A DNA stretch of 64,000 nucleotides. It comes from a virus. The stretch spans positions 22,020 to 86,019 of IMG/VR virus record IMGVR_UViG_3300033388_007160; one strand, given 5' to 3'. Within the stretch, counting starts at the first letter, position 1. Each line of letters starts with the position of its first letter. Made by a program: the position numbers and the translations under genes. The notes beneath the pieces are model-generated. The model saw only the letters and a list, made by a program, of their open reading frames with translations. It had not been told where the DNA came from and searched no databases. Below, one piece after another: positions 1 to 64,000 of the stretch.

Positions 1-489
1 CTTGATTATCATAGGACGCGACTCCAACTGGCCGAGAAACTGTATAAGCTGGGCATGATTTCTGAGGGCCAACTGGCCGCCATACGGCAGCAAGCAGCAC
101 GGCAAGCCTTGGCGCTGGCCCGCGAGTGGGGTTTGAACACGAAAGAAGGCATGGAAGCCTACATGCGTTATCTGGACATCATCAACAACCAGACAGCCGA
201 CAAGACTGAGGCACTAATTAGGAAGGTTATTGGAGCACCACAAGAGGCTTTAGAACAGATACTCTCACCGGCCACGTTGCAACGTTATTTCGGCCAGCTT
301 GAAGGGACCATCATGCCACTCACTCAAGCCATGTCGGCGGATATAGTCTCATTCAACAAAGGCGAACTGACCATCCGGATACGGCTTGATGGCCTGCCTG
401 AAAACATTGACAACCAGATTAAGCAGGCCATACATGAGGGTATAGATGCTATGGCCCGAACCATTGCAGGAGCACTGAACGGGCGATGA
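1..489 (+). CDS. C-terminal part of probable tail tape-measure protein (5' truncated)
   Basis: Frame open from base 1; helical Ala/Gln/Leu-rich sequence; directly upstream of tail genes. Confidence 0.55.
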   Translation, partial: LDYHRTRLQLAEKLYKLGMISEGQLAAIRQQAARQALALAREWGLNTKEGMEAYMRYLDIINNQTADKTEALIRKVIGAPQEALEQILSPATLQRYFGQLEGTIMPLTQAMSADIVSFNKGELTIRIRLDGLPENIDNQIKQAIHEGIDAMARTIAGALNGR

Positions 490-2687
490 GCAACGGCACA
501 CAATTGCTCACCGTAAAAGTCCGCAAGCCGACGAAGCTGCTCAGTCGGCCTTGGGAGACTAAGCTTGACTTGATTGGCCGGAATACTCGTGACCTCAACA
601 GTCACGGTGTCTATATCCAAAAACACGCGAAGGTTCTGATGTTGCCGCCGATTGTCAGGCCTGAAAACTACCCTTGGGCGAGAGCCGATTACACTCTTCA
701 CCCTTCTTCAGATGACTTCTTTGATGGCCGTAACTGGGGCGGGGCTGAAGGATATTACGTGGGCCACGTGGGCAATGCCAGCGAAGCCTGGGCTGCCTGG
801 CTGAGTCCTTCGCATACCATTGAAGCCGACCGGGGCTTGCAGGTTACGCTAATCTGGTCGCCGCCTGCTGGCGATGAAGTTGTGCCCCGCATTGAAATCT
901 TCCCCCGCATAGACTACAACCGTAGCACGACAATCAACGGCGTGACTTATTACTTTGCTCCACTTGCATTTGCCATCAATTCGCAGATGGTCTTCGAGGT
1001 TTATGAGTATGAATATGACAGCTATGAACAGTTCGAGAACAATCCTGCTCAGATACTTGTGCGGCGTTATCAGCATCCCATTCTGGCCCAGCGGGGCACT
1101 CAGATTATGGGCGTCTTCCGCATCATTCCCATTGAGGCAGACGGCTTCGTCGTGGAGTCGCCCATCCTCAAGGATGGTGGCTTTGTTTACATCAGCCGGA
1201 TACAGCGTGAGAATTTGAAGCTCTTCCCAGCAGGCGGTTGCGGCATAAGGTCTCTGGCCGGAGGATTTGCAGTTTTTAGCTTTGTTCCTTTGGAATTCCC
1301 AAGCGAAGGCTATGTAATTGGCCCCAAGCAAAGCAAACGACAGGAAGACGATAAATGGGTTTCGGTTAGTTTCCATGCTTACACGCCTACCGGCACGGCA
1401 GTGGCCGGGACCATTGTTGACCCCGAAACTGGCGATGTTATCACCACAGGCGAAACATTTCAGGAATACGCCTACAAGGTTACACTTTACTCAACCGACG
1501 GCATCCATACTCCGGTGGTTAATTATGTTAAGTGCGATGTGGAAGGCGAGACTGAGACCAGCTCAGAAGAAGAGATAGACATCTCCAATGAGGTCCGGAT
1601 TCAAGAGCAGGTTTCGGGCAACCTGATGGGCCATCGGGCTACGATTAGCCTGCACAATCCCAACGGTGAATATACGGAACTGGCCCTAAGGCCCATGAAT
1701 GAGATTGACGTGGACATCAAAGGCCAAGACCGGGCCATCTTCTATACCCTCAATCCCAAGATAGAACTCTGGAAGGTGCCGGAGAAGGAAGCACCCTGGA
1801 TTGAATGGGAATGCGGCGACATGTGGGTGCGCCTTGAGCATTATGTGCTGACAGATGAGGATGTTTATGACGGCCTCGACCTCAAGACTGCCGTGTCAAA
1901 CTTCCTGCAACGGCTTGGCATACCGTCGGATAAGATAGATATTGACGATGAAGCCTCGTCTATCATGCTGCCGAAGTCGCGCAGCTCACAAGACCCCCTC
2001 TTCCGGCCACGCCTTGGGGCAACGGCTGCTGAATTCCTGAGGGACTTGCATCACAAGTTCTGTTCCGACTGGATTATGCGTTTCCGAGGCGATGGCACGT
2101 TTGAATTGAAGCCTGCTGACTCCAGCACCATTGCCCGAACCTACTACCTAAGTCATGAAACCGCTGAGCAGCTATATCAGCAGGCCTTAGAAGATTATCA
2201 AGCGGGGCTGGGCGAAGAGCCTGACCCCGAAGATTATAGCTACTTTGTCTCCAATCTCACTGTAGAACTTTTGCACGACAAGTTTTACAACGAGATTTGG
2301 GTGATTGGCGAAGATTCAGCCACAGGCCGTCCTCTTGTCGCATTTTGGATGGACTACCGCAGTCAAACTGACCGCGATTATCTGTATTTCGTCGGCGAAA
2401 GACGAGTTGCTATCTTCATCACGCGCATTAACAATCAAGACATGCTCAATTTTGTATGCCAGCAAGCAGTCAACCGCTACGGCAAGGTAAGGCGACGGAT
2501 TTCGTTTAGGACGAAGTTTGACCCGGCCCTCTGGCCGGGAGACTTTATCCAGATTTACGGCTACGCCAATATATTCCGCGTAGAGAACATTGACACGAGA
2601 ATTGAACCCGGCACCGTGACGATGCGGGGAGGCGAACCGACCGATATAGTTGAGTGCCAGATTACAGCCATCGAATGGCCTACATAG
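486..2687 (+). CDS. Tail/baseplate hub-like structural protein
   Basis: 733 aa, acidic and beta-rich; ATGA overlap with previous gene; C-terminal DPALWPGDFI...FRVENI resembles tail hub ends. Confidence 0.55.
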   Translation: MSNGTQLLTVKVRKPTKLLSRPWETKLDLIGRNTRDLNSHGVYIQKHAKVLMLPPIVRPENYPWARADYTLHPSSDDFFDGRNWGGAEGYYVGHVGNASEAWAAWLSPSHTIEADRGLQVTLIWSPPAGDEVVPRIEIFPRIDYNRSTTINGVTYYFAPLAFAINSQMVFEVYEYEYDSYEQFENNPAQILVRRYQHPILAQRGTQIMGVFRIIPIEADGFVVESPILKDGGFVYISRIQRENLKLFPAGGCGIRSLAGGFAVFSFVPLEFPSEGYVIGPKQSKRQEDDKWVSVSFHAYTPTGTAVAGTIVDPETGDVITTGETFQEYAYKVTLYSTDGIHTPVVNYVKCDVEGETETSSEEEIDISNEVRIQEQVSGNLMGHRATISLHNPNGEYTELALRPMNEIDVDIKGQDRAIFYTLNPKIELWKVPEKEAPWIEWECGDMWVRLEHYVLTDEDVYDGLDLKTAVSNFLQRLGIPSDKIDIDDEASSIMLPKSRSSQDPLFRPRLGATAAEFLRDLHHKFCSDWIMRFRGDGTFELKPADSSTIARTYYLSHETAEQLYQQALEDYQAGLGEEPDPEDYSYFVSNLTVELLHDKFYNEIWVIGEDSATGRPLVAFWMDYRSQTDRDYLYFVGERRVAIFITRINNQDMLNFVCQQAVNRYGKVRRRISFRTKFDPALWPGDFIQIYGYANIFRVENIDTRIEPGTVTMRGGEPTDIVECQITAIEWPT

Positions 2688-2703
2688 GGGGCTTGACAGG
2701 CAT

Positions 2704-4110
2704 ATGCTGAGCGGTGATGCTTTACACAGGCTGCGAGAGGCAATCGAAAGAAAAATAGCACGCCAGGCTACTGGCGTGGAAGTTGTCCTTGACTACGGGG
2801 CCTCGCTTGAGAACCTGATAAAGACGTTGCAGCAGGCCGGAGAAACGATTGAAGGTGAAACTGTCTCACGCGGGGCCACGTGGTCTTATCTATTGCCCAG
2901 CAGCCAGTTTGGTTATGATGAGAGAACAATCGGATTGTGGCATTTCGAAGAAGGCAGCGGGGGCCAGGCCGCTGATGCGTCGCCTAACGGCAACACTCTC
3001 ACCTTGGTTGATACGACTTGGACAAGCGGCAAGTGGGGCAGTGGCCTGTCTTTTAACGGGTCTTCTAGCTATTGCTATGGCAGCCTCACTTACACTGAAC
3101 GCCTTGGGCACTACCTCTACGTCGCTGGATGGTTCAACCCATCGGGGAATGGGCCGCTGATTTACTGGCCTTCTGTTATCCTGCTTGCCATTGATAGCGG
3201 CAGACTGGTAGTTACCATTGATTCGGTTGACTATGTCGGGCCATCCGTCCAGACAGGCGAGTGGCAGCTCCTGCATTGTCAATTCTTTGACGGACGGGTT
3301 TATCTGGGCGTCAATGATGTTATCACCTGGCACGATCACAGCAGCGAGGAGCTTAGTCCCCTGTATTCAACTTTCTATGTGGGCCGAGATGATACGAGCT
3401 ATTACAACGGTCTCGCCGATGAGATACTTGTAGCTGCCGATGTGTTTGTGCAAGAAGACTTTCAGTATCCACGTGACTGGGCTTATACATCATCTATTGG
3501 CCACTGGCGCTTCAATGAAGGCGCAGGCAATATGGCCTTCAACCTGCTGATGTCTTACAGACCTCTGACGCTCGTCAATCATACTTGGACTGATGGCTGG
3601 CTGGGGTCGGCTGTGGCATTCAATGCGGATGGTTATGCATATTATGCACAAGATGCAACAAATCTCAGCCGTTTTGGGCTTGAAATGTGCGTCCAGTTTG
3701 ACGATGTGTCTGCTTCACAGGTTCTTGCTTATCAGGAGGGGGCTTTGCGGGTAACCTGGTCGCCGGGCCAGCTTGAGGTTTACATCGCAAGCCTTACACC
3801 AGCAACTTTCACCTTTGAACTGCCGACTATCAGTAGCAGCAACTGGTATATCATTTCGGTGCAATATGACAATAATGCAGTGACGGCCTGGCTGAATGGG
3901 CTTAAGGTAGGCGAAGCTTCGGCCAGTGGCACGGTTGATTTGGCTTCGGCCAATTTCTTGCTGGGCGGCGACGGCACAAACGGTTTGATAGGCAAGCTTG
4001 ACTACGCTATGATAAATCGTGGGCCGGTCAGGCCCTTCTATCGTGTGCTTCCACGCTGGCTTATCGGCCAGCATGGGTTTGAAAGGGCCGATGACTGGAT
4101 ATTACTTTAG
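2704..4110 (+). CDS. Virion protein with two LamG/concanavalin-A-like domains
   Basis: Two repeats GLWHFEEGSG / GHWRFNEGAG with GKWGSGLSFNG / GWLGSAVAFN and YNGLADE / GKLD. Confidence 0.8.
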   Translation: MLSGDALHRLREAIERKIARQATGVEVVLDYGASLENLIKTLQQAGETIEGETVSRGATWSYLLPSSQFGYDERTIGLWHFEEGSGGQAADASPNGNTLTLVDTTWTSGKWGSGLSFNGSSSYCYGSLTYTERLGHYLYVAGWFNPSGNGPLIYWPSVILLAIDSGRLVVTIDSVDYVGPSVQTGEWQLLHCQFFDGRVYLGVNDVITWHDHSSEELSPLYSTFYVGRDDTSYYNGLADEILVAADVFVQEDFQYPRDWAYTSSIGHWRFNEGAGNMAFNLLMSYRPLTLVNHTWTDGWLGSAVAFNADGYAYYAQDATNLSRFGLEMCVQFDDVSASQVLAYQEGALRVTWSPGQLEVYIASLTPATFTFELPTISSSNWYIISVQYDNNAVTAWLNGLKVGEASASGTVDLASANFLLGGDGTNGLIGKLDYAMINRGPVRPFYRVLPRWLIGQHGFERADDWILL

Positions 4111-4116
4111 TGGAGG

Positions 4117-4662
4117 ATGATAACCATGGTGCTGATGGCCTATGCAGTTGACCCTGTAACCCTGAGGAATTACGTGCGGCTTACCAACCGGCGCAAGATG
4201 CCCGAAGAGGAACTGCCTGAAGTTGAGTTGCCCGACAACGTTAAGATTGGCCCCACGGATAACTTGGGTAACATCCGGCAGAAGGCCATGCGGGCCTTGA
4301 TAACCTTCCTCTCGTCTGAACCCAAACCGATAGAAGAAGGCAGGTATGTCTGGATTGAAACAGCTCTACTGCCTATCATCGCCATTGACCCTACTAACTA
4401 CCAGATGGCTCTGCGGCATTTTGCTGACCAAGTGCAAAAGCTAAATATCTCAGCAGTGCGGGGTTACTGGTTCAAACCCAGCGAGTGGCAAGGGACTCGT
4501 CATTGGATACCGCCTTACTGGTTTACAGATTGGTCGGCCACGCTGATTCATGGATGCTTCGAGGAAGGGTATCACGAGTGGGAAGTACGGTCTCTTAAAG
4601 GCCAAAAGCGAAAAGAAACGAATTCAACCGAGGAGTGTAGCAAATATCACAAATGCACATGA
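4117..4662 (+). CDS. Hypothetical protein in tail module
   Basis: 181-aa ORF with GGAGG RBS, in operon. Confidence 0.6.
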   Translation: MITMVLMAYAVDPVTLRNYVRLTNRRKMPEEELPEVELPDNVKIGPTDNLGNIRQKAMRALITFLSSEPKPIEEGRYVWIETALLPIIAIDPTNYQMALRHFADQVQKLNISAVRGYWFKPSEWQGTRHWIPPYWFTDWSATLIHGCFEEGYHEWEVRSLKGQKRKETNSTEECSKYHKCT

Positions 4663-5948
4663 AAACACCGATTAAAAAGCTGCTTGTGGCCCTTCGTTAC
4701 TTACAGACCATATTCTCGCGCCGCGATGTGCTTTTCTCCATAGCCATGCTTGCCGCGCTGTATGGCGCCTGGCCCGCTCTCGAGGAAGCATTCACACAGC
4801 CGGACTTTTCCCGGAACTGGCAGCAGGATTGCGACCTGGTCCTCATTCACAAAGGCCTGGTGGAACATCCGCGTTTCAGGGATACGCTGCAGTGGTGGAC
4901 AGGGACATGGGTGGGGCAGGTGCCGTTCTGGAGGCCACTTACATCACTGCTGTTCTGGCTGGAATGGAAGTTGTTTGGGTGGGAGTTTCAAGATGCATGG
5001 ATGCTGGTGCACGGATTGCTGCATCTAGCTACTTGTGCAGCGCTGTTTGTTTTCGCCGACACATTTACGGGGAGTGCAACTATAGCCGCACTATCGGTAG
5101 CCTTCTTCTCGTTGCCGGGTCCGCTGCTTCCGTACGGCTTGCGGCTCTGGCATTCACGGGCATTCTGGGCGCTGTGGAGCTGGAAGGACCAGCCAGATTT
5201 GTTGCTGGGCTTGCTGACCATCGGCTCGTGTGCGCTCGCCCTCAGACGCCGAACGGTTTCCGCGCTGGCGCTGGCTACTAGTGCCGCAATGACCAAGGAA
5301 ACGGGCTTCGTCACGCTGCCGCTCGCGGGGGCCTTCCTTCAGCTTGCAGGGCGTGCCATCGGCCCTGCTCTCGGCGCGTTTGCCACTGTGATTTTGCTGG
5401 CGATAGCAAAGCTGAAGGCTACTGGCTTGGGATTCATCCTCGGAGCAAACATCCACTGGCCGGCTCGCTTGCTGTTGACAATCGGTGGTCTACCCTTGGC
5501 CAAGTTGGTGGGAGCGACATCTGGATATTGCGTGCTTGGGCTGACTGCGGCTGTAGCGCTTGTCTGGGCACGACCTTTGCGCTGGCTCGCTGCTTTCTGC
5601 GGAACAGCAATTGCCTGCGCCGTTCAGGCAGTCACACTTGCCAACACAGACGAGTCGCCGCCGTGGATTGTGGCCATCGTTGGTTTGTTCGACTGGAATC
5701 TTATATGCACCACTCTACCGGTAGCCGTATGGGTCGTCGTGGCCGCCTTCGGGGCTAGCAAGCAGGCTTTGTTGTCGGCTTTGGCCTATGCGGCGCTTGC
5801 GGCCCCTCCGGCGCTGGCACCCCAAGCTCTATCCCATGCTTATTACACAGCGTGGTGTTTTAGTGCAATAGCTATCGCGACTGCTTGGTGGTGTACATGT
5901 CAAAGGTTAAGACTAACGTCTGGCTGCCGCAGCAGACTTACAACGTGA
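4653..5948 (+). CDS. Polytopic membrane protein, GT-C-like glycosyltransferase
   Basis: Many hydrophobic segments; FWRPLTSLLFWLEWKLFG...HGLLH and AMTKE motifs typical of TMTC/GtrII-like GT-C proteins. Confidence 0.6.
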   Translation: MHMKTPIKKLLVALRYLQTIFSRRDVLFSIAMLAALYGAWPALEEAFTQPDFSRNWQQDCDLVLIHKGLVEHPRFRDTLQWWTGTWVGQVPFWRPLTSLLFWLEWKLFGWEFQDAWMLVHGLLHLATCAALFVFADTFTGSATIAALSVAFFSLPGPLLPYGLRLWHSRAFWALWSWKDQPDLLLGLLTIGSCALALRRRTVSALALATSAAMTKETGFVTLPLAGAFLQLAGRAIGPALGAFATVILLAIAKLKATGLGFILGANIHWPARLLLTIGGLPLAKLVGATSGYCVLGLTAAVALVWARPLRWLAAFCGTAIACAVQAVTLANTDESPPWIVAIVGLFDWNLICTTLPVAVWVVVAAFGASKQALLSALAYAALAAPPALAPQALSHAYYTAWCFSAIAIATAWWCTCQRLRLTSGCRSRLTT

Positions 5949-8900
5949 CGCTGCGGCTTCTCAATCAAAACCTCACGATCAATACGCTTTCTTCGCCCAC
6001 TAAGCGCATCTATATTAATGCGCTCGGCAGTGCCGAGATTGCATTTGACGAAGACCTGCGCACTGTGTTGGGGCCCGCGCCCGACGATCCGCCGAGCGAC
6101 CCTCCCGTACCAGGCTACGTGTGGGTCGGCGTTTACTGGGTATTTAAGCTCACGATCACCGCCCCTGGAGAAACACCTTCAGCCCCTAATACGGCAACGG
6201 TAGACTTGTTCATCTGGACAGGAACAGGCACGTGGGTCATGGCACCGCAAGAACTGCCGGACGGATGGGTGAGTCAGACGGGTAGCATGGACATCAACGT
6301 GCGCATTGAGGTCACTGGCGTGTACATGAAGGCCGAAACTAACGAGGAAGCCATCTATAGCAACGGAGGCATAATGGCTTTTGTGGAAAGAAGTTATACC
6401 GAGAGCTGGTTCGCGGATGAGAATGCAAGCGTCACCGTCACTGCGGTCGGCCCTAGCGGTGAGCAACTTTCCGTCTCAGGTCCACTAGCTGACGCCGGAC
6501 AGGAAGTTGAATTTGCTGCTGGCTGGAAACTCAACTTCGGGTGGACTATCCACCGTTACGACTATGAAGATGTTGTGTACGCGGCTGTTAGCGACATCGC
6601 CATATGCGAGATACCATTGGACCTCGGCAGGTTAGACCTTTACCGTCCAGGTAGCAACGTGCCTGACAGCACGCAACCCGAGTGGGGCCGCACGAAGACC
6701 CAAGACGACTGCTGTCGCGTCGGCCAAGCCGAAGGAGGAGCAGCTACTTGGCGTGAAGGGGAAGGCTGCGGCGGCGATATATCGTGGCGCGGCGCCGTCG
6801 GCATGCCCGTTCATGTCCACTTCAAACCGCGCACACATAAGCACGCTGATGACGTTGACTACCCCGACATCCTGGTCACGGGCACGCCCATTAATTGGCA
6901 ATATGATGAAGAGTCAGGCACCTACGTATCCGTTCCTGTCCAGTGGACAGGTGAACTCGAAGTCGTCCAGCAGGAGAAGAGCTGGGAATTTGACTGGGAG
7001 TGGAGAACGCTTTCGTCGTTGAAGCAATTCGTCAATGTGGTGCGCGATTGGCAAAAAGACCACGGAGAAGATGTTGGCAGCGACGATGATCCCAATCTTA
7101 ATGCGCAGGCCTGCCCGTTGCTTACCCATCCCCGTTCGGTAAGCAATCTGGAAGGCGACCCCACTGAAGAGTGGGGCACAGGTGTGACCGTATCTCATGA
7201 AGGTGAGAAAGCTGTATTCAAGCCGCCTGATGTATCTCGTCCGGGCAACTGGACGGGTTCCGGTGGGCTTACGCCCGATGCCAGTGTGGGAGATAATAAC
7301 GACATCTGGCATGTTGCTGCTGGTTCTACGGCCCCCACGGCCACTATGGTTATCCGCGAACGAAAGACTTCCCGCTTGGCTCGTGTTGTGGCACAAGACC
7401 CTGACCTGCCAAGTGAAATGAAACATCGCAACTTAATCATCTTGAATCGGGCAAATGTTGATACTTGGACGGAAGGCGGCAGCGATTATCTTGATCCTGA
7501 GGATGAGCGGTATCCCGAACATATCTGGCACTGGATGAATTACAGTTACGCCAAACTACGGATTAAGGCCCCAATGAGTGGCACAATTCGCATGACGGTT
7601 GACTATAAGTATCCAATGATTTTTGACCCCGGCTATCCGACACTGGAACCCGGTGAACTGACCGTAGACTGGATTGAAAAGACGGTCGTATATGAAGGGC
7701 ACGTCGAGAAAACTCCGGAAGGGGCTGACTACTCTGAAGTTGTCTTTGACTTGGCCTGCCCCAAGGAAGGCGAAATTGCCCCTCGGCTCTACCTCGTAAC
7801 ACGAGTTACCTTGCAATTGCCGCCACACACAGAAGACCTCACTTGGGAAATTGACGATCTCTATCTGCTGCCTTCGTATGTAGACGGCTCTTGGGGCGTA
7901 TCAATGCCGCCATGGTTTCAACTTCGGGTTTATGACCCGTGGGACTTCCTGTCGGATTATACGATGTTTGCGGGCTTGGTCGGCGGAGTGAAATGCTTGG
8001 ATATTCCTTATGGTTGGGAAGAACTTGAGCGGTATGAAAGGAGCTTGAAAGGCCGCCGTAAATGGCGTTCGCGGAATGAAGAAGTTTACTTCATGGACCA
8101 TTCTCGGCCACTCAGCGAATTGGCAAGCGACTTGTCATGGCAGGAAGGTTGGCAGGCGACGTATCATGAGCCGGAAGAAAGCACTGTCAACAAAGATGAA
8201 GATGGCAATAAACTGTTCCCCCAGTTCTACTGGTGGGACTTGCTACGTTCGCATGAATATACGGCCAACCCAGGTGATACTATCGAGCTGAAGCTATGTC
8301 CCATTGTGCGTTATTGGGAAGTGGTGGCAGGCATCAAACATGTAATCTACTACGAGAAATTCTTCCAAGGTCGTATTCACGGCATTGTAGTTAAGACTGA
8401 CCGGTCGGGACGCATCCGGAAAGACCTTGAAGTGGAAGGCTACCGGCGGCCTTCTGAGGGAGGCGAATGGGCGAAAGTTGATGAAACACCTGTAGATGGT
8501 CATGGGCGCTATCGTTTGGGGCCCTACCTTGAGAAAGGATATGACTATAAAGTCAGCGTCAACAGCAATTACATCACTGGCGTCGCCAACGCCAGATATT
8601 CGTGGATATCGGGAACTGGCATCGTCGGACCTGTGGGCGGTGCCATCTCGGCCACTGGCCCCCTCACCGAAATGGTGCATATCGCCTATACGGATAACGA
8701 CAACTATGCCGTGAAGCATCTGTTCACTTCACCAGGCGACCAGTGGTTTATTGGCCACATTCCTCAAGTGCCCTACGAACAGCCGAATACCGTGGTAGAC
8801 GCCCCGGCCCAAGGCCTAGCACTGTATCATGACATGTCCCGAAGGCTTCACTTGTTCACCGTAGAAGATGGCACTATAATCCATTATGAATCACAGGACT

Positions 8901-9217
8901 GGGGCAAAACTTGGGTATCGCAGACCATGGTGACTACAATCAAAGGCCAAGCGGTTGCTGCAACTCTGTTAGCAGGCATCACTACATTCTTGTTTGTCGT
9001 AGACGAAGACAACAAATTGGTATGTTATCGCAGTTGTGACCATTTCAAGACACATTGTGAGGGGCCATGGACGGTAACAACGGGCGTAGATGCTGTTCAA
9101 CCAGCCTGCTACAATGCTCTTGTTAGGTTGTATGTCTATTGCTTTAAGGACGGCACACTCTACTGCTATCGGAGTGATGACGCTGGCAAGACTTGGGTTG
9201 AGGTGGGCAGCGCATGA
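5897..9217 (+). CDS. Large virion/tail protein with C-terminal Asp-box (BNR) repeats
   Basis: ~1106 aa; SQDWGKTW, SCDHFKTH and SDDAGKTW Asp-boxes. Confidence 0.65.
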   Translation: MSKVKTNVWLPQQTYNVTLRLLNQNLTINTLSSPTKRIYINALGSAEIAFDEDLRTVLGPAPDDPPSDPPVPGYVWVGVYWVFKLTITAPGETPSAPNTATVDLFIWTGTGTWVMAPQELPDGWVSQTGSMDINVRIEVTGVYMKAETNEEAIYSNGGIMAFVERSYTESWFADENASVTVTAVGPSGEQLSVSGPLADAGQEVEFAAGWKLNFGWTIHRYDYEDVVYAAVSDIAICEIPLDLGRLDLYRPGSNVPDSTQPEWGRTKTQDDCCRVGQAEGGAATWREGEGCGGDISWRGAVGMPVHVHFKPRTHKHADDVDYPDILVTGTPINWQYDEESGTYVSVPVQWTGELEVVQQEKSWEFDWEWRTLSSLKQFVNVVRDWQKDHGEDVGSDDDPNLNAQACPLLTHPRSVSNLEGDPTEEWGTGVTVSHEGEKAVFKPPDVSRPGNWTGSGGLTPDASVGDNNDIWHVAAGSTAPTATMVIRERKTSRLARVVAQDPDLPSEMKHRNLIILNRANVDTWTEGGSDYLDPEDERYPEHIWHWMNYSYAKLRIKAPMSGTIRMTVDYKYPMIFDPGYPTLEPGELTVDWIEKTVVYEGHVEKTPEGADYSEVVFDLACPKEGEIAPRLYLVTRVTLQLPPHTEDLTWEIDDLYLLPSYVDGSWGVSMPPWFQLRVYDPWDFLSDYTMFAGLVGGVKCLDIPYGWEELERYERSLKGRRKWRSRNEEVYFMDHSRPLSELASDLSWQEGWQATYHEPEESTVNKDEDGNKLFPQFYWWDLLRSHEYTANPGDTIELKLCPIVRYWEVVAGIKHVIYYEKFFQGRIHGIVVKTDRSGRIRKDLEVEGYRRPSEGGEWAKVDETPVDGHGRYRLGPYLEKGYDYKVSVNSNYITGVANARYSWISGTGIVGPVGGAISATGPLTEMVHIAYTDNDNYAVKHLFTSPGDQWFIGHIPQVPYEQPNTVVDAPAQGLALYHDMSRRLHLFTVEDGTIIHYESQDWGKTWVSQTMVTTIKGQAVAATLLAGITTFLFVVDEDNKLVCYRSCDHFKTHCEGPWTVTTGVDAVQPACYNALVRLYVYCFKDGTLYCYRSDDAGKTWVEVGSA

Positions 9218-9981
9218 GCCTCACATATCATCAGCAGGTTGATAGGCCTTACACCTTCGGCGAGACAAGCAAACAGGTCACCAAATCTCGCCTCAATCAC
9301 AATTTTGACATCTTGGCAAACAACGACCAGAACATTGAAGACCGCTTTGAGAATACGTTTGATAGCCTATTTGGTGGCGGCGTCATCACAGGCATGGAGG
9401 CCACCATAGGGACGGGCCTGAGCATACAGGTCTCCGAGGGTAAGGCACTGATTGGCTGTGAGATTAGCTGGCCCGGCGGCACTGTAGCAGTTCTCGCTAA
9501 TGCCAATCCTGGCTATATCTTCTTTTGCCATGATGGCACCTGGCACGTAGATACCGATAATACGCCTCCCGACGATAAAAGCAGCTTCCTCTATGCGACA
9601 TACGTAAGCGACGCTTCTTCTGTCACAAGTGTAACAGTTGTGGGCAAGCTGGTGCTGCCCAAGCTTATTGAGGTCAGTGATACGCATGAGGATTTGGTTG
9701 TGGCCGGGGATTATCTTGACGTGCATATTGACCACAGTTCCCAAGCCAGCTTCGTAATACCGGGCTTCATCCAGCTCAAAGTTGAGCCTTCGGATGCCTT
9801 CTACGTGGAGCACCTTTACAAGGGCGGCATCACCGACGACAGCGACACAGAAGAAGACGTGCCATATGAGGATACTCCGACGGGATTTTGGGTAAGAATA
9901 TACAGAAGGGAAGGTTACTATTATGAGGACAACCCGACGGTTACCTTGACATGGAAGAGATGGGGCTTCGCTTATGGCTAA
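9214..9981 (+). CDS. Tail fibre/virion structural protein
   Basis: GGGVITGM...GLSIQVSEGKALI resembles tail-fibre N-termini; ATGA overlap. Confidence 0.5.
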   Translation: MSLTYHQQVDRPYTFGETSKQVTKSRLNHNFDILANNDQNIEDRFENTFDSLFGGGVITGMEATIGTGLSIQVSEGKALIGCEISWPGGTVAVLANANPGYIFFCHDGTWHVDTDNTPPDDKSSFLYATYVSDASSVTSVTVVGKLVLPKLIEVSDTHEDLVVAGDYLDVHIDHSSQASFVIPGFIQLKVEPSDAFYVEHLYKGGITDDSDTEEDVPYEDTPTGFWVRIYRREGYYYEDNPTVTLTWKRWGFAYG

Positions 9982-9995
9982 AGGGCGTGGTGTGA

Positions 9996-11018
9996 TTGCT
10001 CTTTCCGTTTTCAAGGGGCCCAAAAGGCAGCCATCTTGATGTAAAGACGCGCACCGAACACATTGTTGAGGTTACGAATACCGGTCAGGAACCTCAGCAG
10101 ATAGGCTCCATCACCATTGCCCCCGGCGAGACCGTGCAGCTTCCCTATGAGATAGCGAAGGCCCTCATCGGCAAGCCGAATTTCCGTGTTAGCTGGAATG
10201 TAGGCAGTGATGTGCGTGTGTTGCATGTTATCCGCTATCCGGGCCTCGGCGACCGGATTTTTGCTATGGCTGCCTGTTATGCCTTCCATCGGAACTTCCC
10301 CGAAGCCAAAATCTATTTTGAGACTTTCCCCAATGATAGAGTCTGGATTAACTGGGTGCCTTTCGTGGAATTCGGCAACCCGCCGGTGCCGCCAAGCAAA
10401 GCAGTCAATCTGGACAATGCCCCTACCGGCGGCGAAGATAGGTGCCGCCTTTACGGACGGCTGCTTGGCGTGGATGTATATGACATCCGCTTTCCTATCA
10501 GTGTGCCTAAGATCAGCATTGTGCCAGATAAACCTTATATCCTGTTTGCACCCTGCAATTCGGGGCGGGCCATGACGAGGTCACTGGCCCCTAAAGTCGT
10601 TCAGCATGTCCTGCAGTGTGATTTTGGCTACGACTTGGTACTTGTAGACCGGCAGCCTATTTATATGGACGGGCCAAGAGCTATCAATCTCACCGGCAAG
10701 ACAAGCCTGGCAGAACTGTGGTCACTTGCCCGATATGCAGAAGCTGTAATCTCGGTTGATACGGGTGTGGCCTGGATGGGAGCCTGCTTGGGCAAACCGA
10801 CACTGGTCTTCTTCAGCTACATAAATCCTGCTGAACGTGTGCAAACATGCCATACGGTTTGGGCGGTTGAACCTTCGGCTCCTTGTTGTCCCTGCGGCGA
10901 TAGGTTGCCGCCTATGCCCTGTGGAGTCAAAGCAGGCGATATTCCCATATGCATGAGGACATATACTCCTTGGGTGGTTGAAGCCAAGATACGAGAGTTT
11001 TTGTATGCGGCGCTATGA
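9996..11018 (+). CDS. GT9 family glycosyltransferase (heptosyltransferase-like)
   Basis: GLGD motif; INLTGKTSLAEL...VISVDTGVAWMGACLGKPTLVFF. Confidence 0.85.
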   Translation: MLFPFSRGPKGSHLDVKTRTEHIVEVTNTGQEPQQIGSITIAPGETVQLPYEIAKALIGKPNFRVSWNVGSDVRVLHVIRYPGLGDRIFAMAACYAFHRNFPEAKIYFETFPNDRVWINWVPFVEFGNPPVPPSKAVNLDNAPTGGEDRCRLYGRLLGVDVYDIRFPISVPKISIVPDKPYILFAPCNSGRAMTRSLAPKVVQHVLQCDFGYDLVLVDRQPIYMDGPRAINLTGKTSLAELWSLARYAEAVISVDTGVAWMGACLGKPTLVFFSYINPAERVQTCHTVWAVEPSAPCCPCGDRLPPMPCGVKAGDIPICMRTYTPWVVEAKIREFLYAAL

Positions 11019-12040
11019 GAAGGAAGATTCTGTTTCTGTTTCCGTCGAGTTCAATGGGTGGGGAACAACGATGGCTCGCCACACTGGCCCCGCGCTTGGA
11101 TAGGCTTGGCTTTGAGGTTCGAATCATATTCAATCGGGGTCATCGGAGCGACTTTTTCTACCACCTGCTTGAGAAGTATGCCATACCCGAAGCCTGCTAC
11201 TGGGCACCAGACTGGCGGCATTTTCATGAGCGCTACCCCGAAGTGATAGCAGAAGCCCTTGCTGCATACCGGCCCGATGTGCTGATAGTTGACCGTGCTG
11301 AAGCCCTGCATGATGTTTTCAAACAGCCCCAGCTTGACTACAAGCCGAAGGTCGTCTTTGTATGCCACACTATGGAAATGGCGATGATAAATCAAATCCG
11401 GCAGATTGATGAGCTTATTGACGAAGTGGTGGCCGTCTCCAATCGCATTGCAGAACTGATTGACTGGCGGCCTGTGCATGTAATCTGGAATGGCGTGGAG
11501 AAGCCGCAGGCCATACCGGGCTTTGATGTGCGTAAGCTACTGGGCATACCTGAGAGAGCTGAAGTTGTAGGTTTTATGGGCCGGGTAGATGCCAACAAAA
11601 GGCCAAGCTGGGTTATCGAGGCAGCCAAACGCTGTGGTTACTGGTCTTTGATTATTGGCCGAGGGGCCATCGTTCCCAAGCTGAAGGAAATGGCAGCCAC
11701 CACAACCAAGTTTATCCCCACTGAAGTCTGGTTCCCCGGCAACTGGTATCAGGCCATGACCCGTTTTGTGCTGGCTTCCATGCATGAAGGCTTTGGCCTA
11801 GTGCCCATAGAAGCGCTTCTATATGATGTGCCGGTGTATGTAACTCGTGTTGGCGACCTGCCTAATATCTTCGGAGACACTATCCGTTATTTCGATTCGC
11901 TTCAGGAGCTAATCGGTCTTCTGAGGCAATCGCCCTACGACATACGGCCTGCGAGGGCCATCATTGAAGAGAAATTATCGCCAGAGAGGATGGCAAAAGC
12001 CTATGCCAGACTATTCGAAGGTCAGGCTTCTTATCCATGA
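11015..12040 (+). CDS. GT4 family glycosyltransferase
   Basis: GGEQRW, WNGV, GRVDANK and EGFGLVPIEAL motifs. Confidence 0.9.
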   Translation: MRRKILFLFPSSSMGGEQRWLATLAPRLDRLGFEVRIIFNRGHRSDFFYHLLEKYAIPEACYWAPDWRHFHERYPEVIAEALAAYRPDVLIVDRAEALHDVFKQPQLDYKPKVVFVCHTMEMAMINQIRQIDELIDEVVAVSNRIAELIDWRPVHVIWNGVEKPQAIPGFDVRKLLGIPERAEVVGFMGRVDANKRPSWVIEAAKRCGYWSLIIGRGAIVPKLKEMAATTTKFIPTEVWFPGNWYQAMTRFVLASMHEGFGLVPIEALLYDVPVYVTRVGDLPNIFGDTIRYFDSLQELIGLLRQSPYDIRPARAIIEEKLSPERMAKAYARLFEGQASYP

Positions 12041-12974
12041 TATAACACACACGGCCAACTTTGGAGACTGGATGGTGGGCCAGTTTTTGCGCTTCTGGCT
12101 GGCCGAAAACTGCCCTAGCATACAGACACGATACCTAACAAGCGTGCCAAATACCCGTGGTGTATGGCTGAATGATAGGTTCTTTGAGGACTGGGACTGG
12201 CCGACGCACATACTGATTTTCGGCGGCTCGGTATGGTATGACGACCGCCGTTGGGTGTATGAACATGACTGGCTTGAGCGTCTACAGGACAATCAAAGGC
12301 TTTGCATCTGGGGCGGCATCCAAGTGCCCTTCACTCATCAAGAGAAGGTTAGGCCAGTTCTGGCGCGGGCTGATTTGGTCTTGACGCGTTTTGAAAGCGA
12401 AATACCCGTCCTCAAGGAACATTGCAGTGATGCCCACATAATGGTGGGCAGTGACCTTTGCTTCCTGCAAACGATAAAATGGAAGCCCAAGACGGGGCCT
12501 GCGGTGATTGCAGGCCACCTCATCAAAGAATTTGAACCATATCAATCGCTGTGGGTAGAGACATTGCGTTCTGCTTTGGGCTGCCAAGTCAGGATTGCGG
12601 GTGTTTGTTGTTTGGACGGCACACCGGCAACCAATCCCTGGGTTGTGCCCTTCCCAATGTTCTGGAATTGGCTGTTTGATTGCTGTCTGGCCGCTTGCAC
12701 AGCCCTTCATGCAGGCATCCTCGCAGCAGCCATGTGCACGCCGCTTGTCTTAATTGACTTGCAGGGAAGGCCGATGAGCAAGTATCGCTTCATGGGCTTG
12801 GAATTCGAGTCGGTGACGGGTTTCTATCCTACTGTCAGGCCTTCTGAACCGACGCCCGAAGTTGTTCAGGCAGCATATGAATTGCCATTCGCCCTGCGTG
12901 AAGAATATGCTAAACTTAAAGCAGAACAGGCCCGAAGGGGACTGGGGGAGCTGAGGGCATGGCTGACGAGCTAA
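12003..12974 (+). CDS. Polysaccharide pyruvyl transferase family protein
   Basis: NFGD, GGS, TRFES, SDL and LHAGILAAAMCTP motifs. Confidence 0.75.
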   Translation: MPDYSKVRLLIHDITHTANFGDWMVGQFLRFWLAENCPSIQTRYLTSVPNTRGVWLNDRFFEDWDWPTHILIFGGSVWYDDRRWVYEHDWLERLQDNQRLCIWGGIQVPFTHQEKVRPVLARADLVLTRFESEIPVLKEHCSDAHIMVGSDLCFLQTIKWKPKTGPAVIAGHLIKEFEPYQSLWVETLRSALGCQVRIAGVCCLDGTPATNPWVVPFPMFWNWLFDCCLAACTALHAGILAAAMCTPLVLIDLQGRPMSKYRFMGLEFESVTGFYPTVRPSEPTPEVVQAAYELPFALREEYAKLKAEQARRGLGELRAWLTS

Positions 12975-14548
12975 TTGACGTGGGCAGCAAGTTAACCGAA
13001 GAAGAGCTTGAATTATTCGCCAAATTGCTCGACTTTTACCAGAATTATGAACTTTACCAGCGATTGCCTTTAGCCACCAAGGCTGTCGTCTGGCAAATGG
13101 TGTATCAGTTATGCAGGAAGTCGGCAGCCTGGGTGGCTGCTTTCTTTGGGATTAAATACAACACGGCAAGGGCTTTGCTACGCAATCGGGGCCTGAAGGC
13201 TTCAGGCATTCGGGCCAGGCCGCCGTGGGACTATTACTATGACAGGGCAGCAGCGCTGGTGATGGAAGGCAAAGTTAAGCCGGTCTTGCAGGAACTCCGC
13301 GAGGAAATGCTGGGCGGTCCCTATGACCCCAAAGAAGGTGCCATTGAAGCCCTGCGTGAAGCAAGATTGAAACAGCAGGCAGCCCAGGCTCAAGCAAAAC
13401 AGCCGACCGAACAGCTTCCGAACGAAGAGAATGAAGATGAAGGCAAAGAAGATATCCTGCCCAATGAGGATGTAGCTAAGCTTGATTATTATCGGGCACG
13501 ATGTGCGAAGCTTGAACGACGGCTTGAGCGCCTGCAACAGCAATACATCCGCTTACAGATGACCTGGGAACGATTCTCAGAGTATGTGCTGGAGAAACTG
13601 GCCCCCTATCCGAAGCAAGATTACCCGGATGTTCCTCCGGCCAGAAGCACCAAAGACCCACATATAGCCATGATGGATTTGTCGGATATACACGTAGGTG
13701 AGCTGGTTCGGGCCGAAGAAACAATGGGCCTAGCCGCTTACGATTGGGAAACATTCCTGCGTCGTAAGAAGGCCTACATGGAAGGCCTCGTGCGAGTTGT
13801 TGAAGACGTGCGTGAAGACCATCCCATACATATAGGCATAATTCACGCTCTTGGCGACTGGGCCACCGGCGAACGCAACTTCCCTTTGCAACTCGCCCAG
13901 CTTGACAAATTCTTGAACGAGCAGATTATCGAAGGTTCCGCTGAGTTGGCCGAGATGATACAGTTCATGGCAACCCTGTTCCCCAAGCTATATATTTACG
14001 CCGTCCCCGGCAATCATTCTGCAGGCAAAGACCTCACGATGACCCTTGACCTGCTGGTTTATCATACCATAGCAACGCTGCTGCGAGACCAGGATAACAT
14101 CAAGTTTGTCATCAGCAAGTCGCCGTATCTCGGCTATGAGCTTTCGCCTCAGTATGTGCCGATTGAATACAAGCACGATAACTGGTGCTGGCGTTATCTG
14201 ATAACACACGGGCATATGGTTAGAAGGCATTATGGCATACCGTATTATGGCCTCGACCGGCTGGTCGCCAAGATAACAAAGACCACGGGCGTGGTCTGGG
14301 ATGCCGTCTTCGCAGCCCATCATCATGAAGAGGCCCGCACACGTCACTGGTGGGTTAATGGCTCTTGGGTAGGGGGCAGCAAACTGAGCGTGGAGAAGAT
14401 GCAGGCTGCCGAACCTGCCTGTCAGTGGTTCAGGCTATGGCATCCCCACTGGGGCATAAGCTGGCAGCTTGAAATCTATTTGGAGAATCCACAGCAGAAG
14501 CTCATGCCGGATGAAGATGGCATCTTTGGGCCAGCGTTTAAGCAGTGA
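12959..14548 (+). CDS. Calcineurin-like metallophosphoesterase with N-terminal HTH/coiled coil
   Basis: SDIHVG, GD, GNH, HGH and AHHH motifs. Confidence 0.85.
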   Translation: MADELIDVGSKLTEEELELFAKLLDFYQNYELYQRLPLATKAVVWQMVYQLCRKSAAWVAAFFGIKYNTARALLRNRGLKASGIRARPPWDYYYDRAAALVMEGKVKPVLQELREEMLGGPYDPKEGAIEALREARLKQQAAQAQAKQPTEQLPNEENEDEGKEDILPNEDVAKLDYYRARCAKLERRLERLQQQYIRLQMTWERFSEYVLEKLAPYPKQDYPDVPPARSTKDPHIAMMDLSDIHVGELVRAEETMGLAAYDWETFLRRKKAYMEGLVRVVEDVREDHPIHIGIIHALGDWATGERNFPLQLAQLDKFLNEQIIEGSAELAEMIQFMATLFPKLYIYAVPGNHSAGKDLTMTLDLLVYHTIATLLRDQDNIKFVISKSPYLGYELSPQYVPIEYKHDNWCWRYLITHGHMVRRHYGIPYYGLDRLVAKITKTTGVVWDAVFAAHHHEEARTRHWWVNGSWVGGSKLSVEKMQAAEPACQWFRLWHPHWGISWQLEIYLENPQQKLMPDEDGIFGPAFKQ

Positions 14549-14551
14549 AAC

Positions 14552-15529
14552 ATGGCGGATCAGAAAATCGGTAAACAGAGGCTCATCCTTGGAGATTGCC
14601 GCGAGGTGCTTCGCGAATTACACCTCGAAGGTGTGTCTCTTGTCCTTACCGATCCACCGTATGGTCACAAACTGACCGAATGGGATAACTGGCCTGACAA
14701 GCAGGTCTGGCGGTTGTGCTACGAGGCGATGCTTCCTGGGGCTGCTCTGCTGAGTTTTATGGCTAACCGGGGCAATAAGCTTGCTCGCCTAGTAGCAGAG
14801 CTCGAAGAAGCAGGATTTGAGACCGATTGGCCTTGGCTATATTGGGCACAAGGCAATGGTCTACCCAAAGCGAAAGGCGAGAGACCTAAGGGGAAACTAG
14901 CGCTGAAGCCAGCGGTGCAACCGATCGTGCATGTGCGAAAGCCGGGCGATCCTATCCCATACGATATTGGCTCGGCGACCATTCCCTTTCGTGATGAGCA
15001 GGACGCAAGCACAGCAAGAAGAAACAGAACTCAATGGTGGGAAAGTCTGTCAGCAGCACAAGCAGCAGCTAATCGTAGTCTCTGGGATGGTCCTCAACAG
15101 AAGCGACTGCTGAGTGGGCGGTATCCTGCTGAGCTTGTCTGCATTGGTGTCCCTGGCGAATGGGCCAAGTACTTCGACATCACCAACTGGGCGCTTGCGT
15201 ACTTTCCAGATGAACGCCAAGGTTCGCTGTGCTGGCTGCAGCATAGCGGAGCACCAGATGGGCGCAATAGACACCCGACACGCAAACCAGTACGGCTATT
15301 AGCATGGCTAATTAAGTTGTTTAGTGCTCAGTTCGTACTAGACCCATTTGCAGGCAGTGGAAGCATCGCAGTCGCTTGTGAGCTACTGGGAATACCTGGT
15401 GTGCATATTGAAGTACAGCGTGAGTATTTCCGTATTATGTGCGGGCGTGTAAAATGGGCAGTCGAACAAAAGAGAAACTGCGACAAACAGCAAGACAAAG
15501 AACAACTACGCCTTTGGCAACTCTCCTAA
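14552..15529 (+). CDS. N4/N6 DNA methyltransferase, beta class
   Basis: TDPPY, HPTRKP and LDPFAGSG motifs. Confidence 0.9.
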   Translation: MADQKIGKQRLILGDCREVLRELHLEGVSLVLTDPPYGHKLTEWDNWPDKQVWRLCYEAMLPGAALLSFMANRGNKLARLVAELEEAGFETDWPWLYWAQGNGLPKAKGERPKGKLALKPAVQPIVHVRKPGDPIPYDIGSATIPFRDEQDASTARRNRTQWWESLSAAQAAANRSLWDGPQQKRLLSGRYPAELVCIGVPGEWAKYFDITNWALAYFPDERQGSLCWLQHSGAPDGRNRHPTRKPVRLLAWLIKLFSAQFVLDPFAGSGSIAVACELLGIPGVHIEVQREYFRIMCGRVKWAVEQKRNCDKQQDKEQLRLWQLS

Positions 15530-15580
15530 AAAGAAGGAAGAAAATAATTCCCACGATTCCGAAATAGAAGAAAAGAAAAA

Positions 15581-15817
15581 ATGGCACTAAAGCAGCGGCA
15601 AAACCAAGTTTGTGCCTTAGACTTCGCGGATATACTTGGTTCGATAGGCTATCTCGTGCTGTATGCGTCGGGAGACGATGGTGACAGGTTGTTTGTGTTT
15701 CAGCGGCCCAACCGGCCTCAAGATGAGCTTGCGCCGCTTTGTATTCTTGAGATTGATGAAGAGGGGAACATCAGTGCCGATGACATTGAAGCTTCGCTCA
15801 ACTGGAAGCTGCGATAA
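15581..15817 (+). CDS. Hypothetical protein
   Basis: 78-aa ORF followed by a GC-rich hairpin. Confidence 0.55.
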   Translation: MALKQRQNQVCALDFADILGSIGYLVLYASGDDGDRLFVFQRPNRPQDELAPLCILEIDEEGNISADDIEASLNWKLR

Positions 15818-15914
15818 AAATTACAGGGGCCTCGGTGTGAGGCCCCTCGTGGCACAGACAAGGAGTGGCGGTAAGCAGCACAAAGCCGCTAGCCAAGCGA
15901 ACCCCCACTCTCAC

Positions 15915-15943
15915 TTGACATTATACCACACTAGGCATATAAT
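15915..15943 (+). promoter_or_regulatory. Consensus sigma70-type promoter of the replication operon
   Basis: TTGACA-N17-TATAAT, about 60 bp upstream of the 16002 ATG. Confidence 0.85.
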
Positions 15944-16001
15944 TCAAACGCAAAATTTAAGTAGGGGAGAGTGGCACAAGACAAGGGGTGGACGGTAAGC
16001 G

Positions 16002-19000
16002 ATGAAAACAAAGCTAAGACTAAAAGCAGACAACCGGAAGCTCACCAAACAGATTGTCCGAGGCAAGCCCCTCGACCGCCCCGTAGTAGTCAAGTGCCAT
16101 CATGTAACTATTGAGAGGAATAACGCTGAGTCTCTGGCGAAGAATCTTGAAGGTGTCCACTACCGCAGGCCTTCCCGCAATCGTGAGAATTATCCCATCA
16201 TGGAGTGTCTGCAGAAGTTGGGCCAGGGCCGGATTGTAGGCTTCGGCACCAAGCGCAAGCACCGCAAGCGCAAGACACGGTATGAACTGCTCAGCCAGAA
16301 CAATCCCCACTCGGCTTACAGCAAAATCAAAGCTTATATGCAACAATATCCCGGCCTGCTGAAGGATGACCCCAAGCAATGGGCCGAACAGCTCAAAGGC
16401 ATGGGTTATTGCGGGAAGACTTACCTGCGCGTCATGGCCCAGATGGTCAAAGACCGCATACTCATCTGGACGTATGATAATTACACTGAAGGCTGGCGCG
16501 TTGCCACCAAAGACGACCCCGATTGGGTGCCACGGTTCCCGTTGTATCCCTGGGCATTCGTGTTTGCCTGGCTGGCTGCGGGCCGCAGCATACTTGACCT
16601 CAAGCTCGACTGGATGACCTACGGTTATAGCCCCGCTGAGATAGATGAAGGATTGCGGTTCCTGCGCAAGCATGGTTTAGTGCAGGTTGATGAGAAGGGA
16701 CATCTGCAACCCAATGTTGAACCCACAGGCTATCGGCGGGCCGTCGAATACGAAGACACAGGCGACCCCATCTTTGAGGTCTGCAAAACTGGGCTGTGGG
16801 AACAGCGGAAGAAGTTGCCTCGTATGCCCAAGGTGCAACAATACCTTTACGTGATAGCTTTGGCCTATGCCGTGGCCTTCCCCGAAAGGCTGATAGAATA
16901 CTGCAAGAGTCTGGCCTGGACACGTTTGCGCAACTTAAAACTCGACTTATCACCGTGTGCTTATGGCGATTTGCAGCTCGTCAGAAGAGTGGGCCGCAAT
17001 GAGCGCCGCAAGGGCAAGCACAACCGTTACCCCAATGCTACACTGCAAAATCTGCTGGCCCTTATCAAGCGCTATAAGCTCACCATCGTGGAACCGGAAC
17101 TCCTGGCCGAAGCCCTCGGCATCACCGCCCGCCACGCCCATCGCCTCCTCTGGCGGGCACATGAGCTGGGCCTGTTAACAATTGTGAACATCTATCGCCG
17201 CCCCGGCTCAAGGGCATATCTTTACCGCGTTTCATTTAATTTTGCAGCGCCGGATAAAAACTGTCGCGTAAAGTGCGATTTCGGGACAAGCAATTCCCCC
17301 TCATACTCCCCCTATAAGCTCTTTAGTACTCCTAGTACAAGTACGATTGATTCGAAGGCAAGTAAGGGAGGGCACGGGCCCGGCCAGCAGGCCGTTGGCC
17401 TGCCGGGATTGCTGTTTGGGGAGAAGTATATAGCTTACAAGAGAGGGAAAGGAAAAAAGCTTTGGGGGAGGGTTTTGGGCGTGCTGGGGGTGGAGGGTTT
17501 GGGCCGGGGCCTTGCGTTATTTGCCAAGCATCTGGAAATAGAAAAACTTAAGGCCTGGGGGTGGAGGAGAGGTCACCCATATGAGGTGCTGGTAGGCAGG
17601 TTTGAGAGGTTTGAGGAAGGATGGAAGCAAGCGCTTGTGAAATTTTTCACAGGCAGGGAAGAGGGAGGGGGTGTGGAGGGGTTTGTTGGGCTTGTGCTGG
17701 CGTGGTTGAACGGGGAGTGGCGGGTGGTATGTGGCCTGCTGGAGGAGTATGTGGATTGGCTTTATAAGAGGGCCACGCAGTTGGGACATGATGGCAGACG
17801 CAAGCTGGCCTGGTGGACGATGCAGGATTACCGGAAGGCACGGGACTTGCTGGAAGAGGCCCGGCAACGGCCCATAGACTACATCCTTCGCTTCTGGTAT
17901 GGTTATTGCACGGGCTTCCGCTGGGTGGATGACGCCATTGAAAGGTGGGCTTTGAGGTTTACCGGCCAGGCTATGCGGCTATACTTACTGCGGGGTGCTA
18001 AAACTTTCTACATCAGTGACGAGGGACATGTTATGGCGCTTGACGGGCGGAAGGAAGCAAGTGGCAACGGCATCCACATGCACACGGATTACGGCACGCT
18101 CGACCCCAAGCCCAGGCGCAAGACGAAGCCTACCATCCGTGAGCAGGAGGCCATCCCCAACCAGGGGATAGATTTGACTGCTGCCCTGAAGGAGGCATCG
18201 GAGGCCGAAGAAGAGGCTTCTGTTGATGAAGAAGTTAAAGGCCAGGATGAAGTGGTTATCGTTCAGAGGCCAGGGGAAAGCTGGTCACTGCCCCTCGGCC
18301 CCAACCGGCCCAAGCACATAAGAGTCAAGACAGAAGACGGCCAGACCATCATCTGCTACGAGCTTGATGAAGAAGTGGATGTATACAGGATAGCTTCCTA
18401 TCCGGGCACCGGTGGCCTCGATGAAGGCATGTATGTGCCCCAGTGTGCCGAGGAATTCTGGCGCTTGCCGCCTGATGCCCCCATCGCCATACTTGAATCC
18501 CGGCTGCCTACTCATTTGCGCTATCTGGCCCGTTACCGCCAGATTAAGCAGAAATTCCGCGAAGCCAAGCAGATTGAGGATTTGCTGACCCGCAGCATGC
18601 CAAGGAATACAACCTACGGCCTCGGCCTGATAGGTATCGTCACTGACTGGTATCTGTGGTATATCAAGAAGCAACGTGTGCGACACTGGACGCCGGAATG
18701 GTATCTTGCTTACGGGGAAGTTTTGCTGAAAGCCTGTCACTACTATGCGGCCCCCGGCGAACCTGCAGGCCTTAAGATTGGGGCTGCTGAAACCTGGCAG
18801 AAGGCTTTACAGGGCCAGGCGGTATCGCCCGTCGAGCTGGCCGATGCCTATGACCGCCTGACAATGGTCACGCCCATTGAGTCCAGTGTTGCTCGCCATA
18901 TGAACCAGCCTTGGCGGGGCATGTGGGATTGGTTCTGGAATTGGGTGTTGAAGGGTATGCCCGAAGATGAGAAGTATAAGGCGTTGCACAACGTGATTGT

Positions 19001-19145
19001 GGCCTGCCAGAGAGGTCATGAGAAATATGATGTTGAAACCTATTGCGATGACCTGACCGGCCTTGCCGTAATAGAAGCTTTCGACGACTTTGATGCTGAC
19101 GCGATACGGGAAGCCCTGCGACGTTACGGCGACCCCCGAAGCTAA
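16002..19145 (+). CDS. Large basic protein, putative replication initiator
   Basis: 1047 aa; winged-HTH-like LAEALGITARHAHRLLWRAHELGLL; first gene before primase-helicase. Confidence 0.45.
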   Translation: MKTKLRLKADNRKLTKQIVRGKPLDRPVVVKCHHVTIERNNAESLAKNLEGVHYRRPSRNRENYPIMECLQKLGQGRIVGFGTKRKHRKRKTRYELLSQNNPHSAYSKIKAYMQQYPGLLKDDPKQWAEQLKGMGYCGKTYLRVMAQMVKDRILIWTYDNYTEGWRVATKDDPDWVPRFPLYPWAFVFAWLAAGRSILDLKLDWMTYGYSPAEIDEGLRFLRKHGLVQVDEKGHLQPNVEPTGYRRAVEYEDTGDPIFEVCKTGLWEQRKKLPRMPKVQQYLYVIALAYAVAFPERLIEYCKSLAWTRLRNLKLDLSPCAYGDLQLVRRVGRNERRKGKHNRYPNATLQNLLALIKRYKLTIVEPELLAEALGITARHAHRLLWRAHELGLLTIVNIYRRPGSRAYLYRVSFNFAAPDKNCRVKCDFGTSNSPSYSPYKLFSTPSTSTIDSKASKGGHGPGQQAVGLPGLLFGEKYIAYKRGKGKKLWGRVLGVLGVEGLGRGLALFAKHLEIEKLKAWGWRRGHPYEVLVGRFERFEEGWKQALVKFFTGREEGGGVEGFVGLVLAWLNGEWRVVCGLLEEYVDWLYKRATQLGHDGRRKLAWWTMQDYRKARDLLEEARQRPIDYILRFWYGYCTGFRWVDDAIERWALRFTGQAMRLYLLRGAKTFYISDEGHVMALDGRKEASGNGIHMHTDYGTLDPKPRRKTKPTIREQEAIPNQGIDLTAALKEASEAEEEASVDEEVKGQDEVVIVQRPGESWSLPLGPNRPKHIRVKTEDGQTIICYELDEEVDVYRIASYPGTGGLDEGMYVPQCAEEFWRLPPDAPIAILESRLPTHLRYLARYRQIKQKFREAKQIEDLLTRSMPRNTTYGLGLIGIVTDWYLWYIKKQRVRHWTPEWYLAYGEVLLKACHYYAAPGEPAGLKIGAAETWQKALQGQAVSPVELADAYDRLTMVTPIESSVARHMNQPWRGMWDWFWNWVLKGMPEDEKYKALHNVIVACQRGHEKYDVETYCDDLTGLAVIEAFDDFDADAIREALRRYGDPRS

Positions 19146-19180
19146 GCGATGCCCAAAAGCTTTTGAGGTGAAGCCCAGCA

Positions 19181-21361
19181 ATGGCTGCTACTGATAGTGT
19201 CTTTGAGCAGATAAAAGCCCGCATAAACCTCATTGAAGTCATCGGCCAAGAAGTTGAACTCAAGCGCGTCGGCAAATACTGGATGGGCCTTTGCCCCTTT
19301 CATTACGAAACAGAACCCAGCTTTGCCGTAACAGAGAACTTCTATTATTGCTTCGGCGCCACCTGTAACGCAAAGGGAGACATATTCACGTGGCTGATGG
19401 TTCGCAGGGGCCTCAGCTTTTCTGAGGCAGTCCGGGAAGCAGCCCGCCTCGCTGGTATCCCATTAGACGATAACTGGCAGGAACGCCTCAAAAAAGCCCA
19501 GGAACATCAGGCCAAACTGGAAGCCTACGTCAAGCAAAGCCAGGAATACCTCTGGTCAAAAAAGGGCCAAACGGCCCTGGATTACCTTCGCAATGAACGC
19601 AGGCTTACAGACGAGACAATCAAGCAGTTTGGCCTCGGCTATGATAGCAAACGCGACGCCATAGTCATCCCGCTGATGGACATGTCTGGCAGGCTGGTTG
19701 CCTATGCTCTCCGCCTTCTAAATAGCACCAAACGCTATCAAGTCTTCAATCAACCCTTCTTCCAGCGTCGTCGTTATTTGTTCAATGAGCAAGTTTTGTG
19801 GCAGCACAAAGACCAGCCTCTCTACCTCTGCGAAGGTTATTTTGATTGCATGAGTATCGTGCAGGCGGGCTATCCGAGGGTTGTGGCTCTTTGTGGCGGC
19901 CAGCTCAATGATTATCAGCTCAAGAAGCTCACCCAAGCTGCCCGCCAAATCATCCTAGTGCCCGACAACAAATCAGCAACGGACTGGAAACTGGCTCGCC
20001 GCAATATAGACCTCATTCGCCGTTTTGATGCCGAAGTAAAGGTGCTTGTTGCTGTGCCGGAAGGCGATGCCAATGATACCGACCCCGACAGGCTCAAGGA
20101 AATCCTTGCATCGCCCAATGAACCCGAAGTTGCCATGCTGGACTTCATCGTTTCCGGCACCCAGGCCGAACAATACGAAAAGGCCCGGCAACTTCTCCAG
20201 ACGATACACAATCCCCTGCTTCGTGATGATATTATCCAAGAATTAGCCAAGCGTTGGGGTAAAAGCACGCACCTGGTTAAGCAGGCTTTGAGTGGCCGGG
20301 CTGTCTCGGTGAATGTAGTTAAAAGCGAACATACAGTCACCATCCTTCGGCACATGGCTGCCGAGATAGCCCAAGAACACGAAATCAACCTCCGCTGGCC
20401 GGGTTTTGAACCAGAAGTCCTTCAACGTATCCACGCCGGTCATCTTATAGGCATAGCAGCCCGCACTAATGTGGGTAAGACACTGTATGCCCTCAACCTG
20501 GCACCTTGGTCACGTGGCCTTTACAGCCAGGTTTTCTTCACCCTTGAACAGCCCTACAGTGAAATCGCCTACCGCATGGCACGAATCACTCTGGGACATG
20601 TCATACCGCATATGTATCCCTATCTGGATGCGGCCATCCGGAAGGCCGAGGATGAGTTCAAGGACTTCAACATTTTGAACGAAGAAGTTTTTGGTCGTAA
20701 CCTTCAGCCTCTCATCACAACGTTGTATTCGGATTTCTATGTAGTGGAAGGCGTTTTTGACGTGGAAGGCCTGAAGGGGGCCATCGCTAAGCTTGCCGAA
20801 GAAGTCAGGCTGCCCGTCCGCATAGTCTGGATAGACTACCTCGGCCTGATGCGGGCCAAAGGTGACACCGAATACGTCCAGCTCAGCAACCTCATCCGCG
20901 ACCTCGCACGCCTGGCAAAGGAGCTTAACCTTTTAATAATATTCCTGCACCAGCTTAGCCGCCGGGGTGGCACTGGCAAGGAGCACGTGGAAATTGACAT
21001 GCTTCGCGGTAGCGGCCAGATTGAAGAAGCCGTTGACCTTCTGCTGGGCCTTTACCGACCCCAGCTTAACGATGAATACCAGCAGAACAATCAGGTCTGC
21101 ACCGAGGAGCCTTTCTACGTGGACGTTATCAAGAACCGCCACGGCCCCAAGCAACGGCTTAAGCTCACCTTCTACAAGCGCAGCCTGCTAATCACGTCGG
21201 TTCATCCCTTGCATGGCCCCGAGGTTTTGCGCAGCGAGATAATGGATATACTGGAAACGAAAGGAGCTGATAGCCATGACGCAGGAGCAATTGAGCGAGG
21301 CGGCGGAGAATGTGGAGGCCATCCGGCAGGAACTGGACAATCTGGCGAAGAGGTATTTTGA
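19181..21361 (+). CDS. DnaG-type primase fused to DnaB-like helicase
   Basis: CPFH zinc finger; EGYFD TOPRIM; ARTNVGKT, IDYLGL, HQLSR, LRGSGQIEE and KNRHG motifs. Confidence 0.95.
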   Translation: MAATDSVFEQIKARINLIEVIGQEVELKRVGKYWMGLCPFHYETEPSFAVTENFYYCFGATCNAKGDIFTWLMVRRGLSFSEAVREAARLAGIPLDDNWQERLKKAQEHQAKLEAYVKQSQEYLWSKKGQTALDYLRNERRLTDETIKQFGLGYDSKRDAIVIPLMDMSGRLVAYALRLLNSTKRYQVFNQPFFQRRRYLFNEQVLWQHKDQPLYLCEGYFDCMSIVQAGYPRVVALCGGQLNDYQLKKLTQAARQIILVPDNKSATDWKLARRNIDLIRRFDAEVKVLVAVPEGDANDTDPDRLKEILASPNEPEVAMLDFIVSGTQAEQYEKARQLLQTIHNPLLRDDIIQELAKRWGKSTHLVKQALSGRAVSVNVVKSEHTVTILRHMAAEIAQEHEINLRWPGFEPEVLQRIHAGHLIGIAARTNVGKTLYALNLAPWSRGLYSQVFFTLEQPYSEIAYRMARITLGHVIPHMYPYLDAAIRKAEDEFKDFNILNEEVFGRNLQPLITTLYSDFYVVEGVFDVEGLKGAIAKLAEEVRLPVRIVWIDYLGLMRAKGDTEYVQLSNLIRDLARLAKELNLLIIFLHQLSRRGGTGKEHVEIDMLRGSGQIEEAVDLLLGLYRPQLNDEYQQNNQVCTEEPFYVDVIKNRHGPKQRLKLTFYKRSLLITSVHPLHGPEVLRSEIMDILETKGADSHDAGAIERGGGECGGHPAGTGQSGEEVF

Positions 21362-21680
21362 CCTGACTGACCTAATCAGCCAGCTTGAGGAAGAGCGAAG
21401 CAGGGTGGCCCAGGAAATTCTTAACATCTGGCAGAAGACACAGCTCAAGCCGTCGCGCTGGGCTACCGTGGTTGCCGGTCGGACTTCTTACGACCAAGAC
21501 AGGCTTATTGCCTATTTGAAGGCTCGTGGCCTCAGACAGGCCATCAAGACTCAAGAAGTCCTCGACCGCAAGGCATTGAAACAACTGATGGACAGCGGCC
21601 AGCTTAGTGAACAGGAACTTGAGCAGTTCAAGACCACTGGCCGCCCATATGTGCAACTCGTTAAGCCCAAGGAGGAATAG
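21276..21680 (+). CDS. Coiled-coil phage protein (Gam/Gp157-like)
   Basis: AAAGGAG RBS; N-terminal coiled coil; IKTQEVLDRKAL. Confidence 0.5.
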   Translation: MTQEQLSEAAENVEAIRQELDNLAKRYFDLTDLISQLEEERSRVAQEILNIWQKTQLKPSRWATVVAGRTSYDQDRLIAYLKARGLRQAIKTQEVLDRKALKQLMDSGQLSEQELEQFKTTGRPYVQLVKPKEE

Positions 21681-21683
21681 TTT

Positions 21684-22559
21684 ATGCGAACTAAGCGGTT
21701 GGAATGGGACCATTATCCTTCGCTTGATGAATTGCGGGAAGCCCTTAAGGATGTGCCAGCATGGCCGGGCTCAGAGAAGTCGCTAGCTGATTACTGGCCC
21801 TATATCATCCCCCTTTCACGTCGCCGTAAGGTTGGCCGTGACCAGTGGGAAGTGGTCTGGAATCCCTACCTAACCGTAGATGGCCGCATTCGCATTTTTG
21901 TAGATGCCCATCTGGAGGCCGATGCCCACTATCACGAAGAGATAGTCGAAATCCGGCGCGAAGACCGCTTCCTCATTGTGCGCTTGCGGATAACAAGTGA
22001 CCTGTTTGGCACACGTGAAGATGTGGGCACGGCGGACTTTTCACTTGCCGAAGCTCCTCCCGACCAGAGGGAACGCCAAGTTGATGCCACTAACCCATTC
22101 GAAAATGCTGTCACTTCTGCCCGTGGCCGTGTGATAGCAGCCTTTGGCGTTGGTATCATTCCCGGCATGGGCCTTGCCACAGCAGAAGAGGTTGTGGACG
22201 CTGATAACCGTTACCAGCAGCGCAGTGGTGATAACCGCAAACCTGCCCCGCAACCCAGCCAGGCGCCACGTGAAGAACCGTCGCAACCTTCCCCTCGTGC
22301 CATGCGGCCCCATGAACTGGAAGGCAGGCTCGGCTTTGGCATTCAGACACTCAACGGCGGCAAGCTGCCCGAAGACTGGAAGCGCTACATCGGCCCCGCA
22401 ACAAAGGCATTCATCGAAGAGACTGGCCATCCTAATGCCGATATAAGCAACTGGTCTACAATTGACATAAGCAAGTTCGTTGTCTGGTGCAGGCAGAAGC
22501 ACGAACAAGACCCCGAATTCCTGAGCAAGCTGGAGGTTGGCGATGCCGGAACAAGTTGA
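21684..22559 (+). CDS. Putative single-strand annealing protein (Rad52/Sak-like)
   Basis: YLTVDGRI and NPFENAVTSARGRVIAAFGVG; located before RecA. Confidence 0.55.
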   Translation: MRTKRLEWDHYPSLDELREALKDVPAWPGSEKSLADYWPYIIPLSRRRKVGRDQWEVVWNPYLTVDGRIRIFVDAHLEADAHYHEEIVEIRREDRFLIVRLRITSDLFGTREDVGTADFSLAEAPPDQRERQVDATNPFENAVTSARGRVIAAFGVGIIPGMGLATAEEVVDADNRYQQRSGDNRKPAPQPSQAPREEPSQPSPRAMRPHELEGRLGFGIQTLNGGKLPEDWKRYIGPATKAFIEETGHPNADISNWSTIDISKFVVWCRQKHEQDPEFLSKLEVGDAGTS

Positions 22560-23571
22560 TTTGGATGCCATACTGCAACGTATCAATACAGATTTGCAGC
22601 GAAAATATGGCAAGCCACTGCTCCGTAGGGCTTCAGAACATAGCGATATTCACCGCATACCAACAGGTATAATCGGCCTCGACAAAGCCCTGCGGGGCGG
22701 CATACCCGTTGGCATACCGGTTATCGTTCAGGGTCGTGAAAGCACCGGCAAAAGCAGCCTGTGTTACCACATTGCGGGCCAGGCTCATGAACATCTCAAC
22801 AAGCCGGTGCTTCTGGTCTATGCCGAAGGCCCCTTTGACTCTCAGTATGAATGGGCAAGGGATTGTGGCCTGCCGGTAGATGATACACTTGTCTTGGACC
22901 GAAGCCTTGCCCTTGAAGATGCCTTGCAGATAGTCCGTGAGCAACTGCAAACGGGTCTTTATAGCTGCATCATCGTGGACAGCCTTGCCAGTCTCCGGCC
23001 CAGCCCAGAAGTTCAGAAGAAGCTTGAAGAAGCCCAGTCGCACGGCGTGAAGGCCGTCATCATGAATCGTTTCTTCAACAGCCTCACTTCATTCATGCCC
23101 GACGAACCACCGTTGCTGCTTTTCACACAGCACCTTTACGACAATCCAGGTTTTGGTGGCCCGCAGATGACTGGTGGCCGGGGACAGCAATACATCGCAG
23201 GCCTCATCATTCGCCTGTCCCGTCTCGAAACACTTACAGTCACCATCGAGCACGGCGGCGTTGAGCATAAGAAGGCTTACGCCATTGCCATCCAGTGGGA
23301 GATAATCAAGAGCAAGGTGGCCCCTGCTATCGGCGAACGTGGCCGGTTTGACCTCTACCTCGAAAGCCACGTCTTCCCACGGGGCACGTTCAGCGAACAT
23401 GTAGAAGCCCTCCGGCGGGCCATCCTTTGCGGCTTGGTAACGCGCCGTGGTTCCTGGTATGAATACAAAGGCGAAAAGTATCAGGGTGAAGCAGCCATCC
23501 TGCGCGTCCTCGATGTGCAAGAAGCTTTCGATGCTTATTACGAAGCCCTTGGTAAGGTTATATCTGGTTAG
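22543..23571 (+). CDS. recA: RecA-family recombinase
   Basis: IPTG..GLD..L.GG.P; GRESTGKS Walker A; IVDSLA; KSKVAP; GSWYEY..EKYQGE. Confidence 0.9.
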   Translation: MPEQVDLDAILQRINTDLQRKYGKPLLRRASEHSDIHRIPTGIIGLDKALRGGIPVGIPVIVQGRESTGKSSLCYHIAGQAHEHLNKPVLLVYAEGPFDSQYEWARDCGLPVDDTLVLDRSLALEDALQIVREQLQTGLYSCIIVDSLASLRPSPEVQKKLEEAQSHGVKAVIMNRFFNSLTSFMPDEPPLLLFTQHLYDNPGFGGPQMTGGRGQQYIAGLIIRLSRLETLTVTIEHGGVEHKKAYAIAIQWEIIKSKVAPAIGERGRFDLYLESHVFPRGTFSEHVEALRRAILCGLVTRRGSWYEYKGEKYQGEAAILRVLDVQEAFDAYYEALGKVISG

Positions 23572-23584
23572 GGAGCTGAGGGAT

Positions 23585-23932
23585 ATGCCCACCGGCCAGG
23601 ATTTTGAAAAAGCGATTGCTGAAGCACTTGGCGCTGCCCGCACTGCCCGCAGCGGTGGTGCCAATATCAAAGGTGATATAGTTTGGGGGCCGTTCCTTAT
23701 CGAGGCAAAAGCCACAACCAAAGATTCAATTACCGTGAAGCGCAAATGGCTTGAGAAGATTGAAGCTGAAGCCCTTCGCCAAGGCCGTTACCCGGTCTTG
23801 GTGATAGGCTTCAAGCCCATGCGCCAAGCATTTGCCGTAATACCATTGCCATTGTTTGAGGTGCTGGCGAGGGAGGCGATGGAGAATGCGGCCAAGTCCA
23901 ACAGTGACAGCAGCTCTACTGGCAGCCCATGA
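23585..23932 (+). CDS. Hjc-like PD-(D/E)XK Holliday junction resolvase
   Basis: GQDFE...SGG...GD...IEAK. Confidence 0.8.
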   Translation: MPTGQDFEKAIAEALGAARTARSGGANIKGDIVWGPFLIEAKATTKDSITVKRKWLEKIEAEALRQGRYPVLVIGFKPMRQAFAVIPLPLFEVLAREAMENAAKSNSDSSSTGSP

Positions 23933-24092
23933 TTATCATCGTGGGCAAATCTCATTGGACGAACTGGACAGGCTGATAAGTGAGCTTGATTATGCCGAGG
24001 CTCAGCACGTCAGAGAACTTCTTGCCACATTGCACCGTGACCCGGAGCTGAGGAGGTATTTTTTAGGATGCATGAAACTCCAAAGGACATAG
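23886..24092 (+). CDS. Hypothetical protein
   Basis: Small ORF overlapping both neighbours. Confidence 0.45.
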   Translation: MRPSPTVTAALLAAHDYHRGQISLDELDRLISELDYAEAQHVRELLATLHRDPELRRYFLGCMKLQRT

Positions 24093-24835
24093 TGCATTTT
24101 CTTAAGACGCTAACGCCCCGTGAACCCATCAAATGGCCTGAGGAAGATACCCTCTGGAATGCTTCTACGCTTCACTGGTGCCAGAGGTTACAGATACTGC
24201 GGGCTAAGGGTGTCCAGCTTCGCCTTGACCCGAATCTTCAACGCAAATTCTCCCTACGCAAGGCCATACACGAGGCCGTCCAGGAATGGATAACACAAAA
24301 CATCACACCAGTGGCCGTAGAGAAGTTTTTCATAGACCGCGAGAACCGTATCAGTGGCCGATGCGATGTGCTATTGCCGATGACCAACCCGCCTTATGTC
24401 ATTGAAATCAAAACCTTCCGTTCCCGCCATGTGATTAATGGCTATCTGAGCGGCAAATATCAGCCATACTGGCTTCGCCAGATGGGTTTCTATTACCAGC
24501 AGGCCGCCAAGGAATACGGTGCCCAACTCCGGCCCGTTACACTGCTCATTGATGTTGAAGAAGGCACACCCGAAGTTTTGCCGCATGACCCCAACGAGCT
24601 GCCGGACTATAAACCTTTGTGCGATGAACTCAACGCTTGCTGGGATGCCGATATGCTGCCGCCCATGAAGGAAGATTGTGGCGATTGCCCGCTCAAATCC
24701 GTCTGCACCGAACCCATCTACTCCATCAGCGAATTTTATGACTACATCAACCGTTTGAGGATTGAAAACCCCGACCAGTGGGAAATGCTAATCGTGAAGG
24801 AGGAAGAGCAGGTATGTCTCGACGAAGAGTCGTAG
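24068..24835 (+). CDS. Cas4-like PD-(D/E)XK exonuclease
   Basis: SGRCD, IEIKT, QMGFY; N-terminal Cys plus C-terminal CGDCPLKSVC. Confidence 0.8.
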   Translation: MHETPKDIVHFLKTLTPREPIKWPEEDTLWNASTLHWCQRLQILRAKGVQLRLDPNLQRKFSLRKAIHEAVQEWITQNITPVAVEKFFIDRENRISGRCDVLLPMTNPPYVIEIKTFRSRHVINGYLSGKYQPYWLRQMGFYYQQAAKEYGAQLRPVTLLIDVEEGTPEVLPHDPNELPDYKPLCDELNACWDADMLPPMKEDCGDCPLKSVCTEPIYSISEFYDYINRLRIENPDQWEMLIVKEEEQVCLDEES

Positions 24836-25362
24836 AACTTGAAGGTTTCAAGTCTTTTGTGACGCAAGCCGCAGAAATGTATGGCGGGATGAAGGAGCTT
24901 GGCGAGAAGGTGGGCTTGCATTTCACGGGCATATATCGCCGGTTTCGGGCCTTGCCTTGGATTAGATGGGGCAAGGAGGGCGAATTCCTGAAGCGTCTGG
25001 CTGAAGTCTTGGTGACGCCTTTTGAACGAGTCCTTTGGCTTGCCGGTTATAATCCCTTTGTCAAGCGAGAGTATGGCCTGACGCCCAAGGCATTGGATGC
25101 CCTCTGGGAACTCAATCTCAAGATTGCTGAGGCGGTCAAACAGGGCCGTTTCCGGGCCGAGGACATCACCAAACTGGCCGCCCTGGCCCTAAAAGACATC
25201 GAAGAGGAGGCTCAGTCCAATGCAACCCGAGGAGAAGCGGGAACGGACACTGGGAATAGACCCTGGCACGAAAAACTTCGCGGCGATACTGCTGGAAGTG
25301 GGACTGAGCAGCGGGAAGAGTGCAGTGCACAAGAAATTGGTGCTGAAAAGGAAACGTGGTGA
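24814..25362 (+). CDS. Putative HTH DNA-binding protein
   Basis: GMKELGEKVGL...RLAEVL...LWLAGY resembles XRE family; 3' end overlaps next gene. Confidence 0.45.
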   Translation: MSRRRVVELEGFKSFVTQAAEMYGGMKELGEKVGLHFTGIYRRFRALPWIRWGKEGEFLKRLAEVLVTPFERVLWLAGYNPFVKREYGLTPKALDALWELNLKIAEAVKQGRFRAEDITKLAALALKDIEEEAQSNATRGEAGTDTGNRPWHEKLRGDTAGSGTEQREECSAQEIGAEKETW

Positions 25363-25867
25363 GGACATACTTACATTTGCCCGACGGGTTGGCAGTGAAA
25401 TCATAGAGAAGTTCCTTGGGGAGGGCCATGCAGTTGAGCCCGTATCTTTTGTCGTGTTTGAGCGGCAGTTTGACCGTTCACCGGATAAACCTCTCGAAAG
25501 ATTGTTGCACATAGTTGAGTTTGTCCTTTACGATTATACCTACCGAACCTGCAATGAGTGGTTTGGATACCCAGCTATCTCTTTGGGACTGGAATACTCA
25601 CCCACGCAGATGAAAAAGTATGTAACTGGCAAGGGCAATGCCGATGAAGCCGAATATTGGCGCAAGATAGAGCGGAAATGTGCTACAGGCCAGTTGCCCT
25701 TCGGCGATATAGACAACCAGCATTTGATAGAGGCGGGTATTTATGCTTTGATGGGACTCGACTGGTATCATGTCTACTACCGTGGTGATGAGGCATGGAA
25801 GTGTCACGGCAATCGGGAAGGGGCCAAGAAGCCGAAGATACTCTGGAATTTCGACGTAGACTTCTGA
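25220..25867 (+). CDS. RuvC-like Holliday junction resolvase
   Basis: LGIDPG, VFE and PTQMKKYVTGKGNA motifs. Confidence 0.8.
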   Translation: MQPEEKRERTLGIDPGTKNFAAILLEVGLSSGKSAVHKKLVLKRKRGEDILTFARRVGSEIIEKFLGEGHAVEPVSFVVFERQFDRSPDKPLERLLHIVEFVLYDYTYRTCNEWFGYPAISLGLEYSPTQMKKYVTGKGNADEAEYWRKIERKCATGQLPFGDIDNQHLIEAGIYALMGLDWYHVYYRGDEAWKCHGNREGAKKPKILWNFDVDF

Positions 25868-26094
25868 GGAAGCTTTGGGCCGTGGGCACGGAAATCTGGG
25901 GCAAAGAAGTGGCCAACTATATCTTCCACGCTTACATTGCGATGAACTACGGCAAAACGAGCCTGAAAGAGCTATCAATAGAAGAACTACAAGGAATGCT
26001 CGACTGGTTAAAGGAGGAGATTTATGGACAGCGAGAAGATACGGCAGAAGGCCGTCGAGATGCTGGCCCAGCTCCTCAAACGGCCAGCATTTGA
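25795..26094 (+). CDS. Hypothetical protein
   Basis: GAGG RBS; in operon. Confidence 0.55.
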   Translation: MEVSRQSGRGQEAEDTLEFRRRLLRKLWAVGTEIWGKEVANYIFHAYIAMNYGKTSLKELSIEELQGMLDWLKEEIYGQREDTAEGRRDAGPAPQTASI

Positions 26095-26695
26095 GATAGA
26101 TAGCCTGCAGCCATCTGAACTGCTTGAAATCTACAAAGAAGCAGCATTTACCGCCTATCACGGCCAGCTTGTAGCTATGCTGATTGGTGCCCTGCTGCGT
26201 CACAAATTTGGCATTGGCACAACCCGTATCTTCCGTCTACGCAGCCAGGATAAAAACATGCAAATCCTCTGGTCTATTGGCATGTTCCGGCCCCTTACAA
26301 CCGGCACGAAGTATCTGGGCTGGCTGCTGGATAATGATGCTTTCAACTTTGCTATGGCCCCAGAATGTGTTGTGCGGCTTTTCCGCCTTTACAACCGCGA
26401 TGAGACACGTGGCCTGATGGAGGGTATCAACCCCAAGCAGCTTGCCAACCTGATGACTCGCCATAACATTGACCCCAAGGGTTTTGTCCGGTTCACTCGC
26501 CTTCTACTGGATATGATGCGCCAGTTGCAACCCTGGCCCCAGTATGATACTCTCATCGCCGAGGTATTGAAGATAGCCCTTGGCGAGAAGACCAAAGAAA
26601 GGGCCAGGACGATATACGAAATCCTGACGGGTGATACCGATGCCCAAGAAGAAGACACTCAAGGAGAAGCTGAAGAACCTTCTGGAGAACCGTAG
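26024..26695 (+). CDS. Hypothetical protein
   Basis: AAGGAGG RBS; 223 aa. Confidence 0.65.
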   Translation: MDSEKIRQKAVEMLAQLLKRPAFEIDSLQPSELLEIYKEAAFTAYHGQLVAMLIGALLRHKFGIGTTRIFRLRSQDKNMQILWSIGMFRPLTTGTKYLGWLLDNDAFNFAMAPECVVRLFRLYNRDETRGLMEGINPKQLANLMTRHNIDPKGFVRFTRLLLDMMRQLQPWPQYDTLIAEVLKIALGEKTKERARTIYEILTGDTDAQEEDTQGEAEEPSGEP

Positions 26696-27065
26696 CGTGG
26701 CCTGTGTGGAGGAAAATGGCCGGTTATACTTCCGCGTGGAGTCCGAGGATGGCGACTTCGTGGTGTTTGTCGAGCAGGACGAATACACCGCTGAGCAATG
26801 GGTAATCCGTGTCTTCCCTCTTTTCAGCGTCAAGCTGGATACCTGGGACGAGGCCGAGTTTTTGCATGACATGCTTCAGTGGACTTCTGTCCTCTTGCTA
26901 TCGCCGATCATCCATCCAATTGAAGGCGGCATGGCGATAGGCTTTCAGCGGGTCTTGGGTGATACAGACCTCTGGGCGCAGGTTGAAGGTTTCATCATTG
27001 ACGTAGCCGTGGCCCGAAGTAAACTTATGAAGCACGCTATCGAGTGGGATTTTAGCGTGCGATGA
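26640..27065 (+). CDS. Hypothetical protein
   Basis: In-operon ORF. Confidence 0.6.
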   Translation: MPKKKTLKEKLKNLLENRSVACVEENGRLYFRVESEDGDFVVFVEQDEYTAEQWVIRVFPLFSVKLDTWDEAEFLHDMLQWTSVLLLSPIIHPIEGGMAIGFQRVLGDTDLWAQVEGFIIDVAVARSKLMKHAIEWDFSVR

Positions 27066-27068
27066 AAG

Positions 27069-27374
27069 ATGCTATTGCCAATCATGGATGAATGGGAAGA
27101 CTTAACGCCGGAGGAACGCCGCCACATAGGCTGGCAACGCTTCATGAAATGCCCCGACGATGTTTATCTCTGCCCCCGATGTATGCCGCCTGGTGCAGTT
27201 TATCCTGACGACTTTGATTCATACGACGAATGGCTGCCTGACCCGCATTGCAAATTTTGCTTCGGCTTTGGCGTGGTCAGCGACATCACCGAAATCATTC
27301 GCGAGGCTGGGGAAGAAGAGGAAGCCCCTGCCCAGCAACCCGAAGATAACGATGAGGCCGAAGGTTTAGCTTGA
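27069..27374 (+). CDS. Hypothetical zinc-finger protein
   Basis: CPRC...CKFC. Confidence 0.55.
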   Translation: MLLPIMDEWEDLTPEERRHIGWQRFMKCPDDVYLCPRCMPPGAVYPDDFDSYDEWLPDPHCKFCFGFGVVSDITEIIREAGEEEEAPAQQPEDNDEAEGLA

Positions 27375-27392
27375 CGCGCAAGTGGGTATAGT
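27364..27392 (+). promoter_or_regulatory. Repeated phage promoter motif
   Basis: GTTTAG-N14-GGGTATAGT. Confidence 0.6.
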
Positions 27393-27433
27393 GTCTTATG
27401 AGAAAGCCCAAAACAGAAAGGAGTGGCGGCACG

Positions 27434-27811
27434 GTGCCCGATGTAATCGTCAATGATATCAACATCACGGCGATAGCCTATTCCGATAGGCTTGACCGGA
27501 GGCTCAAGGAAAAGTGCTTGAAGCGCCTTTTCGAGGCCTTTAAGGGCAACGAAGACATCGAGTGGTATCGTGAGTTGTATGACTATGCCCGCAGGACCGG
27601 TTTGGATGTCACGCTTTCGGCCCTTCACAAGTCACTGGAGGCCGCATTTGAGGCTGATGCCCAGAAGACAACAGACATCCTCCACGAGCTAAACATCTGG
27701 CCTGCCCACGCACAGGGGATTTGCGAAGCCTGTGGTGGCCCAGTTGTTGACGAGGGGAACATGTGGATTTGCTGGTGGTGTTCTTGGGCCGAAGCCAAGT
27801 ATCCTGAATAG
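27434..27811 (+). CDS. Hypothetical protein with C-terminal zinc ribbon
   Basis: AAAGGAG RBS with GTG start; CEAC...CWWC. Confidence 0.6.
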   Translation: MPDVIVNDINITAIAYSDRLDRRLKEKCLKRLFEAFKGNEDIEWYRELYDYARRTGLDVTLSALHKSLEAAFEADAQKTTDILHELNIWPAHAQGICEACGGPVVDEGNMWICWWCSWAEAKYPE

Positions 27812-27835
27812 CGCGGGGAAAGGAGCTTCTATCAT

Positions 27836-28093
27836 ATGTATCTACCTGAGGAACCCAAAGTCAGTGCTGCGCCGGTGATTTTTATCGCCCTGTCGCTTCT
27901 TGTTTTCTTGATTGGCACGGCGATATGCTTCTACTATTCCACTTCTGGCTTGCCGGTCAGGCTAATTGTTGCCGTCTTGGGAGGCTTGGCTGCTGACGTA
28001 ATATTCGGGGCGGCAGTCGCAGTATTCTTGCTGGCAGTTGGCTTGGTAGCCTATGTTCTAACTTACATCAGCGAAAGGATGAACCGGAAGTGA
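27836..28093 (+). CDS. Small membrane protein
   Basis: AAGGAG RBS; 2-3 hydrophobic segments. Confidence 0.6.
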   Translation: MYLPEEPKVSAAPVIFIALSLLVFLIGTAICFYYSTSGLPVRLIVAVLGGLAADVIFGAAVAVFLLAVGLVAYVLTYISERMNRK

Positions 28094-28686
28094 TACTTGA
28101 TGATGCTTGGGGTATTGACGAAGCGGGCCGGGCAGCTATTGCTGGGCCACTTGTAATAGCGGCTTATCACCCATGCGAACATATCGGAGGCGTAAAAGAC
28201 AGTAAGAAACTTACTGAAAAGCAGCGCGAGGCCTTATATCCGCGATTGCTTGAATCGGGTGTAGCTAAAATCAAAGTCATTCCGGTCCGAAAGATTGACA
28301 AATACGGCATAGTCACGGCTGAAATGTGGGAAATTGGTTTTATGTTGGATGAGCAAATATACCACGAGGTGGTGGTAGATGGGCCACGTTACAAAGTCTG
28401 GGACGAGATAGAGCAAAATGTTATGGGCGTCCAGTTCCTCGGCGACGACCTACGCTTTGAAGTTGATGCCGATGACAAGTATTATTCCGTGGCCGCCGCC
28501 AGTATCATCGCCAAAGTCTTCCGTGACCACCTGATGAAGCTCTGGCATGAAATCTATCCTGAATACAATTGGGCCAGCAACAAAGGCTACCCGACGCCCG
28601 AACATTGCTGTGCTGTGCGTGAACATGGCCTTACGCCACTGCACCGGAAGACATTTGTTGAGCGGATTGTTTCAGGAAGGGGGTGA
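28090..28686 (+). CDS. rnhB: Ribonuclease HII
   Basis: GIDEAGR, DSKKL, VDG, SVAAASIIAKV and NKGYPT motifs. Confidence 0.95.
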   Translation: MILDDAWGIDEAGRAAIAGPLVIAAYHPCEHIGGVKDSKKLTEKQREALYPRLLESGVAKIKVIPVRKIDKYGIVTAEMWEIGFMLDEQIYHEVVVDGPRYKVWDEIEQNVMGVQFLGDDLRFEVDADDKYYSVAAASIIAKVFRDHLMKLWHEIYPEYNWASNKGYPTPEHCCAVREHGLTPLHRKTFVERIVSGRG

Positions 28687-28993
28687 CTATTGATGGCAAG
28701 TTCGTCTTCAGTGCCAACAACGTTCATTGTTTGCTTCTTGGTGGCTATTGTTACAACTATCCTAATAGGACTTGGATGTGCCAAGCAGGTGCCTTGCGAG
28801 GTCAAAGCAGGCCAGGCGGGTTGTTTCCGGCACAGTCAAGCTGGAGCCGCCGGTAATAGTTGAAACGGACGAAGTTTTCTATGAATATCCCGACAGAGAA
28901 TATTAACCGAGTAATTATCTACGTCGGGCCTAGCAAACCCGAATGTAGCCCAGACGAGTCTCAGCTTAAAGGGGAAAACACCACAAAGGGGGC

Positions 28994-29326
28994 GTGCCGA
29001 GAATGAATTGTCTATCCAGTAAATTGAAGCAAGTATTGGATGCTATGCAGCAGATGGAACAGGATTTTGGGCATATAGAGACCGGTATAAACAGTCTCCG
29101 CGAGAGCACGACATTTATCAAGCGTCGATTAAATGAATTGGTTTGGGCTCTGTGGGAAGGGACAGCAGAAGCGCGGTTCATGGATGATTTGATAGATGCT
29201 CTGCATGTCTGTGCTAGCGTAAGCAAAACAATCGAATCTCTGGCCAAGTCAATTAGAGGTTCCAGCGACAAAAGTTTAGAAATCATTGAAGAAGTGTGTG
29301 AAATCCTGAAGGAGAATGCCAGATGA
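28994..29326 (+). CDS. Coiled-coil hypothetical protein
   Basis: AAAGGGGG RBS; heptad pattern. Confidence 0.5.
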   Translation: MPRMNCLSSKLKQVLDAMQQMEQDFGHIETGINSLRESTTFIKRRLNELVWALWEGTAEARFMDDLIDALHVCASVSKTIESLAKSIRGSSDKSLEIIEEVCEILKENAR

Positions 29327-29859
29327 TTCGTGTCACCGAGAACCTTTACTGGGGTGCCATAGCGCCGCGCGAGGAAGGGTTGGCCATCGAGCCCAAGCAA
29401 CTGGACCTGCTTATTTACTGCGGCGACTGTGAGGAATTTGCCCAATACGCTTCCGAGGAGCTTCGGGATGAGATAGACCGTTGGAATGTGCCGGTGATAT
29501 GCCTTGGCTGGCATGATAATCCCGGAATGCCACCAACACGCAAGTCGATAACTTTCCTCGTTGATACCGTGAACATGATGCTACGTGCTGGCCGGTCGGT
29601 ATGTATCGCCTGTGCCTTGGGCATTAACCGTTCTTTCTTTGCTTTGATGTGCTGTCTGGCCCGCACTGAACCTGAGTTTGAGGCCAGAATATCTGCCCTG
29701 AGCCGTTTGCGAGGTATTAATTACGAAGATTGGTTTCACCGCTATGCCATCTGGCGCACAGTTTGGGAGACGAGCAAAGACAAAGCGAGAGATATCTCTG
29801 ATGTGAAAAAGGGCCGGATGCAGGCCCCTCAAAGCTCACAAAAGGAGAGATTAAAATGA
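29323..29859 (+). CDS. Dual-specificity/Tyr phosphatase family protein
   Basis: CX5R motif CALGINRS; N-terminal VTENLYWG. Confidence 0.75.
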   Translation: MIRVTENLYWGAIAPREEGLAIEPKQLDLLIYCGDCEEFAQYASEELRDEIDRWNVPVICLGWHDNPGMPPTRKSITFLVDTVNMMLRAGRSVCIACALGINRSFFALMCCLARTEPEFEARISALSRLRGINYEDWFHRYAIWRTVWETSKDKARDISDVKKGRMQAPQSSQKERLK

Positions 29860-30083
29860 AACCAACACAGAAGCCCTATGAATTCCTCGCCGAGAAGCTT
29901 CAATGGTATAAGATGAAGGCCAAAGAGTTGAGAATGGCCGTCTCTAGGCTAAAGGAAGGGGTAGAGAATCCACTGCTGTTAGCAGGCCTGGAAGTGCTGG
30001 ATAAACTCGCCCGTGATGTGCTCTCTTGGTGCGAATACCGTGACTATCCACCATCCCTTAGGAGTGCGAATATTGCTCGATAA
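29856..30083 (+). CDS. Hypothetical protein (3' end possibly frameshifted)
   Basis: AAGGAG RBS; protein-like sequence continues in another frame to ~30165. Confidence 0.5.
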   Translation: MKPTQKPYEFLAEKLQWYKMKAKELRMAVSRLKEGVENPLLLAGLEVLDKLARDVLSWCEYRDYPPSLRSANIAR

Positions 30084-30189
30084 TGCAGGATACGGTTGGG
30101 ACCCGCCCTATTATGATACCTACGACGAGGCCCGTGATGACGGTAGTTGGAGTGAGACCGTTTAAGCTATTTGAGGACGCTGTTAAGAT

Positions 30190-30729
30190 ATGGGCCGAGC
30201 AATCGCGAGAATGTTAATGAGGGAGGCGACGAGTATGTCCTCACTTGTTGCAGATTGGTGGTGTGTTTGCCTAAAGGAACAATATGGTAGTGTGTCGTTC
30301 AGACCAGAGGGTGACGAAGTGCTTTTAAACCTGTGTCCTTCCACACCCGATTGGCATGACATCGTGCTAAGCATAAGCAGAAAAGACTGGATGCTAGAGT
30401 TGACACATAAGGTAGAAGCCGACTCGCCAAGTATTCTGCCTTGGGAAGTTCGGATTGATGCTGGGGCCAACGTTCGAGTCTGTGCCTATCGGCCTATTAC
30501 CGGTTTGTGCTGTGGTTTGGCAGTACGACAAGTCAGCGAGGAGTTGTGTACTGCTGCTATTGGTGTTTCTCCTCCACTACAGGCGATTGTTGTTGCGGTA
30601 CATCGCCAAGACGGCCTTATCTTGCTTGAGCATCCGATTAATATTGATGATGTATTCGTTCTTGCGAGTTACTTAGACGAAATAGCAAAGCGCTATCGAG
30701 CATACGGATTTACAATTGAGAAAAGCTAA
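30190..30729 (+). CDS. Hypothetical protein
   Basis: 179-aa ORF. Confidence 0.5.
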   Translation: MGRAIARMLMREATSMSSLVADWWCVCLKEQYGSVSFRPEGDEVLLNLCPSTPDWHDIVLSISRKDWMLELTHKVEADSPSILPWEVRIDAGANVRVCAYRPITGLCCGLAVRQVSEELCTAAIGVSPPLQAIVVAVHRQDGLILLEHPINIDDVFVLASYLDEIAKRYRAYGFTIEKS

Positions 30730-30749
30730 GTGGTCAACGGTGAGGTGCG

Positions 30750-31913
30750 ATGCCGAAGGCGACGATAACGGTTATGCGCGTGGGGCACAGGGATAGCGAC
30801 GCGGGCAAGCGGGCGCCAAGCGAGCTGCTGATAGTGACGCCCCAGGGGATAGGGGATGCGCTGATAGCGGCGACTGTGGGGTATCACTGCGAGGCTGCGG
30901 GCATAGCGACGGCGATACGGCGGGAGATACGGGGCGAAGCGGCGGTGCGCGGATGGAGCGTATCGGATTTTGATGTTAGTGAGCTGGAGTTGTTACCGTT
31001 GCTATCGGGGAGCGGGCGTGGTGAGGTGTTTCGGTTGGCGGGGCGCAGGAGCTTTGCGTGGCATGATGCGAGCGGCGGGGCGATGCTGGATAGGCTGCTC
31101 GCGGAGATTGGGTTGGAGCGGCAGGCGGCGCCTGCAACGGCGATGATAGGGGCGGATATCGAGCGGATGGAGATTGGCGGAGGCCACGGGATAATAGCGC
31201 CGTGGAAGCACAGCGCGCCAGAATACAGTATGAGCAAGGAGCAAGTAGCGGCTGCGGCTGCGGAGATGCGGGCGGCAGGCTTGATACCGGTGGTAGTGCA
31301 CAGCGAGCGCGTAGACTTGGGTGGAGTAGATGCGGTGAATTGGACGGGGCAAACGCGGACGGTGCGAGAACTGCTACCGTTGCTCGCTGCGGCGCGGGTT
31401 GTTGTGACGGCGGATAATGGCATTTTGCACGCGGCGCAGGCGATGCAGGTGCCGACGGTTGCTGTGGCGAGCAGGCGCACGATAGCGCCGGAGGCGTTTA
31501 GGGATTACGCGCCGATACTGTGGTGCATGGCGCGGGGCGAAACGCGAGCGGTGCGCGAGCGCACGATAATGCTCGCAGTGCGAGCGATGCTGAAGGCAAG
31601 CGAGGCGAGGTGGTGTATAGCGGGGCCGGAGCGCTATCTGTGTGGTGTGGAGCAGGCGGGGCGGCGGGTAGCGCGGGCGGCAGGGGTGTTTTACGCGAGG
31701 ATGGACGCGGACGCGATTGCAGAAGCGGATGCGGTGATCGTCGAATATCATCCGTATTATCACGATGATTGGGCGGCTGTGTTTGAGGAGCTGCGTGCTC
31801 GCGGTTGGCAGGGGGAGATAATTTGGAGCGTGCACAAGGCGGCGGACTTGACGCGCGAGGGGCGGCAGGCGGAGATAGCGGAATTGGAGGTTGTTGGCGA
31901 GCATGGCGGATAA
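30750..31913 (+). CDS. Second GT9 heptosyltransferase-like protein with C-terminal extension
   Basis: GIGDAL; VNWTGQT..RELLPLLAAARVVVTADNGILHAAQAMQVPTVAV. Confidence 0.8.
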   Translation: MPKATITVMRVGHRDSDAGKRAPSELLIVTPQGIGDALIAATVGYHCEAAGIATAIRREIRGEAAVRGWSVSDFDVSELELLPLLSGSGRGEVFRLAGRRSFAWHDASGGAMLDRLLAEIGLERQAAPATAMIGADIERMEIGGGHGIIAPWKHSAPEYSMSKEQVAAAAAEMRAAGLIPVVVHSERVDLGGVDAVNWTGQTRTVRELLPLLAAARVVVTADNGILHAAQAMQVPTVAVASRRTIAPEAFRDYAPILWCMARGETRAVRERTIMLAVRAMLKASEARWCIAGPERYLCGVEQAGRRVARAAGVFYARMDADAIAEADAVIVEYHPYYHDDWAAVFEELRARGWQGEIIWSVHKAADLTREGRQAEIAELEVVGEHGG

Positions 31914-32418
31914 GGAACGCGCGCTGGTATTGATGGAGCATTGCGATGATGCGGGCGGAACGCAGGCGCTGCTCACGGGGGTTGACTACTTTTTGCGAGG
32001 GCGATGGAGCGAGCAGGAGCTGCAGCGGGCTTTGCAGCAGGCGGATATATTCGTGTATGCGGATGATGTGGACGAACCCGACCAATCGGCTGCGGCGGCG
32101 GATGTGTTGGGGTTCGGGCGCCCCGTGGTAGTATCGGGCTGCAGGAAACATGCGGATGTGTTGCCGTGGTGCGTGCAAGCGAAGGGGGCGCAGGAGATAG
32201 CTGAGCGAGTATTGTGGCTGCTGAGCAATGCTGCTGCATACCAGCGGGCGGGGCTACGGGCGCTGCAGGGAGCGAGCTTTCGGCGGCAACGGGTGCTCGC
32301 GCGGCAGTATCGGGCGGCGGTTGTCCATGTTTTGGCGAGGCGATACTTGCGGGATTATCGTGGCGCAGGGGGGAATACTGGCCCTAAGCGAGCGGTCGAA
32401 CATGAACGCGATGGATGA
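31903..32418 (+). CDS. GT-B (GT4-like) C-terminal domain protein
   Basis: LQQADIFVY...SAAAADVLGFGRPVVVS. Confidence 0.6.
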   Translation: MADKERALVLMEHCDDAGGTQALLTGVDYFLRGRWSEQELQRALQQADIFVYADDVDEPDQSAAAADVLGFGRPVVVSGCRKHADVLPWCVQAKGAQEIAERVLWLLSNAAAYQRAGLRALQGASFRRQRVLARQYRAAVVHVLARRYLRDYRGAGGNTGPKRAVEHERDG

Positions 32419-32573
32419 AGCCAGCTACGAAAGTGGAGAGAATGTGGCCGAAGGCTTGCACTGGTACGTGCATGGTTATGGGCAGAGGCGATGTTGTTGC
32501 CGATAGCGCCGCGAGGCCACAACATGGTTTGGGAGACGAACAGAGATTGAATAAAATAGGAGGGGAAACGAAA

Positions 32574-33320
32574 ATGCAGCAGCCATTTGTACCGGAGATA
32601 GGGCAATTGCTCTTCGCGGGCAATAGAATCGGTCCATGCGAAGTCCCAGATTTTGTCAAGTCGGGGCTATACCAGATCTCGTCGGCTTTAATAGCTCGCT
32701 TCAGTGAGAATCCTCAAGATGAAATGCCAGCTTATGGTTGGCCGTTTATGAACAACACCTTCATGATGCGCAATTATTGCTGGTGCGAGCGGGGCGACTG
32801 CCCTTGGTGTTCAGGTGGCAAGTGCACATGTCCACCATCGGCATTCATTGTCGAAAAAAACGGAGTCCGCAAAACGGCTGAAGAGGTTGAGAAAGAAATC
32901 CTAGCTCAAATCGGCGAGGAACCCCCTCTGTTCTTGGAGAAGAATCCTGAGACGCCAGAACCGGGTATGCGTGTTTTCGAAGTTGCGCCGAATCCTGAGT
33001 ATGATAGGTGGCGGCGGGAATACGAACGTCTTATAGAAGGTTGGCAAGTAGTTGAGCATCACCCTGTTTGTCCGTCTTGCAGGCCGCCGCGCTGGTGGGC
33101 TGATGTTGGGGCGGTTGGCTGCGCTGCCCCAAACTTCTGGTATAAACCTACAGATCTGAAGATATGGTGGTATAAATACATCGGACGAAGCATGAGCAGC
33201 AATCGTGGGATAACAAGCGACGAATGGCAACAAGTCGTGTTGCATGTTTTGCGTTCGCTGGAAGACGACCCTGTTGACCAATTGGAGCCGCTATTGCGCA
33301 AGCTGTACGAAGCCGATTGA
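32574..33320 (+). CDS. Cys-rich hypothetical protein
   Basis: AGGAGG RBS; several CxxC motifs; PNFWYKP...WYKYIGRSM. Confidence 0.6.
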   Translation: MQQPFVPEIGQLLFAGNRIGPCEVPDFVKSGLYQISSALIARFSENPQDEMPAYGWPFMNNTFMMRNYCWCERGDCPWCSGGKCTCPPSAFIVEKNGVRKTAEEVEKEILAQIGEEPPLFLEKNPETPEPGMRVFEVAPNPEYDRWRREYERLIEGWQVVEHHPVCPSCRPPRWWADVGAVGCAAPNFWYKPTDLKIWWYKYIGRSMSSNRGITSDEWQQVVLHVLRSLEDDPVDQLEPLLRKLYEAD

Positions 33321-33327
33321 TAATATC

Positions 33328-33798
33328 ATGCAATCAGTGGGGGTAGGGTTTTTATGCTTTCGTCCACTTCGCTGGCGAGCACCGTCAAAAAACTTGCTCA
33401 TAAAGCTATTCGATGAGTGGACTTTAGTCTGGGCAACAGAAGACAATCAAGTAGAGGTGCATTTGCCCTTTATTGACGTGCACCGCGATGAGTTGACATT
33501 GTATGTTCGGCAAGCGGCCAATGGCGAATACATAGTCACCGACGGCGGCTTGATTGTTAGCAACTTGGAATTCGACGGCCTGCAAGTGGCCGAGGGCACC
33601 AGACTTCATCGTGTCGTCATATCTCTGCTTGAAGGCACGTCCTTGAACCTTAAAGGTGGCGAGATATATGGCTCTGGGCCGCTGCACAAGCTGCCGAGCA
33701 TAATCTGGGAACTTGTTCGTGTCTTCATGTATGTCCAAGGTGCACGGGCTATGTATGAAATCGTGCGGAGAAAAGGAGGAGACAAGCATGGCAACTGA
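33328..33798 (+). CDS. DUF1828-like protein
   Basis: LPFIDVHRDELTLYV...IVTDGG; start uncertain. Confidence 0.6.
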   Translation: MQSVGVGFLCFRPLRWRAPSKNLLIKLFDEWTLVWATEDNQVEVHLPFIDVHRDELTLYVRQAANGEYIVTDGGLIVSNLEFDGLQVAEGTRLHRVVISLLEGTSLNLKGGEIYGSGPLHKLPSIIWELVRVFMYVQGARAMYEIVRRKGGDKHGN

Positions 33799-34231
33799 AG
33801 ATATGAAGGCCTTCTACAGAAACAATCCATTCTGCTGGACAACCTTCGAGGATGTGGAGGACGAATACTGGCGTTTGTTTGAGTCTCACGACCGCGATGA
33901 AGACAGGCTTGTCCGTGTGGCCGAGATTTTGCGGAAGGCGCTAATCACGGCTGCTAAGCGTCTGTGGGGGCCGACGTTTTCTGGCTATGTGATACTCATT
34001 CGAGGCCGCAGGGCAATATATATCCTGCAATACAACGCTGGGTCTCCTACGGGCTGGGAAGTACTCGGCCATGTCCGAAGGCCTTTTGATTTCCCGGATA
34101 ATCTGAAATACTGGTGGCAGACGGATTGGCAATACGGTTGGTGGGACGAGAAGAACCCGTGGGCCGGGCCAGATTATGGGCCTGTGGGTGTTGATATTGT
34201 TGAGGTACAAAAGCGCTTGCGTGATGCCTGA
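33788..34231 (+). CDS. Hypothetical protein
   Basis: AAGGAGG RBS. Confidence 0.6.
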   Translation: MATEDMKAFYRNNPFCWTTFEDVEDEYWRLFESHDRDEDRLVRVAEILRKALITAAKRLWGPTFSGYVILIRGRRAIYILQYNAGSPTGWEVLGHVRRPFDFPDNLKYWWQTDWQYGWWDEKNPWAGPDYGPVGVDIVEVQKRLRDA

Positions 34232-34367
34232 GGCTGTCTAGAAGTGGTGGTATCACAAGGGCAATGTCAGTGAGGACAGGGACAATACACAGTTGCCGAT
34301 TTGAGGGGACTTAACTGGCAGTCTGTCTATTGACAGGCAATGCCAAACGTGATAATATATTACCGCC

Positions 34368-34955
34368 ATGAAGCTAAGTGATTGGGCCAAGCAGCAAGGC
34401 ATCAGTTATCGCACGGCATGGAGATGGTTTAGGCAAGGACGCTTGCCGTGTAGGGCTGAGCAGATGCCTTCGGGGACCATATTGGTCTATCCCGATGAGG
34501 AAACACAAACAGATGAAGCTGTAGTGATTTATGCTCGTGTTTCGTCCAGCAACCAGCGTGGAGACTTGCAGCGGCAGGTTGAACGGCTTGTGACTTACGC
34601 CAATGCTCGCGGCTGGAGAATTGCGGATATTGTCACAGAGATAGGTTCGGGCCTCAACGGTCGCCGGAAGAAGCTGTTGAAGCTGTTGGCCGACCCCAAT
34701 GTTCGCCATATCCTCGTAGAACACCGAGACCGCTTGGCCCGTTTCGGTGTTGAGTTTATAGAGGCAGCGTTGTCTGCCAGTGGCCGCAAGCTTACGGTGG
34801 TAGATGAAACAGAATTCAAAGACGACTTATGGCAGGACTTTGTGGATTTGGTTACCAGCATGGCGGTCCGCATATATGGCCGTCGAGGCGCACGAAACCG
34901 TGCGCAACGTGCTTTAGAGGCCCTGAGGCACGGCGATGACAATCTTAAGGAGTAG
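34368..34955 (+). CDS. tnpA: IS607 serine-recombinase transposase
   Basis: MKLSDWAKQQGISYRTAWRW HTH; YARVSS; EIGSGLN; EHRDRLARFG. Confidence 0.95.
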   Translation: MKLSDWAKQQGISYRTAWRWFRQGRLPCRAEQMPSGTILVYPDEETQTDEAVVIYARVSSSNQRGDLQRQVERLVTYANARGWRIADIVTEIGSGLNGRRKKLLKLLADPNVRHILVEHRDRLARFGVEFIEAALSASGRKLTVVDETEFKDDLWQDFVDLVTSMAVRIYGRRGARNRAQRALEALRHGDDNLKE

Positions 34956-36030
34956 CAAGCTTAGCTTCAAAGAAGCAACGGAAGCCAAGCTGGCTATCCT
35001 GCAGAAGATAGCTGAAGATTACCGTCGTGCCGTTAACTGGTTCATAGACTGGTATTGGCAACACGGCCTCCGCCGCTTTCCTGAAACCGAAGTAGTCAAT
35101 GCCTGTCCTGTGGATTGGTTCACTCATCGCATGAAGAAGGTGGCTGCACAGCAGGCCCTTGGTATAGTCCGCGTTGCCTGCAAGCGAGGCCGGAAAACAA
35201 AGCCTGAATATAAGCAGCTTAAGATACAAGCTCAATGCACCATTGCGCGGTTGCGGCAACCCAAAGAGGCCGAGAGCTTTGATTACTGGCTTGAGCTGCG
35301 GTGCATAGGCAACAAATTACGCTTGGACTTGCCCCTGAAAGCCAACAAACATTTCAACCGCTTCGTAGCTGAAGGCTGGAAACAGCATAGTGGACTGCTT
35401 ATTGATGTAAAGCGACGCACTGTGACGGTAGTATTCGAGAAGGATGAGAAACCTGCAGATGATACGTCACACCCCGTTGCTGTAGACATCGGGGCAAGTT
35501 CATGTCTATTTGCCTGTGCCGACTTTGCCCACGCTGGCTGTCTTGGTCTGCAGATTGGCGACCTTCTACAAAAGGTTGCGCGGAAACAACATGGCTCCAA
35601 GCGCCAGAAGAAAGCTCGACGCCGGTTGAGGCATTACATTGATGAACAAGTCAAGAACCTGCTCAAAGCTTTTCAACCTAGCTGCGTCGTGGCCGAAAGA
35701 TTGCATAACGTGCTGCAGCGAACCAAACAAGACCGTAAGCTAAATAAAGCAGTTCGCTGCCTCCTCGGTGGTTGGTGCTACCGTTACGCGCTGGAGCGGT
35801 TGCGCATGACATGCGAAGTCAACCGTGTTGGCTTCCATGTCGTGCCGCCGCAGTATACCAGCCAGCGGTGCCCAGCCTGCGGCCACATCGAGGAGTCGAA
35901 CCGCCGAGGCAGGATGTTTCGCTGTCGGCAATGTGGGTATATTGACCATGCCGACTTAGTGGCCGCCAGAAACATCCTGTGGCGGTTCACTGAGGAGATT
36001 ACCGTCCCTCAGGCGGCGGAAGCCGGTTGA
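34936..36030 (+). CDS. tnpB: TnpB RNA-guided endonuclease
   Basis: RuvC D (AVDIG), E (VAERL) and D (HADLVAARNI); CPAC/CRQC zinc finger. Confidence 0.9.
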   Translation: MTILRSSKLSFKEATEAKLAILQKIAEDYRRAVNWFIDWYWQHGLRRFPETEVVNACPVDWFTHRMKKVAAQQALGIVRVACKRGRKTKPEYKQLKIQAQCTIARLRQPKEAESFDYWLELRCIGNKLRLDLPLKANKHFNRFVAEGWKQHSGLLIDVKRRTVTVVFEKDEKPADDTSHPVAVDIGASSCLFACADFAHAGCLGLQIGDLLQKVARKQHGSKRQKKARRRLRHYIDEQVKNLLKAFQPSCVVAERLHNVLQRTKQDRKLNKAVRCLLGGWCYRYALERLRMTCEVNRVGFHVVPPQYTSQRCPACGHIEESNRRGRMFRCRQCGYIDHADLVAARNILWRFTEEITVPQAAEAG

Positions 36031-36094
36031 CAATGTTTGACCACGTAACCGGCAACGGTCAGATGAGCTTGCCATACGAAAGGAGGCTAATGAA

Positions 36095-36457
36095 ATGCAA
36101 GACTATGTATTTGTGGAATGGCATGGTAGGTTGAGGGCGTTGCTCAGAGTCTTGGCTTCAGTAGAACAAGACTTGAAGGATGTGGTGCGTCAAGCGGTAA
36201 GCTATGGCGTCGCCCCAGCCCATCAAATCCGCCGTATTGACCGTGCATTCTGGGAGATTACTGATGCTGTGTTTGAGGTCCTGGAAAACATCGCAGACCG
36301 GATTGATGGCCTCGATTTGGAGACGACCATGCAGGCCCTTGAGGCCGAGATTAAAGCCAAAGGCGTAAGCCCGAAACAAATACAGCAGGCCGCGGAAGAA
36401 GTTCGGCGCGAGGCTTACGAAGAGAAGTACGGGGAGGGGGAGGCCGGACGTGAATGA
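36095..36457 (+). CDS. Hypothetical protein
   Basis: AAAGGAGG RBS. Confidence 0.65.
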   Translation: MQDYVFVEWHGRLRALLRVLASVEQDLKDVVRQAVSYGVAPAHQIRRIDRAFWEITDAVFEVLENIADRIDGLDLETTMQALEAEIKAKGVSPKQIQQAAEEVRREAYEEKYGEGEAGRE

Positions 36458-37109
36458 AGTCTGGTTTGTTGACCGTGACGGCACGATAATGAAGGATGTC
36501 GGGTATTGCAATGACCCTCTCAAGGTTGAGTTAATCTCATATAGAGCGGAAGGCATAATAGAAGCTTTAGAGAAGGGTATCAAAATTGCCATAGTGAGTA
36601 ACCAGAGTGGCGTGGCCCGTCGAAAGATAACACCTAAACAACTGGCATCAGTTACTCACGAGGTTGCAATGCAAATTGCGAAGTCTTGCTCCTTGTTATT
36701 GCTTCCGGATTACACTCCGCCGTTGTGGGCGACGTGGACGTGCGAACAAGCTGCTCGATGGCCCTACCCGCTCTTGCTGCCGGTCAAATTGACGCTTTCT
36801 CAAACACGCAAGGCTGAATTATTATTTGTCTACTGCCCCCATCATCCCGACCAAATGTGCGCCTGCCGCAAGCCCCAGATAGGCATGGCTATAATGGCCC
36901 TATGCTATTGGCACGGCGAAAACTGGCATGAAACGATGCAGGAACTCTCAATGGGCCGTGTGCCGGAGTGGTTGAGGGACATGAGGGCCCAAGTTTTCGG
37001 GGACAAGGAGAGCGATAGAGAGTTTGCTGAGGCCCTGCCATTTGAGACTGGATTCTGGCCGCCCGAACGATTTTACGAAGTTGCTTGTTTCGCTAGCTGT
37101 GCTGATTAG
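36450..37109 (+). CDS. gmhB: GmhB/HisB-like HAD phosphatase (heptose-1,7-bisphosphate phosphatase-like)
   Basis: DRDGTI, SNQSGVAR, CPHHP...CACRKP and GDKESD motifs. Confidence 0.8.
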   Translation: MNEVWFVDRDGTIMKDVGYCNDPLKVELISYRAEGIIEALEKGIKIAIVSNQSGVARRKITPKQLASVTHEVAMQIAKSCSLLLLPDYTPPLWATWTCEQAARWPYPLLLPVKLTLSQTRKAELLFVYCPHHPDQMCACRKPQIGMAIMALCYWHGENWHETMQELSMGRVPEWLRDMRAQVFGDKESDREFAEALPFETGFWPPERFYEVACFASCAD

Positions 37110-37163
37110 TTGAATTAATAAGTGCGATGATTGTTAGAAATTTGGCTAGAAACTTGTCATCAA

Positions 37164-37179
37164 CGTTTCACGTGAAACA
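37164..37179. promoter_or_regulatory. parS-like palindrome
   Basis: CGTTTCACGTGAAACA, 15/16 match to the chromosomal parS consensus TGTTTCACGTGAAACA. Confidence 0.6.
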
Positions 37180-37317
37180 AATTTGGGATGCCGTATCTTA
37201 GATACATAGCGACTCGTGTGGGATTCGTTCTTCGTGGGCGTAAGTATGGAAGATAGACGAAGAAGCATTTGCTGTGACATTAGAGAGAGTATCGAAGGAG
37301 GTTAACCGTTTATTTCC

Positions 37318-38622
37318 ATGAAACGTCGCACAATCGGGAATCATACATTCATATGCGCTGATGCCTGCGAGGCCCTTCGCACGTTGTCCGCTAACAGCGT
37401 CCATTGCATAGTAACATCGCCCCCATACCTGTGGGCAAGGCGCTATTCGGGCCAGCAGGCTCAAATTTGGGGCGGTGACCCTAAGTGTAAGCACGAGTGG
37501 GAGGACGGCAGTTGGCGTCGTAGAAGCAGTGACTCTGGTGACCTCATCGGAAACAAGCAACGAATCCTGGTTCCTTGGGCCGGCGATGTACCGATCCAGT
37601 ATCGCGTGTGCCGCAAGTGCGGTGCCTGGCATGGCGAACTAGGGCTTGAACCGGACCCCAAGCTTTATGTGGAGCATATCGTTGAGGTAATGCGAGAATG
37701 TAAGCGTGTGCTGCGGGATAACGGGATTTTGTGGTTGAATTTGGGTGATACATATGCAAATGCCGGAGGTAAAGGCTTGAAACGCACAGACCTGATAGGC
37801 ATGCCTTGGCGGGTTGCATTTGCGTTACAGGAAGACGGATGGTACTTACGGCAGTGTGTCATCTGGGCGAAAGGACATTCGTGTCAGCGGCAGCTCGAAG
37901 ACATCGTGGCCGAAGCGGCCAAGGCTGCAGGCATAGAGGAAGAGAAAATTCTGGTTCTGCTTGAGAATCTTCAACCTTATGTGGGCAATGCCATGCCTGA
38001 AAGTGTCAAGTCACGGCCTACTACAACGCACGAGTACATTTTTATGCTTACGAAGAGGCCTAGTGGTGATTACTATTATGACTACTGGGCCAGCAAGGAG
38101 AAAGGCCGCCGGAGTTTGCGAAGCGTGTGGGCTATACCACCGAGGCCGTTCAGCGGCACCCATTTCGCAGTCATGCCCATCGAGCTGGCCGAATTGTGCA
38201 TTAGGCTCAGCACCAGCGAACATGGTTGCTGTGCGAAATGTGGTACACCTTACCAGCGCATCGTCGAGGCCATCGGGCCAGATGAAGAATGGAAACGGGC
38301 TTGTGGAGCGGACAAGTGTGGTGAATATAAAGGCAAGGCCCAAAAAGACTATGCTGCTGCCGGAGCTGAAGACGCCAGTGAAGTGAAGGCAAGGATTTTG
38401 CGAGGTATGCAAAAACGAGTTACTGTCGGTTGGGAGAAAACCTGCAATTGCGATACGGATGAAGTTATGCCTTGTGTTGTCCTCGACCCATTCGGCGGAA
38501 GCGGGACAACATCTGTAGCTGCCATGCGGCTTGGGCGAGCCAGCATTTACATTGATGTAAGCGAAGAATACTGGCAAATGGCTATAGAGCGGCTGCAATG
38601 GGAGCAGCCGAGGTTGCTATGA
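37318..38622 (+). CDS. N4-cytosine/N6 DNA methyltransferase, beta class
   Basis: TSPPY, LNLGD, HFAVMP and LDPFGGSGT motifs. Confidence 0.92.
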   Translation: MKRRTIGNHTFICADACEALRTLSANSVHCIVTSPPYLWARRYSGQQAQIWGGDPKCKHEWEDGSWRRRSSDSGDLIGNKQRILVPWAGDVPIQYRVCRKCGAWHGELGLEPDPKLYVEHIVEVMRECKRVLRDNGILWLNLGDTYANAGGKGLKRTDLIGMPWRVAFALQEDGWYLRQCVIWAKGHSCQRQLEDIVAEAAKAAGIEEEKILVLLENLQPYVGNAMPESVKSRPTTTHEYIFMLTKRPSGDYYYDYWASKEKGRRSLRSVWAIPPRPFSGTHFAVMPIELAELCIRLSTSEHGCCAKCGTPYQRIVEAIGPDEEWKRACGADKCGEYKGKAQKDYAAAGAEDASEVKARILRGMQKRVTVGWEKTCNCDTDEVMPCVVLDPFGGSGTTSVAAMRLGRASIYIDVSEEYWQMAIERLQWEQPRLL

Positions 38623-38915
38623 AATGCGCCGTTTTAGGTTGTGAAGAAGAAGCCGGAATCTGGCTTGTTACATCTAACGAGCAGGTAACCCGGCTGTGCC
38701 GGAAGCATTTCGAGGAATACTGGCAGGCCGGAGGGGAGTTGCATGGTGTAGAATACAAAGTCCGGCAGGGTGGCCGGAGCGAATCTATGGGCTGGTCACA
38801 TCGCACAGGCACCATCCAAAGCAAATTTGTCAACGAACAACGCCGGTGGTTGCAATGGCTCGAAGAAAACCAGCCTACGAGGTCATCAAAGAATTCGGGG
38901 AAGCCTGGCTTGTGA
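38619..38915 (+). CDS. Hypothetical protein
   Basis: ATGA overlap; CAVLGC...CRKH. Confidence 0.5.
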   Translation: MKCAVLGCEEEAGIWLVTSNEQVTRLCRKHFEEYWQAGGELHGVEYKVRQGGRSESMGWSHRTGTIQSKFVNEQRRWLQWLEENQPTRSSKNSGKPGL

Positions 38916-39088
38916 GAAGATTGGGGGCTGATGGACGGCCCTCAAAGCAGCGGCCATTCTGGGCATGTGGCCGCTGCTTTGATTTGTATCAGGGAGGAGG
39001 CATTATCCTCGATGCCGGATATTGCTCAAACTGCGGCTTCCGACCGGCTCCGGACACTGAAGCAGAGGATACTGAACTGGGCGAATGA
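38855..39088 (+). CDS. Small zinc-ribbon protein
   Basis: CGRC...CSNC. Confidence 0.45.
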   Translation: MARRKPAYEVIKEFGEAWLVRRLGADGRPSKQRPFWACGRCFDLYQGGGIILDAGYCSNCGFRPAPDTEAEDTELGE

Positions 39089-39569
39089 AATTGTTGACCC
39101 CCAGCTTAAAGATTTCGTATTCCATTGTCTGCGCCATGCCCCTCCGGCCTTCTGGGAAATGCCCGCTTCCGCTACCGGCAGGCACCATCCGTCCGACGAA
39201 AGAGGCCCCGGTGGCCTGCTGATACACATCCTTCGCCTTCTCAGTGTGACAGATGACGCCATGCAATGGCTGAAGGCTGCCGGATATTCCGAACGCAAAT
39301 GGCGGGATTGGTGGATAGCAACCTCGATTCTTCACGACTTGCTCAGGGCCACGGAAAGATACAAGAAGCGCCACGGCCCGGAAATGGCAAAACGCATAGA
39401 AGCACGCCTCGACAGCCGTTACAGGCAACTTGCCGATGCCATCCGTAGGCATGAAGGTCCCTGGTCTGATGGCGGCCCCTCTACACGCAACTGGTTTGGC
39501 CTTCTCTTCCATATGGCAGACTTCTGGTTAACGCGAGAAAAGGTAAAGACCGACATCGAGGAAAAATAA
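39012..39569 (+). CDS. HD-domain phosphohydrolase
   Basis: PAS..GRHH, GGLLIH, LHD, HEGPW and HMAD motifs. Confidence 0.85.
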   Translation: MPDIAQTAASDRLRTLKQRILNWANEIVDPQLKDFVFHCLRHAPPAFWEMPASATGRHHPSDERGPGGLLIHILRLLSVTDDAMQWLKAAGYSERKWRDWWIATSILHDLLRATERYKKRHGPEMAKRIEARLDSRYRQLADAIRRHEGPWSDGGPSTRNWFGLLFHMADFWLTREKVKTDIEEK

Positions 39570-39594
39570 AAGCCCCACCCTTCGGGTGGGGCTT
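39562..39594 (-). terminator. Intrinsic terminator, minus strand
   Basis: 10-bp stem AGCCCCACCC/GGGTGGGGCT followed by a U-rich tract on the minus strand. Confidence 0.8.
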
Positions 39595-39987
39595 GAGCTT
39601 GAGAGGATGCCGCCTCGGTGCCTGTCCTCCGCGTTAGCCAGGCCTCGCTCGGGCTTTGACCGACGCCATCCTCCAGACGAGGTTGGGATGGGCTGCGATA
39701 ACGCAGCCCCGGTGGACTCGCTAACGCGAGTGACCACCGAAATATTCCAGCGGGCAGGCCTATGACGCGAGACGGGAAGGGGGCAGGCATAAAGCCTGTG
39801 CGAGGGGACACACGCGGGCGGCGGTGCCTGCTGCCACTAGTATATTGACTGGCTAGCGATCGGGCGCTTGGCCACGCGTCTCACGGATTGGCCGAGCATC
39901 GCCCAAGAAGCTATTGAAGCTGGGCTTTAACTCCCTTTGCATTTGTCGCCAAAGGCCTGCCCGCCTTTACTCGCTGTCAGAGTTCGC
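39595..39987. ncRNA. ~400-nt highly structured non-coding element of unknown class
   Basis: No credible ORF; many hairpins; 12-bp long-range helix 39750-61/39953-64; bounded by a minus-strand promoter and terminator. Confidence 0.65.
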
Positions 39988-39993
39988 ACGAAC

Positions 39994-40022
39994 AGTATAC
40001 CCACAATGCTACTCATTCAAAC
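39994..40022 (-). promoter_or_regulatory. Repeated phage promoter motif
   Basis: GTTTGA-N14-GGGTATACT. Confidence 0.65.
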
Positions 40023-41555
40023 CTGTCGCATTGATACTTGCTGGCCCAAGGCTGTATACGTGCGCCATCTTTCTTCGCTGTGCTTTTCAAGGACGCCATC
40101 GTCCTCGTCCCAGAAATCTATAACTTGGGCAAAGGGCTTGCCGGGGGCTATGCGAAGGCTTCGGCCAAGGCGTTGCTGTTGACGGCCATGAGCCTTGCCC
40201 CCAGCGGCCATAATCAGCACGTCAATCGTCGGCACGTTGAACCCCAAGTCCACCACTGGCGTGCCAATCAGGATTTTGTTGGTGGCAATGAATTCGTCTT
40301 TGATTTCTTGGGCCTTCTGGGCGGACATGCCGCCGTGCAAGAAGAGACAATTTTCACGTCCCAGATATTCATCCATCAGCAGGTTGGCATGTTCTTCCCA
40401 ATTGACGATGATAAGCACCTTCCGGCCTTTGCTTTGGTGGTAGAGGGCTTCGGTTGCAATGTGGAGGTTTCTTTCTGTGTTGTAGGCGATGCCATACCGA
40501 TACTTCTCAGCCCAAGAACCTGCTACGGGCAGGCACCGGACTGGTATGAATTCCACACGGGCTTCGGATAAATAACCTTCGTCCTGGAGTTCACGTGTGG
40601 GCTTTCGGGCCAGGATAGGGCCGGTTACAGCATGTAGCTTCATCGTTTCCCCATAGCCTTCTTCGCGGCTGGCCGTGGCCGTTTGGCCGAATCGATAGTA
40701 AGCGTCTACAGTCATCAGGTAATCAAACCACGTATCGGCAGCGGATTTGTGATGTTCGTCCACGATAATCAAGTCCACTTCGCGGGCCAGTTTGCCTCCA
40801 CGTGCAGGGTCTCTGGCCCATCCTTCGTCAAAGATGGCAAGTGTTACCCAGTCTGGCTCGAATTTGCCTTTCGCGATAATGCCCAGTGGCACGTCGGGGC
40901 AGTATTCGGGCCAGCGGGATTTGAATTCATTGAAAATCGGTGTTGTGGGAACGATTATCAGGGTTCGCAGCCCCAAACGAGCAATAATCTCGATGGCAAT
41001 TTCCGTCTTGCCGCCGCCTGTTGCCACTTCAATAATGCCCCGCTCAGCTTCAATGGCAGCCTGCACGATTTCTTCTTGGTAATCGCGTAGCCTGATAGTC
41101 GTCCGCCAGGGGCGAGCTTCGCCAGGTTTGCGTCTTTCATCTACGATTTCAGCGCCTTGGGTAAGATGGGAGATATAAAAGAGCAGCCCTGTGGGCACAG
41201 CCTTCCGCCGCCGGTCGAGAAAATGTATCCGGTGATCCCACTGGCAACGCCAGCAGTCTGGAAACAGGCTGGCCGCTTCTTCATGGCTGAATTTCTTGCG
41301 TCGTTTGACTTTCTGAATGAGCCTCTGGCATTGCCGTCGCAACCACCGAACGCTATCATAGCGGGCTTCAAGGCCGGGCCGTCCGGCCAGTCGGGCTTCT
41401 TCATCCATTAGTTCTTGCAAATGCTTCTCAAGGTGCCGTGCCAGAATCCACTTCGCATTAGGAATTTCAAAAGACAGACATTCATCAATGGCTCTGAGTT
41501 CTTCGTCAGTGGCTTCCTCAATTTGCGTCCAAGTGTTGGATATCCTCAGCCTCAA
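40017..41555 (-). CDS. Superfamily 2 DNA helicase (UvsW/XPB-like)
   Basis: LRDYQ, ATGGGKT, DEHH, TAT and QRLGRSLR motifs. Confidence 0.92.
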   Translation of the reverse strand: MRLRISNTWTQIEEATDEELRAIDECLSFEIPNAKWILARHLEKHLQELMDEEARLAGRPGLEARYDSVRWLRRQCQRLIQKVKRRKKFSHEEAASLFPDCWRCQWDHRIHFLDRRRKAVPTGLLFYISHLTQGAEIVDERRKPGEARPWRTTIRLRDYQEEIVQAAIEAERGIIEVATGGGKTEIAIEIIARLGLRTLIIVPTTPIFNEFKSRWPEYCPDVPLGIIAKGKFEPDWVTLAIFDEGWARDPARGGKLAREVDLIIVDEHHKSAADTWFDYLMTVDAYYRFGQTATASREEGYGETMKLHAVTGPILARKPTRELQDEGYLSEARVEFIPVRCLPVAGSWAEKYRYGIAYNTERNLHIATEALYHQSKGRKVLIIVNWEEHANLLMDEYLGRENCLFLHGGMSAQKAQEIKDEFIATNKILIGTPVVDLGFNVPTIDVLIMAAGGKAHGRQQQRLGRSLRIAPGKPFAQVIDFWDEDDGVLEKHSEERWRTYTALGQQVSMRQV

Positions 41556-41991
41556 GCTCTTTCACCTCCTCGATGGCTTGAGTGGCTGCTGCGAGTAACC
41601 TCGATAGGTCGTAGCACAGATTGGGGTCTGTCACGAAGCGAATTATTGTGTTATTAAGCTTGGCAAAAACTTCGTCTCTCTCATCGGGCAATGTATCAAG
41701 CGTAATGTGATAATAGACGATTACTGGTGCGAGCATATATTGGCTCAGGCCAAGTCTTTGGGGTAGCGATTCGGTTATTTCATTCGATGGGGCGAAGGAA
41801 AATATCTCGCGCCAAAGGCCTTCTTCTATGATGAAGTCCTCGCACAGTCGCTGGATAGCCTCCCATGCCTGAGGGGAGATTGTTGGTGGTTCGCCACGTC
41901 TGGCCGTGTATAATACTCCTGCAAACCCAGCTATTGCATTTGTAAAGGCATCTTTCAGGCACTGGGTGATTGTTTTTGACATTTCTGCCAC
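41518..41991 (-). CDS. Hypothetical protein
   Basis: GAGGAGG RBS; in operon. Confidence 0.55.
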   Translation of the reverse strand: MAEMSKTITQCLKDAFTNAIAGFAGVLYTARRGEPPTISPQAWEAIQRLCEDFIIEEGLWREIFSFAPSNEITESLPQRLGLSQYMLAPVIVYYHITLDTLPDERDEVFAKLNNTIIRFVTDPNLCYDLSRLLAAATQAIEEVKELEAEDIQHLDAN

Positions 41992-42647
41992 CTCCTCGCA
42001 ATGGCCTCAGCTATATCCGAGGCATGTAGGCCTTTGAATGGTCCGATGAAGTCTATCTGGCAGCCAATCAGTTCACAGAAGGCCTTCTCAGGCAATGGTT
42101 TGCCCCGCCAGTCACCACCCTTAATCCAGACATCGGGCAGTACCTTCATCAACGCTCCCGTGGCATCAGGCGTATCAAAAACAATCACTCGGTCAACGTA
42201 TCTTATGCTTTCAAGGATTTCTGCCCGTAGGGAAGCAGGCAGAACGGAATACCACTTCAACTCTCCTGCCCGCTTGTCCCCATTGGTACCCACAACCAGT
42301 TCCCATTCTGGCCGTGGATATTTCCGGCGCACAGCTTCAAGCAACCGCACATGGTTCGGGGTCAAAAGCGCGAAGACGCCAGTAACCAACACACATTTGG
42401 TTGGCGGTCCTTCATGCTGCCGCTTCTCACGAGCAATTCTGACCCGATTTCGCCAGTATTCCTCAAACCCGATTTCCTCGACTTCTAGGACGCGCTTGAC
42501 ACCTGGCAAATGCTCAAGGGCAGCTTGCCAGACTTCTGCTGGCGGTTTGGTGGTCCGCCAGTAATAGTTTGCCACGCTAAATTTGCCTGCTCCTTGGTGG
42601 CCGACTCTGGCTTTTATGCGGTAGTAGCGATATGCAGCATTACGCAT
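41955..42647 (-). CDS. HldC/RfaE-II-like sugar-phosphate nucleotidyltransferase with N-terminal extra domain
   Basis: TGVFALLTPNH, LVVGTNGD, RAEILESIRYVDRVIVFD and PDVWIKGGDW motifs. Confidence 0.8.
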   Translation of the reverse strand: MRNAAYRYYRIKARVGHQGAGKFSVANYYWRTTKPPAEVWQAALEHLPGVKRVLEVEEIGFEEYWRNRVRIAREKRQHEGPPTKCVLVTGVFALLTPNHVRLLEAVRRKYPRPEWELVVGTNGDKRAGELKWYSVLPASLRAEILESIRYVDRVIVFDTPDATGALMKVLPDVWIKGGDWRGKPLPEKAFCELIGCQIDFIGPFKGLHASDIAEAIARRWQKCQKQSPSA

Positions 42648-43077
42648 CCAACCACCCCCTGCGTTGAGCAAGAGCCCTTTCGAGGCGGTCGCGGGTTTGT
42701 GGGCTGTCTACAGGATTTCGCCAAATCCAATGCCTGAAGTCATTGATTGTATCAAACAATTCGACTCCGGCTTGGGGGAGTTCGCGCACCGCATATTCAT
42801 ACCACCTTTGCCGCGCTACAGCAGTGGGCAAGGCGTTGATATAAATCGTCAGCATAACACTTAGCGGCCTCAGTATAACTTCACAACCCCTAGCGGCTTG
42901 CTGGAAAACTGTCCGAAGGTGGCTTTTAACTGCCATTTCTGCAAGGTCTTCAGCCTCGGTATCCCAAAGCAGTGGTATACCGTCTACTTTCGCATTATCG
43001 GTAATTTCCTGCAGCCAATCGCCGCACCATCCGAGAATGGAATCATTATATTCTGGGAAACATACCTTCTTCGCCAT
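42640..43077 (-). CDS. Hypothetical protein
   Basis: AAGGAGGT RBS. Confidence 0.65.
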   Translation of the reverse strand: MAKKVCFPEYNDSILGWCGDWLQEITDNAKVDGIPLLWDTEAEDLAEMAVKSHLRTVFQQAARGCEVILRPLSVMLTIYINALPTAVARQRWYEYAVRELPQAGVELFDTINDFRHWIWRNPVDSPQTRDRLERALAQRRGWLDA

Positions 43078-43111
43078 CGTCGTGACCTCCTTCCGAGATT
43101 AGTGTAACCTG

Positions 43112-43348
43112 CTAATGCCCCAGCCAAACATAAAGCAACAGCCGGACAAACGGCGCAGCCGCCGAAGCTATTGCCACGAAGACATACCAGCGAAAGGCGT
43201 TGATAAGGTCCTGTTCGTAGACTCGCCGGATGTAAACCGGGGCCACGCTAAGCCCAATGCGAGCGTACCAAACTTTTCGGGCCTGTTGAGCGGCCCATCC
43301 GGCAAGCAAGAAGCAGCCAAAAGCAGCCAGCAACTGGGCGATTCCCAT
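43112..43348 (-). CDS. Small two-TM membrane protein
   Basis: GGAGGAG RBS; two hydrophobic helices. Confidence 0.6.
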   Translation of the reverse strand: MGIAQLLAAFGCFLLAGWAAQQARKVWYARIGLSVAPVYIRRVYEQDLINAFRWYVFVAIASAAAPFVRLLLYVWLGH

Positions 43349-43351
43349 CTG

Positions 43352-43684
43352 CTACTCCTCCCTTCGGGCTTTATTTATTGAAGGCCACCAGGGAAGCTGA
43401 GGATGGCGGCCTTCGGCCTTCGCCGAGATGAATTCCTCGGCTATCCACTGCCAGTCCACGCGGCCAAAGGCTGCGTCAACTAATCTCTCAACATACCCAC
43501 CGACAGAATTGACGCCGTCAAGGAATTCATCGGCGGCAAAAGCATTGAGTTCATCAATCAGCCAATCCACTTTTTGCTCATACGACAGGTTCTCGGCCTG
43601 CATGACCACATCCACCAGTTCTTCTACCTCGTCCTGCCGGTCAACCAAGAATTCAAACATCACAATGGTCTCTTCATTCAACAT
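43352..43684 (-). CDS. Acidic hypothetical protein
   Basis: AAAGGAG RBS; LVDAAFGRVDWQWIAE. Confidence 0.6.
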   Translation of the reverse strand: MLNEETIVMFEFLVDRQDEVEELVDVVMQAENLSYEQKVDWLIDELNAFAADEFLDGVNSVGGYVERLVDAAFGRVDWQWIAEEFISAKAEGRHPQLPWWPSINKARREE

Positions 43685-45155
43685 TTTCATCACTCCTTTC
43701 GAGCACGGGCTGTAGCTTTTCTTTGAGTTCATCGGTTAGCGGGAGGGTGAAAGTCACCGTCCGGCGATGGTGTTTTAAGTAGCATTGGGTTGCGAAGCCA
43801 TACCGGTGACTGAAACCCCAGTCGGCACAATAGATCTTGACCTCCTTACCGATTGAGGTTTCTTTTGTACAGGCCGCAATCACCATTAAGGTTTCGGTTA
43901 CAGTCTCTGTCAAGGGCATATCGCCAAGGTATCGTCGCAATGTGATTTGGGCGAAAGGGCCAAGAAGAACTCGGATGGCCTCTTCCTTCCACCTATACGG
44001 CGAGTGTGACAGTTCTCCATTTTCAACGGTCATGGGCATCAGCAAGATTTCATGAACAGAACCATCGGGCGATTCTTCCTCAGGCACGATATACAACGGA
44101 TCGAGATGGGCTTCAGCGCTGAGCTTCACCAAGAAGCCGCCAGCGTGCGAGTCTGCCATGGATTCCGCTGCTGCAAGCAGCCTTTCTCGGTTAACAGCAA
44201 ATACACGCGGATAGCCTTCAATGCCGGACAGCTCAACATGGGTCAAGACCGGGCATTCGTAATCGCCGCTAATCAAGCGACAGCCGTATTGCGTATAGTC
44301 ACGGTGGTCGATCTTGTAGGGGTCAAAGACCACGCGGCCAGCAGACTTCTGAGCGTATGGCTTGATGTCCTTGAGGGCTTGAATCAGTTTCTGCCTCCGG
44401 AAAGCGAGAGTAGCGATGTATTCACGGTTCCGGGCCGGTTCAAGGATGTGGTCAAACCTGGGATATTTCCCTGCAGGGGTAGGCGTGATAATCGCTATTT
44501 CACCTGCCCAAGTTGCCACTGCCAAGCACAGAAATTGCGCATCGTTATATTCTTTGATACCGATGAGTTCGTCTTCATAGCGCTTCGCAAATACTGCTTT
44601 GGCTTCCTCGCTGGCCTCAAATTGCCCAATGCGGACGATTATCGGGCTTTCCCTGCGCAGATCGGCGAGCAGCTTGGCGATATGGGCCGGAATCAAGAAC
44701 TCGAAGGGCTTGCAGTCTTCAACCTTCTTGCGCCAGACATGCAACTGGTAAGAGTCCGTAGCAGCCACTCTGACCTCTTGGCCGTCGCAACATATTTGGA
44801 CGCACATCAGCACCGGGCGAGTTGTATCGTCCCCCACTGCTCGCCAAGTAAATGCCCACGCATCCCCATAAACCGGCAACTCGATCAGTTGCTTAGCGAT
44901 GGACATATCAAGTATCTGTTTCCTCAGATTCCGGGCCAGTTCGGGTTCTTCAGCGTTCCCGACGCGCTTGGCCGTGTTGCGGGCGATTTGATAGCGACCG
45001 TCCATGCTATCGTGCGAGTAGCACACCGCGATAGCCATGCCGGGGCGCTTGAAGAAAGTCCAGACCAGATACTGCTTCTCCCCAGCTTCCGGCAACGGTA
45101 TGGCGTTGAAGTCCTTGGCCTTGAGCGCCTTAGCAAGGTTGATTGCTGTCCTCAT
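43674..45155 (-). CDS. DNA polymerase III beta-clamp homologue with terminal extensions
   Basis: DDTTRPVL.CV, AATDSYQL, GKYPRFDHIL and LLMPM motifs. Confidence 0.8.
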   Translation of the reverse strand: MRTAINLAKALKAKDFNAIPLPEAGEKQYLVWTFFKRPGMAIAVCYSHDSMDGRYQIARNTAKRVGNAEEPELARNLRKQILDMSIAKQLIELPVYGDAWAFTWRAVGDDTTRPVLMCVQICCDGQEVRVAATDSYQLHVWRKKVEDCKPFEFLIPAHIAKLLADLRRESPIIVRIGQFEASEEAKAVFAKRYEDELIGIKEYNDAQFLCLAVATWAGEIAIITPTPAGKYPRFDHILEPARNREYIATLAFRRQKLIQALKDIKPYAQKSAGRVVFDPYKIDHRDYTQYGCRLISGDYECPVLTHVELSGIEGYPRVFAVNRERLLAAAESMADSHAGGFLVKLSAEAHLDPLYIVPEEESPDGSVHEILLMPMTVENGELSHSPYRWKEEAIRVLLGPFAQITLRRYLGDMPLTETVTETLMVIAACTKETSIGKEVKIYCADWGFSHRYGFATQCYLKHHRRTVTFTLPLTDELKEKLQPVLERSDENVE

Positions 45156-45372
45156 CCTGCTTCACCTCCTCGCCGATGATAACGGCGATAGTAAGGTCTT
45201 CGCTGCGTATCCGAGCTGCTTTGCTCACTTGCCTAATGGCCTGGTCGGCGTTAGCGGCCCTAGTAAGCCAAACTTCATCGTCAACATAAAATACTGGGAA
45301 ATCGAAAAACATTTCTCCTACGTCCTTTACCGTGCCACAACTCTCTCGCCGCCTTACGACGTAAATAGCCAT
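45130..45372 (-). CDS. Hypothetical protein
   Basis: AAGGAGG RBS. Confidence 0.6.
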   Translation of the reverse strand: MAIYVVRRRESCGTVKDVGEMFFDFPVFYVDDEVWLTRAANADQAIRQVSKAARIRSEDLTIAVIIGEEVKQDEDSNQPC

Positions 45373-45394
45373 TGCTATCCCTCCTTCTTGAGGT

Positions 45395-45778
45395 TTATCC
45401 CAACACTGAGGGCGGATGTCCCGCCACCCAGTTGGCTGCTATGGTCAATGCCCGCCGTATATCAGAAACACAAAACCTCGCAGACATGTAATGCAAAGGA
45501 GCGTTGATTGACACATGCGGCGAGCGCCATTCTGTTATGGCGGCTACGTGGCATTTGCCGTCCCACAAGTAAACCAGCGCTTCGCGCCCCATGACGCTTC
45601 TGCCCAGTGTAATCCCCAACCCCTGCCGCAGACGCTTGAGCGCTTTCGCCAAGCCTTGCCCTTGCTCCACGATATACCCACTATTGGGGTCCCAAGCAGC
45701 CCATCGAAAGCATTTGCCAATCTCAGACCGAATAACAGGCTTCAGCCACTTGCTGGCCTTAGAACCAGATTCGGCCAT
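45395..45778 (-). CDS. Hypothetical early protein
   Basis: GGGAAGGGGG RBS; own promoter motif. Confidence 0.6.
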   Translation of the reverse strand: MAESGSKASKWLKPVIRSEIGKCFRWAAWDPNSGYIVEQGQGLAKALKRLRQGLGITLGRSVMGREALVYLWDGKCHVAAITEWRSPHVSINAPLHYMSARFCVSDIRRALTIAANWVAGHPPSVLG

Positions 45779-45802
45779 GGGCTATACCCCCTTCCCGTGC
45801 TC

Positions 45803-45831
45803 AGTATACCTTGTAGCGCAAGCCGCTAAAC
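45803..45831 (-). promoter_or_regulatory. Repeated phage promoter motif
   Basis: GTTTAG-N14-AGGTATACT. Confidence 0.65.
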
Positions 45832-46212
45832 TCTGATAAACCGACGGACCGCAACAATCTGCCCCTTCTCGTCGCGAATGGCCGTCGGGCCGGTATCTGG
45901 TGCCACCACAATGATAGCCCGGTCGTAATTTCTTGCCACCGTTTCAGTAACAGCCTGTAGCGCCGGAAGCGATACAATGAAGATGTGCGTCTGGTCCTCG
46001 TCGAGCAGGTCTTCAGGTGGCAACCCTTCCGGCTCGCCAAATATCCTCACGACAATCGGTAAGTCACAGTCATACAGGCGAGCTGTGGAATCAGGCCGGT
46101 CTTCACAAGTAAGCCTTGCCACATATCCGCTCGGCGGGAATCGAGCTACTATCTCGCCCGATTCGTCCGCCAAGCGAATCTCGTGCGGTGTAAGGTTCCA
46201 GACTTTATACAT
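45826..46212 (-). CDS. Conserved phage hypothetical protein
   Basis: NLTPHEI...GLPP...IVS...APDT...RDEKGQI; GGGAGG RBS. Confidence 0.7.
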   Translation of the reverse strand: MYKVWNLTPHEIRLADESGEIVARFPPSGYVARLTCEDRPDSTARLYDCDLPIVVRIFGEPEGLPPEDLLDEDQTHIFIVSLPALQAVTETVARNYDRAIIVVAPDTGPTAIRDEKGQIVAVRRFIRV

Positions 46213-46236
46213 CTTGCAATCGCCTCCCAGCTCTTT

Positions 46237-46265
46237 AGTATACCGCGCTAACGCCTCGCCCAAAC
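46237..46265 (-). promoter_or_regulatory. Repeated phage promoter motif
   Basis: GTTTGG-N14-CGGTATACT. Confidence 0.55.
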
Positions 46266-46274
46266 ATCAAATTC

Positions 46275-46356
46275 TGGTGGACGCGCCCGGGAATCGAACC
46301 CGGGTACCAAGCGCTGCACACCGGCCTTAGCGCTTGGTCGAACCTATTCTGCGCCC
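46275..46356 (-). ncRNA. Mini tmRNA-like RNA, tRNA-like domain only (copy 1)
   Basis: GGGCGC acceptor stem with G3.U70; GGTTCGAC D-region; 9-bp helix; TTCGATT T-loop; ACCA end; no anticodon arm. Confidence 0.75.
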
Positions 46357-46367
46357 ATACTGCATCA

Positions 46368-46955
46368 TTATATCCACTGGTAGGCGTCTTCAATAGCGCC
46401 CACAGCCTCGGCTACCAGCAGCCGATAAGGCCTAGGCAAGTCACTAAACAACTGCAGCCACCTGCCCAGCATGTTCATCTCCCTCAGCCCGGTTGACAGG
46501 TCTAGGGCCTCGGCTATCTCAGTGATGTCAAAACAAGCATCAATCGGTTCGCCGGTCACTTCTGCCCAGACCAGGGCCATGAAGACGGTTGCCGGGCCGC
46601 CGCTGCTACCGTAGTTACAGCTTGCCCATTCCACGCTCCTGACGATGTTGGCGGCCTTGGTCAGTTCCTTCCCACTGGGCCATAACTGTGCCGCTAGCTT
46701 AATCACCTGCAACAGGTCAATATCGCCTTCTTCTGCGTGAAGTGCGAAAGTCTCTGTATCAGTTTCCACGAATTCCACATCATCTTTGTCAATGCCGAAG
46801 CGCTTGAGGGCTTCAGCTATGGCGTATTTAGCACACGGCGCGATAAGCGCCCCAGCCCCCAGCACCCACATTGCAGTAGCCTTCTCCCTCAGTCCCTTAG
46901 GATACTTTTCGAAATTATCCGGCGTTGGCAAGCTCACGGTTACCATCGCTTTCAC
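46368..46955 (-). CDS. Hypothetical protein
   Basis: 195-aa ORF; start uncertain. Confidence 0.6.
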   Translation of the reverse strand: MKAMVTVSLPTPDNFEKYPKGLREKATAMWVLGAGALIAPCAKYAIAEALKRFGIDKDDVEFVETDTETFALHAEEGDIDLLQVIKLAAQLWPSGKELTKAANIVRSVEWASCNYGSSGGPATVFMALVWAEVTGEPIDACFDITEIAEALDLSTGLREMNMLGRWLQLFSDLPRPYRLLVAEAVGAIEDAYQWI

Positions 46956-47030
46956 CTCCGCTCAGTTTTCTCCCCGCCGCATGGCGGTCTATCCTTGCGC
47001 TAAACACCAAACATTAACCGCAACAGGCGA

Positions 47031-47561
47031 TTAATGAGCTGGGCCAAAACCAAGGCCAGCAGAAACATCACTGCTGTTTCCATTGGGCTTCGCCTCCTTC
47101 TTACTTCTGCTTGCTAACGCGCTTGTTAGTTTCCCCAATGCGCATACGAGCCTATAGAATGCCTGCGCATCCCAAGGATTATCGAAAGGCACATAGGGCA
47201 GAATCTCCAACCAAACGCCATCGGGAATCTCTTCATGGCGATAATATTTCTGGCCCCGCTTCCACTCTAACATCCACCCTGGGGAGATCATCCCCACAAG
47301 CCACCTGTTCTGTGACTTGTCGAATACCGGCGGCTCTAAGTCCACATGTTCGCGAAAGACGCGGAATAACCGCGCCAGCGGCATTTCTATCTCTGCGTTG
47401 ACGATGAATTCGCCGGTAGTAACTCGTATAAGCTTACCGCCTACCACTTGTGCCACGTGCCTCGCTGCTTCTTGGGCCGCCGCGCGAAACTCCTTTCGCG
47501 ATAAATCGTGATCAGTCGTCTCGCCATTCGGCTCGATATAGAATTGCATTATGCATCTCAT
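47031..47561 (-). CDS. Hypothetical early protein
   Basis: GGGAAGGGAAG RBS. Confidence 0.6.
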   Translation of the reverse strand: MRCIMQFYIEPNGETTDHDLSRKEFRAAAQEAARHVAQVVGGKLIRVTTGEFIVNAEIEMPLARLFRVFREHVDLEPPVFDKSQNRWLVGMISPGWMLEWKRGQKYYRHEEIPDGVWLEILPYVPFDNPWDAQAFYRLVCALGKLTSALASRSKKEAKPNGNSSDVSAGLGFGPAH

Positions 47562-47652
47562 GTTATATCACTTCCCTTCCCGACGCTTTGGCTCCACCGC
47601 CCAGCGCGATGAAGCCAAGGCGTTGGGCCGGAGGAGCCCGGCCCTAGCGCCA

Positions 47653-47871
47653 CTACACCTCGCTGAACCGCATCTCTACGGTTACAATCTCCATGTCCTT
47701 CGCCCGCTGCTTCAGTTCTTCTTCCACCTGTTCCCACTCGCCTTGCGCCCACACCTGCCCCTGCGGGCCAAGAAGAACCCAGCTAAGCTCTCCGTCTATC
47801 ACCTGCGCCATAACGCAACAGCCCAGTGCAGCGCAGGCCAAGTCGAGCCACTTCTCTTGTTCCCAAGTCAT
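47653..47871 (-). CDS. Hypothetical early protein
   Basis: GGGAAGGGGG RBS. Confidence 0.6.
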   Translation of the reverse strand: MTWEQEKWLDLACAALGCCVMAQVIDGELSWVLLGPQGQVWAQGEWEQVEEELKQRAKDMEIVTVEMRFSEV

Positions 47872-47961
47872 CGCTGGTACCCCCTTCCCGACGCTCTCGC
47901 CCCACCCTCGCGGATGGGGCCAGGGCGTCGGGCCGGGCCGAAGCCCCGACGCCTCAGACTG

Positions 47962-48176
47962 TTAGAGGCTTACAACTTGGTGCTTAGGCTGCCGCTCAGG
48001 CCGAAACAGGTTCAAGCCCAAGCGGTAAGTGACGCCCATCAATCACCAAGTCCACGTTGCCGTGCGTTGTGGCGATAACCGTGCTTTTGCCCGTGCGCGA
48101 TGGCTGGCCCTCCACACTCAGATCAATTCGTGATGACCAGCTTGCCCCCTTCGCGCTTCATGTCCACGTTATACAC
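47962..48176 (-). pseudogene. Small conserved-type protein broken by two +1 insertions (pseudogene or sequencing error)
   Basis: Fragments MYNVDMKREGGKLVIT / IDLSVEGQPSRTGKSTVIATTHGNV / GVTYRLGLNLFR join if one base is removed near 48127 and one near 48036; GGAGGTG RBS. Confidence 0.55.
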
Positions 48177-48227
48177 TTCTCGCACCTCCCTCTTGCTTTT
48201 TATCATCGGGCGCTAACGCGCCCCCTT

Positions 48228-48629
48228 TTACTCCGGCGGCCAAATGTTATTGTCTGCGATATGAACAGCCTCCCACAGGGCCTCGGCTATGTCTGTCGTA
48301 ATCACAGCGGTTGTATCATCGGGCACTATATCGGCGTCGCGAAGTGTTTCATCATGCACGAACCAAGCCCGGCGAGCCCCCGTGTCAGAGATTTCTAGGC
48401 CGCGCGATACGACAGCGATGCCATCAGGCCCGATTACTTCGATGACGGTGAGCGGCGAACCTTCGGCAAGTGACGGCTGCTCCAAGGCGATGATTCGCTG
48501 GATCAACGTCCTCATGCCTTCTTGCCGGTCAGGATAGCACCCCAGCGCGAAGCCATTGTCCCAAATCCATCCTTTGTCGTCCGCGCCATAGAAGTGATAT
48601 TTGGGCGCTTTGATGGCTATAGCTACCAT
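48228..48629 (-). CDS. Hypothetical early protein
   Basis: GGAGGTG RBS. Confidence 0.65.
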   Translation of the reverse strand: MVAIAIKAPKYHFYGADDKGWIWDNGFALGCYPDRQEGMRTLIQRIIALEQPSLAEGSPLTVIEVIGPDGIAVVSRGLEISDTGARRAWFVHDETLRDADIVPDDTTAVITTDIAEALWEAVHIADNNIWPPE

Positions 48630-48734
48630 GTGCCTGCACCTCCCTTGCGTGGGGCGCTAACCGCCCCGCATCCCAAACCTGCCGTTTCTCGCGACAAGTT
48701 TGGGGCGCGGGGCGTCAAGCCCCGCCGGTTGATT

Positions 48735-49019
48735 TTACGATGTTCGCCCTCCCTCTAGCGCTTTGGCTACCGCCCCCAACCACCTCGCCACCGCATCGGG
48801 CCTCTTCCACAAGGCAAACATCGCCCACGCTACCCAATCAGCCACATAAGCCTTGTCCTTGCCGTACGACTCAAGCGCTTTACCCAGTTCGTAGATAGCC
48901 GTTGCGGGATTTTCGGGGCGCAGTACACACGCCGCTGCCGCAATCGCTACACCAATCTCTGTATCTCTGTCTCCATCCAAGCTTTCCGGGCGAAATTCGC
49001 CGAGGAAGCTTCCCAGCAT
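48735..49019 (-). CDS. Hypothetical early protein
   Basis: GGAAGGGGG RBS before the ATG at 49019. Confidence 0.55.
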   Translation of the reverse strand: MLGSFLGEFRPESLDGDRDTEIGVAIAAAACVLRPENPATAIYELGKALESYGKDKAYVADWVAWAMFALWKRPDAVARWLGAVAKALEGGRTS

Positions 49020-49114
49020 TGCGCTACCCCCTTCCGTCTTCGGCGCTCCTGCCCCACCTTGGCGATGGGGCGGGATCGCCGGGCCGCCGCGAAGGCGGCC
49101 TTGGGCGATGAGCA

Positions 49115-49342
49115 TTAGGCTGTGGCAGCCCAAAGGTTCAAGGCGCTCAGTAGCTGCTCAAATACTTTCACCACCTTGCCTCGACCTGCTGGGAGCCGCA
49201 ACACATACTCTTCTTTTTCGGCGTCATAGTCGAGTTCGTAACCTGCTGCTTCTACTGCTCGGTCGAGGATATAGATATACGGCAGAAGAAATTCCTCCCA
49301 GTAGGTCACGTTGCCTTGCTCTACACGTAGACGCGCTTTCAT
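49115..49342 (-). CDS. First gene of the leftward operon, hypothetical
   Basis: GGGAAGGGGG RBS; promoter at 49381-49409. Confidence 0.65.
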   Translation of the reverse strand: MKARLRVEQGNVTYWEEFLLPYIYILDRAVEAAGYELDYDAEKEEYVLRLPAGRGKVVKVFEQLLSALNLWAATA

Positions 49343-49380
49343 GCTCGTTCCCCCTTCCCTGTCTCGCGCTTTCCACTCTC

Positions 49381-49409
49381 ATTATACCCACTCGCGCCGG
49401 GTGCTAAAC
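49381..49409 (-). promoter_or_regulatory. Repeated phage promoter motif, leftward operon
   Basis: GTTTAG-N14-GGGTATAAT. Confidence 0.7.
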
Positions 49410-49417
49410 ATGTTTTG

Positions 49418-49928
49418 TGTAACAACCTTGTTACATCCGGCGCCCGGCGCCAGTAATGCGCCTGCGCTCACCCAAAGCGCCGCTGCGGCGCAGCGCCTTT
49501 AGCGGCTTGTCACAATTGCCAAGCATTCGCAACAGCCAAGACTGTGTTACTGCAAATCGTGGGCAATAACGCAGGCCAAGCAGCTACTGCTGATTTGGGC
49601 CAAGCCCGGCCCAAGGCCTGAAGCTTAGCCTTGGACCTTCAGGCCTGGCCTTCGGCCTAGCCTTTATCGGCCTCCATTATATATATGTGCCAGTCGGGCC
49701 GGATTTAAACCTGCTGGGCCAGAAAATTTTCGGCTTTTCGGGCCGGGGCCTTGGGCCTGGCTTGAGGCGGGCCAGTCGGGCTGAGGCAGCCGGGCCGAGC
49801 CATATTGGGCTTGGCTGGCCAGGCCGAGCCAGCAAAGGCCGGGGCAATCGGGCTTGGGCCGGATCGGGCCGGGGCCTTCGGGCCGGATTAGGCCGAAGGC
49901 CGGGGCCGGATGTAACAACATGTTTACA
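49418..49928. repeat. Inverted repeats/operator-like palindromes enclosing a GGCC-saturated block
   Basis: TTGTTACATCCGGC (49428-41) is the reverse complement of 49905-18; palindrome TGTAACAAccTTGTTACA at 49418-35. Confidence 0.75.
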
Positions 49929-49964
49929 TCAGCATGTTTCGGGCCGGTTTAGGGTAGACTGGTC

Positions 49965-49994
49965 TTGACAGCCATTAGCGTGATATGCTATACT
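49965..49994 (+). promoter_or_regulatory. sigma70-type promoter
   Basis: TTGACA-N18-TATACT with extended TG. Confidence 0.7.
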
Positions 49995-50047
49995 GGGCCT
50001 TGACAATGGGCCTTGAGGCCCCCGAAGCTAAGTCGGAGGTGAGTCTA

Positions 50048-50266
50048 ATGTCTGAGAAACTCTACGAACTGGCCTGCCAACAGGCCGGGCCGGAGTTTGC
50101 GGAGTTAGTGCAGGATATTGCAATTGCAGTCCTTGACGAAATGGCCGCGGACGAACATGACCCAGAATGGCAGAAGGCCTTCAGCATTAACCGGGCCTTG
50201 AACTGGCTGAAGGCCAAGCGGGCCGTTGAGAAACTGGCTGCAGCATGGAAACAGGCTGAATCCTAA
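50048..50266 (+). CDS. Hypothetical protein
   Basis: GGAGGTGAG RBS. Confidence 0.6.
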   Translation: MSEKLYELACQQAGPEFAELVQDIAIAVLDEMAADEHDPEWQKAFSINRALNWLKAKRAVEKLAAAWKQAES

Positions 50267-50281
50267 GGGGAGGTGAGTCCA

Positions 50282-50908
50282 ATGTCAGTAACCTTTGACG
50301 TATGGCCTTGGGCCGACAAGCTAATGCTTCAATTGGGCTTGGCCAGCCAGGCCAAACTGGTCAGGCTGGCCAGGTGGGCCAGCCAGGCCTTGAAAGCCAA
50401 GCCCAAGTATGAGTATCGGGCCTATAAAGCTGATATCAAGGCCGAAGGCCCGGCCTTCAAGCTTGTGTGGATGGAAAAGCCTTCCGGGCCTTGCTGGCTT
50501 ATCTGGGCCAAGCCCAAGCAAGCTTGGGCCTGGCCTATGTGGACTGAAGGCTGCATCATCGAGCGTCAAGGCCGCTTGTGGCTGCAGGCCCGCGGGCTTG
50601 GCATGATTGAGATTGATAGCATAAGCCAAGCTATTCATATCCTTCTGGCCCGGCCCGGCCTTGGGCCTGCTGAGGCCCCGGCCTACAAGGCCGAGCCAGA
50701 TAACGGCAGGCCGGATCGGGCCATTGTCACAACCCTTGAAGGCAGCCAGATAACCTACTACTACAAGCCCGAACCGGGCTACTGGGCCAGGCAGACTTTG
50801 CAAGACAAGGCCCTGGCCCGAGCCTGGCCCAAGGTAGTTTCATCATATCGGGCTTTGATGAGGCTTGCCAGGGAAAAGCAGGCCCAAGTCAAGCGGGCCT
50901 TTGACTAA
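50282..50908 (+). CDS. Hypothetical protein with GGCC-rich coding sequence
   Basis: GGAGGTGAG RBS; followed by a terminator. Confidence 0.6.
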   Translation: MSVTFDVWPWADKLMLQLGLASQAKLVRLARWASQALKAKPKYEYRAYKADIKAEGPAFKLVWMEKPSGPCWLIWAKPKQAWAWPMWTEGCIIERQGRLWLQARGLGMIEIDSISQAIHILLARPGLGPAEAPAYKAEPDNGRPDRAIVTTLEGSQITYYYKPEPGYWARQTLQDKALARAWPKVVSSYRALMRLAREKQAQVKRAFD

Positions 50909-50920
50909 CAAACCCTCTTC

Positions 50921-50960
50921 GGGCCGGGCCAGCAGCATATCGGCCCGGCCCTTCTTTTTT
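50921..50960 (+). terminator. Intrinsic terminator
   Basis: GGGCCGGGCC/GGCCCGGCCC stem plus TTCTTTTTT. Confidence 0.75.
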
Positions 50961-51054
50961 GCCTGCCGGGCTTATCGAGAACCGTGAGCAAATGAGAATG
51001 AATAGCAAAGGAGAGGGAAGGGGAGTTGAGAGAGGTTTGCAGCAGCCAAAGAAC

Positions 51055-51233
51055 CCCCTCCCAACACCCATAAAGTTTGACATATGTCGTCCCCTCCCAA
51101 CACCCGTGAAGCCCGACATATGTCATCCTCCCCCAACATCCACGAAATCCGATATATGTCACCTCCCTCCCCAATGCTCACAAAAGCTTGGGCGTATGTC
51201 GCCTTAGCACTCACGAAGTCTGATATATGTTAT
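51055..51233. repeat. Degenerate ~36-bp tandem repeats, about 5 copies, iteron-like
   Basis: GA(C/T)ATATGTC-like core at 51079, 51115, 51151, 51191 and 51222. Confidence 0.85.
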
Positions 51234-51314
51234 GCCTGTGTTTGCTGGCTGTAGGGGATGGTGGGGAGTTTTGGTTCAACCGGGCTTCGCCGGGGGAGAA
51301 GGGAAGAGGTTGGG

Positions 51315-51365
51315 CCCTAGCTACCTATAGGATAAAACTACGTTTTATCCTATAGGTAGCTAGGG
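51315..51365. repeat. Perfect 24-bp inverted repeat with 3-nt centre
   Basis: CCCTAGCTACCTATAGGATAAAAC-TAC-GTTTTATCCTATAGGTAGCTAGGG. Confidence 0.95.
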
Positions 51366-51510
51366 TTGCCTCGCATGTTACTTTGTTGATAATTGCCGTC
51401 GGCGAATGGTATAAAGCAGGGCGTTTGTGGTAGGATGCGGCAGGATGTGGTAGGTTGTGTGGGTGGGAAGGGGCCGAAGTTGATACTTCCCTATGGGGAG
51501 AAGGTTATAG

Positions 51511-51539
51511 GTTTGAAAGGGCCTGGGCCGGGGCATACT
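51511..51539 (+). promoter_or_regulatory. Repeated phage promoter motif
   Basis: GTTTGA-N14-GGGCATACT. Confidence 0.5.
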
Positions 51540-51566
51540 TAAAACAAAAAAGGAGCGGGATAGGCG

Positions 51567-51872
51567 ATGGCCGGTGAGAAACCCCTGTGGCATATGGAGC
51601 TTATCGTTACGACGAAGGAGGAAGTTAGGCTGGATGGGCGGGCCTGCCCGGCGGCTGGCATCCTCGCTCTGTGGTTTGAACAGGGCAAGGACTGTGTGCT
51701 TTATATCCCCGTGAAGATGCTGGAGGACATGTTCGGGGCCTGCCCGGATGTGCTGGATGTGGCCATCTCCGGCAAGGCTCATCTGGATGGCACATATACC
51801 TTCGTTACGGTGCAGGCGGACGAAGGAGGGGAACTGGCGGTTTACGCTCAGGGCCCGATAGCTCGGTCATAA
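51567..51872 (+). CDS. Hypothetical protein
   Basis: AAGGAG RBS. Confidence 0.6.
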   Translation: MAGEKPLWHMELIVTTKEEVRLDGRACPAAGILALWFEQGKDCVLYIPVKMLEDMFGACPDVLDVAISGKAHLDGTYTFVTVQADEGGELAVYAQGPIARS

Positions 51873-51903
51873 CGATCTGCTTTTTTGAATCTAACTAGAG
51901 GCC

Positions 51904-52470
51904 CTACGAAGGTTTGCCATTCATCACAGTCTTCCTCCATGACCGCCAAGCTTTCTGTTTGGGACCGAAGGCCTTCACCGTATGCCACTGTTTGGTGCGG
52001 CCTGCACGCCAGGCCAGGAAGATGGGCGTGCCGGTTGCGTTAACCGCTTTCTGGATGGCCTTCTCCCAGGCCTGATAGCGATGGTCGTCCTTCAGATGGG
52101 CCAGCACAAGTTCTATGACCGCGAGGAACAAAGGCTGATTAGAGAGAGGCAGCGGCCCGATGTATATGGCACCGCCGTTGCGCAGGCGGCCTTCGGCTAT
52201 CATCCGGCCCAAACGGCGGTTGAATTGGTCTTTGATGGAACATAGGGCCACGCCAACCTGACCGGATGAAGAGTCATATGCTATCGTCATACCGCCATGA
52301 GGCAGAGGCTGCTTCCCATCCTGCAGCAACCTGTAGTGGAATATCTTCGCCTCTTCGTGGTCTTCAGCCCAGTCGTGATACGTTACCACAAGAGGTTCAG
52401 GCTGGCCGGGGTCAAGGACATCTGCTTGATACTTGAACTCTATGCCGGGGTTCCAAGCTCCCCTTCCCAT
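51904..52470 (-). CDS. Conserved phage hypothetical protein
   Basis: GVALCSIKDQFNRRLGRMIAEGRL motif; AAAGGAGG RBS. Confidence 0.7.
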   Translation of the reverse strand: MGRGAWNPGIEFKYQADVLDPGQPEPLVVTYHDWAEDHEEAKIFHYRLLQDGKQPLPHGGMTIAYDSSSGQVGVALCSIKDQFNRRLGRMIAEGRLRNGGAIYIGPLPLSNQPLFLAVIELVLAHLKDDHRYQAWEKAIQKAVNATGTPIFLAWRAGRTKQWHTVKAFGPKQKAWRSWRKTVMNGKPS

Positions 52471-52506
52471 GCTTATCCTCCTTTCGCATGATAGGCTATC
52501 ACAGTT

Positions 52507-52536
52507 AGTATACCATGCAGGATAGGCCGGTTAAAC
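52507..52536 (-). promoter_or_regulatory. Repeated phage promoter motif
   Basis: GTTTAA-N15-TGGTATACT. Confidence 0.6.
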
Positions 52537-52537
52537 A

Positions 52538-52612
52538 TGGTGGCCCCGACGGGATTCGAACCCGTGTTACCGCCTTGAAAGAGCGGCGTCCTAGCCACTA
52601 GACGACAGGGCC
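52538..52612 (-). tRNA. tRNA-Glu (UUC)
   Basis: Full cloverleaf; anticodon loop CTTTCAA; GGTTCGAATCC; encoded CCA. Confidence 0.95.
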
Positions 52613-52621
52613 ACCATCGGC

Positions 52622-54124
52622 TTATTCGAGGACAGGCCCTTCTGGCCCTTCCCAGTTTTCGATCACATCAACCAACTTATCCCAAACGAGGATGACCTTG
52701 AAGATGTTATCATTGAAGCCGCCGATGTCAAGAATGCGTGGATTCTGCGGCAGGTCGCTGGTGCCGTATGGGGCCAAGCAGACATTGACTACCCGAAGCT
52801 CCGGATTAAGGCCCAGAAGCTTTTTGATAGCCTCCCCCGCGTAGCCCCAGCTACCTGGCAACCAGGACTGCTCATCCGTAAGTATCACCACATAGTCAAG
52901 CTGGTTAGCATAGGCTGCTACCTTCTCAATGGCCTCGGCCAAATTGGTGCCACCGCCATCAACGTAAATCTGCTTGAAGATGTCATATGTTCGACTGGAG
53001 CGGCTGACTTTGCATTGTTGGGCCCCAGTGCCATAGCTGATTATCACGCCATTCTGAGCCTTCTTGAACGCTGCAGCAGCAAACAATCGGGCCACATCAA
53101 CCCGGCTGACCATTGACCTTGCACTCAAGAAGCCCAACATGCTGCCGCTCGTATCCACAAGCACACCTACACGGCCCAGTGAAGGCACATTGTCTGTTGC
53201 TATTTCTATGGCTTCAATCAGGGCGTCTTCGGCTTCCTGCTTGGCAGCCAAACTGATGTTCTCGTCTTCCAACTGCTGCACGCTTGCCAAGGCAGCCAGG
53301 AAACGGAACGGCATAATCTTGGGATGTCGGGCTGCTGCCAGAACTTTTTCTCTGTCAATTGGCACATTATGTTTAAGCAAGTTGCGCAGGTTGCGAATAT
53401 AAGCCATGGGCGGCATGATTTCAGCAGCCCTCATCCAAGTCTCATGGTTGCTGCCATAAGCGCTGATAAGAGATTCCCAAGTGGTGGCCTTGCCTTCCGC
53501 GTGGGCCTTAATCTCCTCAGGCGTATCTTCACCAACCTTGCCGGTTACAATCCACCTGAATGCGGCGGCCTGGGCTGCATCCTTGGGCTTCGGGTGAATA
53601 ACGTTCAGCACATCAACAAGGCTCCATTCGCGAGTTTTGCCACGATATTTGATAATCTCATACGGCGTCAAAGCTTGTAGCCTCTTGGCAATTGCTCTTC
53701 GCAGGGCCATAGGGATGGGGCCGCCATATACCTCTTTATATATAGCCAGTACTTCAGCGGGTTCATCGGCCCGTGCCATGATAACCGGCCCCCACTTGGC
53801 AACCCATGGCTTAGGTGCACATTCGTGGACTGGGTGCCCTGCCATCACAGCCAGCAAGAACTGCGGGGCCGTCCTCATGCCAAGTTCATGACGCAGCCAT
53901 GCAGCCAGCTTCAGCACGAATTCGGGGTCTTTGGTCCCAACTTCCAGCGCCAGATTCTTGATGGCCTCAGTGACTTCATGTTTGGTTGCGTAGAAGGTAT
54001 CTTCAAAGAAGTGTGTGGCACACCGCAGTGCCAGCTCCAGCTTGGGTGGATACTTGTAGGCCGGAGCCCCTTCATAGTTGACTGTCTTGCCTGCAGCCCG
54101 CTTAGGCTTGTTGAACTTAGCCAT
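52622..54124 (-). CDS. Ro60/Rsr TROVE-vWA RNA-binding protein
   Basis: NYEGAPAY; FVLKLAAWLRHELGMR; RADE; DVLNVIHPKP; TWES.IS; MAYIRNLRN; PFRF; vWA DTSGSM, GGTN and LTDEQ. Confidence 0.93.
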   Translation of the reverse strand: MAKFNKPKRAAGKTVNYEGAPAYKYPPKLELALRCATHFFEDTFYATKHEVTEAIKNLALEVGTKDPEFVLKLAAWLRHELGMRTAPQFLLAVMAGHPVHECAPKPWVAKWGPVIMARADEPAEVLAIYKEVYGGPIPMALRRAIAKRLQALTPYEIIKYRGKTREWSLVDVLNVIHPKPKDAAQAAAFRWIVTGKVGEDTPEEIKAHAEGKATTWESLISAYGSNHETWMRAAEIMPPMAYIRNLRNLLKHNVPIDREKVLAAARHPKIMPFRFLAALASVQQLEDENISLAAKQEAEDALIEAIEIATDNVPSLGRVGVLVDTSGSMLGFLSARSMVSRVDVARLFAAAAFKKAQNGVIISYGTGAQQCKVSRSSRTYDIFKQIYVDGGGTNLAEAIEKVAAYANQLDYVVILTDEQSWLPGSWGYAGEAIKKLLGLNPELRVVNVCLAPYGTSDLPQNPRILDIGGFNDNIFKVILVWDKLVDVIENWEGPEGPVLE

Positions 54125-54143
54125 CGAAATTCGTCCTCCTTTC

Positions 54144-54182
54144 AAAATAAAAAGCGCCGTCCCGCACGATGCGAGACGACGC
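54144..54182 (-). terminator. Intrinsic terminator/attenuator immediately upstream of the Ro60 RBS
   Basis: GCGUCGUCUCGCA-UCG-UGCGGGACGGCGC, 13 bp with 2 G.U, plus UUUUUAUUUU. Confidence 0.85.
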
Positions 54183-54219
54183 CCCGTCTATGGGCTGAGA
54201 GCCCGGAGGTTGAATGCTA

Positions 54220-54293
54220 TTGGCACGAGAATAACGACAACGGCACGGTTCAGCTCCAAAGGCTGAAGTAACCGTTGTCTCGCATCGTGCCAA
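54220..54293 (-). ncRNA. Y-RNA-like element, proximal
   Basis: Ends pair (GGCACGA/UCGUGCC); internal loop UGCGA; helix GACAACGG/CCGUUGUC; GGUUACUUC motif shared with the distal copy; adjacent to Ro60. Confidence 0.75.
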
Positions 54294-54318
54294 ACTTCTT
54301 TTGAATTTTCAAGGTTGA

Positions 54319-54416
54319 GCGCGTAGAGTATATTGGTTGCGGTACTTTTTCCAGCCGCCTCAATGGCGGAACCGGATTTCGAGTCCGGAAGTAACCGCAA
54401 CCTCGCAGCTACGCGC
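54319..54416 (-). ncRNA. Y-RNA-like element, distal, YrlA-like
   Basis: GCGCGUAG/CUACGCGC; UGCGA; GGUUGCGG/CCGCAACC; T-arm-like CCGGA-CUCGAAA-UCCGG; 5' end 7 nt from a -10 box. Confidence 0.8.
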
Positions 54417-54422
54417 AGGTTT

Positions 54423-54451
54423 AGTATACCACAATGCAGGCAATTCTAAAC
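54423..54451 (-). promoter_or_regulatory. Promoter of the Y RNA-Ro60-tRNA operon
   Basis: GTTTAG-N14-TGGTATACT. Confidence 0.75.
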
Positions 54452-54465
54452 ACTGGTGAAGCAAA

Positions 54466-55086
54466 GTGCTGGCTATAATCAGTTTGGCTCTGTCTTTAGC
54501 CCAAGCGCCCAACTTGGCACTCATCTACCATACCGACAGGCTTTTCAGTTACCGCCTCGTGGCCGACCGGCCCCTGCCCAAAGGCAGCCTGCTTATCCTT
54601 ATTACTAAGAGTCCCCTGCAGGCCACCGGCCCCGCTTTGAGCTGGAAGAAAACGATTTACTTCGGCAGCATTGCTGCTTGGCGAAAGACAGACGAACGAA
54701 TCAGACGTTATTACCAGTCATTCGACGTAACGACGTGCTATCCGGCCAGGCTGGGCAAGATTTTCTGGGTTCTTGCCACACCTTCTGGTTGTTGGTGGGG
54801 CGTTTGCTGGGGGCCATGCAGTCCGATGCGGTATAATAGTTTTGGGCACGCGAGTGGGCTCGGCGGCGGGGAGAGCCGATGTGCGCCCCGCTGCACGCGG
54901 GTTCGAATCCCGCCGTGTCCACCAGCGTTCAAGTTTGTGAACAGGCCCAGCAGGGTAAACTCTCCACGAAATGAAGAGGAAGGTTCAGCGAATCATCAAT
55001 GCCCTCAACCGCTGGTGGGAACTGCGCCGGTTCCCCGAGAGGCTGAAGTATCAACGTTTTCTGGAGCGCAATCTCTTCAATCTTGA
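54466..55086 (+). CDS. Possible secreted protein; true 3' end probably before ~54830
   Basis: Signal-peptide-like N-terminus; C-terminal part overlaps an RNA gene and the next ORF. Confidence 0.3.
   Translation: MLAIISLALSLAQAPNLALIYHTDRLFSYRLVADRPLPKGSLLILITKSPLQATGPALSWKKTIYFGSIAAWRKTDERIRRYYQSFDVTTCYPARLGKIFWVLATPSGCWWGVCWGPCSPMRYNSFGHASGLGGGESRCAPRCTRVRIPPCPPAFKFVNRPSRVNSPRNEEEGSANHQCPQPLVGTAPVPREAEVSTFSGAQSLQS
54844..54924 (+). ncRNA. Mini tmRNA-like RNA, tRNA-like domain only (copy 2)
   Basis: GGGCACG/CGTGTCC acceptor with G3.U70; no D-stem; 8-bp helix; GCGGG-TTCGAAT-CCCGC; ACCA; TATAAT at 54832-37. Confidence 0.8.
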
Positions 55087-55306
55087 TGAAAACGGCGACA
55101 TAAACACGATACTCGGCCACTGGATACATATCCGCCGAAGGTCGGATGGTCGCTTCAATCAGCGTGATATACAGGACGCCTTGCGGAACCTCGACCTGCT
55201 GATTGAAACGGCCAGCTTCATGAAAGAAGTCATTCAAAATCTTGAACAAGAAGCGGAGAGTGAAGGGCATGGAGTCGAGACGGAGCGAACTGTGCGTGAA
55301 CGTTGA
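54971..55306 (+). CDS. Hypothetical protein
   Basis: 111-aa ORF in operon. Confidence 0.5.
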   Translation: MKRKVQRIINALNRWWELRRFPERLKYQRFLERNLFNLDENGDINTILGHWIHIRRRSDGRFNQRDIQDALRNLDLLIETASFMKEVIQNLEQEAESEGHGVETERTVRER

Positions 55307-55541
55307 AGTTGACCCGCTGAGCCATCTTTTTGAGTATCCCGAAGTCGTGGAATATTTCAAGCAGGGCAAACTCAGCATAGCCCCGCAGAAGGCTGCATTA
55401 CAGATAGGAGCTGTTTCGCTTATCTCATATGGCGACGATTCGGCTGATGCGTTGCGACGCTTGGTTTATATGTGCAAGGCTATCAGCGTGGAATACAGTT
55501 TGTTGCGCCGTTTCTTCCTTACAGGAGGAGATAAAGAATGA
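55269..55541 (+). CDS. Hypothetical protein
   Basis: GGAG RBS; ATGA overlap with the kinase gene. Confidence 0.5.
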   Translation: MESRRSELCVNVEVDPLSHLFEYPEVVEYFKQGKLSIAPQKAALQIGAVSLISYGDDSADALRRLVYMCKAISVEYSLLRRFFLTGGDKE

Positions 55542-56434
55542 CAGAAGTGCCCATTCTTGTTGTAGGAGACAGTTTCCTTGACATTTTGCTTGACGTTGGG
55601 GTCACGACTGAGGCTGAAGATGCACCCACCTACAAGGCCAACCGGACGTATGCGGCTTGGGGCGGGGCGGCCAACGTTGCTTGGTGCCTTGAGTGGATGA
55701 ACCTGCCGGTTTCTTCTGCTCTATGCTGGCCTTACCGCGATTCGAGTATAGCCAAGTGGGGCAACGGCCAGATTATGCTACCAGCACAACCTTATCCCTG
55801 TGCCACTACGGCTCCACTGCAGGTTCGCATGAGGTTGCGTGATAACAATGGTCGGCTTTGTCGGATAGATTTTCCGGCCCCAGAAGAACCATACTATTTC
55901 AGCGGATGGAAAGATGATTTGCAGCGAATGCTTAACGACAAGGAGTGGAAAGTGATTGTCATTGCTGACCACGGATATCTGCCTGAGCTTATCAACGAGG
56001 TTGTTGGCCAGATTAGCCTGAATTGCGAGACCATCATCATCTACGATTGCAACTGCCGGGTGCCACCACCCCAAAGGTTGCTGAAGCACGAAAACTGTAT
56101 CATCAAGGCCAATCAGTCTGAGATTGAGCGCTGGCCCTACCTAAAGCATACTGCCTTGACTCTCATTGTGACACGAGAAACTGAGCCGACGCAGCTCTTT
56201 GTGAATGGTTGCCTGTATGGCACTTATGAAGTGCCCGCCCAGATAGCTCCTGCTTCATGGGAATATTCCGGGGCCGGTGATGCTTTTGTTGCCCGCCTTG
56301 CAGCTCAGTGTGCTTGGGTTGCTCCTGGAGACCTTACTCCTCATTTCTTGGAAGAAGCTGTTCGCAATGCCCAACTGTTTGTGCTTGAATACATGAGCCG
56401 CTGGCATGAACGATACAAAGAGGTGAGTGGATGA
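55538..56434 (+). CDS. PfkB-family sugar kinase, HldA/RfaE-I-like
   Basis: ILVVGDSFLD, GGAANVA, KANQSE and SGAGDAFVA motifs. Confidence 0.8.
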   Translation: MTEVPILVVGDSFLDILLDVGVTTEAEDAPTYKANRTYAAWGGAANVAWCLEWMNLPVSSALCWPYRDSSIAKWGNGQIMLPAQPYPCATTAPLQVRMRLRDNNGRLCRIDFPAPEEPYYFSGWKDDLQRMLNDKEWKVIVIADHGYLPELINEVVGQISLNCETIIIYDCNCRVPPPQRLLKHENCIIKANQSEIERWPYLKHTALTLIVTRETEPTQLFVNGCLYGTYEVPAQIAPASWEYSGAGDAFVARLAAQCAWVAPGDLTPHFLEEAVRNAQLFVLEYMSRWHERYKEVSG

Positions 56435-57780
56435 TGAATTATGCCCGCTTATGCGAAAATGCAGATATTTGGGGTTATGATGCGGTATTTTCTGTTGTTG
56501 CTTTCTTGCAGGCCATCAATAGCCCTCGTCTAAGCGACCTGCCGGAATTTGCTCGATGGATTGACGAAGCGGCCAAGCAATACGACATCAATCAGCGCAT
56601 TCTGCTGGCGATTGCTCAGAAAGAGCAAAGTTTCCTGACTCGCCCCAGAGGCGGCAGAGGATGGCGACGCGCGCTACAGTATACGATGGGATATGGAGCA
56701 ACCGACAGAGGTGATATCCCCAAGTATGCTGGTTGCAAGACTCAGGTTTTTGCAGCGGCTGAAGGCTTGAGGAGGTATTGGGACAGTGGCCGTGTGCAGA
56801 GGATGGTCGGCAAGCCGCTGGCTGAAACCCTGCCGTGGACGAAAAACACTCCCACTGGTAAAATCATACCAGAGAATGAAGCTACTGCTGCCCTTTACTT
56901 GTATACACCGCATTTGTCCGGTGCTCGTGATTTTGTTAGAGTATGGCGATGGTTAAAAGGAGTTGAGGCCAGGATGGCTGCTGAAGACAGACTTTATCCA
57001 GAAGGCTATCCCAAGCCATTGCAGAGATGTGGAAGAGTTGACCCCGGCCATGTGAGATACTGGTTTGGTAATCCCTGCCAGACAAACCATTTTGTGAGCC
57101 ACAAGGTTCCGATACTCGGTCGTGTATATGTCCATCGCCGCATTGCCGAGGCATTTGAACAGGTTCTCAAAGAGATTGAAGAAGCGGGGCTGGCCGAACT
57201 AATTGACCTTTCAGATTATGGTGGCACTTACTGCTGTCGGCGCGTGCGGGGAGGCCGCGCATATTCGCCCCATGCGTGGGGTATTGCCATTGATTTGAAT
57301 GTGCATCATCTGCAGGGACCAAACGGCGAGTATCGGGCCGGTCGAACCAACTGGCGCTGCAGGCCAAGCGAGATACCAGACAGCCTGAAACGACTTGCTC
57401 CCTTCTTCCGGCGCTGGGGGTTTTCGTGGGGCGGCGACTGGAAGTCCTTCAAAGACCCAATGCATTTCGAGGCCACGGCCCTCACGGTGAAACTGTTGGA
57501 GGGTGGCGAGTTGCCGCAGAAGTTTATTGAGGTTTGCCGTGCCGGTCAGCAGCCCCAACCTGGCTATGTGCCCGGAGAAGTTAAAGTTGTTTTGTTGCCT
57601 GACAATAAAGTGATCCCGTGCAATGCTTATTTCGATGGCGAGAAGACCAAGTGCAACCTGCGTGAACTGGCCGAAGGTCTGGGGTATGTGGTTGCCGACC
57701 ATATCCCCGACCAGAGGAAGGTATATCTTGTGCCCAGAGAAGCCAAGGCACATCTTATACCCAAGGAGGCTGATGCATGA
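56431..57780 (+). CDS. Endolysin: lysozyme-like N-terminus, M15 peptidase, C-terminal binding domain
   Basis: ILLAIAQKEQS...LYLYTPH; SPHAWGIAID and DPMHFE. Confidence 0.85.
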   Translation: MMNYARLCENADIWGYDAVFSVVAFLQAINSPRLSDLPEFARWIDEAAKQYDINQRILLAIAQKEQSFLTRPRGGRGWRRALQYTMGYGATDRGDIPKYAGCKTQVFAAAEGLRRYWDSGRVQRMVGKPLAETLPWTKNTPTGKIIPENEATAALYLYTPHLSGARDFVRVWRWLKGVEARMAAEDRLYPEGYPKPLQRCGRVDPGHVRYWFGNPCQTNHFVSHKVPILGRVYVHRRIAEAFEQVLKEIEEAGLAELIDLSDYGGTYCCRRVRGGRAYSPHAWGIAIDLNVHHLQGPNGEYRAGRTNWRCRPSEIPDSLKRLAPFFRRWGFSWGGDWKSFKDPMHFEATALTVKLLEGGELPQKFIEVCRAGQQPQPGYVPGEVKVVLLPDNKVIPCNAYFDGEKTKCNLRELAEGLGYVVADHIPDQRKVYLVPREAKAHLIPKEADA

Positions 57781-58025
57781 TGGATATACAGAAGGATTTC
57801 GAGGATGTTCTGCGGATTGCCCAATTGGAACGGGCAGTCCAGCAGGCCATTTCAGTAGTCCAGAGATTGGACTCGTTACGTAAAGACCTGCCCACAATGG
57901 TAGGCCAGCTTCGTGGTGGTGCTGAAGCAGCTCGTGAACTGGGCAAGCCAGAACTGGCCGAAAAGTTTGAGCGCATAGCGGCAGTCGTTGAGGAGAGGGC
58001 CGGTGACTTCCTTGGCACGCGGTGA
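57777..58025 (+). CDS. Hypothetical protein
   Basis: AAGGAGG RBS. Confidence 0.6.
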   Translation: MMDIQKDFEDVLRIAQLERAVQQAISVVQRLDSLRKDLPTMVGQLRGGAEAARELGKPELAEKFERIAAVVEERAGDFLGTR

Positions 58026-58031
58026 GCACAT

Positions 58032-58952
58032 ATGAAGCTTGCCGTATGGCAGATTGATGCAACTCCTCGACCGTCAGCCGTGCTCGAAGATTATGTCAAA
58101 TTCTCTGTCGAGCACGGTGCAGACATAATTGTTTTTCCTGAGCTCTTAGGTTGCTGGCTGAGTGCAACACCGGTAGGGCTGCCCCGATGGCTGCTCAAGC
58201 TGGAAGCTGCACTGGTCAGGGCCTACGCGGAAACCGTAGACAGCCCCATACTGGCCGCATTTGGCATGAGCAAGCTTGGGGCAGCTAAAGCGTCAGACGT
58301 TATACTGGGCAAGTTACTGAGGCTGCTGGGCGTAGCTGATTGGGCCAAGTGTTGGATGGCTCGCACTTGCGAGAGTTTGTTCCTCGAATTCTTTACGCGA
58401 CTTGCACGTGAATACTCCTGCTGGCTGGTGCCGGGTTCTACCATTCGCGTTGTGGGGAAGCAGTTGCGGAACACAACCTACCTGATTTCGCCGTCGGGTG
58501 ATGTGGTGCTTACGGCTGACAAGATTAAGCCCCTTGCTATGGAGCAGGCACTTGGTATCCGACCGGGGCGGTCAAGCGAGGTCTATACCATAAGCGAAGA
58601 GGACCGGACGGTTAGCATAGCTCTGGCCCTCTGCAACGATGTAACGCCCCCAACGCCACTGAAGGTCCCTGCAGGAACCTGGTTATTGGTGCCCTCTGGT
58701 GGTTGGGCCCCGTCACCTAGCTGGAAGTGGACTTGGGATCGGGAGATGGTGCACATTAAGACAGCTCAAAGCCTTGAGTGCCGTATTGCTCGCAGCTACT
58801 TCTGCAGTGGCAGCATGTTCGAGGGGCTTTACGCTGCTGGTCGGGCGTCCGTCGTGGGGCCTTCAGACGTTATAGCACTTGCACCATACGGCCAGGTCGG
58901 TATGCTGTTGTGTACGGATTCGGAGTGCCAGTGGCGTGCATTTGAGGCGTGA
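58032..58952 (+). CDS. Nitrilase/carbon-nitrogen hydrolase family protein
   Basis: GADIIVFPE, RNTTYL, DK and LCND triad motifs. Confidence 0.8.
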   Translation: MKLAVWQIDATPRPSAVLEDYVKFSVEHGADIIVFPELLGCWLSATPVGLPRWLLKLEAALVRAYAETVDSPILAAFGMSKLGAAKASDVILGKLLRLLGVADWAKCWMARTCESLFLEFFTRLAREYSCWLVPGSTIRVVGKQLRNTTYLISPSGDVVLTADKIKPLAMEQALGIRPGRSSEVYTISEEDRTVSIALALCNDVTPPTPLKVPAGTWLLVPSGGWAPSPSWKWTWDREMVHIKTAQSLECRIARSYFCSGSMFEGLYAAGRASVVGPSDVIALAPYGQVGMLLCTDSECQWRAFEA

Positions 58953-58958
58953 GCGGCC

Positions 58959-60104
58959 ATGACCATTCAATGGGGCAAGTCAAGCGGTGCAGACATAAAC
59001 CTGAGCTTTAGCGGCAATTGCGCCCTGGATGGTTGTCGCATAGTGGGCTCGGGGGCCGATGATGACATCGCCCTGGATTGGGCCTGGCCGGCGACAGATG
59101 TCCATACAATGTTGCCGCTGGATGGCACCCTCGAAAACTGGGGCACTGGCGCCGACTGGGTCGTAACAAATGGAGTTGAATGGGTGCAGCCCGGCTGGAT
59201 GGGCCCGCAGGCCGCACGCACTCCCAACTTTGGCGGATGGAAGCAAATGGCACGCGCTGACGATTATTGCACTCCGCTGACAGGGATAACTCGTGAACTG
59301 TGGCTGAGGCGAGAAGAAGACCGGACGAATGACCGCCGCTTCCGGTTCCGTCAACCATTCACGTGGGATGTCTACTCCTATTATCCGACTTACGGCTGGT
59401 TTTGTGAGGCCTTTTTCCCGAATGGGGCCTTCAGGGTTGAACATATAGAGCGGCTGATTGATATCGACTTGCAATGGCACCACTTCTGCCTCGAATGGGA
59501 CGCTGAGGCCGACAGGGCGACACTGTATATAGATGGCATGGTCGCAGGCACTTTGGACAACACGGGGTTAGAACCTGCATCGCACCGCACGGAAATTTGG
59601 ACCAGCAGCGCGGGTGGAGCGCTTCAGTTTGACACCCTTGTTGTTGCAGAAAGGCCGCTACATGGCGGAGAATTCACACCCCACCGCTATGAGGCTGGTT
59701 CCGTTACGCTACAGTATCAGCCGGACGATTTGATGCGGCTGACGTCTATCGATTGGTCGGGGACCTTTGGTCCAAGCTACGGGCACGTCACGAAGGTTGA
59801 GGTATACAGTAGACCGAGTTGGCATGTGGTGGCAAGCGATTCTAATGGAGTACAACCACCGATTACGGGGCTTAATTATGTAATCGGCGGTCCAAATGTT
59901 GTCCGTTTCACACTGGCACCCAAGCAGGATACACTCCAGTCAGAGACACCGTTGCTCGACTGGGTGCTGGTCAGTCTTGAACCACTTACTAGGCCTGCCC
60001 CGCAATCCTTGAACTTTTCGGCTCCCCGAAGTAACATTTCTGTGACGACTGAGAGGCGTGAAATCCGAGTCAAGACCAGCCGGAGAGAGCTGGGCGTTAA
60101 GTGA
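58959..60104 (+). CDS. LamG-like domain virion protein
   Basis: QWHHFCLEW...ATLYIDG. Confidence 0.65.
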   Translation: MTIQWGKSSGADINLSFSGNCALDGCRIVGSGADDDIALDWAWPATDVHTMLPLDGTLENWGTGADWVVTNGVEWVQPGWMGPQAARTPNFGGWKQMARADDYCTPLTGITRELWLRREEDRTNDRRFRFRQPFTWDVYSYYPTYGWFCEAFFPNGAFRVEHIERLIDIDLQWHHFCLEWDAEADRATLYIDGMVAGTLDNTGLEPASHRTEIWTSSAGGALQFDTLVVAERPLHGGEFTPHRYEAGSVTLQYQPDDLMRLTSIDWSGTFGPSYGHVTKVEVYSRPSWHVVASDSNGVQPPITGLNYVIGGPNVVRFTLAPKQDTLQSETPLLDWVLVSLEPLTRPAPQSLNFSAPRSNISVTTERREIRVKTSRRELGVK

Positions 60105-60478
60105 TGGCGCTGACAGAGTATAGCTTCTCAAAGTTGCCGATTGAAGAAACTTACGTCATCCGCAAGGGAGCAACCTTTTATCAGCCGTTCAAGCTTTACT
60201 TGAATGGCGACCCGTGGGACTTGAGCAATGCCACAGTTAAGTTCATCGTCAAGGATGACGGTGGCAATGAAATCGTGTCTCAAGAATTAGCATCCAGCGA
60301 TATGGACTCGGCTGCAACTGGAGAGTTTACCATCCGGTTTGAGACTTCTTCTATCGAGGCCGGGGAATATAATTTTGAGATGTGGCTTGTTATAGCGAGC
60401 GGCGATGATATTTTTCCTGATGGCCTGAGTTTGTGCTTGCTGGCTGGAAGCTTTGTTGTTGAGGCGAGTTTGCTGTAA
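60104..60478 (+). CDS. Small beta-sandwich virion protein (BppU-N-like)
   Basis: IRKGATF...PWDLSNATVKF...GEYNFE. Confidence 0.55.
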   Translation: MALTEYSFSKLPIEETYVIRKGATFYQPFKLYLNGDPWDLSNATVKFIVKDDGGNEIVSQELASSDMDSAATGEFTIRFETSSIEAGEYNFEMWLVIASGDDIFPDGLSLCLLAGSFVVEASLL

Positions 60479-60494
60479 AGGAGGCCTCGATTGG

Positions 60495-61166
60495 ATGCTC
60501 AGCAAGAAGTCCAAACTGCGAGCATTCACGGATTTTTTGTCTTCGGCATTCCATTCCTTGTATTCCGCTTTGGGTTTCTCGGCCAAAGAAGCACAGGATT
60601 GTTTTGAACGCTATCTCAAGGGCCAGAGACAGTATGGCATTGGCAACTGGATAGCAGGAGAAAAGTATCGGGGTTGGGTTGAGGTTGTAGAAGAAGCGGC
60701 AGATGGTGTGAATATCTCGCTTATGGAACAACTGCGTTCCGGCGAGGATGCCAAACTGAAGCTGGCCGGATTATTTGGGCGGGCTTATTTGCTGGGCAGG
60801 GGCAGTGACATTCCTCTGCTGGTCTACATCAGCCATCCCTATTCCGACAATCCGGAGGCCAACATCGAGCAGGTAAAGAAGATAGCCATTGAAGTAATGA
60901 AGCGCGGCCACATTCCCGTGCCGGTTCATTTGATGTTTCATGAATTCGACCGGCGAACCAAAGGACGGCTTGATGAGGAAGTCTTCTTGGAGGCCGACCT
61001 GTGGCTGCTCAATCTCTGTGATGTTGTTTTGATAGCCGGTATCAGCCCCGGGGTTCTCGTGGAATTTGCCCATGCTGTAAGATTGGGCAAGAAGATAATC
61101 AACTCACCGGAGGAGTTGCCCAAACGAAGATGGAAGGGACGCCTGTTAAAGCAATACATCCATTAG
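60495..61166 (+). CDS. Nucleoside deoxyribosyltransferase-like (DUF4406-type) domain protein
   Basis: VYISHPYS...LNLCDVV...SPGVLVEFAHA. Confidence 0.7.
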   Translation: MLSKKSKLRAFTDFLSSAFHSLYSALGFSAKEAQDCFERYLKGQRQYGIGNWIAGEKYRGWVEVVEEAADGVNISLMEQLRSGEDAKLKLAGLFGRAYLLGRGSDIPLLVYISHPYSDNPEANIEQVKKIAIEVMKRGHIPVPVHLMFHEFDRRTKGRLDEEVFLEADLWLLNLCDVVLIAGISPGVLVEFAHAVRLGKKIINSPEELPKRRWKGRLLKQYIH

Positions 61167-61765
61167 ACGAAGAAGAACGCCGCAAGCAACTATTCATCCG
61201 CTGGGCCGCTGAAGGCCGAGAGGCGGGCGAGATAGTTGACTTGGCCCGTGAGATAGGTTGGGATTTGACCGAACGCAGGGTTCGCACCCTGCGCAAGAAG
61301 TATCGCCAAGAGATAATCAAGTATGCCCACGAGAAGACACAGGAATTGATGAGCAAGATTGAGCGGGCGGCCAAACCCCTGCGAGTTCAAAAAGTTGACG
61401 AGATAGCTGCCCGACTTGAAGATGCCCTCGATGAATTGCTTGGTGAAGAATGGTCAACGCCCAAGCAGAGAATGGAGGCCATCCGGATTGCGGCCAAGAT
61501 TGCCGATACTCTCATGAAAGCTTACAGACTTATAGCCGAGGAGACACATGATTTGACAAAGCCTGCTCAATCAATTAACTTCTACGTGCAGATACTACAG
61601 CAGGCACCACCGGAGGTTCGGCAGGAAGTTGTTCAAAAACTTGAAGAACTGCAGAGTCTGCTGCGTGCCACTCAGCAAACAGGAACTGAGGCCATAGATG
61701 CCGAATTCGTCACTGAACCCGAACCTGCCTCTAGAAGAGGTAGCGAAACGGCTATCTCAGATTGA
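61130..61765 (+). CDS. Probable terminase small subunit
   Basis: N-terminal HTH-like segment; helical; directly upstream of TerL. Confidence 0.6.
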   Translation: MEGTPVKAIHPLDEEERRKQLFIRWAAEGREAGEIVDLAREIGWDLTERRVRTLRKKYRQEIIKYAHEKTQELMSKIERAAKPLRVQKVDEIAARLEDALDELLGEEWSTPKQRMEAIRIAAKIADTLMKAYRLIAEETHDLTKPAQSINFYVQILQQAPPEVRQEVVQKLEELQSLLRATQQTGTEAIDAEFVTEPEPASRRGSETAISD

Positions 61766-63227
61766 GGAAGCTCTTCGTTTTGCCAAAATCCAGCAGGCTC
61801 GCGAGGATATAGTTGCTTTTGCAGAGTATGTAATGCGGGATGAGCAGGGCCGCCCTTGGAAAGTCCCCGAACATCAGAAAGAGTGGTTTCAGCTTCTCCT
61901 TAATCCCTCAATAGACAGGCTCCTCATCATAGCTCCCCGTTTGCATGGCAAAACCCAGACAATCGTCTGTTTTTTGCTCTACATGATTGGCAAGAACCCC
62001 AACATTAGCATCAAATACGTGTGCGGGGACGATGAGCTTGCCATTGATATTTTCTTGCAAATCAAACGTAACATCTTGGAGAACCCACACTATCGAGAGG
62101 TGTTCCCACACATAGAACTCGATGAAGAAGCTGAGGAGACCAAGCACAAGCTTACAGTCAAGCGGGATGCTGCCCTCGGTATTAAAGACCCGACGCTGCA
62201 GGCCTTTAGTGTTACGGCGTCGGGAACTGGCCGTCGTGCCCATATCATCATTTTCGACGACATCATAGGCGCTCGCTTTGCCACACAACCCCGCATGATA
62301 CCCAAGATTCAGTATATTGTTGAAAACGACTGGATGAATACGCTTTATGAGAATGGACGGGCCATTATGATAGGCACTTACTGGTCTTGGGACCCGCCAG
62401 ACATTTATGTGGAATACGCCCAGAATGAGCGCTGGTATAAATGGGAGAAACCCGCCATCATCTACGACGAAGATGGCAATCCCCGGCCTCTCTGGCCGGA
62501 ACGCTGGTCGCTTGAAAAGCTTGAACAGAAACGCAAGGAAAGCCCCGTGGCCTTCGCCCAGCAGTTCATGCTGCAGGGTATGCTGCGGAAAACCGATTAC
62601 TTCAGCGAAGAGAACATCGAAAAATGCATACGCACCGACATTGCGCTTGGTGAAGGTTGGGAAGAAGGCTGGCCGGTTTACATCGGCGTGGACCCTGCTG
62701 CTTCGCTTGGCAAGGAAGGCTCATATAGCGTGATATTTGTCATTGCTGTTTCGCCACAGGGTGTAAGGGTGCCTGTTGAAATCATCCGCGACAAGATGGG
62801 GCCGGAAGAACTTGCCCGTCGGATAGTTGCTCTGTGGCGTCGGTATAAACCCCAGCTTGTGCTTGTGGAGAATAACAGTTACCAGGCTGCCCTTGTGGAT
62901 TTGATACGTGTAATAGCACAAAACGAACCGATTACGGTCAAGGGCCAATTCACCGGCAGCCAGAAATGGTCGCCTGATGAAGGCCTGCCTCGCCTTCACG
63001 CTGAAATGGCAAATCGCATGTGGATTATCCCACGCAAACAGTGTTTGCATCATGCCGACGACCCGACTTGCGTAGTATGCCAGTGGCTAAAGGAAATGCG
63101 GGAGTTTCCTTATGGACAAACTTCTGATATTATTATGGCGATGTGGCTTGCAGATACAGCGGCCACCACGTCAATGACATTTGGTGAAGTGCCGATAGTG
63201 GCGGCCAAACGGAGGCGAAGACTCTGA
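61698..63227 (+). CDS. terL: Terminase large subunit
   Basis: APRLHGKT, TGRRAH.IIFDD, GVDPA, VENN.YQ and SDIIMA motifs. Confidence 0.93.
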   Translation: MPNSSLNPNLPLEEVAKRLSQIEEALRFAKIQQAREDIVAFAEYVMRDEQGRPWKVPEHQKEWFQLLLNPSIDRLLIIAPRLHGKTQTIVCFLLYMIGKNPNISIKYVCGDDELAIDIFLQIKRNILENPHYREVFPHIELDEEAEETKHKLTVKRDAALGIKDPTLQAFSVTASGTGRRAHIIIFDDIIGARFATQPRMIPKIQYIVENDWMNTLYENGRAIMIGTYWSWDPPDIYVEYAQNERWYKWEKPAIIYDEDGNPRPLWPERWSLEKLEQKRKESPVAFAQQFMLQGMLRKTDYFSEENIEKCIRTDIALGEGWEEGWPVYIGVDPAASLGKEGSYSVIFVIAVSPQGVRVPVEIIRDKMGPEELARRIVALWRRYKPQLVLVENNSYQAALVDLIRVIAQNEPITVKGQFTGSQKWSPDEGLPRLHAEMANRMWIIPRKQCLHHADDPTCVVCQWLKEMREFPYGQTSDIIMAMWLADTAATTSMTFGEVPIVAAKRRRRL

Positions 63228-64000
63228 TGGAAATCCTTCGCCGCATTGCTCAGCTATTCAAGAAAAAGGAGAAAGAAAAACCTCGGAGTGTTGAGGTCGG
63301 CATCAAGTATCAGCAGACCGAATTGCCGTGGGTTCGTTTCTACAGCCGCCAAGCCATCTGGAAAGACCTCACCGACATGGACAGCGAAGAACCGATAGTG
63401 GCCCGTGCCCTCGATATAATAGCACGGTTTGCTACAATGTTCCCCGAAGGCGATGTGATGGGGTTTGACCTTCGTGGCCCCGACGAAGAGCTTGAAGTGC
63501 TAATGCCCCTGCTCCAGAATACCCAGCTCCAGTGGCAGAGCTTTCAAATAGTCCGTGACATGGTGCTGCATGGCAATACATTCTGTGAGATTATCTTGAA
63601 TGAGGACAATGAAATCGTCCGGCTCAAGCAGTTCCCCTATAGCTACCAGATTCAGGTCAATGTGGATGAATACGGCAACCTGAAGAAAGGCGACCCCAAG
63701 CAGGTTATGCAGTATAACCTCACCGGCGAAGCGGCTTACGAGCAATATAGTGATACCGGTCAACTTTTGGCAGCTTTCTGGCCGTATCAGATTGTTCACT
63801 TTGCTTTTGGCAAGCAGTCGGGCCTGCCCTATGCCGAACCCATACTGGCATGTGCCACAGGCATATGGAAGCGCCTGCGGGCCAAAGAAGACGGCCTCGC
63901 CATCGCCCGTCTGACTCGTGCCTATCCTCAGCGCGTGCATAAAATCCCCGTGCCCATACAGCTCAACTACGATGAAGTCCGCCGGAAGATTGACTCGTAT
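63227..64000 (+). CDS. Portal protein (3' truncated)
   Basis: Open from the ATG overlapping the terL stop; DMDSEEPIVARALD, QIVHF and WKRLRAKEDGLAIARLTRA resemble T4 gp20-like portals. Confidence 0.8.
   Translation, partial: MEILRRIAQLFKKKEKEKPRSVEVGIKYQQTELPWVRFYSRQAIWKDLTDMDSEEPIVARALDIIARFATMFPEGDVMGFDLRGPDEELEVLMPLLQNTQLQWQSFQIVRDMVLHGNTFCEIILNEDNEIVRLKQFPYSYQIQVNVDEYGNLKKGDPKQVMQYNLTGEAAYEQYSDTGQLLAAFWPYQIVHFAFGKQSGLPYAEPILACATGIWKRLRAKEDGLAIARLTRAYPQRVHKIPVPIQLNYDEVRRKIDSY

Follow-up and report, generated by a model that had tools for sequence, protein, structure and literature searches.

The window analysed here is a stretch of 64,000 nt that covers bases 22020-86019 of an 86,019-bp IMG/VR virus record; the record has direct terminal repeats and is rated complete, and it represents an uncultured phage of hydrothermal sediment with a genome of 86 kb. 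In this window, a plus-strand and a minus-strand block of genes converge, and the genes that face each other are separated by a gap of 447 bp (39570-40016; Table 1). No other non-coding stretch of the genome is as long, judging from a crude ORF map, and the phage otherwise packs its genes tightly. The initial annotation of the DNA had described the gap as free of ORFs and situated between converging operons, and this description is borne out: the ORFs found in or across the gap are short (59-130 aa) or implausible, none of them has a Pfam match at E up to 1, and the longest one runs across the terminator into the converging gene. The GC content of the element that fills the gap is 62%, compared with the genome mean of 53%.

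The element is bracketed by a promoter motif (39994-40022) and a terminator, both on the minus strand, as had been reported; we found both of them again. In the promoter, the -35-like hexamer GTTTGA (40022-40017) overlaps the stop codon of the helicase gene, and the extended -10 element GGTATACT lies at 40001-39994. This promoter belongs to a class, GTTTR-N16/17-GGTATACT, that has five copies with fixed spacing, at 40001, 45810, 46244, 52514, and 54430. Each of them lies upstream of a gene or RNA gene in the 40-55 kb block, on the minus strand, and the copy at 54430 precedes the operon of Ro60 and Y-like RNAs described below and is read as driving it. On the plus strand, no promoter-like site is present within the gap.

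The terminator of the minus strand consists of the hairpin 39594-39570 and the adjoining TTATTTTT, and it abuts the stop codon of the converging plus-strand gene; no other terminator-like site was found in 39000-40600. On its plus-strand side, the same hairpin is followed by UUGAGCUUG only, which is not a good U tail. The plus-strand operon is thus without a good terminator, and therefore plus-strand read-through RNA may also exist. There is no terminator between the helicase gene and the element either; therefore, read-through from upstream should also carry the element, as the 3' UTR of the operon mRNA. For the promoter in the gap itself, we infer a transcript that would start ~7 nt after the -10 element, a position derived from the consensus only, and would end in the U tract. 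The stretch hence has a promoter of its own, identified as a consensus match, a terminator on the same strand, and no coding capacity, the three features looked for in a gene of non-coding RNA.

Table 1. Genes, transcription signals, and predicted structural features at the gap (window coordinates)
Feature	Position	Strand	Description or basis
Last gene of the long plus-strand block	38931-39569	+	phrog_5889, weak HD-domain match
Intrinsic terminator	39560-39594	-	11-bp stem (8 G-C), 3-nt loop, then UUUUAUUUUU
Predicted primary transcript, ~425 nt	39563-39987	-	positions of promoter and terminator
Less well-defined 3' domain, competing pairings	39595-39689	-	MFE folds, inverted repeats
8-bp hairpin GGGCTGCG-ATAA-CGCAGCCC	39690-39709	-	MFE folds of both strands
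Two-tier hairpin, CGGTGG/CCACCG around ACTCGC-TAAC-GCGAGT	39710-39739	-	MFE folds, inverted repeats
Core multi-branch domain	39750-39964	-	closed by perfect 12-bp helix 39750-61/39953-64
Part of the core that folds differently on the two strands	39782-39853	-	MFE folds
Long arm inside the core, 14-nt apical loop	39854-39913	-	MFE folds of both strands
Small hairpin in the core, 4 bp, 3-nt loop	39917-39927	-	MFE folds of both strands
Promoter	39994-40022	-	GTTTGA-N15-GGTATACT; consensus match only
SF2 helicase (ResIII + Helicase_C), last protein gene of the minus-strand block	40017-41555	-	flanks the element

The helices previously listed for the gap all exist. The 12-bp closing helix, the hairpins 39690-39709 and 39710-39739, the arm 39854-39913, and the small hairpin 39917-27 are present in the MFE folds of both strands and among the inverted repeats. 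The closing helix of the core is extended by the pairings 39763-64/39950-51 and 39777-81/39933-37, and according to the inverted-repeat search its 12 bp sit within 32-nt arms that are 75% complementary. The long arm is made of the pairings 39854-57/39910-13, 39862-68/39895-39904, and 39870-74/39889-93. The part of the core preceding it in window order forms a 7-bp helix (39783-89/39825-31) on the minus strand and three local hairpins on the plus strand. Three 6-nt palindromes, ACTAGT, GCTAGC, and CGATCG, are found at 39836-39863. The 3' domain has several competing pairings, namely 39603-12/39664-73, 39667-72/39686-91, and 39630-38 with 39720-28. The last of these had been proposed as a pseudoknot. 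Its 9-bp complementarity is real, with ~0.4 matches of this length expected by chance in 450 nt by our estimate, but it overlaps the stem of the hairpin 39716-31 and therefore competes with that hairpin instead of forming a clean pseudoknot.

The folds of both strands are far more stable than those of shuffled controls, with z-scores against dinucleotide shuffles from -4.3 to -7.7. For 39595-40000, the z-scores are -5.4 on the plus strand and -4.3 on the minus strand; for the span from the promoter to the terminator, -6.4 and -4.9, respectively; and for the core with the adjacent hairpins (39690-39970), -6.8 and -7.7. The MFE of the whole element is -213 kcal/mol on the plus strand vs. -201 kcal/mol on the minus strand. 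We also scanned the genome in 613 overlapping windows of 280 nt, with MFE regressed on GC. When aligned on the closing helix, the core window lies beyond all 613 windows on the plus strand and beyond all but one on the minus strand, which puts the core near the top of the 86-kb genome for structure in windows of this size. The Ro60 leader and the TnpB gene's 3' end (see below) are picked out as well, which serves as a sanity check of the scan. The z-scores and the lack of Pfam matches among the ORFs of the gap support the original description of a large, strongly structured non-coding element.

The initial annotation had further stated that nearly all non-canonical pairs of the element are G.U on the plus strand, which seemed at odds with transcription signals on the minus strand. 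This could not be reproduced, as the MFE folds contain 11 G.U pairs on the plus strand and 9 on the minus strand. Wobble-type mismatches beside or inside the helices common to both folds comprise five of the plus type and three of the minus type. By our reading, the 32-nt arms of the closing helix contribute two wobble positions of each type, and three plus-type and one minus-type wobbles lie alongside the other shared helices. A 5:3 split carries no signal, and neither strand stands out by its z-scores; the supposed strand paradox is not borne out and should be dropped. The only natural variant seen, T39672C, comes from one contig with a depth of 2.5 and falls in the 3' domain. On the minus strand, where it reads as A to G, it turns A-U into G.U in both candidate helices, and on the plus strand it yields C.A. 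This is weak evidence, because a transition within a helix always suits one strand and not the other; it amounts to one coin flip, and the variant may be an assembly error.

Two explanations had been offered for the supposed paradox, and neither is sustained. A plus-strand RNA with a dedicated antisense partner was one of them; the only promoter and intrinsic terminator on either side of the element are those of the minus strand, so a plain minus-strand RNA suffices without a plus-strand partner. The other one was a structure acting in single-stranded DNA or cDNA, for which we looked for an RVT_1 reverse transcriptase (PF00078); it is absent from the complete 86-kb genome, while the same search was positive in three control genomes. 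A retron or a cDNA template is rejected on this ground.

To compare the element with known families, we searched both strands of the gap against Rfam 15 (4227 families), at gathering thresholds and then at E up to 10. At gathering thresholds, no family matched on either strand. At E up to 10, there were only matches of at most 20 bits, all far below gathering and nearly all on the terminator hairpin. The earlier failure to match the element to RNase P, SRP, 6S, tmRNA, or introns thus extends to all 4227 Rfam families. Membership in GOLLD, ROOL, HEARO, or Y RNA is rejected, as none of these models matches in the gap at E up to 10. We also rejected tmRNA, whether whole, in two pieces, or as the message part: no family of the tmRNA clan matches, and no tag-like peptide, defined as a reading frame ending in a hydrophobic Ala-rich tail, occurs in the six frames. 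As for Y RNA, the element lies ~12.6 kb from the Ro60 gene (52622-54145), no Y RNA family matches up to E 10, and no Ro-binding stem was found. The 9-mer CAATATACT, common to the element and the Ro60 leader, is at chance level by our estimate, and the motif that would partner it lies on the other strand. Complementarity of the element to the phage genome, searched for antisense targets, is likewise at chance level only.

No homologue of the element was found in any search; the searched sets left out records very near the phage's genome. Blastn against 50,697 phage records gave no match, scans of IMG/VR for exact words (15- to 19-mers of the element) gave chance matches only, and nhmmer against ~1.1 Mb of loci found nothing. 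We also scanned IMG/VR, JGI metagenomes, and GTDB genomes with the flanking proteins and with the terminase. Scans with single flanking proteins yielded nothing. Alignment of the helicase retrieved 80 IMG/VR and 25 JGI loci with identity of at most 48%, and in the two closest kinds of relative that we inspected, no comparable gap follows the helicase gene. Alignment of the terminase retrieved four fragments with 55% identity and one contig with 98% identity, which belongs to a metagenome-assembled genome (MAG) from Guaymas Basin; the element is in none of the five. The nearest related phage contig, which is half complete, has helicase and terminase identities of 48% and 47%, respectively; its genes around the helicase are ordered differently, and its assembled half contains no comparable gap. 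Finally, searches with DNA and with a covariance model extended to the related records and to 151 genomes of the phylum of this MAG. The model (R1), built for the 281-nt core of only the helices common to both strands, was applied to 11 records and to these genomes; it retrieved only itself and one 16.7-bit match inside an ORF, which we took as noise. From the negative searches, the element is rare in the searched data but need not be unique.

None of the sequencing runs listed for the stretch is an RNA run; one DNA run, from a hydrothermal vent metagenome, contains a 193-nt piece of the element that is nearly identical. Together with the 98%-identical terminase in the Guaymas MAG, this places the habitat of the phage in hydrothermal sediment. 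The near-identical metagenome contig, of 215 nt, leaves the window sequence after 39830 for 23 unrelated bases, which reflects either a strain with a different core interior or an assembly artefact.

The contig with the 98%-identical copy of the window's terminase (61698-63227), QMZP01000012.1, has been binned into a MAG labelled Candidatus Aenigmatarchaeota, a DPANN archaeon. The phage itself has signals of the bacterial type, namely sigma-70-like promoters and intrinsic terminators, and bacterial-type genes encoding a DnaG-DnaB primase-helicase, a beta-clamp-like protein, and RNase HII. Promoters, terminators, tmRNA mimics, and DnaB/DnaG point to a bacterium as the host. Because the signals and genes of the phage are bacterial, the archaeal bin is probably an artefact caused by contamination with phage contigs. 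Homologues of RNase HII, considered as a host clue, included no informative taxon.

The phage carries several other RNA genes in addition to the element. The Ro60 locus (52538-54451, minus strand) has a promoter of the GGTATACT class and encodes a Ro60/Rsr orthologue (52622-54145, minus strand; TROVE 3.4e-14, vWA_Ro60 9.5e-8, phrog_850). Its leader holds two Y-like hairpin RNAs that share UGCGAG and GGUUACUUC, and an attenuator-like terminator at 54185-54151. A gene for tRNA-Glu(UUC) with an encoded CCA lies 9 nt after the Ro60 stop codon. At 54844-54924 on the plus strand, there is an 81-nt tag-less mini-tmRNA with a score of 51.1 bits against the Rfam tmRNA model (gathering 47); it is comprised of the acceptor stem, one hairpin, the T arm, and CCA, and is not called by ARAGORN. 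A second, diverged copy, with a TATAAT-type promoter ahead of it, is at 46275-46356 on the minus strand.

Mobile DNA and other structured regions were also observed. A serine resolvase gene (34368-34955) overlaps a TnpB-like gene with the Cas12f TNB domain (34936-36030), both on the plus strand, and the two belong to an IS607-like insertion at 34368-36100 (plus strand). Few stretches of the genome are as structured as 35802-36081, in line with what the scaffold of a TnpB guide RNA should show. Between two diverging operons, the gene-poor region 49400-49960, with GC content of 63-72%, is packed with repeats of the GGGCC/GGCCGG type and flanked by inverted motifs containing AACATGTT. It is followed by a near-consensus promoter, TTGACA-18-TATACT, at 49965, and is the most structured stretch in the 280-nt genome scan. 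We consider it a candidate replication origin or control region.

Taken as a whole, the features of the gap make it somewhat more probable than not that the stretch is a stand-alone gene for a structured non-coding RNA of ~425 nt, encoded on the minus strand of a bacterial virus. This reading starts from what is directly seen, namely the transcription signals, the absence of coding potential, and exceptionally stable helices that are partly independent of the strand. Transcription would start ~7 nt after the phage-class promoter overlapping the helicase stop codon and would stop at the strong intrinsic terminator, immediately next to the stop codon of the converging gene. The folded RNA would consist of a multi-branch core closed by the 12-bp helix, two stable hairpins, and a looser 3' domain before the terminator, and the same sequence would also form the 3' end of the mRNA of the leftward helicase operon. 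Our guess at its role is a trans-acting scaffold, which would bind protein, or a decoy, alongside the other RNA genes of the phage. The element, Ro60 with the Y-like RNAs, the two tag-less mini-tmRNAs, and tRNA-Glu could then contribute jointly to a takeover of host RNA metabolism. Expression, the transcript ends, and the trans-acting role are what we infer from these features, and any function is conjecture. A more specific possibility, to which we assign a low probability, is that the element founds a new class of large phage RNAs. It might then work with the phage's RNA toolkit, for example as a scaffold for proteins or a decoy by which host RNA surveillance or ribosome rescue is diverted. 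Alternatively, it could be a self-assembling ornate RNA in which the palindromic hexamers at 39836-39863 make RNA-RNA contacts.

Four other explanations have to be weighed against the stand-alone RNA gene, and we list them in order of decreasing probability. The element could act in cis only, as a structured 3' untranslated end of the helicase operon that serves as an exonuclease block and insulator, the promoter being incidental. Operon transcripts must indeed cross the element to reach the hairpin 39594-39570, as there is no terminator after the helicase stop codon, and the element is located exactly where the two blocks converge. Still, ~420 nt with a closed multi-branch core go far beyond the needs of a terminator, the promoter comes from the five-copy class with fixed spacing and sits exactly at the gene end, and the gap is, by the crude ORF map, the largest non-coding one in a tightly packed phage. 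This makes a purely cis-acting element unlikely, if the least unlikely of the four. Next comes the proposal that the functional molecule is a plus-strand read-through RNA and the minus-strand transcript its antisense regulator. The lower MFE and the better z-score of the whole element (-6.4 vs. -4.9), the 5:3 excess of plus-type wobbles beside the shared helices, and the hairpin 39570-94, whose plus-strand side has no good U tail, making read-through plausible, would all be consistent with it. However, no promoter or terminator brackets the element on the plus strand, the G.U counts are 11 vs. 9, the z-score of the core favours the minus strand (-7.7 vs. -6.8), T39672C breaks a pair on the plus strand, and such an RNA would continue antisense into the helicase gene. 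We therefore regard a functional plus-strand RNA as doubtful.

The remaining two explanations are weaker. The stretch might act as DNA, being a replication origin, a recombination or packaging site, a miniature inverted-repeat insertion (MITE), or a template of single-stranded DNA or cDNA. The 12-bp perfect inverted repeat, set in 32-nt imperfect arms, bounds a unit of 215 bp, and the IS607-like element shows that mobile DNA enters this phage. The stretch is nevertheless not an obvious origin: iterons are absent (there are only short repeats in two copies), as is an AT-rich region (GC is 62%), and the repeat-dense region 49400-49960 is a much better candidate for an origin or control region. 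Inverted repeats are a feature of MITEs, but the repeat flanks have no target-site duplication and neither the repeat nor the 215-bp unit has a second copy in the phage genome; a MITE is unlikely, although the host genome might hold copies. The genome also lacks the reverse transcriptase that cDNA synthesis would call for, and altogether we find a DNA element quite improbable. Slightly below it we place a non-functional remnant, such as a decayed gene or a recombination scar, whose fold would be a by-product of GC-rich palindromic sequence. No relatives have been found and no function has been assigned, and the closest related contig (48% identity of the helicase) differs in gene order and has no comparable gap in its assembled half, all of which a remnant would account for. 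On the other hand, chance would hardly produce z-scores from -5 to -8 against dinucleotide shuffles together with a top rank in the genome, the bracketing promoter and terminator are intact, and no frame has similarity to proteins.

Phages are already known to carry orphan structured RNAs that have a promoter and a terminator of their own, and the element matches no catalogued family. Cryo-EM structures are known for large ornate RNAs of phages and prophages such as GOLLD and ROOL (PMC12286853). The element resembles GOLLD and ROOL in being a large (several hundred nt), multi-branched non-coding RNA candidate that is borne by a phage and has no adjacent regulated gene; it differs in matching no Rfam model at E up to 10 and in being known here from the predicted fold of one sequence. 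It is also shorter than RNAs of the GOLLD/ROOL type. Bacterial and phage Y RNAs (YrlA/YrlB) are partners of Ro60/Rsr. The phage encodes a Ro60 orthologue, and the promoter of the element is of the same class as that of the Ro60 operon, whereas the element is 12.6 kb away from Ro60, ~425 nt long, and multi-branched, and the Ro60 leader already holds two Y-like RNAs. Bacterial small RNAs of the MicL/DapZ type stand alone or are embedded in 3' UTRs, having an internal promoter and using the terminator of the operon. Like them, the element has a promoter at the end of the upstream gene, shares the operon terminator, and has no ORF, but it is several times longer and far more structured, and its complementarity to the phage genome does not exceed chance. 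Retron msr-msd is the known system closest to the earlier cDNA idea, as inverted repeats of ~12 nt bound the structured unit of the element similarly to the a1/a2 repeats. Unlike in retrons, no reverse transcriptase is encoded next to the element or elsewhere in the genome, and both neighbouring genes face it.

Large structured RNAs of phages are few and mostly without an assigned function, and they have lately been shown to form surprising architectures. A new RNA of this kind, in a phage that devotes so much of its coding to RNA mimicry through Ro60 with Y RNAs and mini-tmRNAs, would be a candidate for phage manipulation of host RNA quality control. The case consists of one sequence, and is a good lead rather than an established RNA family.

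Two further regions of the window have unusually stable folds on both strands. One of them, 50222-50921, is located inside a putative ORF (50273-50908) with no Pfam match, and the other, 51202-51481, covers the gap 51175-51377 and the start of the ORF 51378-51782. These regions could be further RNA elements or repeat-rich coding sequence.

Follow-up and report, generated by a model that had tools for sequence, protein, structure and literature searches.

We describe a predicted structured non-coding RNA of ~420 nt from an uncultured phage, one segment of which is complementary to the leader, the Shine-Dalgarno (SD) site and the start codon of gene 49342, the first early gene of the leftward operon. 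As the best of several explanations we tentatively propose, at less than an even chance, that this minus-strand RNA would act as a c4-like antisense brake on gene 49342. All positions refer to the window, the whole stretch of 64,000 nt analysed here, which corresponds to bases 22020-86019 of the 86,019-bp IMG/VR record IMGVR_UViG_3300033388_007160.

The record carries a 114-bp terminal overlap, and ~10% of the genome (~8.8 kb) is non-coding, with 23 gaps of at least 150 nt. A long plus-strand gene block, which ends at 39569, and a 9.4-kb minus-strand operon, which runs from a promoter near 49386 to the helicase gene at 41555-40017, converge on a 447-nt gene-free gap (39570-40016). The early part of the leftward operon (49342 to 45395) encodes small proteins without family matches, and genes for a clamp-like protein, a nucleotidyltransferase and the helicase follow in its distal part. 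The minus-strand frame at 41955-42671 matches a heptose kinase/adenylyltransferase-type nucleotidyltransferase family (phrog_7878), an odd gene for a replication operon. Gene 49342 (49115-49342, minus strand) encodes a 75-aa protein without matches in Pfam or PHROG and is served by the leftward early promoter (49381-49408, minus strand), composed of TTTAGC, a 16-nt spacer and TATAAT. The divergent early promoter region is flanked by an operator-like palindrome, TGTAACAA-N2-TTGTTACA, and by a copy of it with one mismatch (49418-49435 and 49910-49927); a near-consensus plus-strand promoter is located at 49965-49994. GGCC-rich, repetitive sequences at 49600-49930 and 50330-50410 surround the early control region with numerous short repeats, direct as well as inverted, and a 52-nt near-perfect palindrome (96%) at 51315-51365 is the top internal repeat of the genome apart from the terminal overlap.

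The gene-free gap contains an element (39766-39795, plus strand) that copies, in sense orientation, the start of gene 49342 together with its leader and SD site. The plus strand of the element reads CGCGAGACGGGAAGGGGGCAGGCATAAAGC; RNA transcribed from the minus strand across it reads antisense, GCUUUAUGCCUGCCCCCUUCCCGUCUCGCG. The proposed target (49368-49335, minus strand) reads CGCGAGACAGGGAAGGGGGAACGAGCATGAAAGC, lies directly 3′ of the TATAAT box and comprises the leader from about +7 onward, the private SD GGGAAGGGGG and the ATG with two codons. In a local alignment, 29 of 34 columns match, with one mismatch and four one-base gaps, one of which removes the G of the ATG from the element. The initial annotation had already aligned the two sites, with sequences and coordinates that proved exact and a match that we confirm. 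Both loci further have the 8-mer CGCGAGTG in common, 28 and 40 nt upstream of CGCGAGAC, and CGCGAG clusters occur at 39532, 39725 and 39766 on the plus strand and at 49368 and 49396 on the minus strand. Element and leader together form inverted repeats that flank the whole 9.6-kb leftward module. We rejected two further readings of this arrangement: the ends of an invertible segment or transposon, as family scans of the operon's larger ORFs revealed no recombinase, and a small plus-strand ORF behind the SD-like motif of the element, for which the nearest start is a GTG at 39799 that is 15 nt off, lies partly in a hairpin and opens a frame of 16 codons.

The SD site of gene 49342 belongs to a motif that marks a subset of early genes. 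GGGAAGGGGG occurs four times in the 86-kb genome (0.13 expected), at three early-gene ribosome-binding sites and in the element, and the 13-mer CGGGAAGGGGGTA, if up to two mismatches are allowed, is present eight times (1.3 expected), a number reached in none of 100 shuffles. The minus strand carries five copies of this type in the interval 45.7-49.4 kb; the element provides one more, with a single mismatch, at 39773-39785 on the plus strand of the gene-free gap. The five genes with the private SD (49342, 49019, 47871, 47561 and 45778) all start with ATG, about 7-12 nt from the G-run, and most other genes have AGGAGG or GGAGG sites. Both the related ribosome-binding sites at 47871, 45778, 49019 and 47561 and the prevalence of AGGAGG-type sites elsewhere had been noted before and are as described. 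GGGGG is able to pair with CCUCC via one G-U pair, the computed SD pairing energies of the private motif are similar to those of canonical sites, and the motif is a competent Shine-Dalgarno variant.

For genes 49342 and 45778 the motif follows immediately 3′ of the promoter, in the latter case as CGGGAAGGGGGTA (45785-45797, minus strand) directly after TTTAGC-N16-TATACT. The other three genes have hairpins upstream that abut or overlap the motif (z -2.7 to -4.3): CGGGAAGGGGGTA of gene 47871 (47878-47890, minus strand) sits at the foot of a strong hairpin, the variant ACGGAAGGGGGTA of gene 49019 (49025-49037, minus strand) lies 3′ of a homologous one, and the variant CGGGAAGGGAAGT of gene 47561 (47574-47586, minus strand) is likewise preceded by a hairpin, which shares 81% identity with that of gene 47871 over 58 nt. 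These homologous hairpin-plus-SD units (47882-47937, 47574-47631 and 49041-49090, minus strand, before genes 47871, 47561 and 49019) might be processing sites or translational control elements.

Transcription signals in the gap point to the minus strand. The predicted RNA occupies 39565-39987 on this strand, with its ends inferred from promoter and terminator. Its predicted promoter (39994-40021, minus strand) consists of TTTGAA (40021-40016), a spacer of 16 nt and TATACT (39999-39994), and the -35 box overlaps the stop codon of the helicase gene. It belongs to a class of the form TTT(A/G)NN-N16(17)-TATA(C/A)T, in many cases with GG preceding the -10 box: 8 of ~50 TATA[AC]T boxes have TTT exactly 22 nt upstream, where under one is expected by chance, an enrichment of about 10-fold. 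Sites of this class are found at 15631, 17980 and 21247 on the plus strand and at 54428, 52512, 49386, 46242, 45808 and 39999 on the minus strand, one of these six with a 17-nt spacer; the minus-strand sites precede a Y-like RNA, genes 52470, 49342, 46212 and 45778, and the gap. At the other end of the predicted RNA, an intrinsic terminator (39570-39594, minus strand) consists of an 11-bp GC-rich stem followed by UUUUAUUUUU, so that the RNA carries the U-tailed intrinsic terminator that is a trait of Hfq-type trans-acting small RNAs. It is the sole intrinsic terminator in the gap and has its U-run on the minus strand only; on the plus strand the hairpin lacks a U-run, and the upstream plus-strand operon could therefore read through. 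A plus-strand promoter was not seen in the gap. Since promoter and terminator both lie on the minus strand, we infer a minus-strand RNA of ~420 nt, from 39987 to about 39565, that would carry the antisense of the leader.

Several RNA-related features are located elsewhere in the window. A minus-strand gene at 52622-54124 encodes a Ro60-like protein (TROVE and Ro60 vWA domains) and adjoins a tRNA-Glu(UUC) at 52538-52612; promoter-like sites at 54428 and 54332 lie upstream of it in a gene-poor stretch, and the combination suggests a phage Ro60/Y-RNA module. A partial tmRNA match of 81 nt (54844-54924, plus strand; 51 bits, above the Rfam gathering score) stands behind a TATAAT box. It has a 32-nt similarity (blastn) in common with a second tRNA-like 3′ end (GGTTCGATTCC...CCACCA) at about 46264-46356 on the minus strand, which ARAGORN does not call.

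The gap folds far better than its shuffles on either strand, with z-scores of -5.3 (minus) and -5.6 (plus). Folding energies of -189 (plus) versus -180 kcal/mol (minus) and G-U pair counts of 14 versus 9 slightly favour the plus strand, so the structure does not settle the strand; the slightly better plus-strand fold counts against an antisense brake. A perfect stem of 12 bp (39750-39761 with 39953-39964) closes a domain of ~200 nt, and the element lies immediately inside this stem, in imperfect pairing with 39932-39950. The ORFs in the gap have no family matches, which indicates that it is non-coding, and a search of the gap against Rfam gave no match, permissive thresholds returning terminator-like noise only. 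On these predictions the gap may represent an undescribed large phage RNA.

Next to an antisense brake, the most serious rival explanation is coincidence, which we hold to be somewhat unlikely: the G-rich strand of a helix inside a structured RNA or DNA element would by accident look like a purine-rich ribosome-binding region, and no regulation would connect the two. We compared the match with chance under several null models. (i) Against the 117 start regions of the genome (-45 to +12), the score observed for the gap, 39, was reached by 1 of 1948 dinucleotide shuffles (mean 26.1, sd 2.35), a nominal p of ~5e-4. (ii) Against the whole genome, the same score was reached in 6 of 120 shuffles of the gap (p ~0.05). 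(iii) In an all-against-all blastn comparison, the pair is outside the top 40 (E >8), with 40 other pairs outranking it. The initial annotation had named shuffling as a check on the match, and the outcome is supportive for the start regions and borderline for the whole genome. Results (ii) and (iii) favour coincidence and count against an antisense brake, as does an extrapolation from scores of 34-35, by which ~0.3 matches this strong are expected between any start region and the genome. In a comparison of the start regions with the whole genome, this match was the sole one with a score of at least 36 that did not connect two start regions, the chance maximum being 35.

Three observations speak against coincidence. 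The match falls in the ~10% of the genome that is non-coding, which makes the chance of some non-coding stretch matching a start region this well roughly 0.01-0.03 after correction for ~8.8 kb; it includes the single 10-mer found otherwise at early start sites only; and CGCGAGTG provides a second shared 8-mer upstream at both loci, with a chance of ~0.04 by rough estimate. A gap-tolerant alignment extended to include CGCGAGTG is not distinctive, with a score of 42 versus 40.25 for the start region of an unrelated gene, and the shuffle test of this cheap-gap alignment is confounded by concatenation. The significance of the match is thus moderate and suggestive, and the choice of null model decides it. 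From the sequence comparison, the resemblance of element and leader is probably not accidental.

We then calculated how well the predicted RNA would pair with its proposed target. Unrestricted duplex prediction on the full RNA was discarded, as it gave meaningless long-loop duplexes, and we used windowed hybridisation and cofolding instead. When 34-nt windows of the predicted RNA were hybridised against the 117 start regions, gene 49342 was the top partner of all, with a hybrid energy of -50.3, opening energies of 18.9 (RNA) and 12.1 (leader) and a net energy of -19.4 kcal/mol. The predicted duplex spans positions -28 to +8 and covers both SD site and AUG; the leader alone is unstructured (z = -0.2). 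With the leader of gene 49342, the cofolded full-length RNA formed 28 intermolecular pairs (ddG -19.0 kcal/mol); genes 45778, 47871, 49019 and 47561 reached ddG values of -6.2 to -10.8 kcal/mol with their leaders, and three canonical-SD controls -6.1 to -8.4 kcal/mol. The four other private-SD leaders are thus no better than controls, which argues for one target rather than many, and by these calculations the remaining carriers of the private GGGAAGGGGG site are unlikely to be genuine targets. The initial annotation had put forward a minus-strand antisense RNA with multiple targets. Of this proposal, a minus-strand transcript through the element remains likely given the promoter and the sole terminator, and pairing with the leader of gene 49342 is borne out by prediction; its multi-target part fails, with -6 to -11 kcal/mol for the other four leaders versus -6 to -8 kcal/mol for controls. 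That four of the five supposed targets behave like controls also favours coincidence.

In the predicted fold, the unpaired probability of the antisense stretch is near 0 over CCCCCUUCCC. This favours coincidence, the stretch being explained structurally as one strand of a helix. The predicted burial also counts against an antisense model, as the seeds of known regulatory RNAs are exposed. The segment is complementary to the distant leader at 29/34 positions and less so, at about 15/20, to the strand that it pairs with inside the RNA, and CCUUCC pairs with GGAAGG and not with the canonical GGAGG, so that it discriminates the private SD class.

Taken as a mechanism, the antisense brake would operate as follows. 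An early-type promoter of its own would drive synthesis of the RNA, from 39987 to about 39565; alternatively, transcription running on past the end of the 9.4-kb leftward operon would produce it. Segment 39795-39764 of the RNA would base-pair with gene 49342 over almost the full 5′ UTR, the SD site and the start codon. Ribosomes would thereby be kept off the leader, and the long duplex could serve as a substrate for RNase III. As long as the RNA is free, the imperfect helix with a leader-like 5′ arm would mask this segment, and pairing would therefore need strand displacement. One property of the system argues against it: as the promoter of the RNA is of the same class as that of its target, a simple timed shut-off is not obvious. 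A more elaborate version, to which we assign a low probability, treats the ~420-nt RNA as a riboregulator whose anti-leader is masked by an internal mimic of the leader and is freed by strand displacement or a trigger to silence gene 49342; such an RNA would also be the missing trans-acting partner of private start-site motifs similar to SAS of the mycobacteriophages.

Two other rivals retain the relationship between the loci and dispense with antisense pairing. The first, which we regard as improbable, is a shared sense-strand recognition site, where a phage or host factor binds CGCGAG(A/T)(C/G)...GGGAAGGGGG at the leader and at the gap copy. The factor would recognise RNA if it is a translational repressor or a nuclease, and DNA if the site is an operator; the plus-strand copy would serve as decoy or second operator, which corresponds to the second idea of the initial annotation. 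Such a site would fit the sense orientation of the copies with their conserved extended motif and flanks, the CGCGAG clusters at both loci, a plus strand that folds at least as well as the minus strand, and the possible read-through from the upstream operon past a terminator hairpin that lacks a U-run. It is opposed by the missing plus-strand promoter, by a gap copy that has no ATG and is buried in a helix, and by the early-promoter palindrome, which is absent from the gap; among the early proteins, none of which has a family match, there is no candidate RNA-binding regulator. Still less probable is a relic: module shuffling at the edge of the leftward operon would have left behind a duplicate of the early promoter with its leader, a pseudo-start site, since decayed, that was later taken up by the structured region. 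The colinear similarity CGCGAGTG ... CGCGAGAC-GGGAAGGGGG ... GCAT(G)AAAGC, the ATG destroyed by a one-base gap and the position of the copies as inverted repeats around the 9.6-kb module are in line with such a relic, but the similarity stops short of the coding sequence and of the -35 and -10 boxes, the extended alignment barely exceeds that of an unrelated start region, and 18 of 19 contiguous bases are kept while the flanks are unrecognisable, which is unexpected for a neutral relic.

We searched for relatives that could provide covariation. GenBank phages gave no match by DNA, and by helicase protein the best match was 33% identical. In IMG/VR, a search with the single helicase protein found nothing; a search with an alignment returned 80 loci, and the only distant relative among these (L013/G001; helicase 48%) has a different layout downstream of the helicase and carries neither the early region nor the RNA. 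The nearest helicase in a search of 5.8 billion proteins is 46-48% identical, and a metagenome protein scan for relatives gave none. Scans for the motif returned 53 matches in metagenome DNA, all unrelated chance matches including one contig with two inverted copies (L184), and 55 single matches in viral contigs, which are unrelated.

If the predicted pairing with gene 49342 is real, an uncultured phage would time or limit its first early gene by RNA alone, and there would be a concrete explanation for the lone reverse-oriented SAS copy in mycobacteriophages. If the match is a coincidence, the only result is that five early genes are marked by a private ribosome-binding motif. A predicted structured RNA of ~420 nt without Rfam family is of interest in its own right.

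Four known systems share individual traits with the arrangement described here. Early genes of phage T4 are singled out by a ribosome-binding sequence specific to their class and come under joint post-transcriptional control by two proteins, RegB and RegA, one of them a nuclease that cuts GGAG and the other a repressor. A sequence of this kind also distinguishes early genes here; in contrast to T4, no such protein was found among the early proteins. In the icaR mRNA of Staphylococcus aureus, an anti-SD in the 3′ UTR pairs with the SD in the 5′ UTR of the same monocistronic mRNA, less than 1 kb apart. Should the RNA arise by read-through, the anti-SD and the leader that it matches would similarly belong to one long transcript, the former in its 3′ UTR and the latter at its 5′ end, but the two sites are 9.4 kb apart on a polycistronic mRNA, and a separate promoter is present.

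The c4 antisense RNA of phages P1 and P7 (immI region) is complementary to the ribosome-binding region of a gene of the phage itself and represses its translation by occlusion of that region. It is about 77 nt long, is encoded in the transcription unit of its target and acts through exposed recognition segments, with two short pairing segments. The predicted RNA is, in silico, likewise complementary to a ribosome-binding site of its own phage (SD and ATG of gene 49342, 29/34). It differs in that the antisense is part of a helix within an RNA of ~420 nt, 9.6 kb from its target, in a duplex of about 29 bp versus two short segments in c4, and in a predicted fold that leaves no exposed recognition segments. 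The c4 model RF01695 gave no match at the gathering threshold in the window and none up to E = 10 in 39450-40150.

The closest published parallel to the motif layout is provided by the SAS and ESAS sequences of Cluster K mycobacteriophages. The 2011 paper (PMC3203893) describes SAS as a private, asymmetric, SD-containing 13-mer a few bases before the ATG of non-structural genes with unusually long upstream gaps, present in 11-19 copies, about half of them with imperfect inverted repeats just upstream (ESAS); in four K1 genomes (Anaya, Adephagia, Angelica and CrimD), it reports a single copy of opposite orientation away from gene starts. The function of SAS was still unknown in 2025 (PMC12699233). 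In the present phage, five private SD motifs of one orientation precede the ATG of minus-strand genes at 45.7-49.4 kb, the hairpins upstream of genes 49019, 47871 and 47561 resemble ESAS, and 39773-39785 on the plus strand of the gene-free gap represents the lone copy of opposite orientation. The SAS consensus GGGATAGGAGCCC, with up to two deviations allowed, gave two two-mismatch matches versus 1.9 expected, neither at an early start, and its absence makes the present motif an analogue and not a member. The two systems further differ in copy number (5 versus 11-19) and in host lineage, and in the present phage the reverse copy lies inside a predicted structured RNA gene that is bounded by a promoter and a terminator.

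What the first reader, a model, noticed from the sequence alone, without database searches (positions are those of the whole stretch)
46275..46356. Second, diverged mini tmRNA with compensatory changes and a conserved loop
Seen on the minus strand: GGGCGCA-GAATAGGTTCGA-CCAAGCGCT-AAGGCCGGTGTGC-AGCGCTTGG-TAC-CCGGG-TTCGATT-CCCGG-GCGCGTCC-ACCA. The GGTTCGAC motif is typical of tmRNA 5' ends. Compared with the 54844 copy, all three stems differ yet still pair, G3.U70 is kept, and the apical loop keeps GCCG(A/G)TGTGC. Inference: covarying stems with a conserved loop point to a selected RNA family whose loop is a recognition element, not decayed tRNA. This copy has one A.C mismatch and an extra G in the acceptor/T stack, which could be a read error.
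Basis: partly seen in the sequence, partly recalled or inferred. Interest (0 to 1): 0.82.

Follow-up and report, generated by a model that had tools for sequence, protein, structure and literature searches.

The report
Second tag-less mini-tmRNA gene in phage
This 86-kb phage carries a second real gene for an 82-base RNA that copies only the alanine-accepting, tRNA-like end of the bacterial ribosome-rescue RNA (tmRNA). The type is already known from mycobacteriophage DS6A, but this copy belongs to a small subgroup that keeps an unusual conserved tip on its one remaining hairpin.

Summary
Window 46356..46275 (minus strand) is an 82-nt RNA gene with these parts:
- a GGGCGCA/CGCGUCC acceptor stem with G3.U70, discriminator A and an encoded CCA;
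- the tmRNA-type GGUUCGAC D-analog and a canonical T arm;
- one 9-bp hairpin in place of the whole mRNA-like domain.

It is a paralogue of the 81-nt copy at 54844-54924, and the genome has exactly these two. Rfam and ARAGORN miss it. A covariance model built only from five foreign homologues scores it at 63.9 bits (copy A 70.7, the phage tRNA-Glu 24).

Homologues with quite different stems but the same hairpin tip occur in four unrelated metagenome or MAG contigs. The tip is an A-rich bulge, a 2-bp mini-helix and the hexaloop CGAUGU. One of those contigs also carries two copies.

The general kind, a TLD-only tmRNA, is known from phage DS6A and was found many times before in this scan on other DNA. 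It most likely takes alanine and binds host SmpB, so that it blocks or short-circuits trans-translation; this is inferred, not shown. What reads the tip is unknown. Part of the tip is inherited tmRNA P2 architecture. A link to the phage's Ro60 gene was tested and not supported. Verdict: new member of a known kind, of modest interest.

The parts
46275..46356 (-). Copy B: 82-nt TLD-only tmRNA-like RNA gene (the finding)
   Evidence: Sequence; fold; leave-out model R2 gives 63.9 bits; family model R1 gives 84.9 bits.
46367..46372 (-). TATAAT -10 box, 10 nt upstream of G1 of copy B; it overlaps the stop codon of the upstream ORF 46368-46955
   Evidence: Read. -10-like boxes lie 6-10 nt upstream of most family members read. 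The consensus scanner found no full -35/-10 pair.
46350..46356 (-). Acceptor 5' strand GGGCGCA (G3 of the G3.U70 pair at 46354; A7 at 46350 faces C)
46338..46349 (-). D-analog region with the tmRNA-type GGUUCGA(C) motif
   Evidence: compare the Rfam tmRNA consensus GGaUUCGAC.
46307..46337 (-). P2 hairpin: 9-bp stem (46329-46337 with 46307-46315) and a 13-nt apex
46316..46328 (-). Apex: AAG bulge, mini-helix GC/GC, hexaloop CGGUGU (46318-46323)
   Evidence: The same plan is seen in 7 of 7 subgroup members, with a compensatory UC/GA in L017.
46287..46303 (-). T arm: CCGGG, loop UUCGAUU, CCCGG
46275..46286 (-). Extra G (46286), acceptor 3' strand CGCGUCC, discriminator A and encoded CCA
54844..54924 (+). 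Copy A: 81-nt paralogue with TATAAT at 54832-54837
   Evidence: Rfam tmRNA 51.1 bits with 303 model positions deleted; R2 gives 70.7 bits; identical in the related contig L025.

Best explanation
Copy B is a functional, separately transcribed gene for a tag-less mini-tmRNA. It consists of the tRNA-like domain (TLD) of tmRNA plus a short P2 hairpin, with no resume codon, tag reading frame or pseudoknots. It is one of two diverged paralogues in this phage.

Inferred mechanism:
1. Host RNase P and 3' exonucleases trim the transcript.
2. Host AlaRS charges it with alanine through G3.U70 and A73.
3. The TLD binds host SmpB (and EF-Tu).
4. Because there is no template to resume on, the RNA titrates SmpB and/or occupies stalled ribosomes unproductively. 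Host trans-translation and the tagging of phage proteins for degradation are thereby reduced during infection.

The conserved apex (A-rich bulge, 2-bp helix, CGAUGU loop) is under selection and probably contacts a host component of this pathway. The partner is unknown.

Shown: gene identity, structure, covariation, family membership and copy number. Inferred: charging, SmpB binding, inhibition and the role of the apex.
For: Anatomy and detection:
- The anatomy can be read directly.
- Copy A passes Rfam tmRNA with the whole middle deleted.
- Copy B scores 63.9 bits with model R2, built from five foreign sequences only. That is above other TLD-only RNAs (50-61 bits) and far above the tRNA-Glu (24) and the ends of real tmRNAs (33).
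- The genome has exactly two copies.

Structure across seven subgroup sequences:
- G3.U70 is present in 7 of 7.
- All acceptor, P2 and T pairs are kept, with 2-4 pair types per variable position.
- The P2 sequence is different in all seven.
- The Infernal alignment gives 83.9% paired against 63.5% in shuffles, and covariation 0.50 against 0.14.

Each RNA has its own -10 box.

Precedent:
- The DS6A TLD-only tmRNA is described, and a similar molecule strongly inhibits tmRNA in E. coli, 'perhaps by titrating SmpB' (PMC4131195, citing Mao 2009; PMC11915505).
- DS6A's RNA scores 51.7 bits with R2 and has the same P2 / A-rich bulge / mini-hairpin plan.

The phage encodes no SmpB of its own, so any partner is the host's.
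Against: - No expression, charging or binding data exist for this RNA.
- Copy B has an A7.C mismatch and one extra nucleotide in the acceptor/T stack. That makes 13 layers, or 6+6 bp, which might weaken EF-Tu or ribosome use.
- The junction 3' of P2 reads UAC (CAC in copy A) where most tmRNAs have GAC.
- Inhibition does not explain why two copies are kept, nor why a specific hexaloop is conserved.
- The host is unknown.
Confidence: 0.6

Rival explanations
1. Tag-free rescue helper. Ala-charged mini-tmRNA with SmpB enters stalled ribosomes and accepts the nascent chain. The peptidyl-RNA is then released and hydrolysed. Ribosomes are freed without marking phage proteins for proteolysis, so the effect is positive rather than inhibitory.
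For: It has the same anatomy as the best explanation. CDS-less tmRNAs exist in organelles, where they are thought to help with incomplete mRNAs (PMC11915505). Two copies and their own promoters suggest a high dose is wanted.
Against: The only experimental precedent cited for such a molecule reports inhibition, not rescue (PMC4131195). No release factor, hydrolase or SmpB gene was seen near the RNAs.
Confidence: 0.15
2. Partner RNA of the phage Ro60 protein. The two tRNA-like RNAs are Y-RNA-like ligands (a permuted YrlA plan), and the conserved CCGAUG apex is the Ro60-binding motif.
For: A Ro60 gene (TROVE + vWA) lies at 52622-54145, 0.7 kb from copy A and 6.2 kb from copy B. Bacterial Y RNAs mimic tRNA and carry a GNCGAAN0-1G Ro60 motif (PMC4201824), and the apex reads GCCGAUG.
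Against: - No Ro60 homologue is present in the loci of the other subgroup members.
- Other viral records with TLD-only RNAs lack TROVE.
- Six phage Ro60 loci have no such RNA within 6 kb.
- Phage Ro60 genes commonly sit beside tRNA genes anyway.
- The Ro60 leader 54164-54420(-) holds two stem-bulge RNAs of its own with a shared UGCGAG motif and a T-arm-like hairpin.
- Copy B has G where the motif needs A.
Confidence: 0.05
3. Copy B is a decaying duplicate of copy A with no function of its own.
For: It has an A7.C mismatch and a one-base insertion. It falls below the Rfam threshold. No orthologue of copy B itself could be retrieved.
Against: All 9 P2 pairs are intact although 8 differ from copy A. 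The T stem and six acceptor pairs are intact. The apex and a perfect TATAAT are kept. The insertion is absorbed by a sixth T-stem pair. An unrelated contig, L021, also keeps two diverged copies.
Confidence: 0.07
4. Another use of a tRNA-like, Ala-accepting RNA: a decoy for a host nuclease or defence system that attacks tmRNA or tRNA, an RNase P processing signal, or a donor of alanine to a non-ribosomal transferase. In each case the apex would be the specificity element.
For: The apex is conserved across phages of very different base composition with no shared neighbouring protein, which points to a universal host partner. The position differs between loci: replication module, tRNA array, vWA-PP2C cassette.
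Against: Nothing specific supports it. The D-analog and the 3' UCCACCA are those of tmRNA rather than a generic tRNA.
Confidence: 0.1

Closest known systems
TLD-only (CDS-less) tmRNA of mycobacteriophage DS6A (tmRNA Website tmID 11587 / Phage__Mycobacterium.9; PMC4131195, PMC11915505; JN698994 about 28479-28560)
   Same: About 80 nt. Acceptor with G3.U70. tmRNA-type D-analog and T arm. One P2 hairpin with an A-rich 5' bulge and a small GC-rich distal hairpin. No tag frame. Sits in the replication module. Invisible to ARAGORN.
   Different: DS6A's apex is CCG-CACG-CGG, not GC-CGAUGU-GC, and its 3' end is ACUA rather than an encoded ACCA. Only one copy has been reported in DS6A (PMC4131195; its whole genome was not scanned here), whereas this phage has two. 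Copy B has an irregular acceptor/T junction.
Full-length tmRNA (Rfam RF00023), including phage-encoded ones (cluster C mycobacteriophages, Melnitz; PMC4131195, PMC9004378)
   Same: The tRNA-like domain, the alanine identity elements, the start of the P2 helix, and possibly the P2-closing GC|CGA block.
   Different: It lacks the resume codon, tag ORF, stop codon and all four pseudoknots: 303 of 374 model positions are absent. It therefore cannot tag proteins.
Bacterial and phage Y RNAs of the YrlA type bound by Ro60 (PMC4201824)
   Same: A small tRNA-mimicking RNA in a genome that encodes Ro60, with a short motif resembling GNCGAA.
   Different: YrlA has its ends in the Ro60-binding stem and a closed 'acceptor' hairpin. 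Here the ends form a true acceptor stem with CCA, and there is no association with Ro60 in other genomes.

Membership tests
TLD-only (CDS-less) tmRNA, DS6A type | 7-bp acceptor stem with G3.U70, discriminator A, 3' CCA | tested here: met
   GGGCGCA/CGCGUCC+ACCA. Six pairs plus A7.C. G3.U70 is present.
TLD-only (CDS-less) tmRNA, DS6A type | tmRNA-type D-analog (GGNUUCGAC) and canonical T arm | tested here: met
   GGUUCGAC at 46343-46336; CCGGG-UUCGAUU-CCCGG.
TLD-only (CDS-less) tmRNA, DS6A type | P2 helix closed by a short loop; no tag frame or pseudoknots | tested here: met
   9-bp stem and 13-nt apex. Reading from the GCC in the apex meets no stop codon within the RNA (read from the sequences; no translation was run).
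TLD-only (CDS-less) tmRNA, DS6A type | Recognised by a model not trained on it | tested here: met
   R2 gives 63.9 bits, E about 6e-15. The same model finds DS6A at 51.7 bits.
TLD-only (CDS-less) tmRNA, DS6A type | Alanylation, SmpB binding, inhibition of trans-translation | not testable with these tools
   Known only for a similar molecule in E. coli (PMC4131195, citing Mao 2009).
Full-length tmRNA (RF00023) | Rfam gathering score (47 bits) | tested here: not met
   Copy B has no hit at gathering and only a 15-bit truncated hit. Copy A scores 51.1 bits.
Full-length tmRNA (RF00023) | mRNA-like domain with resume codon, tag ORF and stop; pseudoknots | tested here: not met
   Only 31 nt lie between the D-analog and the T arm. 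ARAGORN finds no tmRNA.
tRNA | Anticodon arm (5 bp + 7-nt loop) and D arm; detection by ARAGORN or Rfam tRNA | tested here: not met
   9-bp stem with a 13-nt loop. Not reported by ARAGORN or by RF00005.
Y RNA / YrlA (Ro60 ligand) | 5' and 3' ends form the Ro60-binding stem carrying GNCGAAN0-1G; encoded within about 4 kb of Ro60 on the same strand; co-occurs with Ro60 | tested here: not met
   The ends form an acceptor stem. The apex is GCCGGUG in copy B. Copy B lies 6.2 kb from Ro60. No co-occurrence elsewhere.

The most novel reading that the evidence does not exclude
The GC-CGAUGU-GC apex defines a functionally distinct subclass of phage mini-tmRNAs. A specific, widely conserved host factor (a ribosomal site, SmpB's tail, RNase R or another) would read the loop. 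Phages would keep two diverged copies because the two do different jobs, or act at different times of infection.
Probability: 0.3. Interest if true: 0.6.

Novelty: new member of a known kind. Interest (0 to 1): 0.36.

Why it matters
Phage interference with ribosome rescue is little studied. TLD-only tmRNAs are missed by ARAGORN, and often by Rfam, yet they keep turning up in phages. This case adds two points that can be tested at the bench. First, two unrelated phage contigs each keep two diverged copies. Second, a subgroup conserves an apical hexaloop while every stem has changed, which gives a handle (loop mutants, pull-downs) for finding what these RNAs touch in the cell.

Tried and rejected
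- **Close relatives carrying copy B.** Searches in IMG/VR with the two flanking small proteins and with Ro60 found none.
The 20-kb ENA contig with a 96%-identical Ro60 (P0001) could therefore not be fetched.
- **Related contig L025/L026.** It is 89-95% identical and covers window 48871-59689 only.
- **Sequencing runs.** One DNA run with a small share was found and no RNA holder was listed. Laying it gave no cover of 45.8-48.9 kb, so neither the suspected read error nor expression could be examined.
- **Loop-plus-T-arm patterns in viral contigs.** They gave only tRNAs and one unresolved tmRNA-like 3' end (L038 = L018).
- **BLAST of the RNAs against isolated phages.** It matched only T arms. Three spot checks were not clear TLD-only genes.
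- **Terminase relatives.** In 80 loci and 18 whole records there were no subgroup members. Three had single TLD-only RNAs with other apices.
- **Ro60 link.** Rejected; see the rival explanations.
- **Shared neighbouring protein among subgroup loci.** None found.
- **Apex as a resume-codon mimic.** The upstream U-A spacing is not conserved and there is no stop codon (sequence reading).
- **Pairing of the apex with 16S rRNA around position 1400, or identity of CGAUGU with 23S 2501-2506.** Both rest on rRNA sequence recalled from memory. They are six- to seven-base matches expected by chance, and the majority A would mismatch.
- **Mao et al. 2009** is not held in the library.
- **Consensus scans.** No full sigma-70 promoter or intrinsic terminator was found at either RNA.

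Full report
**What is there**

The window is part of a complete 86,019-bp virus record with 114-bp terminal repeats.

The 82-nt stretch has these parts:
- an acceptor stem GGGCGCA/CGCGUCC with G3.U70, discriminator A and an encoded CCA;
- a D-analog carrying GGUUCGAC, the motif of the Rfam tmRNA consensus;
- a 9-bp helix with a 13-nt apex;
- a canonical T arm.

It folds at -39.7 kcal/mol, z = -3.2. A perfect TATAAT lies 10 nt upstream and overlaps the stop of the preceding ORF. The next gene has its own -10-like box and ribosome-binding site. So this is a separate small transcription unit inside the minus-strand replication block, which holds a sliding clamp and a helicase.

ARAGORN finds only a tRNA-Glu in the genome. 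Rfam finds the sister copy at 54844-54924 (tmRNA, 51.1 bits, 303 of 374 model positions deleted). It does not find this copy at gathering and gives it only 15 bits in permissive mode.

**Is it a member of a family, or chance?**

Pattern scans of public collections returned unrelated contigs with the same plan:
- L021, which has two copies 3 kb apart;
- L023;
- L013/L017;
- L027, from an Acholeplasmataceae MAG;
- L025/L026, a 89-95% identical relative of this phage that carries copy A unchanged.

A covariance model built from the five foreign sequences alone (R2) scores as follows:

| Sequence | R2 bits |
|---|---|
| Copy A | 70.7 |
| Copy B | 63.9 |
| Other TLD-only RNAs | 31-61 |
| DS6A | 51.7 |
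| Ends of genuine tmRNAs | about 33 |
| Phage tRNA-Glu | 24 |

The whole genome holds just the two copies.

In a hand-made structural alignment of seven subgroup sequences:
- G1-C, G2-C and G3.U are invariant.
- Acceptor pairs 4-7 and T-stem pairs 1-2 show 2-4 pair types each.
- P2 is fully paired in all seven, with seven different sequences.
- The single non-pair is A7.C of copy B.

On the Infernal alignment of ten sequences, 83.9% of cells pair against 63.5% in shuffles. The covariation score is 0.50 against 0.14, with 0 of 500 shuffles as high. This holds even though P2 is partly out of register there.

**The apex**

All seven share the same order of parts: an A-rich 5' bulge, a 2-bp mini-helix and a hexaloop.
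- The mini-helix is GC/GC in six sequences. It is UC/GA in L017, a compensatory change.
- The hexaloop is CGAUGU in five, CGGUGU in copy B and CAAAGC in the second L021 copy.

The search patterns demanded CCGRTGTG, so that core is ascertained. The bulge, the outer pair and the whole 5' half were not demanded.

Part of this plan is general. DS6A, L008 and L010 have an A-rich bulge followed by a CCG...CGG mini-hairpin. The Rfam tmRNA consensus has a GAa bulge after P2a, and a P2-closing CAUGC|CGAGG ... GCAUG. A deletion of the interior would leave GC-CGA...GC.

I therefore read the apex as a retained piece of tmRNA P2 whose loop has become fixed in this subgroup. What reads it is unknown:
- The subgroup loci share no neighbouring protein.
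- The phage shows no excess of complementary sites.

**Known precedent**

A TLD-only tmRNA is on record for mycobacteriophage DS6A. Its describers note that a similar molecule strongly inhibits tmRNA in E. coli, perhaps by titrating SmpB (PMC4131195; PMC11915505).

Earlier reports of this scan describe the same kind in many other phage genomes. None mentions the conserved apex.

Three of five terminase relatives of this phage that I scanned whole with the Rfam tmRNA model carry one TLD-only RNA with a different apex. One of them, L124, has a leader much like copy B's.

**Mechanism**

- From established tRNA/tmRNA biology, G3.U70 with A73 should allow charging by AlaRS.
- The D-analog/T-loop elbow is the SmpB site.
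- The phage has no SmpB gene.
- Without a resume codon, the RNA can only compete with host tmRNA or accept a peptide without continuing.

I favour interference with trans-translation. A tag-free rescue role is the main alternative. Both are inferences.

**Copy B's irregular junction**

The junction can be read in two ways:
- 7 + 5 pairs with an A.C mismatch and a bulged G; or
- 6 + 6 pairs around an A/C mismatch.

It looks like a tolerated variant rather than an assembly error. I could not see reads.

**Ro60**

The window also encodes a Ro60 homologue, 52622-54145(-), with TROVE and vWA domains. A tRNA-Glu follows 10 nt after it.

Bacterial Y RNAs mimic tRNA (PMC4201824), and the apex resembles their GNCGAA motif, so I tested a link:
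- No Ro60 is present in the other subgroup loci.
- No Ro60 is present in eight viral records with TLD-only RNAs.
- No such RNA lies within 6 kb of Ro60 in six other phages.
- Phage Ro60 genes often lie next to tRNA genes anyway.
- The Ro60 leader has its own two Y-like stem-bulge RNAs.

The link is not supported.

**Verdict**

This is a real second mini-tmRNA gene: a new member of a known, under-annotated phage RNA kind. Two features are worth a bench test, namely paired diverged copies in two unrelated phage contigs and a subgroup-specific conserved hexaloop.

Noticed in passing
window 52538-54450 (minus strand): Ro60 homologue (TROVE + vWA, 507 aa), with a tRNA-Glu(UUC) 10 nt after its stop. 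Its leader holds two stem-bulge RNAs that share UGCGAG; the first has a T-arm-like hairpin CCGGA-CUCGAAA-UCCGG. It looks like a phage Ro60 / Y-RNA operon.
   Followed up: partly
L021 3790-8825: In this unrelated contig the two mini-tmRNA copies flank a vWA / PP2C phosphatase / vWA cassette, with a kinase-like gene upstream. The two vWA proteins belong to the same PHROG family (phrog_28389).
   Followed up: partly
L025 = L026 (QMZP01000018.1) and protein P0121: Contigs of a 95-98% identical relative of this phage are deposited as part of a 'Candidatus Aenigmatarchaeota' MAG. The phage has a bacterial-type beta clamp, an M15 cell-wall peptidase, TATAAT boxes and tmRNA mimics, so this is probably a binning error.
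   Followed up: no
L025 3021-3180: The relative has two tandem tRNA-Glu genes (CUC and UUC) where the window has only the UUC one.
   Followed up: no
L124 1501-1575, L125 1501-1576, L126 1501-1571 (minus strands): These are unannotated TLD-only mini-tmRNAs in three IMG/VR phages related by terminase (Rfam tmRNA 50.6, 63.8 and 33.9 bits). ARAGORN misses all three. L126 lacks an encoded CCA.
   Followed up: partly
L023 895-1048: The mini-tmRNA is followed directly, with no spacer, by a tRNA-Thr gene, as in a tRNA array.
   Followed up: no
L027 185-3472; DS6A 28479-29831: In both, the mini-tmRNA lies next to a DNA polymerase III alpha-type gene. Copy B also sits in a replication module. This may reflect early or middle expression.
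   Followed up: no
window 34936-36030: ORF with a Cas12f1-like/TnpB TNB domain, which points to an IS200/605-type element inside the phage.
   Followed up: no
window 50331-50408: A 78-nt near-perfect palindrome, hit on both strands by a microRNA hairpin model well below threshold. Its nature is unknown.
   Followed up: no

What the first reader, a model, noticed from the sequence alone, without database searches (positions are those of the whole stretch)
54124..54293. Y RNA wired as an antiterminator: candidate Ro60-sensing transcription attenuator
Seen in sequence, on the minus-strand transcript: promoter, Y-like RNA 1, Y-like RNA 2, intrinsic terminator (54144-54182), RBS, Ro60 ATG. The 5' strand of Y RNA 2 (GCACGAUGCGAGACAACG, 54290-54273) contains the conserved UGCGA loop. 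It is complementary at 17 of 18 positions to 54181-54164 (CGUCGUCUCGCAUCGUGC), which covers the terminator's 5' arm, loop and part of its 3' arm. The two folds exclude each other. Established: Ro60 binds the stem formed by a Y RNA's 5' and 3' ends. Inference: bound Ro60 locks the Y fold, the terminator forms and only Y RNAs are made. Without free Ro60, the antiterminator forms and Ro60 plus tRNA-Glu are transcribed. This would be an autoregulatory switch that balances Ro60 and Y RNA levels. I know of no description of it.
Basis: partly seen in the sequence, partly recalled or inferred. Interest (0 to 1): 0.93.

Follow-up and report, generated by a model that had tools for sequence, protein, structure and literature searches.

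The report
Y-RNA/terminator switch before phage Ro60
In an uncultured 86-kb phage, the strong transcription stop signal between two Y RNA genes and the gene for their partner protein Ro60 can instead pair almost perfectly with the Ro60-binding strand of the second Y RNA, so Ro60 may limit its own synthesis through its partner RNA; this is plausible, untested, and so far seen only in this phage lineage.

Summary
On the minus strand lie one promoter, two Y-type RNAs, a 16-bp intrinsic terminator, an RBS, Ro60 (TROVE+vWA) and tRNA-Glu. The 5' strand of Y2 (54290-54273) is complementary at 17 of 18 positions to the terminator's 5' arm, loop and first three 3'-arm bases (54181-54164). No shuffle of 2000 reached this. 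It is unique in the genome, and an outlier among 9 terminator-like hairpins and 28 Y modules from 15 loci. No promoter lies between terminator and ATG, so Ro60 depends on read-through.

At equilibrium, Y fold plus terminator beats the antiterminator by about 12 kcal/mol, and Y2 closes 40 nt before its competitor appears. A partial antiterminator of 11-14 bp is the minimum-energy fold only while the 3' end lies at 54166-54158. Getting there needs invasion through the UGCGA loop, which is the presumed Ro60 contact.

The only close relatives are a 96%-identical Ro60 contig and read variants. They keep both partners but give no decisive covariation. About 35 other Ro60 loci lack the design.

Earlier unchecked notes of this scan report similar leaders in other phages. 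I rate a Ro60-sensing attenuator at about 0.4 and a plain leaky terminator at about 0.35.

The parts
54423..54450 (-). Sigma-70-type promoter TTTAGA-16 nt-TGgTATACT. It is the only recognisable promoter for the Y1-Y2-Ro60 unit, and the expected start (about 54416) is the first base of Y1.
   Evidence: 9 of 12 matches with an extended -10. One search shows the TGGTATACTAA motif only here, at 52515 and, with one mismatch, at 46245 in the whole genome. It is conserved in L003.
54319..54416 (-). Y-like RNA 1. Basal stem GCGCGUAG/CUACGCGC, internal loop CUGCGA / AAUAUACU, second stem GGUUGCGG/CCGCAACC, then UUACUUC and an apical domain with a T-arm-like hairpin.
   Evidence: Fold; module table. In L003 the apical domain is replaced by a short hairpin while the stems are kept.
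54222..54291 (-). Y-like RNA 2 (70 nt). Stem GGCACGA/UCGUGCC, internal loop UGCGA / GUUAUUC, stem GACAACGG/CCGUUGUC, UUACUUC and an apical hairpin. In the switch model it acts as the anti-antiterminator.
   Evidence: -33.4 kcal/mol alone. L003 carries a compensatory A-U to G-C change in the upper stem.
54273..54290 (-). 5' strand of Y2 (lower stem, UGCGA motif, upper stem). It is the presumed Ro60 contact and the 5' half of the candidate antiterminator.
   Evidence: The motif is compared with GNCGAAN0-1G and with Ro60's preference for the 5' strand in PMC4201824.
54192..54209 (-). Spacer holding CCUCC (54209-54205), complementary to the SD, followed by a small variable hairpin.
   Evidence: in the read-through transcript the SD is fully paired with CCUCC, in both the window and L003. 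The hairpin next to it varies between haplotypes.
54164..54181 (-). 3' half of the candidate antiterminator. It comprises 12 of the 13 core bases of the terminator 5' arm, the UCG loop and the first 3 bases of the 3' arm, and is 17/18 complementary to 54290-54273.
   Evidence: It is identical in L003, and no change is listed in the read variants.
54144..54185 (-). Intrinsic terminator: GGGGCGUCGUCUCGCA-UCG-UGCGGGACGGCGCUUU followed by a U-rich tail.
   Evidence: 16 pairs, 9 G-C; -25.6 kcal/mol. It is one of only three strong terminators in the genome.
54135..54139 (-). Shine-Dalgarno GGAGG, 10 nt before the ATG and 4 nt after the U-tract.
52622..54124 (-). Ro60 homologue of 500 aa, with a TROVE domain and a Ro60-type vWA domain.
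   Evidence: PF05731 at 3.2e-14, PF25045 at 9.2e-08; 29.7% identity to the phage phiLo Ro60 over 95% of the query, E 3e-40.
52538..52612 (-). tRNA-Glu(UUC), starting 10 nt after the Ro60 stop codon.
   Evidence: (Rfam tRNA, 66.5 bits).

Best explanation
The leader is a candidate autogenous transcription attenuator in which a working Y RNA doubles as the sensor.

Shown: one promoter drives Y1, Y2, a strong intrinsic terminator, Ro60 and probably tRNA-Glu, so Ro60 is made only from read-through. The inner 5' arm, loop and first 3' bases of the terminator are a near-perfect complement of Y2's Ro60-binding 5' strand. Either Y2 plus terminator forms, or the antiterminator does.

Inferred mechanism:
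1. Y2 folds first.
2. When the terminator's 5' arm emerges, its UCGCA can pair with the single-stranded UGCGA internal loop of Y2, which serves as a 5-nt toehold.
3. It then displaces Y2's 7-bp lower stem. The result is a 12-14-bp helix stacked on Y2's intact upper stem.
4. This helix holds the nucleation site of the terminator hairpin while the polymerase crosses the U-tract, and Ro60 mRNA is made.
5. If Ro60 already sits on the UGCGA motif and stem of the nascent Y2, the toehold is covered, the terminator forms and only Y RNAs are produced.

After read-through the RNA relaxes to Y2 plus terminator hairpin, which is the thermodynamic minimum.

The net effect would be negative feedback that matches Ro60 to its Y RNAs.
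For: - Significance: 17/18 complementarity, never reached in 2000 shuffles, where the maximum was 12. It is unique in the genome. It is an outlier among the genome's 9 terminator-like hairpins and among 28 Y modules.
- Position: the complement includes the 5-nt loop, which Y2's own 3' strand does not pair with. It also runs past the hairpin arm into the loop and 3' arm. Simple descent from a Y 3' strand, or pairing by way of the 3' arm, therefore does not explain it (sequence).
- Promoters: none lies between terminator and ATG.
- Folding: for 3' ends at 54166-54158, the minimum-energy fold has 11 antiterminator pairs on an intact upper stem and is 4-5 kcal/mol better than native Y2. L003 behaves the same way, with 12-14 pairs.
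- Conservation: both partner strands are kept in the L003/X3 haplotype. No change is listed for them in the X1 haplotype, whose tables are cut. The spacer, the apical loops and the number of Y RNAs all vary.
- Published background (PMC4201824): Ro60 contacts mainly the 5' strand at a GNCGAA-like motif and stabilises the stem.
- Translation: the SD is paired with a conserved CCUCC in the terminator state and largely free in the forced antiterminator state.
Against: - Energetics: Y2 plus terminator is about 12 kcal/mol more stable than the full antiterminator at 37-50 C, and still 10 kcal/mol more stable at 60-70 C.
- Order of folding: Y2 (-33.4 kcal/mol) closes about 40 nt before its competitor is transcribed.
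- Barrier: the nested refolding path costs about 18 kcal/mol. The switch therefore needs a pseudoknot-type toehold invasion that these tools cannot model.
- Spacing: in L003 a whole extra Y RNA (117 nt) lies between the partners. This argues against tight kinetic tuning.
- Variation: the only substitution in the helix (A to G in L003) is compensated inside Y2 but merely tolerated as G.U by the terminator arm.
- Comparison: there is no independent lineage. About 35 other Ro60 loci, including phiLo and a 635-kb phage with a terminator 35 nt before Ro60, lack the complement.
- Experiment: no binding, termination or expression data exist.
Confidence: 0.4

Rival explanations
1. Plain partition terminator. 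The hairpin simply ends a Y1-Y2 gene pair, so Y RNAs are made in excess, and a fixed unregulated fraction of polymerases reads through into Ro60 and tRNA-Glu. The complementarity to Y2 has no regulatory role. It would be a by-product of how the terminator arose in a tandem array of recombining Y modules, for example by template switching or inverted copying of the Y2 5' strand. It would then be retained only because both partners are constrained for their own reasons.
For: - The equilibrium fold and the order of folding both give Y2 plus terminator without any protein.
- A Y-like region, then a terminator, then Ro60, without any complement, occurs in an unrelated 635-kb phage.
- The Y array is recombinogenic: Y3 is present or absent, with junctions in the similar 3' ends.
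- The terminator 3' arm UGCGGGACGGCG resembles a Y 5' strand UGCGAGACAACG.
- Inserting Y3 between the partners is tolerated.
Against: - An 18-nt, 17/18 complement is far beyond chance.
- It is better matched to Y2 than the 5' arm is to its own 3' arm, which has 2 G.U pairs.
- It covers the loop motif and extends beyond the arm, which a relic of a direct Y copy would not give (the central CGA would need all three bases changed to UCG).
- Ro60 has no other promoter. A 16-bp stem with a U-tract would leave very little expression without some relief.
Confidence: 0.35
2. The complementarity is functional but does not sense Ro60 in cis. Three versions are possible:
(a) Free mature Y2 pairs in trans with nascent leaders.
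(b) The long helix forms in read-through RNA and guides processing, for example double-strand cleavage that separates the Y RNAs from the mRNA.
(c) Ro60 binds the Y-5'-strand-like 3' arm of the terminator (UGCGGGAC) and thereby favours read-through, which would be positive feedback.
For: - The same pairing evidence applies as for the main explanation.
- The 3' arm shares 9 of 12 bases with the Y2 5' strand (sequence).
- Published work suggests Ro60 recognises mainly the 5' strand and may not need a helix (PMC4201824).
- Y RNAs upstream of rsr are processed from precursors in M. smegmatis and D. radiodurans.
Against: - Mature Y2 is folded, so its 5' strand is no more available in trans than in cis.
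- An 18-bp helix with a mismatch is short for a typical double-strand nuclease site, and at equilibrium it does not form.
- Binding to the 3' arm would have to beat hairpin closure within a fraction of a second.
- No data bear on any of the three versions.
Confidence: 0.15
3. The inverted repeat acts at the DNA level, as an operator or recombination site, or is a chance match.
For: The 18-bp repeat is an inverted repeat in the DNA, with 91 bp between the arms.
Against: - Chance is excluded at the level of the shuffles.
- Both arms lie inside transcribed, structured RNA elements.
- A 91-bp spacing is unusual for operator half-sites, and no DNA-binding gene is linked to it.
Confidence: 0.05

Closest known systems
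YrlA/YrlB and Yrn1/Yrn2 Y RNAs encoded upstream of rsr (M. smegmatis, D. radiodurans), and Yrl1/Yrl2 of Thermus phage phiLo (PMC4201824; PMC12135203)
   Same: - Two or more Y RNAs lie immediately upstream of Ro60 on the same strand.
- Each has a basal stem formed by its 5' and 3' ends, with an internal loop carrying a GNCGAA-like motif on the 5' strand.
- One member carries a T-arm-like hairpin.
- The module S1-UGCGA-S2-UUACUUC...S2'-loop-S1' is shared with actinobacterial loci, and the stems covary.
   Different: - In those systems the Y RNAs are described as processed from precursors. My full-text searches of both papers found the word 'terminator' in neither.
- Here a 16-bp intrinsic terminator separates Y2 from Ro60, and its 5' half is the complement of the Y2 5' strand.
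- The Rfam YrlA model does not score these RNAs.
L20-dependent attenuation of the B. subtilis infC-rpmI-rplT operon (PMC1865079, seen) and PyrR-dependent attenuation of the pyr operon (own knowledge)
   Same: The control is autogenous. An RNA-binding protein binds a leader structure, whose stabilisation prevents an antiterminator and allows an intrinsic terminator in front of its own gene. The arrangement has three parts: anti-antiterminator, antiterminator and terminator.
   Different: - Here the sensor would not be a dedicated leader mimic but a bona fide, released partner RNA.
- The anti-antiterminator is very stable without protein, so the antiterminator is not the default fold and would need toehold invasion.
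- Nothing has been shown experimentally.
Y-like RNA, terminator and Ro60 leaders noted earlier in this scan in other phage genomes (e1-5401662, e1-5870457, e1-5941537, e1-6024869, e1-3753721)
   Same: The layout is the same: Y-type RNA, intrinsic terminator, then a Ro60 gene without its own promoter. Several of these notes report alternative pairing between a Y strand and the terminator.
   Different: - They are other genomes, and some involve different pairing partners (in two notes the 3' strand or tail of the Y RNA).
- One follow-up found that the switch failed in folding.
- These are unchecked AI notes that I could not verify here.

Membership tests
Ro60 / TROVE protein | TROVE (HEAT-repeat ring) domain followed by a Ro60-type vWA domain | tested here: met
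   PF05731 at 53.4 bits against a cut-off of 23, and PF25045 at 32.6 bits against a cut-off of 27.7; 29.7% identity over 95% of the query to the phage phiLo locus whose Ro60 structure is published (PMC12135203).
Bacterial/phage Y RNA (YrlA type, Rfam RF02553) | Score above the curated threshold of the Rfam covariance model | tested here: not met
   There is no RF02553 match, even at E<=10 on 311 nt or E<=1 on 8 kb. For comparison, actinobacterial Y RNAs next to Ro60 also stay below the 69-bit cut-off (53, 30 and 29 bits).
Bacterial/phage Y RNA (YrlA type, Rfam RF02553) | Long stem formed by the 5' and 3' ends with an internal loop, kept by covariation | tested here: met
   Across 28 modules from 15 loci, S1 and S2 differ in sequence but keep at least 6/7 and 7/8 pairs. 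L003 Y2 has a compensatory A-U to G-C change.
Bacterial/phage Y RNA (YrlA type, Rfam RF02553) | GNCGAAN0-1G motif near the 5' end (PMC4201824) | tested here: inconclusive
   Y1 and Y2 carry UGCGAG, which matches 4 of the 6 positions of GNCGAA. Actinobacterial relatives carry UGCGAA or UGCGCA at the same place.
Bacterial/phage Y RNA (YrlA type, Rfam RF02553) | Encoded next to Ro60 | tested here: met
   Y2 ends 98 nt before the Ro60 ATG, on the same strand and under the same promoter.
Bacterial/phage Y RNA (YrlA type, Rfam RF02553) | tRNA-like domain (T and D arms) in at least one Y RNA | tested here: inconclusive
   Y1 has a hairpin CCGGA-CUCGAAA-UCCGG that resembles a T arm. No tRNA or YrlA model matches it, and L003 Y1 lacks it.
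Bacterial/phage Y RNA (YrlA type, Rfam RF02553) | Bound by Ro60 | not testable with these tools
   This needs EMSA or co-purification.
Protein-dependent transcription attenuator (anti-antiterminator / antiterminator / terminator) | Intrinsic terminator in the leader, with no promoter between it and the regulated gene | tested here: met
   The U-tract ends 19 nt before the ATG.
Protein-dependent transcription attenuator (anti-antiterminator / antiterminator / terminator) | Antiterminator helix that excludes both the terminator and the protein-binding hairpin | tested here: met
   17/18 complement, -29.9 kcal/mol.
Protein-dependent transcription attenuator (anti-antiterminator / antiterminator / terminator) | Antiterminator forms by default when the protein is absent | tested here: inconclusive
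   It is not the equilibrium fold (+12 kcal/mol). A partial form is the MFE only for 3' ends at 54166-54158. The nested barrier is about 18 kcal/mol, and toehold kinetics cannot be computed here.
Protein-dependent transcription attenuator (anti-antiterminator / antiterminator / terminator) | Alternative pairing conserved with covariation in homologous leaders | tested here: inconclusive
   Only near-identical relatives carry the element, with a single A-to-G change that gives G.U. It is absent from about 35 other Ro60 loci.
Protein-dependent transcription attenuator (anti-antiterminator / antiterminator / terminator) | Read-through responds to the regulator | not testable with these tools
   No RNA holder is listed for this phage. 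In vitro transcription is needed.

The most novel reading that the evidence does not exclude
A released, functional Y RNA also serves in cis as the sensor of a transcription attenuator. Its Ro60-binding internal loop is the toehold through which the downstream terminator arm invades. Free Ro60 switches off its own gene by occupying the nascent Y RNA, which sets the protein-to-RNA ratio of a phage Ro60 RNP.
Probability: 0.4. Interest if true: 0.8.

Novelty: new variant of a known kind. Interest (0 to 1): 0.6.

Why it matters
How cells or phages balance Ro60 against its Y RNAs is not known. My search of the held open-access library found no account of Ro60 controlling its own synthesis or of a Y RNA acting as a cis regulator.

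If the switch is real, it would add Ro60 to the RNA-binding proteins that autoregulate by attenuation, such as L20 and PyrR. There would be a twist: the sensor is the true partner RNA rather than a mimic, and the protein-binding loop is the strand-invasion toehold.

It would also give a simple, mutable assay for Ro60/Y RNA recognition in a phage system. If it is not real, the locus is still a clean example of a phage Ro60 RNP operon in which a strong terminator sets Y RNA excess over Ro60.

Tried and rejected
The contigs of the 43-49% identical Ro60 proteins P0002-P0007 could only be reached through the metagenome scan.
- Protein-based scans of viral contigs found no close relative.
- The Y-motif scan of viral contigs gave 98 stretches, almost all of them chance matches.
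- The genome scan returned only the L003 contig again, binned as an Aenigmatarchaeota MAG, plus actinobacteria.
- Rfam gave no Y RNA hit.
- Sequencing runs: no RNA holder is listed. Three DNA runs hold small shares, and the RNA run laid had no contig on the stretch. This says nothing on expression.
- The tables of laid contigs are cut ('9 more' and '14 more' rows not shown), so absence of changes in the X1 haplotype is not proven.
- I looked for terminators and for complements in about 35 other Ro60 loci: metagenomic, actinobacterial, phiLo, crAss-like, Vibrio, Xanthomonas, Rhizobium, Microcystis, Caulobacter and Brevundimonas phages, and a 635-kb phage. None has the design.
Their leaders lack U-tract terminators.
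- The direct-path barrier ignores pseudoknotted intermediates, so it cannot decide the kinetics. A stochastic co-transcriptional simulation was judged too slow for the script box and was not run.
- Rejected, a separate promoter for Ro60: none was found.
- Rejected, other targets of the Y2 strand in the genome: none with up to 4 mismatches.
Full report
**Context.** The window is part of a complete 86,019-bp virus record with direct terminal repeats. GC content is 53%. Sigma-70-like promoters, Shine-Dalgarno sites, intrinsic terminators and a tRNA-like mini-tmRNA point to a bacterial host. The nearest relative's contig was binned into an Aenigmatarchaeota MAG, which is probably a binning artefact.

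**Anatomy (minus strand).**
- A promoter, TTTAGA-16 nt-TGgTATACT (54450-54423), places the start at about 54416, the first base of Y1.
- Y1 runs from 54416 to 54319 and Y2 from 54291 to 54222.
- Both have the plan S1 - (C)UGCGA - S2 - UUACUUC ... apical part ... S2' - 7-8-nt loop - S1'.
- A 40-nt spacer follows, with CCUCC and a small hairpin.
- Next comes an intrinsic terminator (54185-54151, 16 pairs, 3-nt loop, UUUUUAUUUU; -25.6 kcal/mol).
- Then come GGAGG (54139-54135) and the ATG at 54124 of a 500-aa protein with TROVE and Ro60-type vWA domains.
- tRNA-Glu(UUC) begins 10 nt after the stop codon.
- The whole leader folds far better than shuffles (z = -7.4). Its MFE shows Y1, Y2 and the terminator.

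**Are these Y RNAs?**
- The Rfam YrlA model (RF02553) does not match them. Clear actinobacterial Y RNAs next to Ro60 also stay under its threshold.
- A direct comparison is more telling. The same module, with UGCGA/UGCGC followed by a stem and (U/C)UAC(U/A)UC, and a 3' strand closing both stems, was found in 28 RNAs from 15 Ro60 loci. The stems differ in sequence but stay paired.
- Chen et al. 2014 describe a GNCGAAN0-1G motif near the 5' end as the likely Rsr contact. They note that Ro60 binds mainly the 5' strand and that binding stabilises the stem (PMC4201824). UGCGAG is a near match to that motif.
- Two Y RNAs upstream of Ro60 is a known layout in M. smegmatis and D. radiodurans, and in phage phiLo (PMC12135203).

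**The observation.**
- 54290-54273 and 54181-54164 pair at 17 of 18 positions, with 14 contiguous pairs, an A.C mismatch, then 3 more pairs. Duplex energy is -29.9 kcal/mol.
- In 2000 dinucleotide shuffles of the leader, the best complement with one mismatch averaged 6.9 and never exceeded 12.
- The sequence occurs nowhere else in the genome, even allowing four mismatches.
- The other eight terminator-like hairpins of the genome have upstream complements of 6-8.
- The Y modules of other RNAs and loci have downstream complements of 6-9. Only window Y2 (17) and L003 Y2 (14 contiguous) stand out.
- The complement spans most of both Y2 stems and also the UGCGA loop, which Y2's own 3' strand (GUUAUUC) does not pair with. 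It runs through the terminator loop into the 3' arm. It therefore blocks the nucleation site of the terminator hairpin.

**Does Ro60 depend on read-through?** Yes, as far as sequence shows. Only 19 nt separate the U-tract from the ATG. No promoter-like site lies between Y1 and the ATG on this strand. The phage's distinctive TGGTATACTAA -10 element occurs only at 54431, at 52515 (after the tRNA) and, with one mismatch, at 46245.

**Energetics.**
- For the Y2-to-terminator RNA, the MFE (Y2 plus terminator) is -71.2 kcal/mol, against -59.3 kcal/mol with the full antiterminator forced. The gap is 12 kcal/mol at 37-50 C and 10 kcal/mol at 60-70 C.
- Y2 alone is -33.4 kcal/mol and is complete 40 nt before the competing strand appears.
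- Growing the transcript shows that for 3' ends at 54166-54158 the MFE changes. Y2's lower stem opens, and GCACGAUGCGA(G) pairs with the new strand (11 pairs) on top of the intact upper stem. This fold is 4-5 kcal/mol better than native Y2.
- From 54155 onward the terminator wins. L003 behaves the same way, with 12-14 pairs.
- The best nested path between the two states has a barrier of about 18 kcal/mol, which is too high for sub-second refolding. That model forbids pairing of the loop with the incoming strand while the lower stem is still closed, which is the toehold route a real RNA could take.
- The switch is therefore physically conceivable but is not the default outcome of the folding model.

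**Relatives.**
- Viral-contig scans found no close relative.
- The protein database holds one 96% identical protein and a group at 43-49%.
- L003 (the same contig as L126) has the same promoter, Y1 with a different short apical part, Y2, an additional Y3 (117 nt), the same spacer motif and the same terminator.
- Between the two haplotypes, Y2's upper stem changed A-U to G-C. The terminator arm kept U opposite that position (A-U becomes G.U). The terminator's 3' arm changed G to A opposite another U.
- Both partner strands are otherwise identical, while the spacer hairpin, the apical loops and the Y copy number differ.
- Contigs from three DNA runs show the L003 type and at least one further haplotype without Y3. 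No listed change falls in either partner strand, but those tables are cut.
- This is conservation without informative covariation, and both strands have reasons of their own to be conserved.
- The 42-51% group has Y modules 0.4-1.2 kb upstream but no terminator before Ro60.
- The design is also absent from actinobacterial loci and from phages of Thermus, Nitratidesulfovibrio, Xanthomonas, Bacteroides, Microcystis, Vibrio, Caulobacter, Brevundimonas and Rhizobium.
- A 635-kb phage has a terminator 35 nt before Ro60 but no complement.
- The 'complementarity in homologous loci' test can therefore neither support nor refute the idea. The element is lineage-specific.

**Origin.**
- The terminator's 5' arm resembles Y2's 3' strand at both ends (CGUCGUC...UCGUGC against CGUUGUC...UCGUGC). 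Its 3' arm resembles a Y 5' strand (UGCGGGACGGCG against UGCGAGACAACG). Descent from Y material in a recombining array is therefore likely.
- Descent alone does not explain two things. The former loop segment is now the exact complement of UGCGA. The central triplet is UCG, where a direct copy would have CGA.
- An inverted copy made by template switching would explain everything without selection, and I cannot exclude it.

**Weighing.**
- Points for a real switch: the size and placement of the complement, the dependence of Ro60 on read-through, the autogenous logic, the transient MFE, and the coupled SD/anti-SD pattern.
- Points against: the stability and early closure of Y2, the tolerated 117-nt insertion in L003, and the lack of any independent comparative or experimental support.
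- I put the Ro60-sensing attenuator at 0.40, an unregulated leaky terminator with incidental complementarity at 0.35, other functions of the pairing at 0.15, and a DNA-level role or chance at 0.05. The remaining 0.05 is unassigned.

**Literature and earlier notes.**
- A full-text search for Ro60 or Y RNA together with attenuation, antiterminator, terminator or autoregulation found no description of such control.
- The closest mechanistic precedents are L20-dependent attenuation of infC-rpmI-rplT (PMC1865079) and PyrR (own knowledge).
- Earlier unchecked notes of this scan report Y-RNA/terminator/Ro60 leaders with alternative pairings in several other phage genomes. Two claim compensatory changes, and one reports a negative folding result.
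- I could not verify any of these and do not count them as evidence. They suggest the layout deserves a systematic survey.

Noticed in passing
window 54205-54209 and 54135-54139 (minus strand): CCUCC in the spacer is predicted to pair with the Ro60 Shine-Dalgarno GGAGG, bracketing the terminator hairpin. The probability that the SD is unpaired is about 0 in the read-through transcript. The pairing is kept in L003, and the SD is largely free in the forced antiterminator fold. This may be a translational layer, but a 5-nt match is weak on its own.
   Followed up: partly
L003:2783-2899 (same contig as L126): The 96%-identical relative carries a third Y RNA between Y2 and the terminator, and a Y1 whose tRNA-like apical domain is replaced by a short hairpin. 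The deletion/insertion junctions lie in the similar 3' ends of the Y RNAs, so the Y array recombines.
   Followed up: partly
window 54844-54924 (+): An 81-nt RNA matches only the tRNA-like ends of the tmRNA model (51.1 bits, above the gathering score), on the opposite strand about 400 nt upstream of the Y promoter. It is already covered by earlier notes of this scan.
   Followed up: no
window 52507-52534 (minus strand): A second promoter with the same TGGTATACTAA extended -10 starts directly after tRNA-Glu and drives the next gene (52470-51904, no Pfam match). The motif occurs only three times in the genome.
   Followed up: partly
window 52704-52731 (minus strand): The best promoter-like match of the region (TTGACA-16 nt-TAACAT with TG, 10 of 12) lies inside the 3' end of the Ro60 ORF, about 90 nt before tRNA-Glu. 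The tRNA may therefore not depend on terminator read-through.
   Followed up: no
L126 (QMZP01000018.1): The relative's 9.8-kb contig is filed as a Candidatus Aenigmatarchaeota MAG, although its promoters, SD sites and terminator are bacterial in style. This is probably a phage contig mis-binned into an archaeal genome.
   Followed up: no
L004:2651-2740 and L004:1765-1859; L005:181-276; L008:1639-1723: In the AT-rich relatives (Ro60 42-51% identical), Y modules end with their basal stem directly followed by a run of 5-7 U. The Y RNA's own closing stem may serve as its 3'-end signal there.
   Followed up: no
L131:1888-1935: In a Nonomuraea genome, a -26.9 kcal/mol hairpin between the last Y RNA and Ro60 contains the GGAAGGAG ribosome-binding site in its 3' arm and ends at UUUCUCAUG. 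This is a different possible way of gating Ro60 after Y RNAs.
   Followed up: no
L139:1120-1172: An uncultured 635-kb phage has a 12-bp-plus terminator hairpin with U8 located 35 nt before its Ro60 start, preceded by GGCGAAG and AUACUUCG motifs. No complement to upstream sequence was found.
   Followed up: partly
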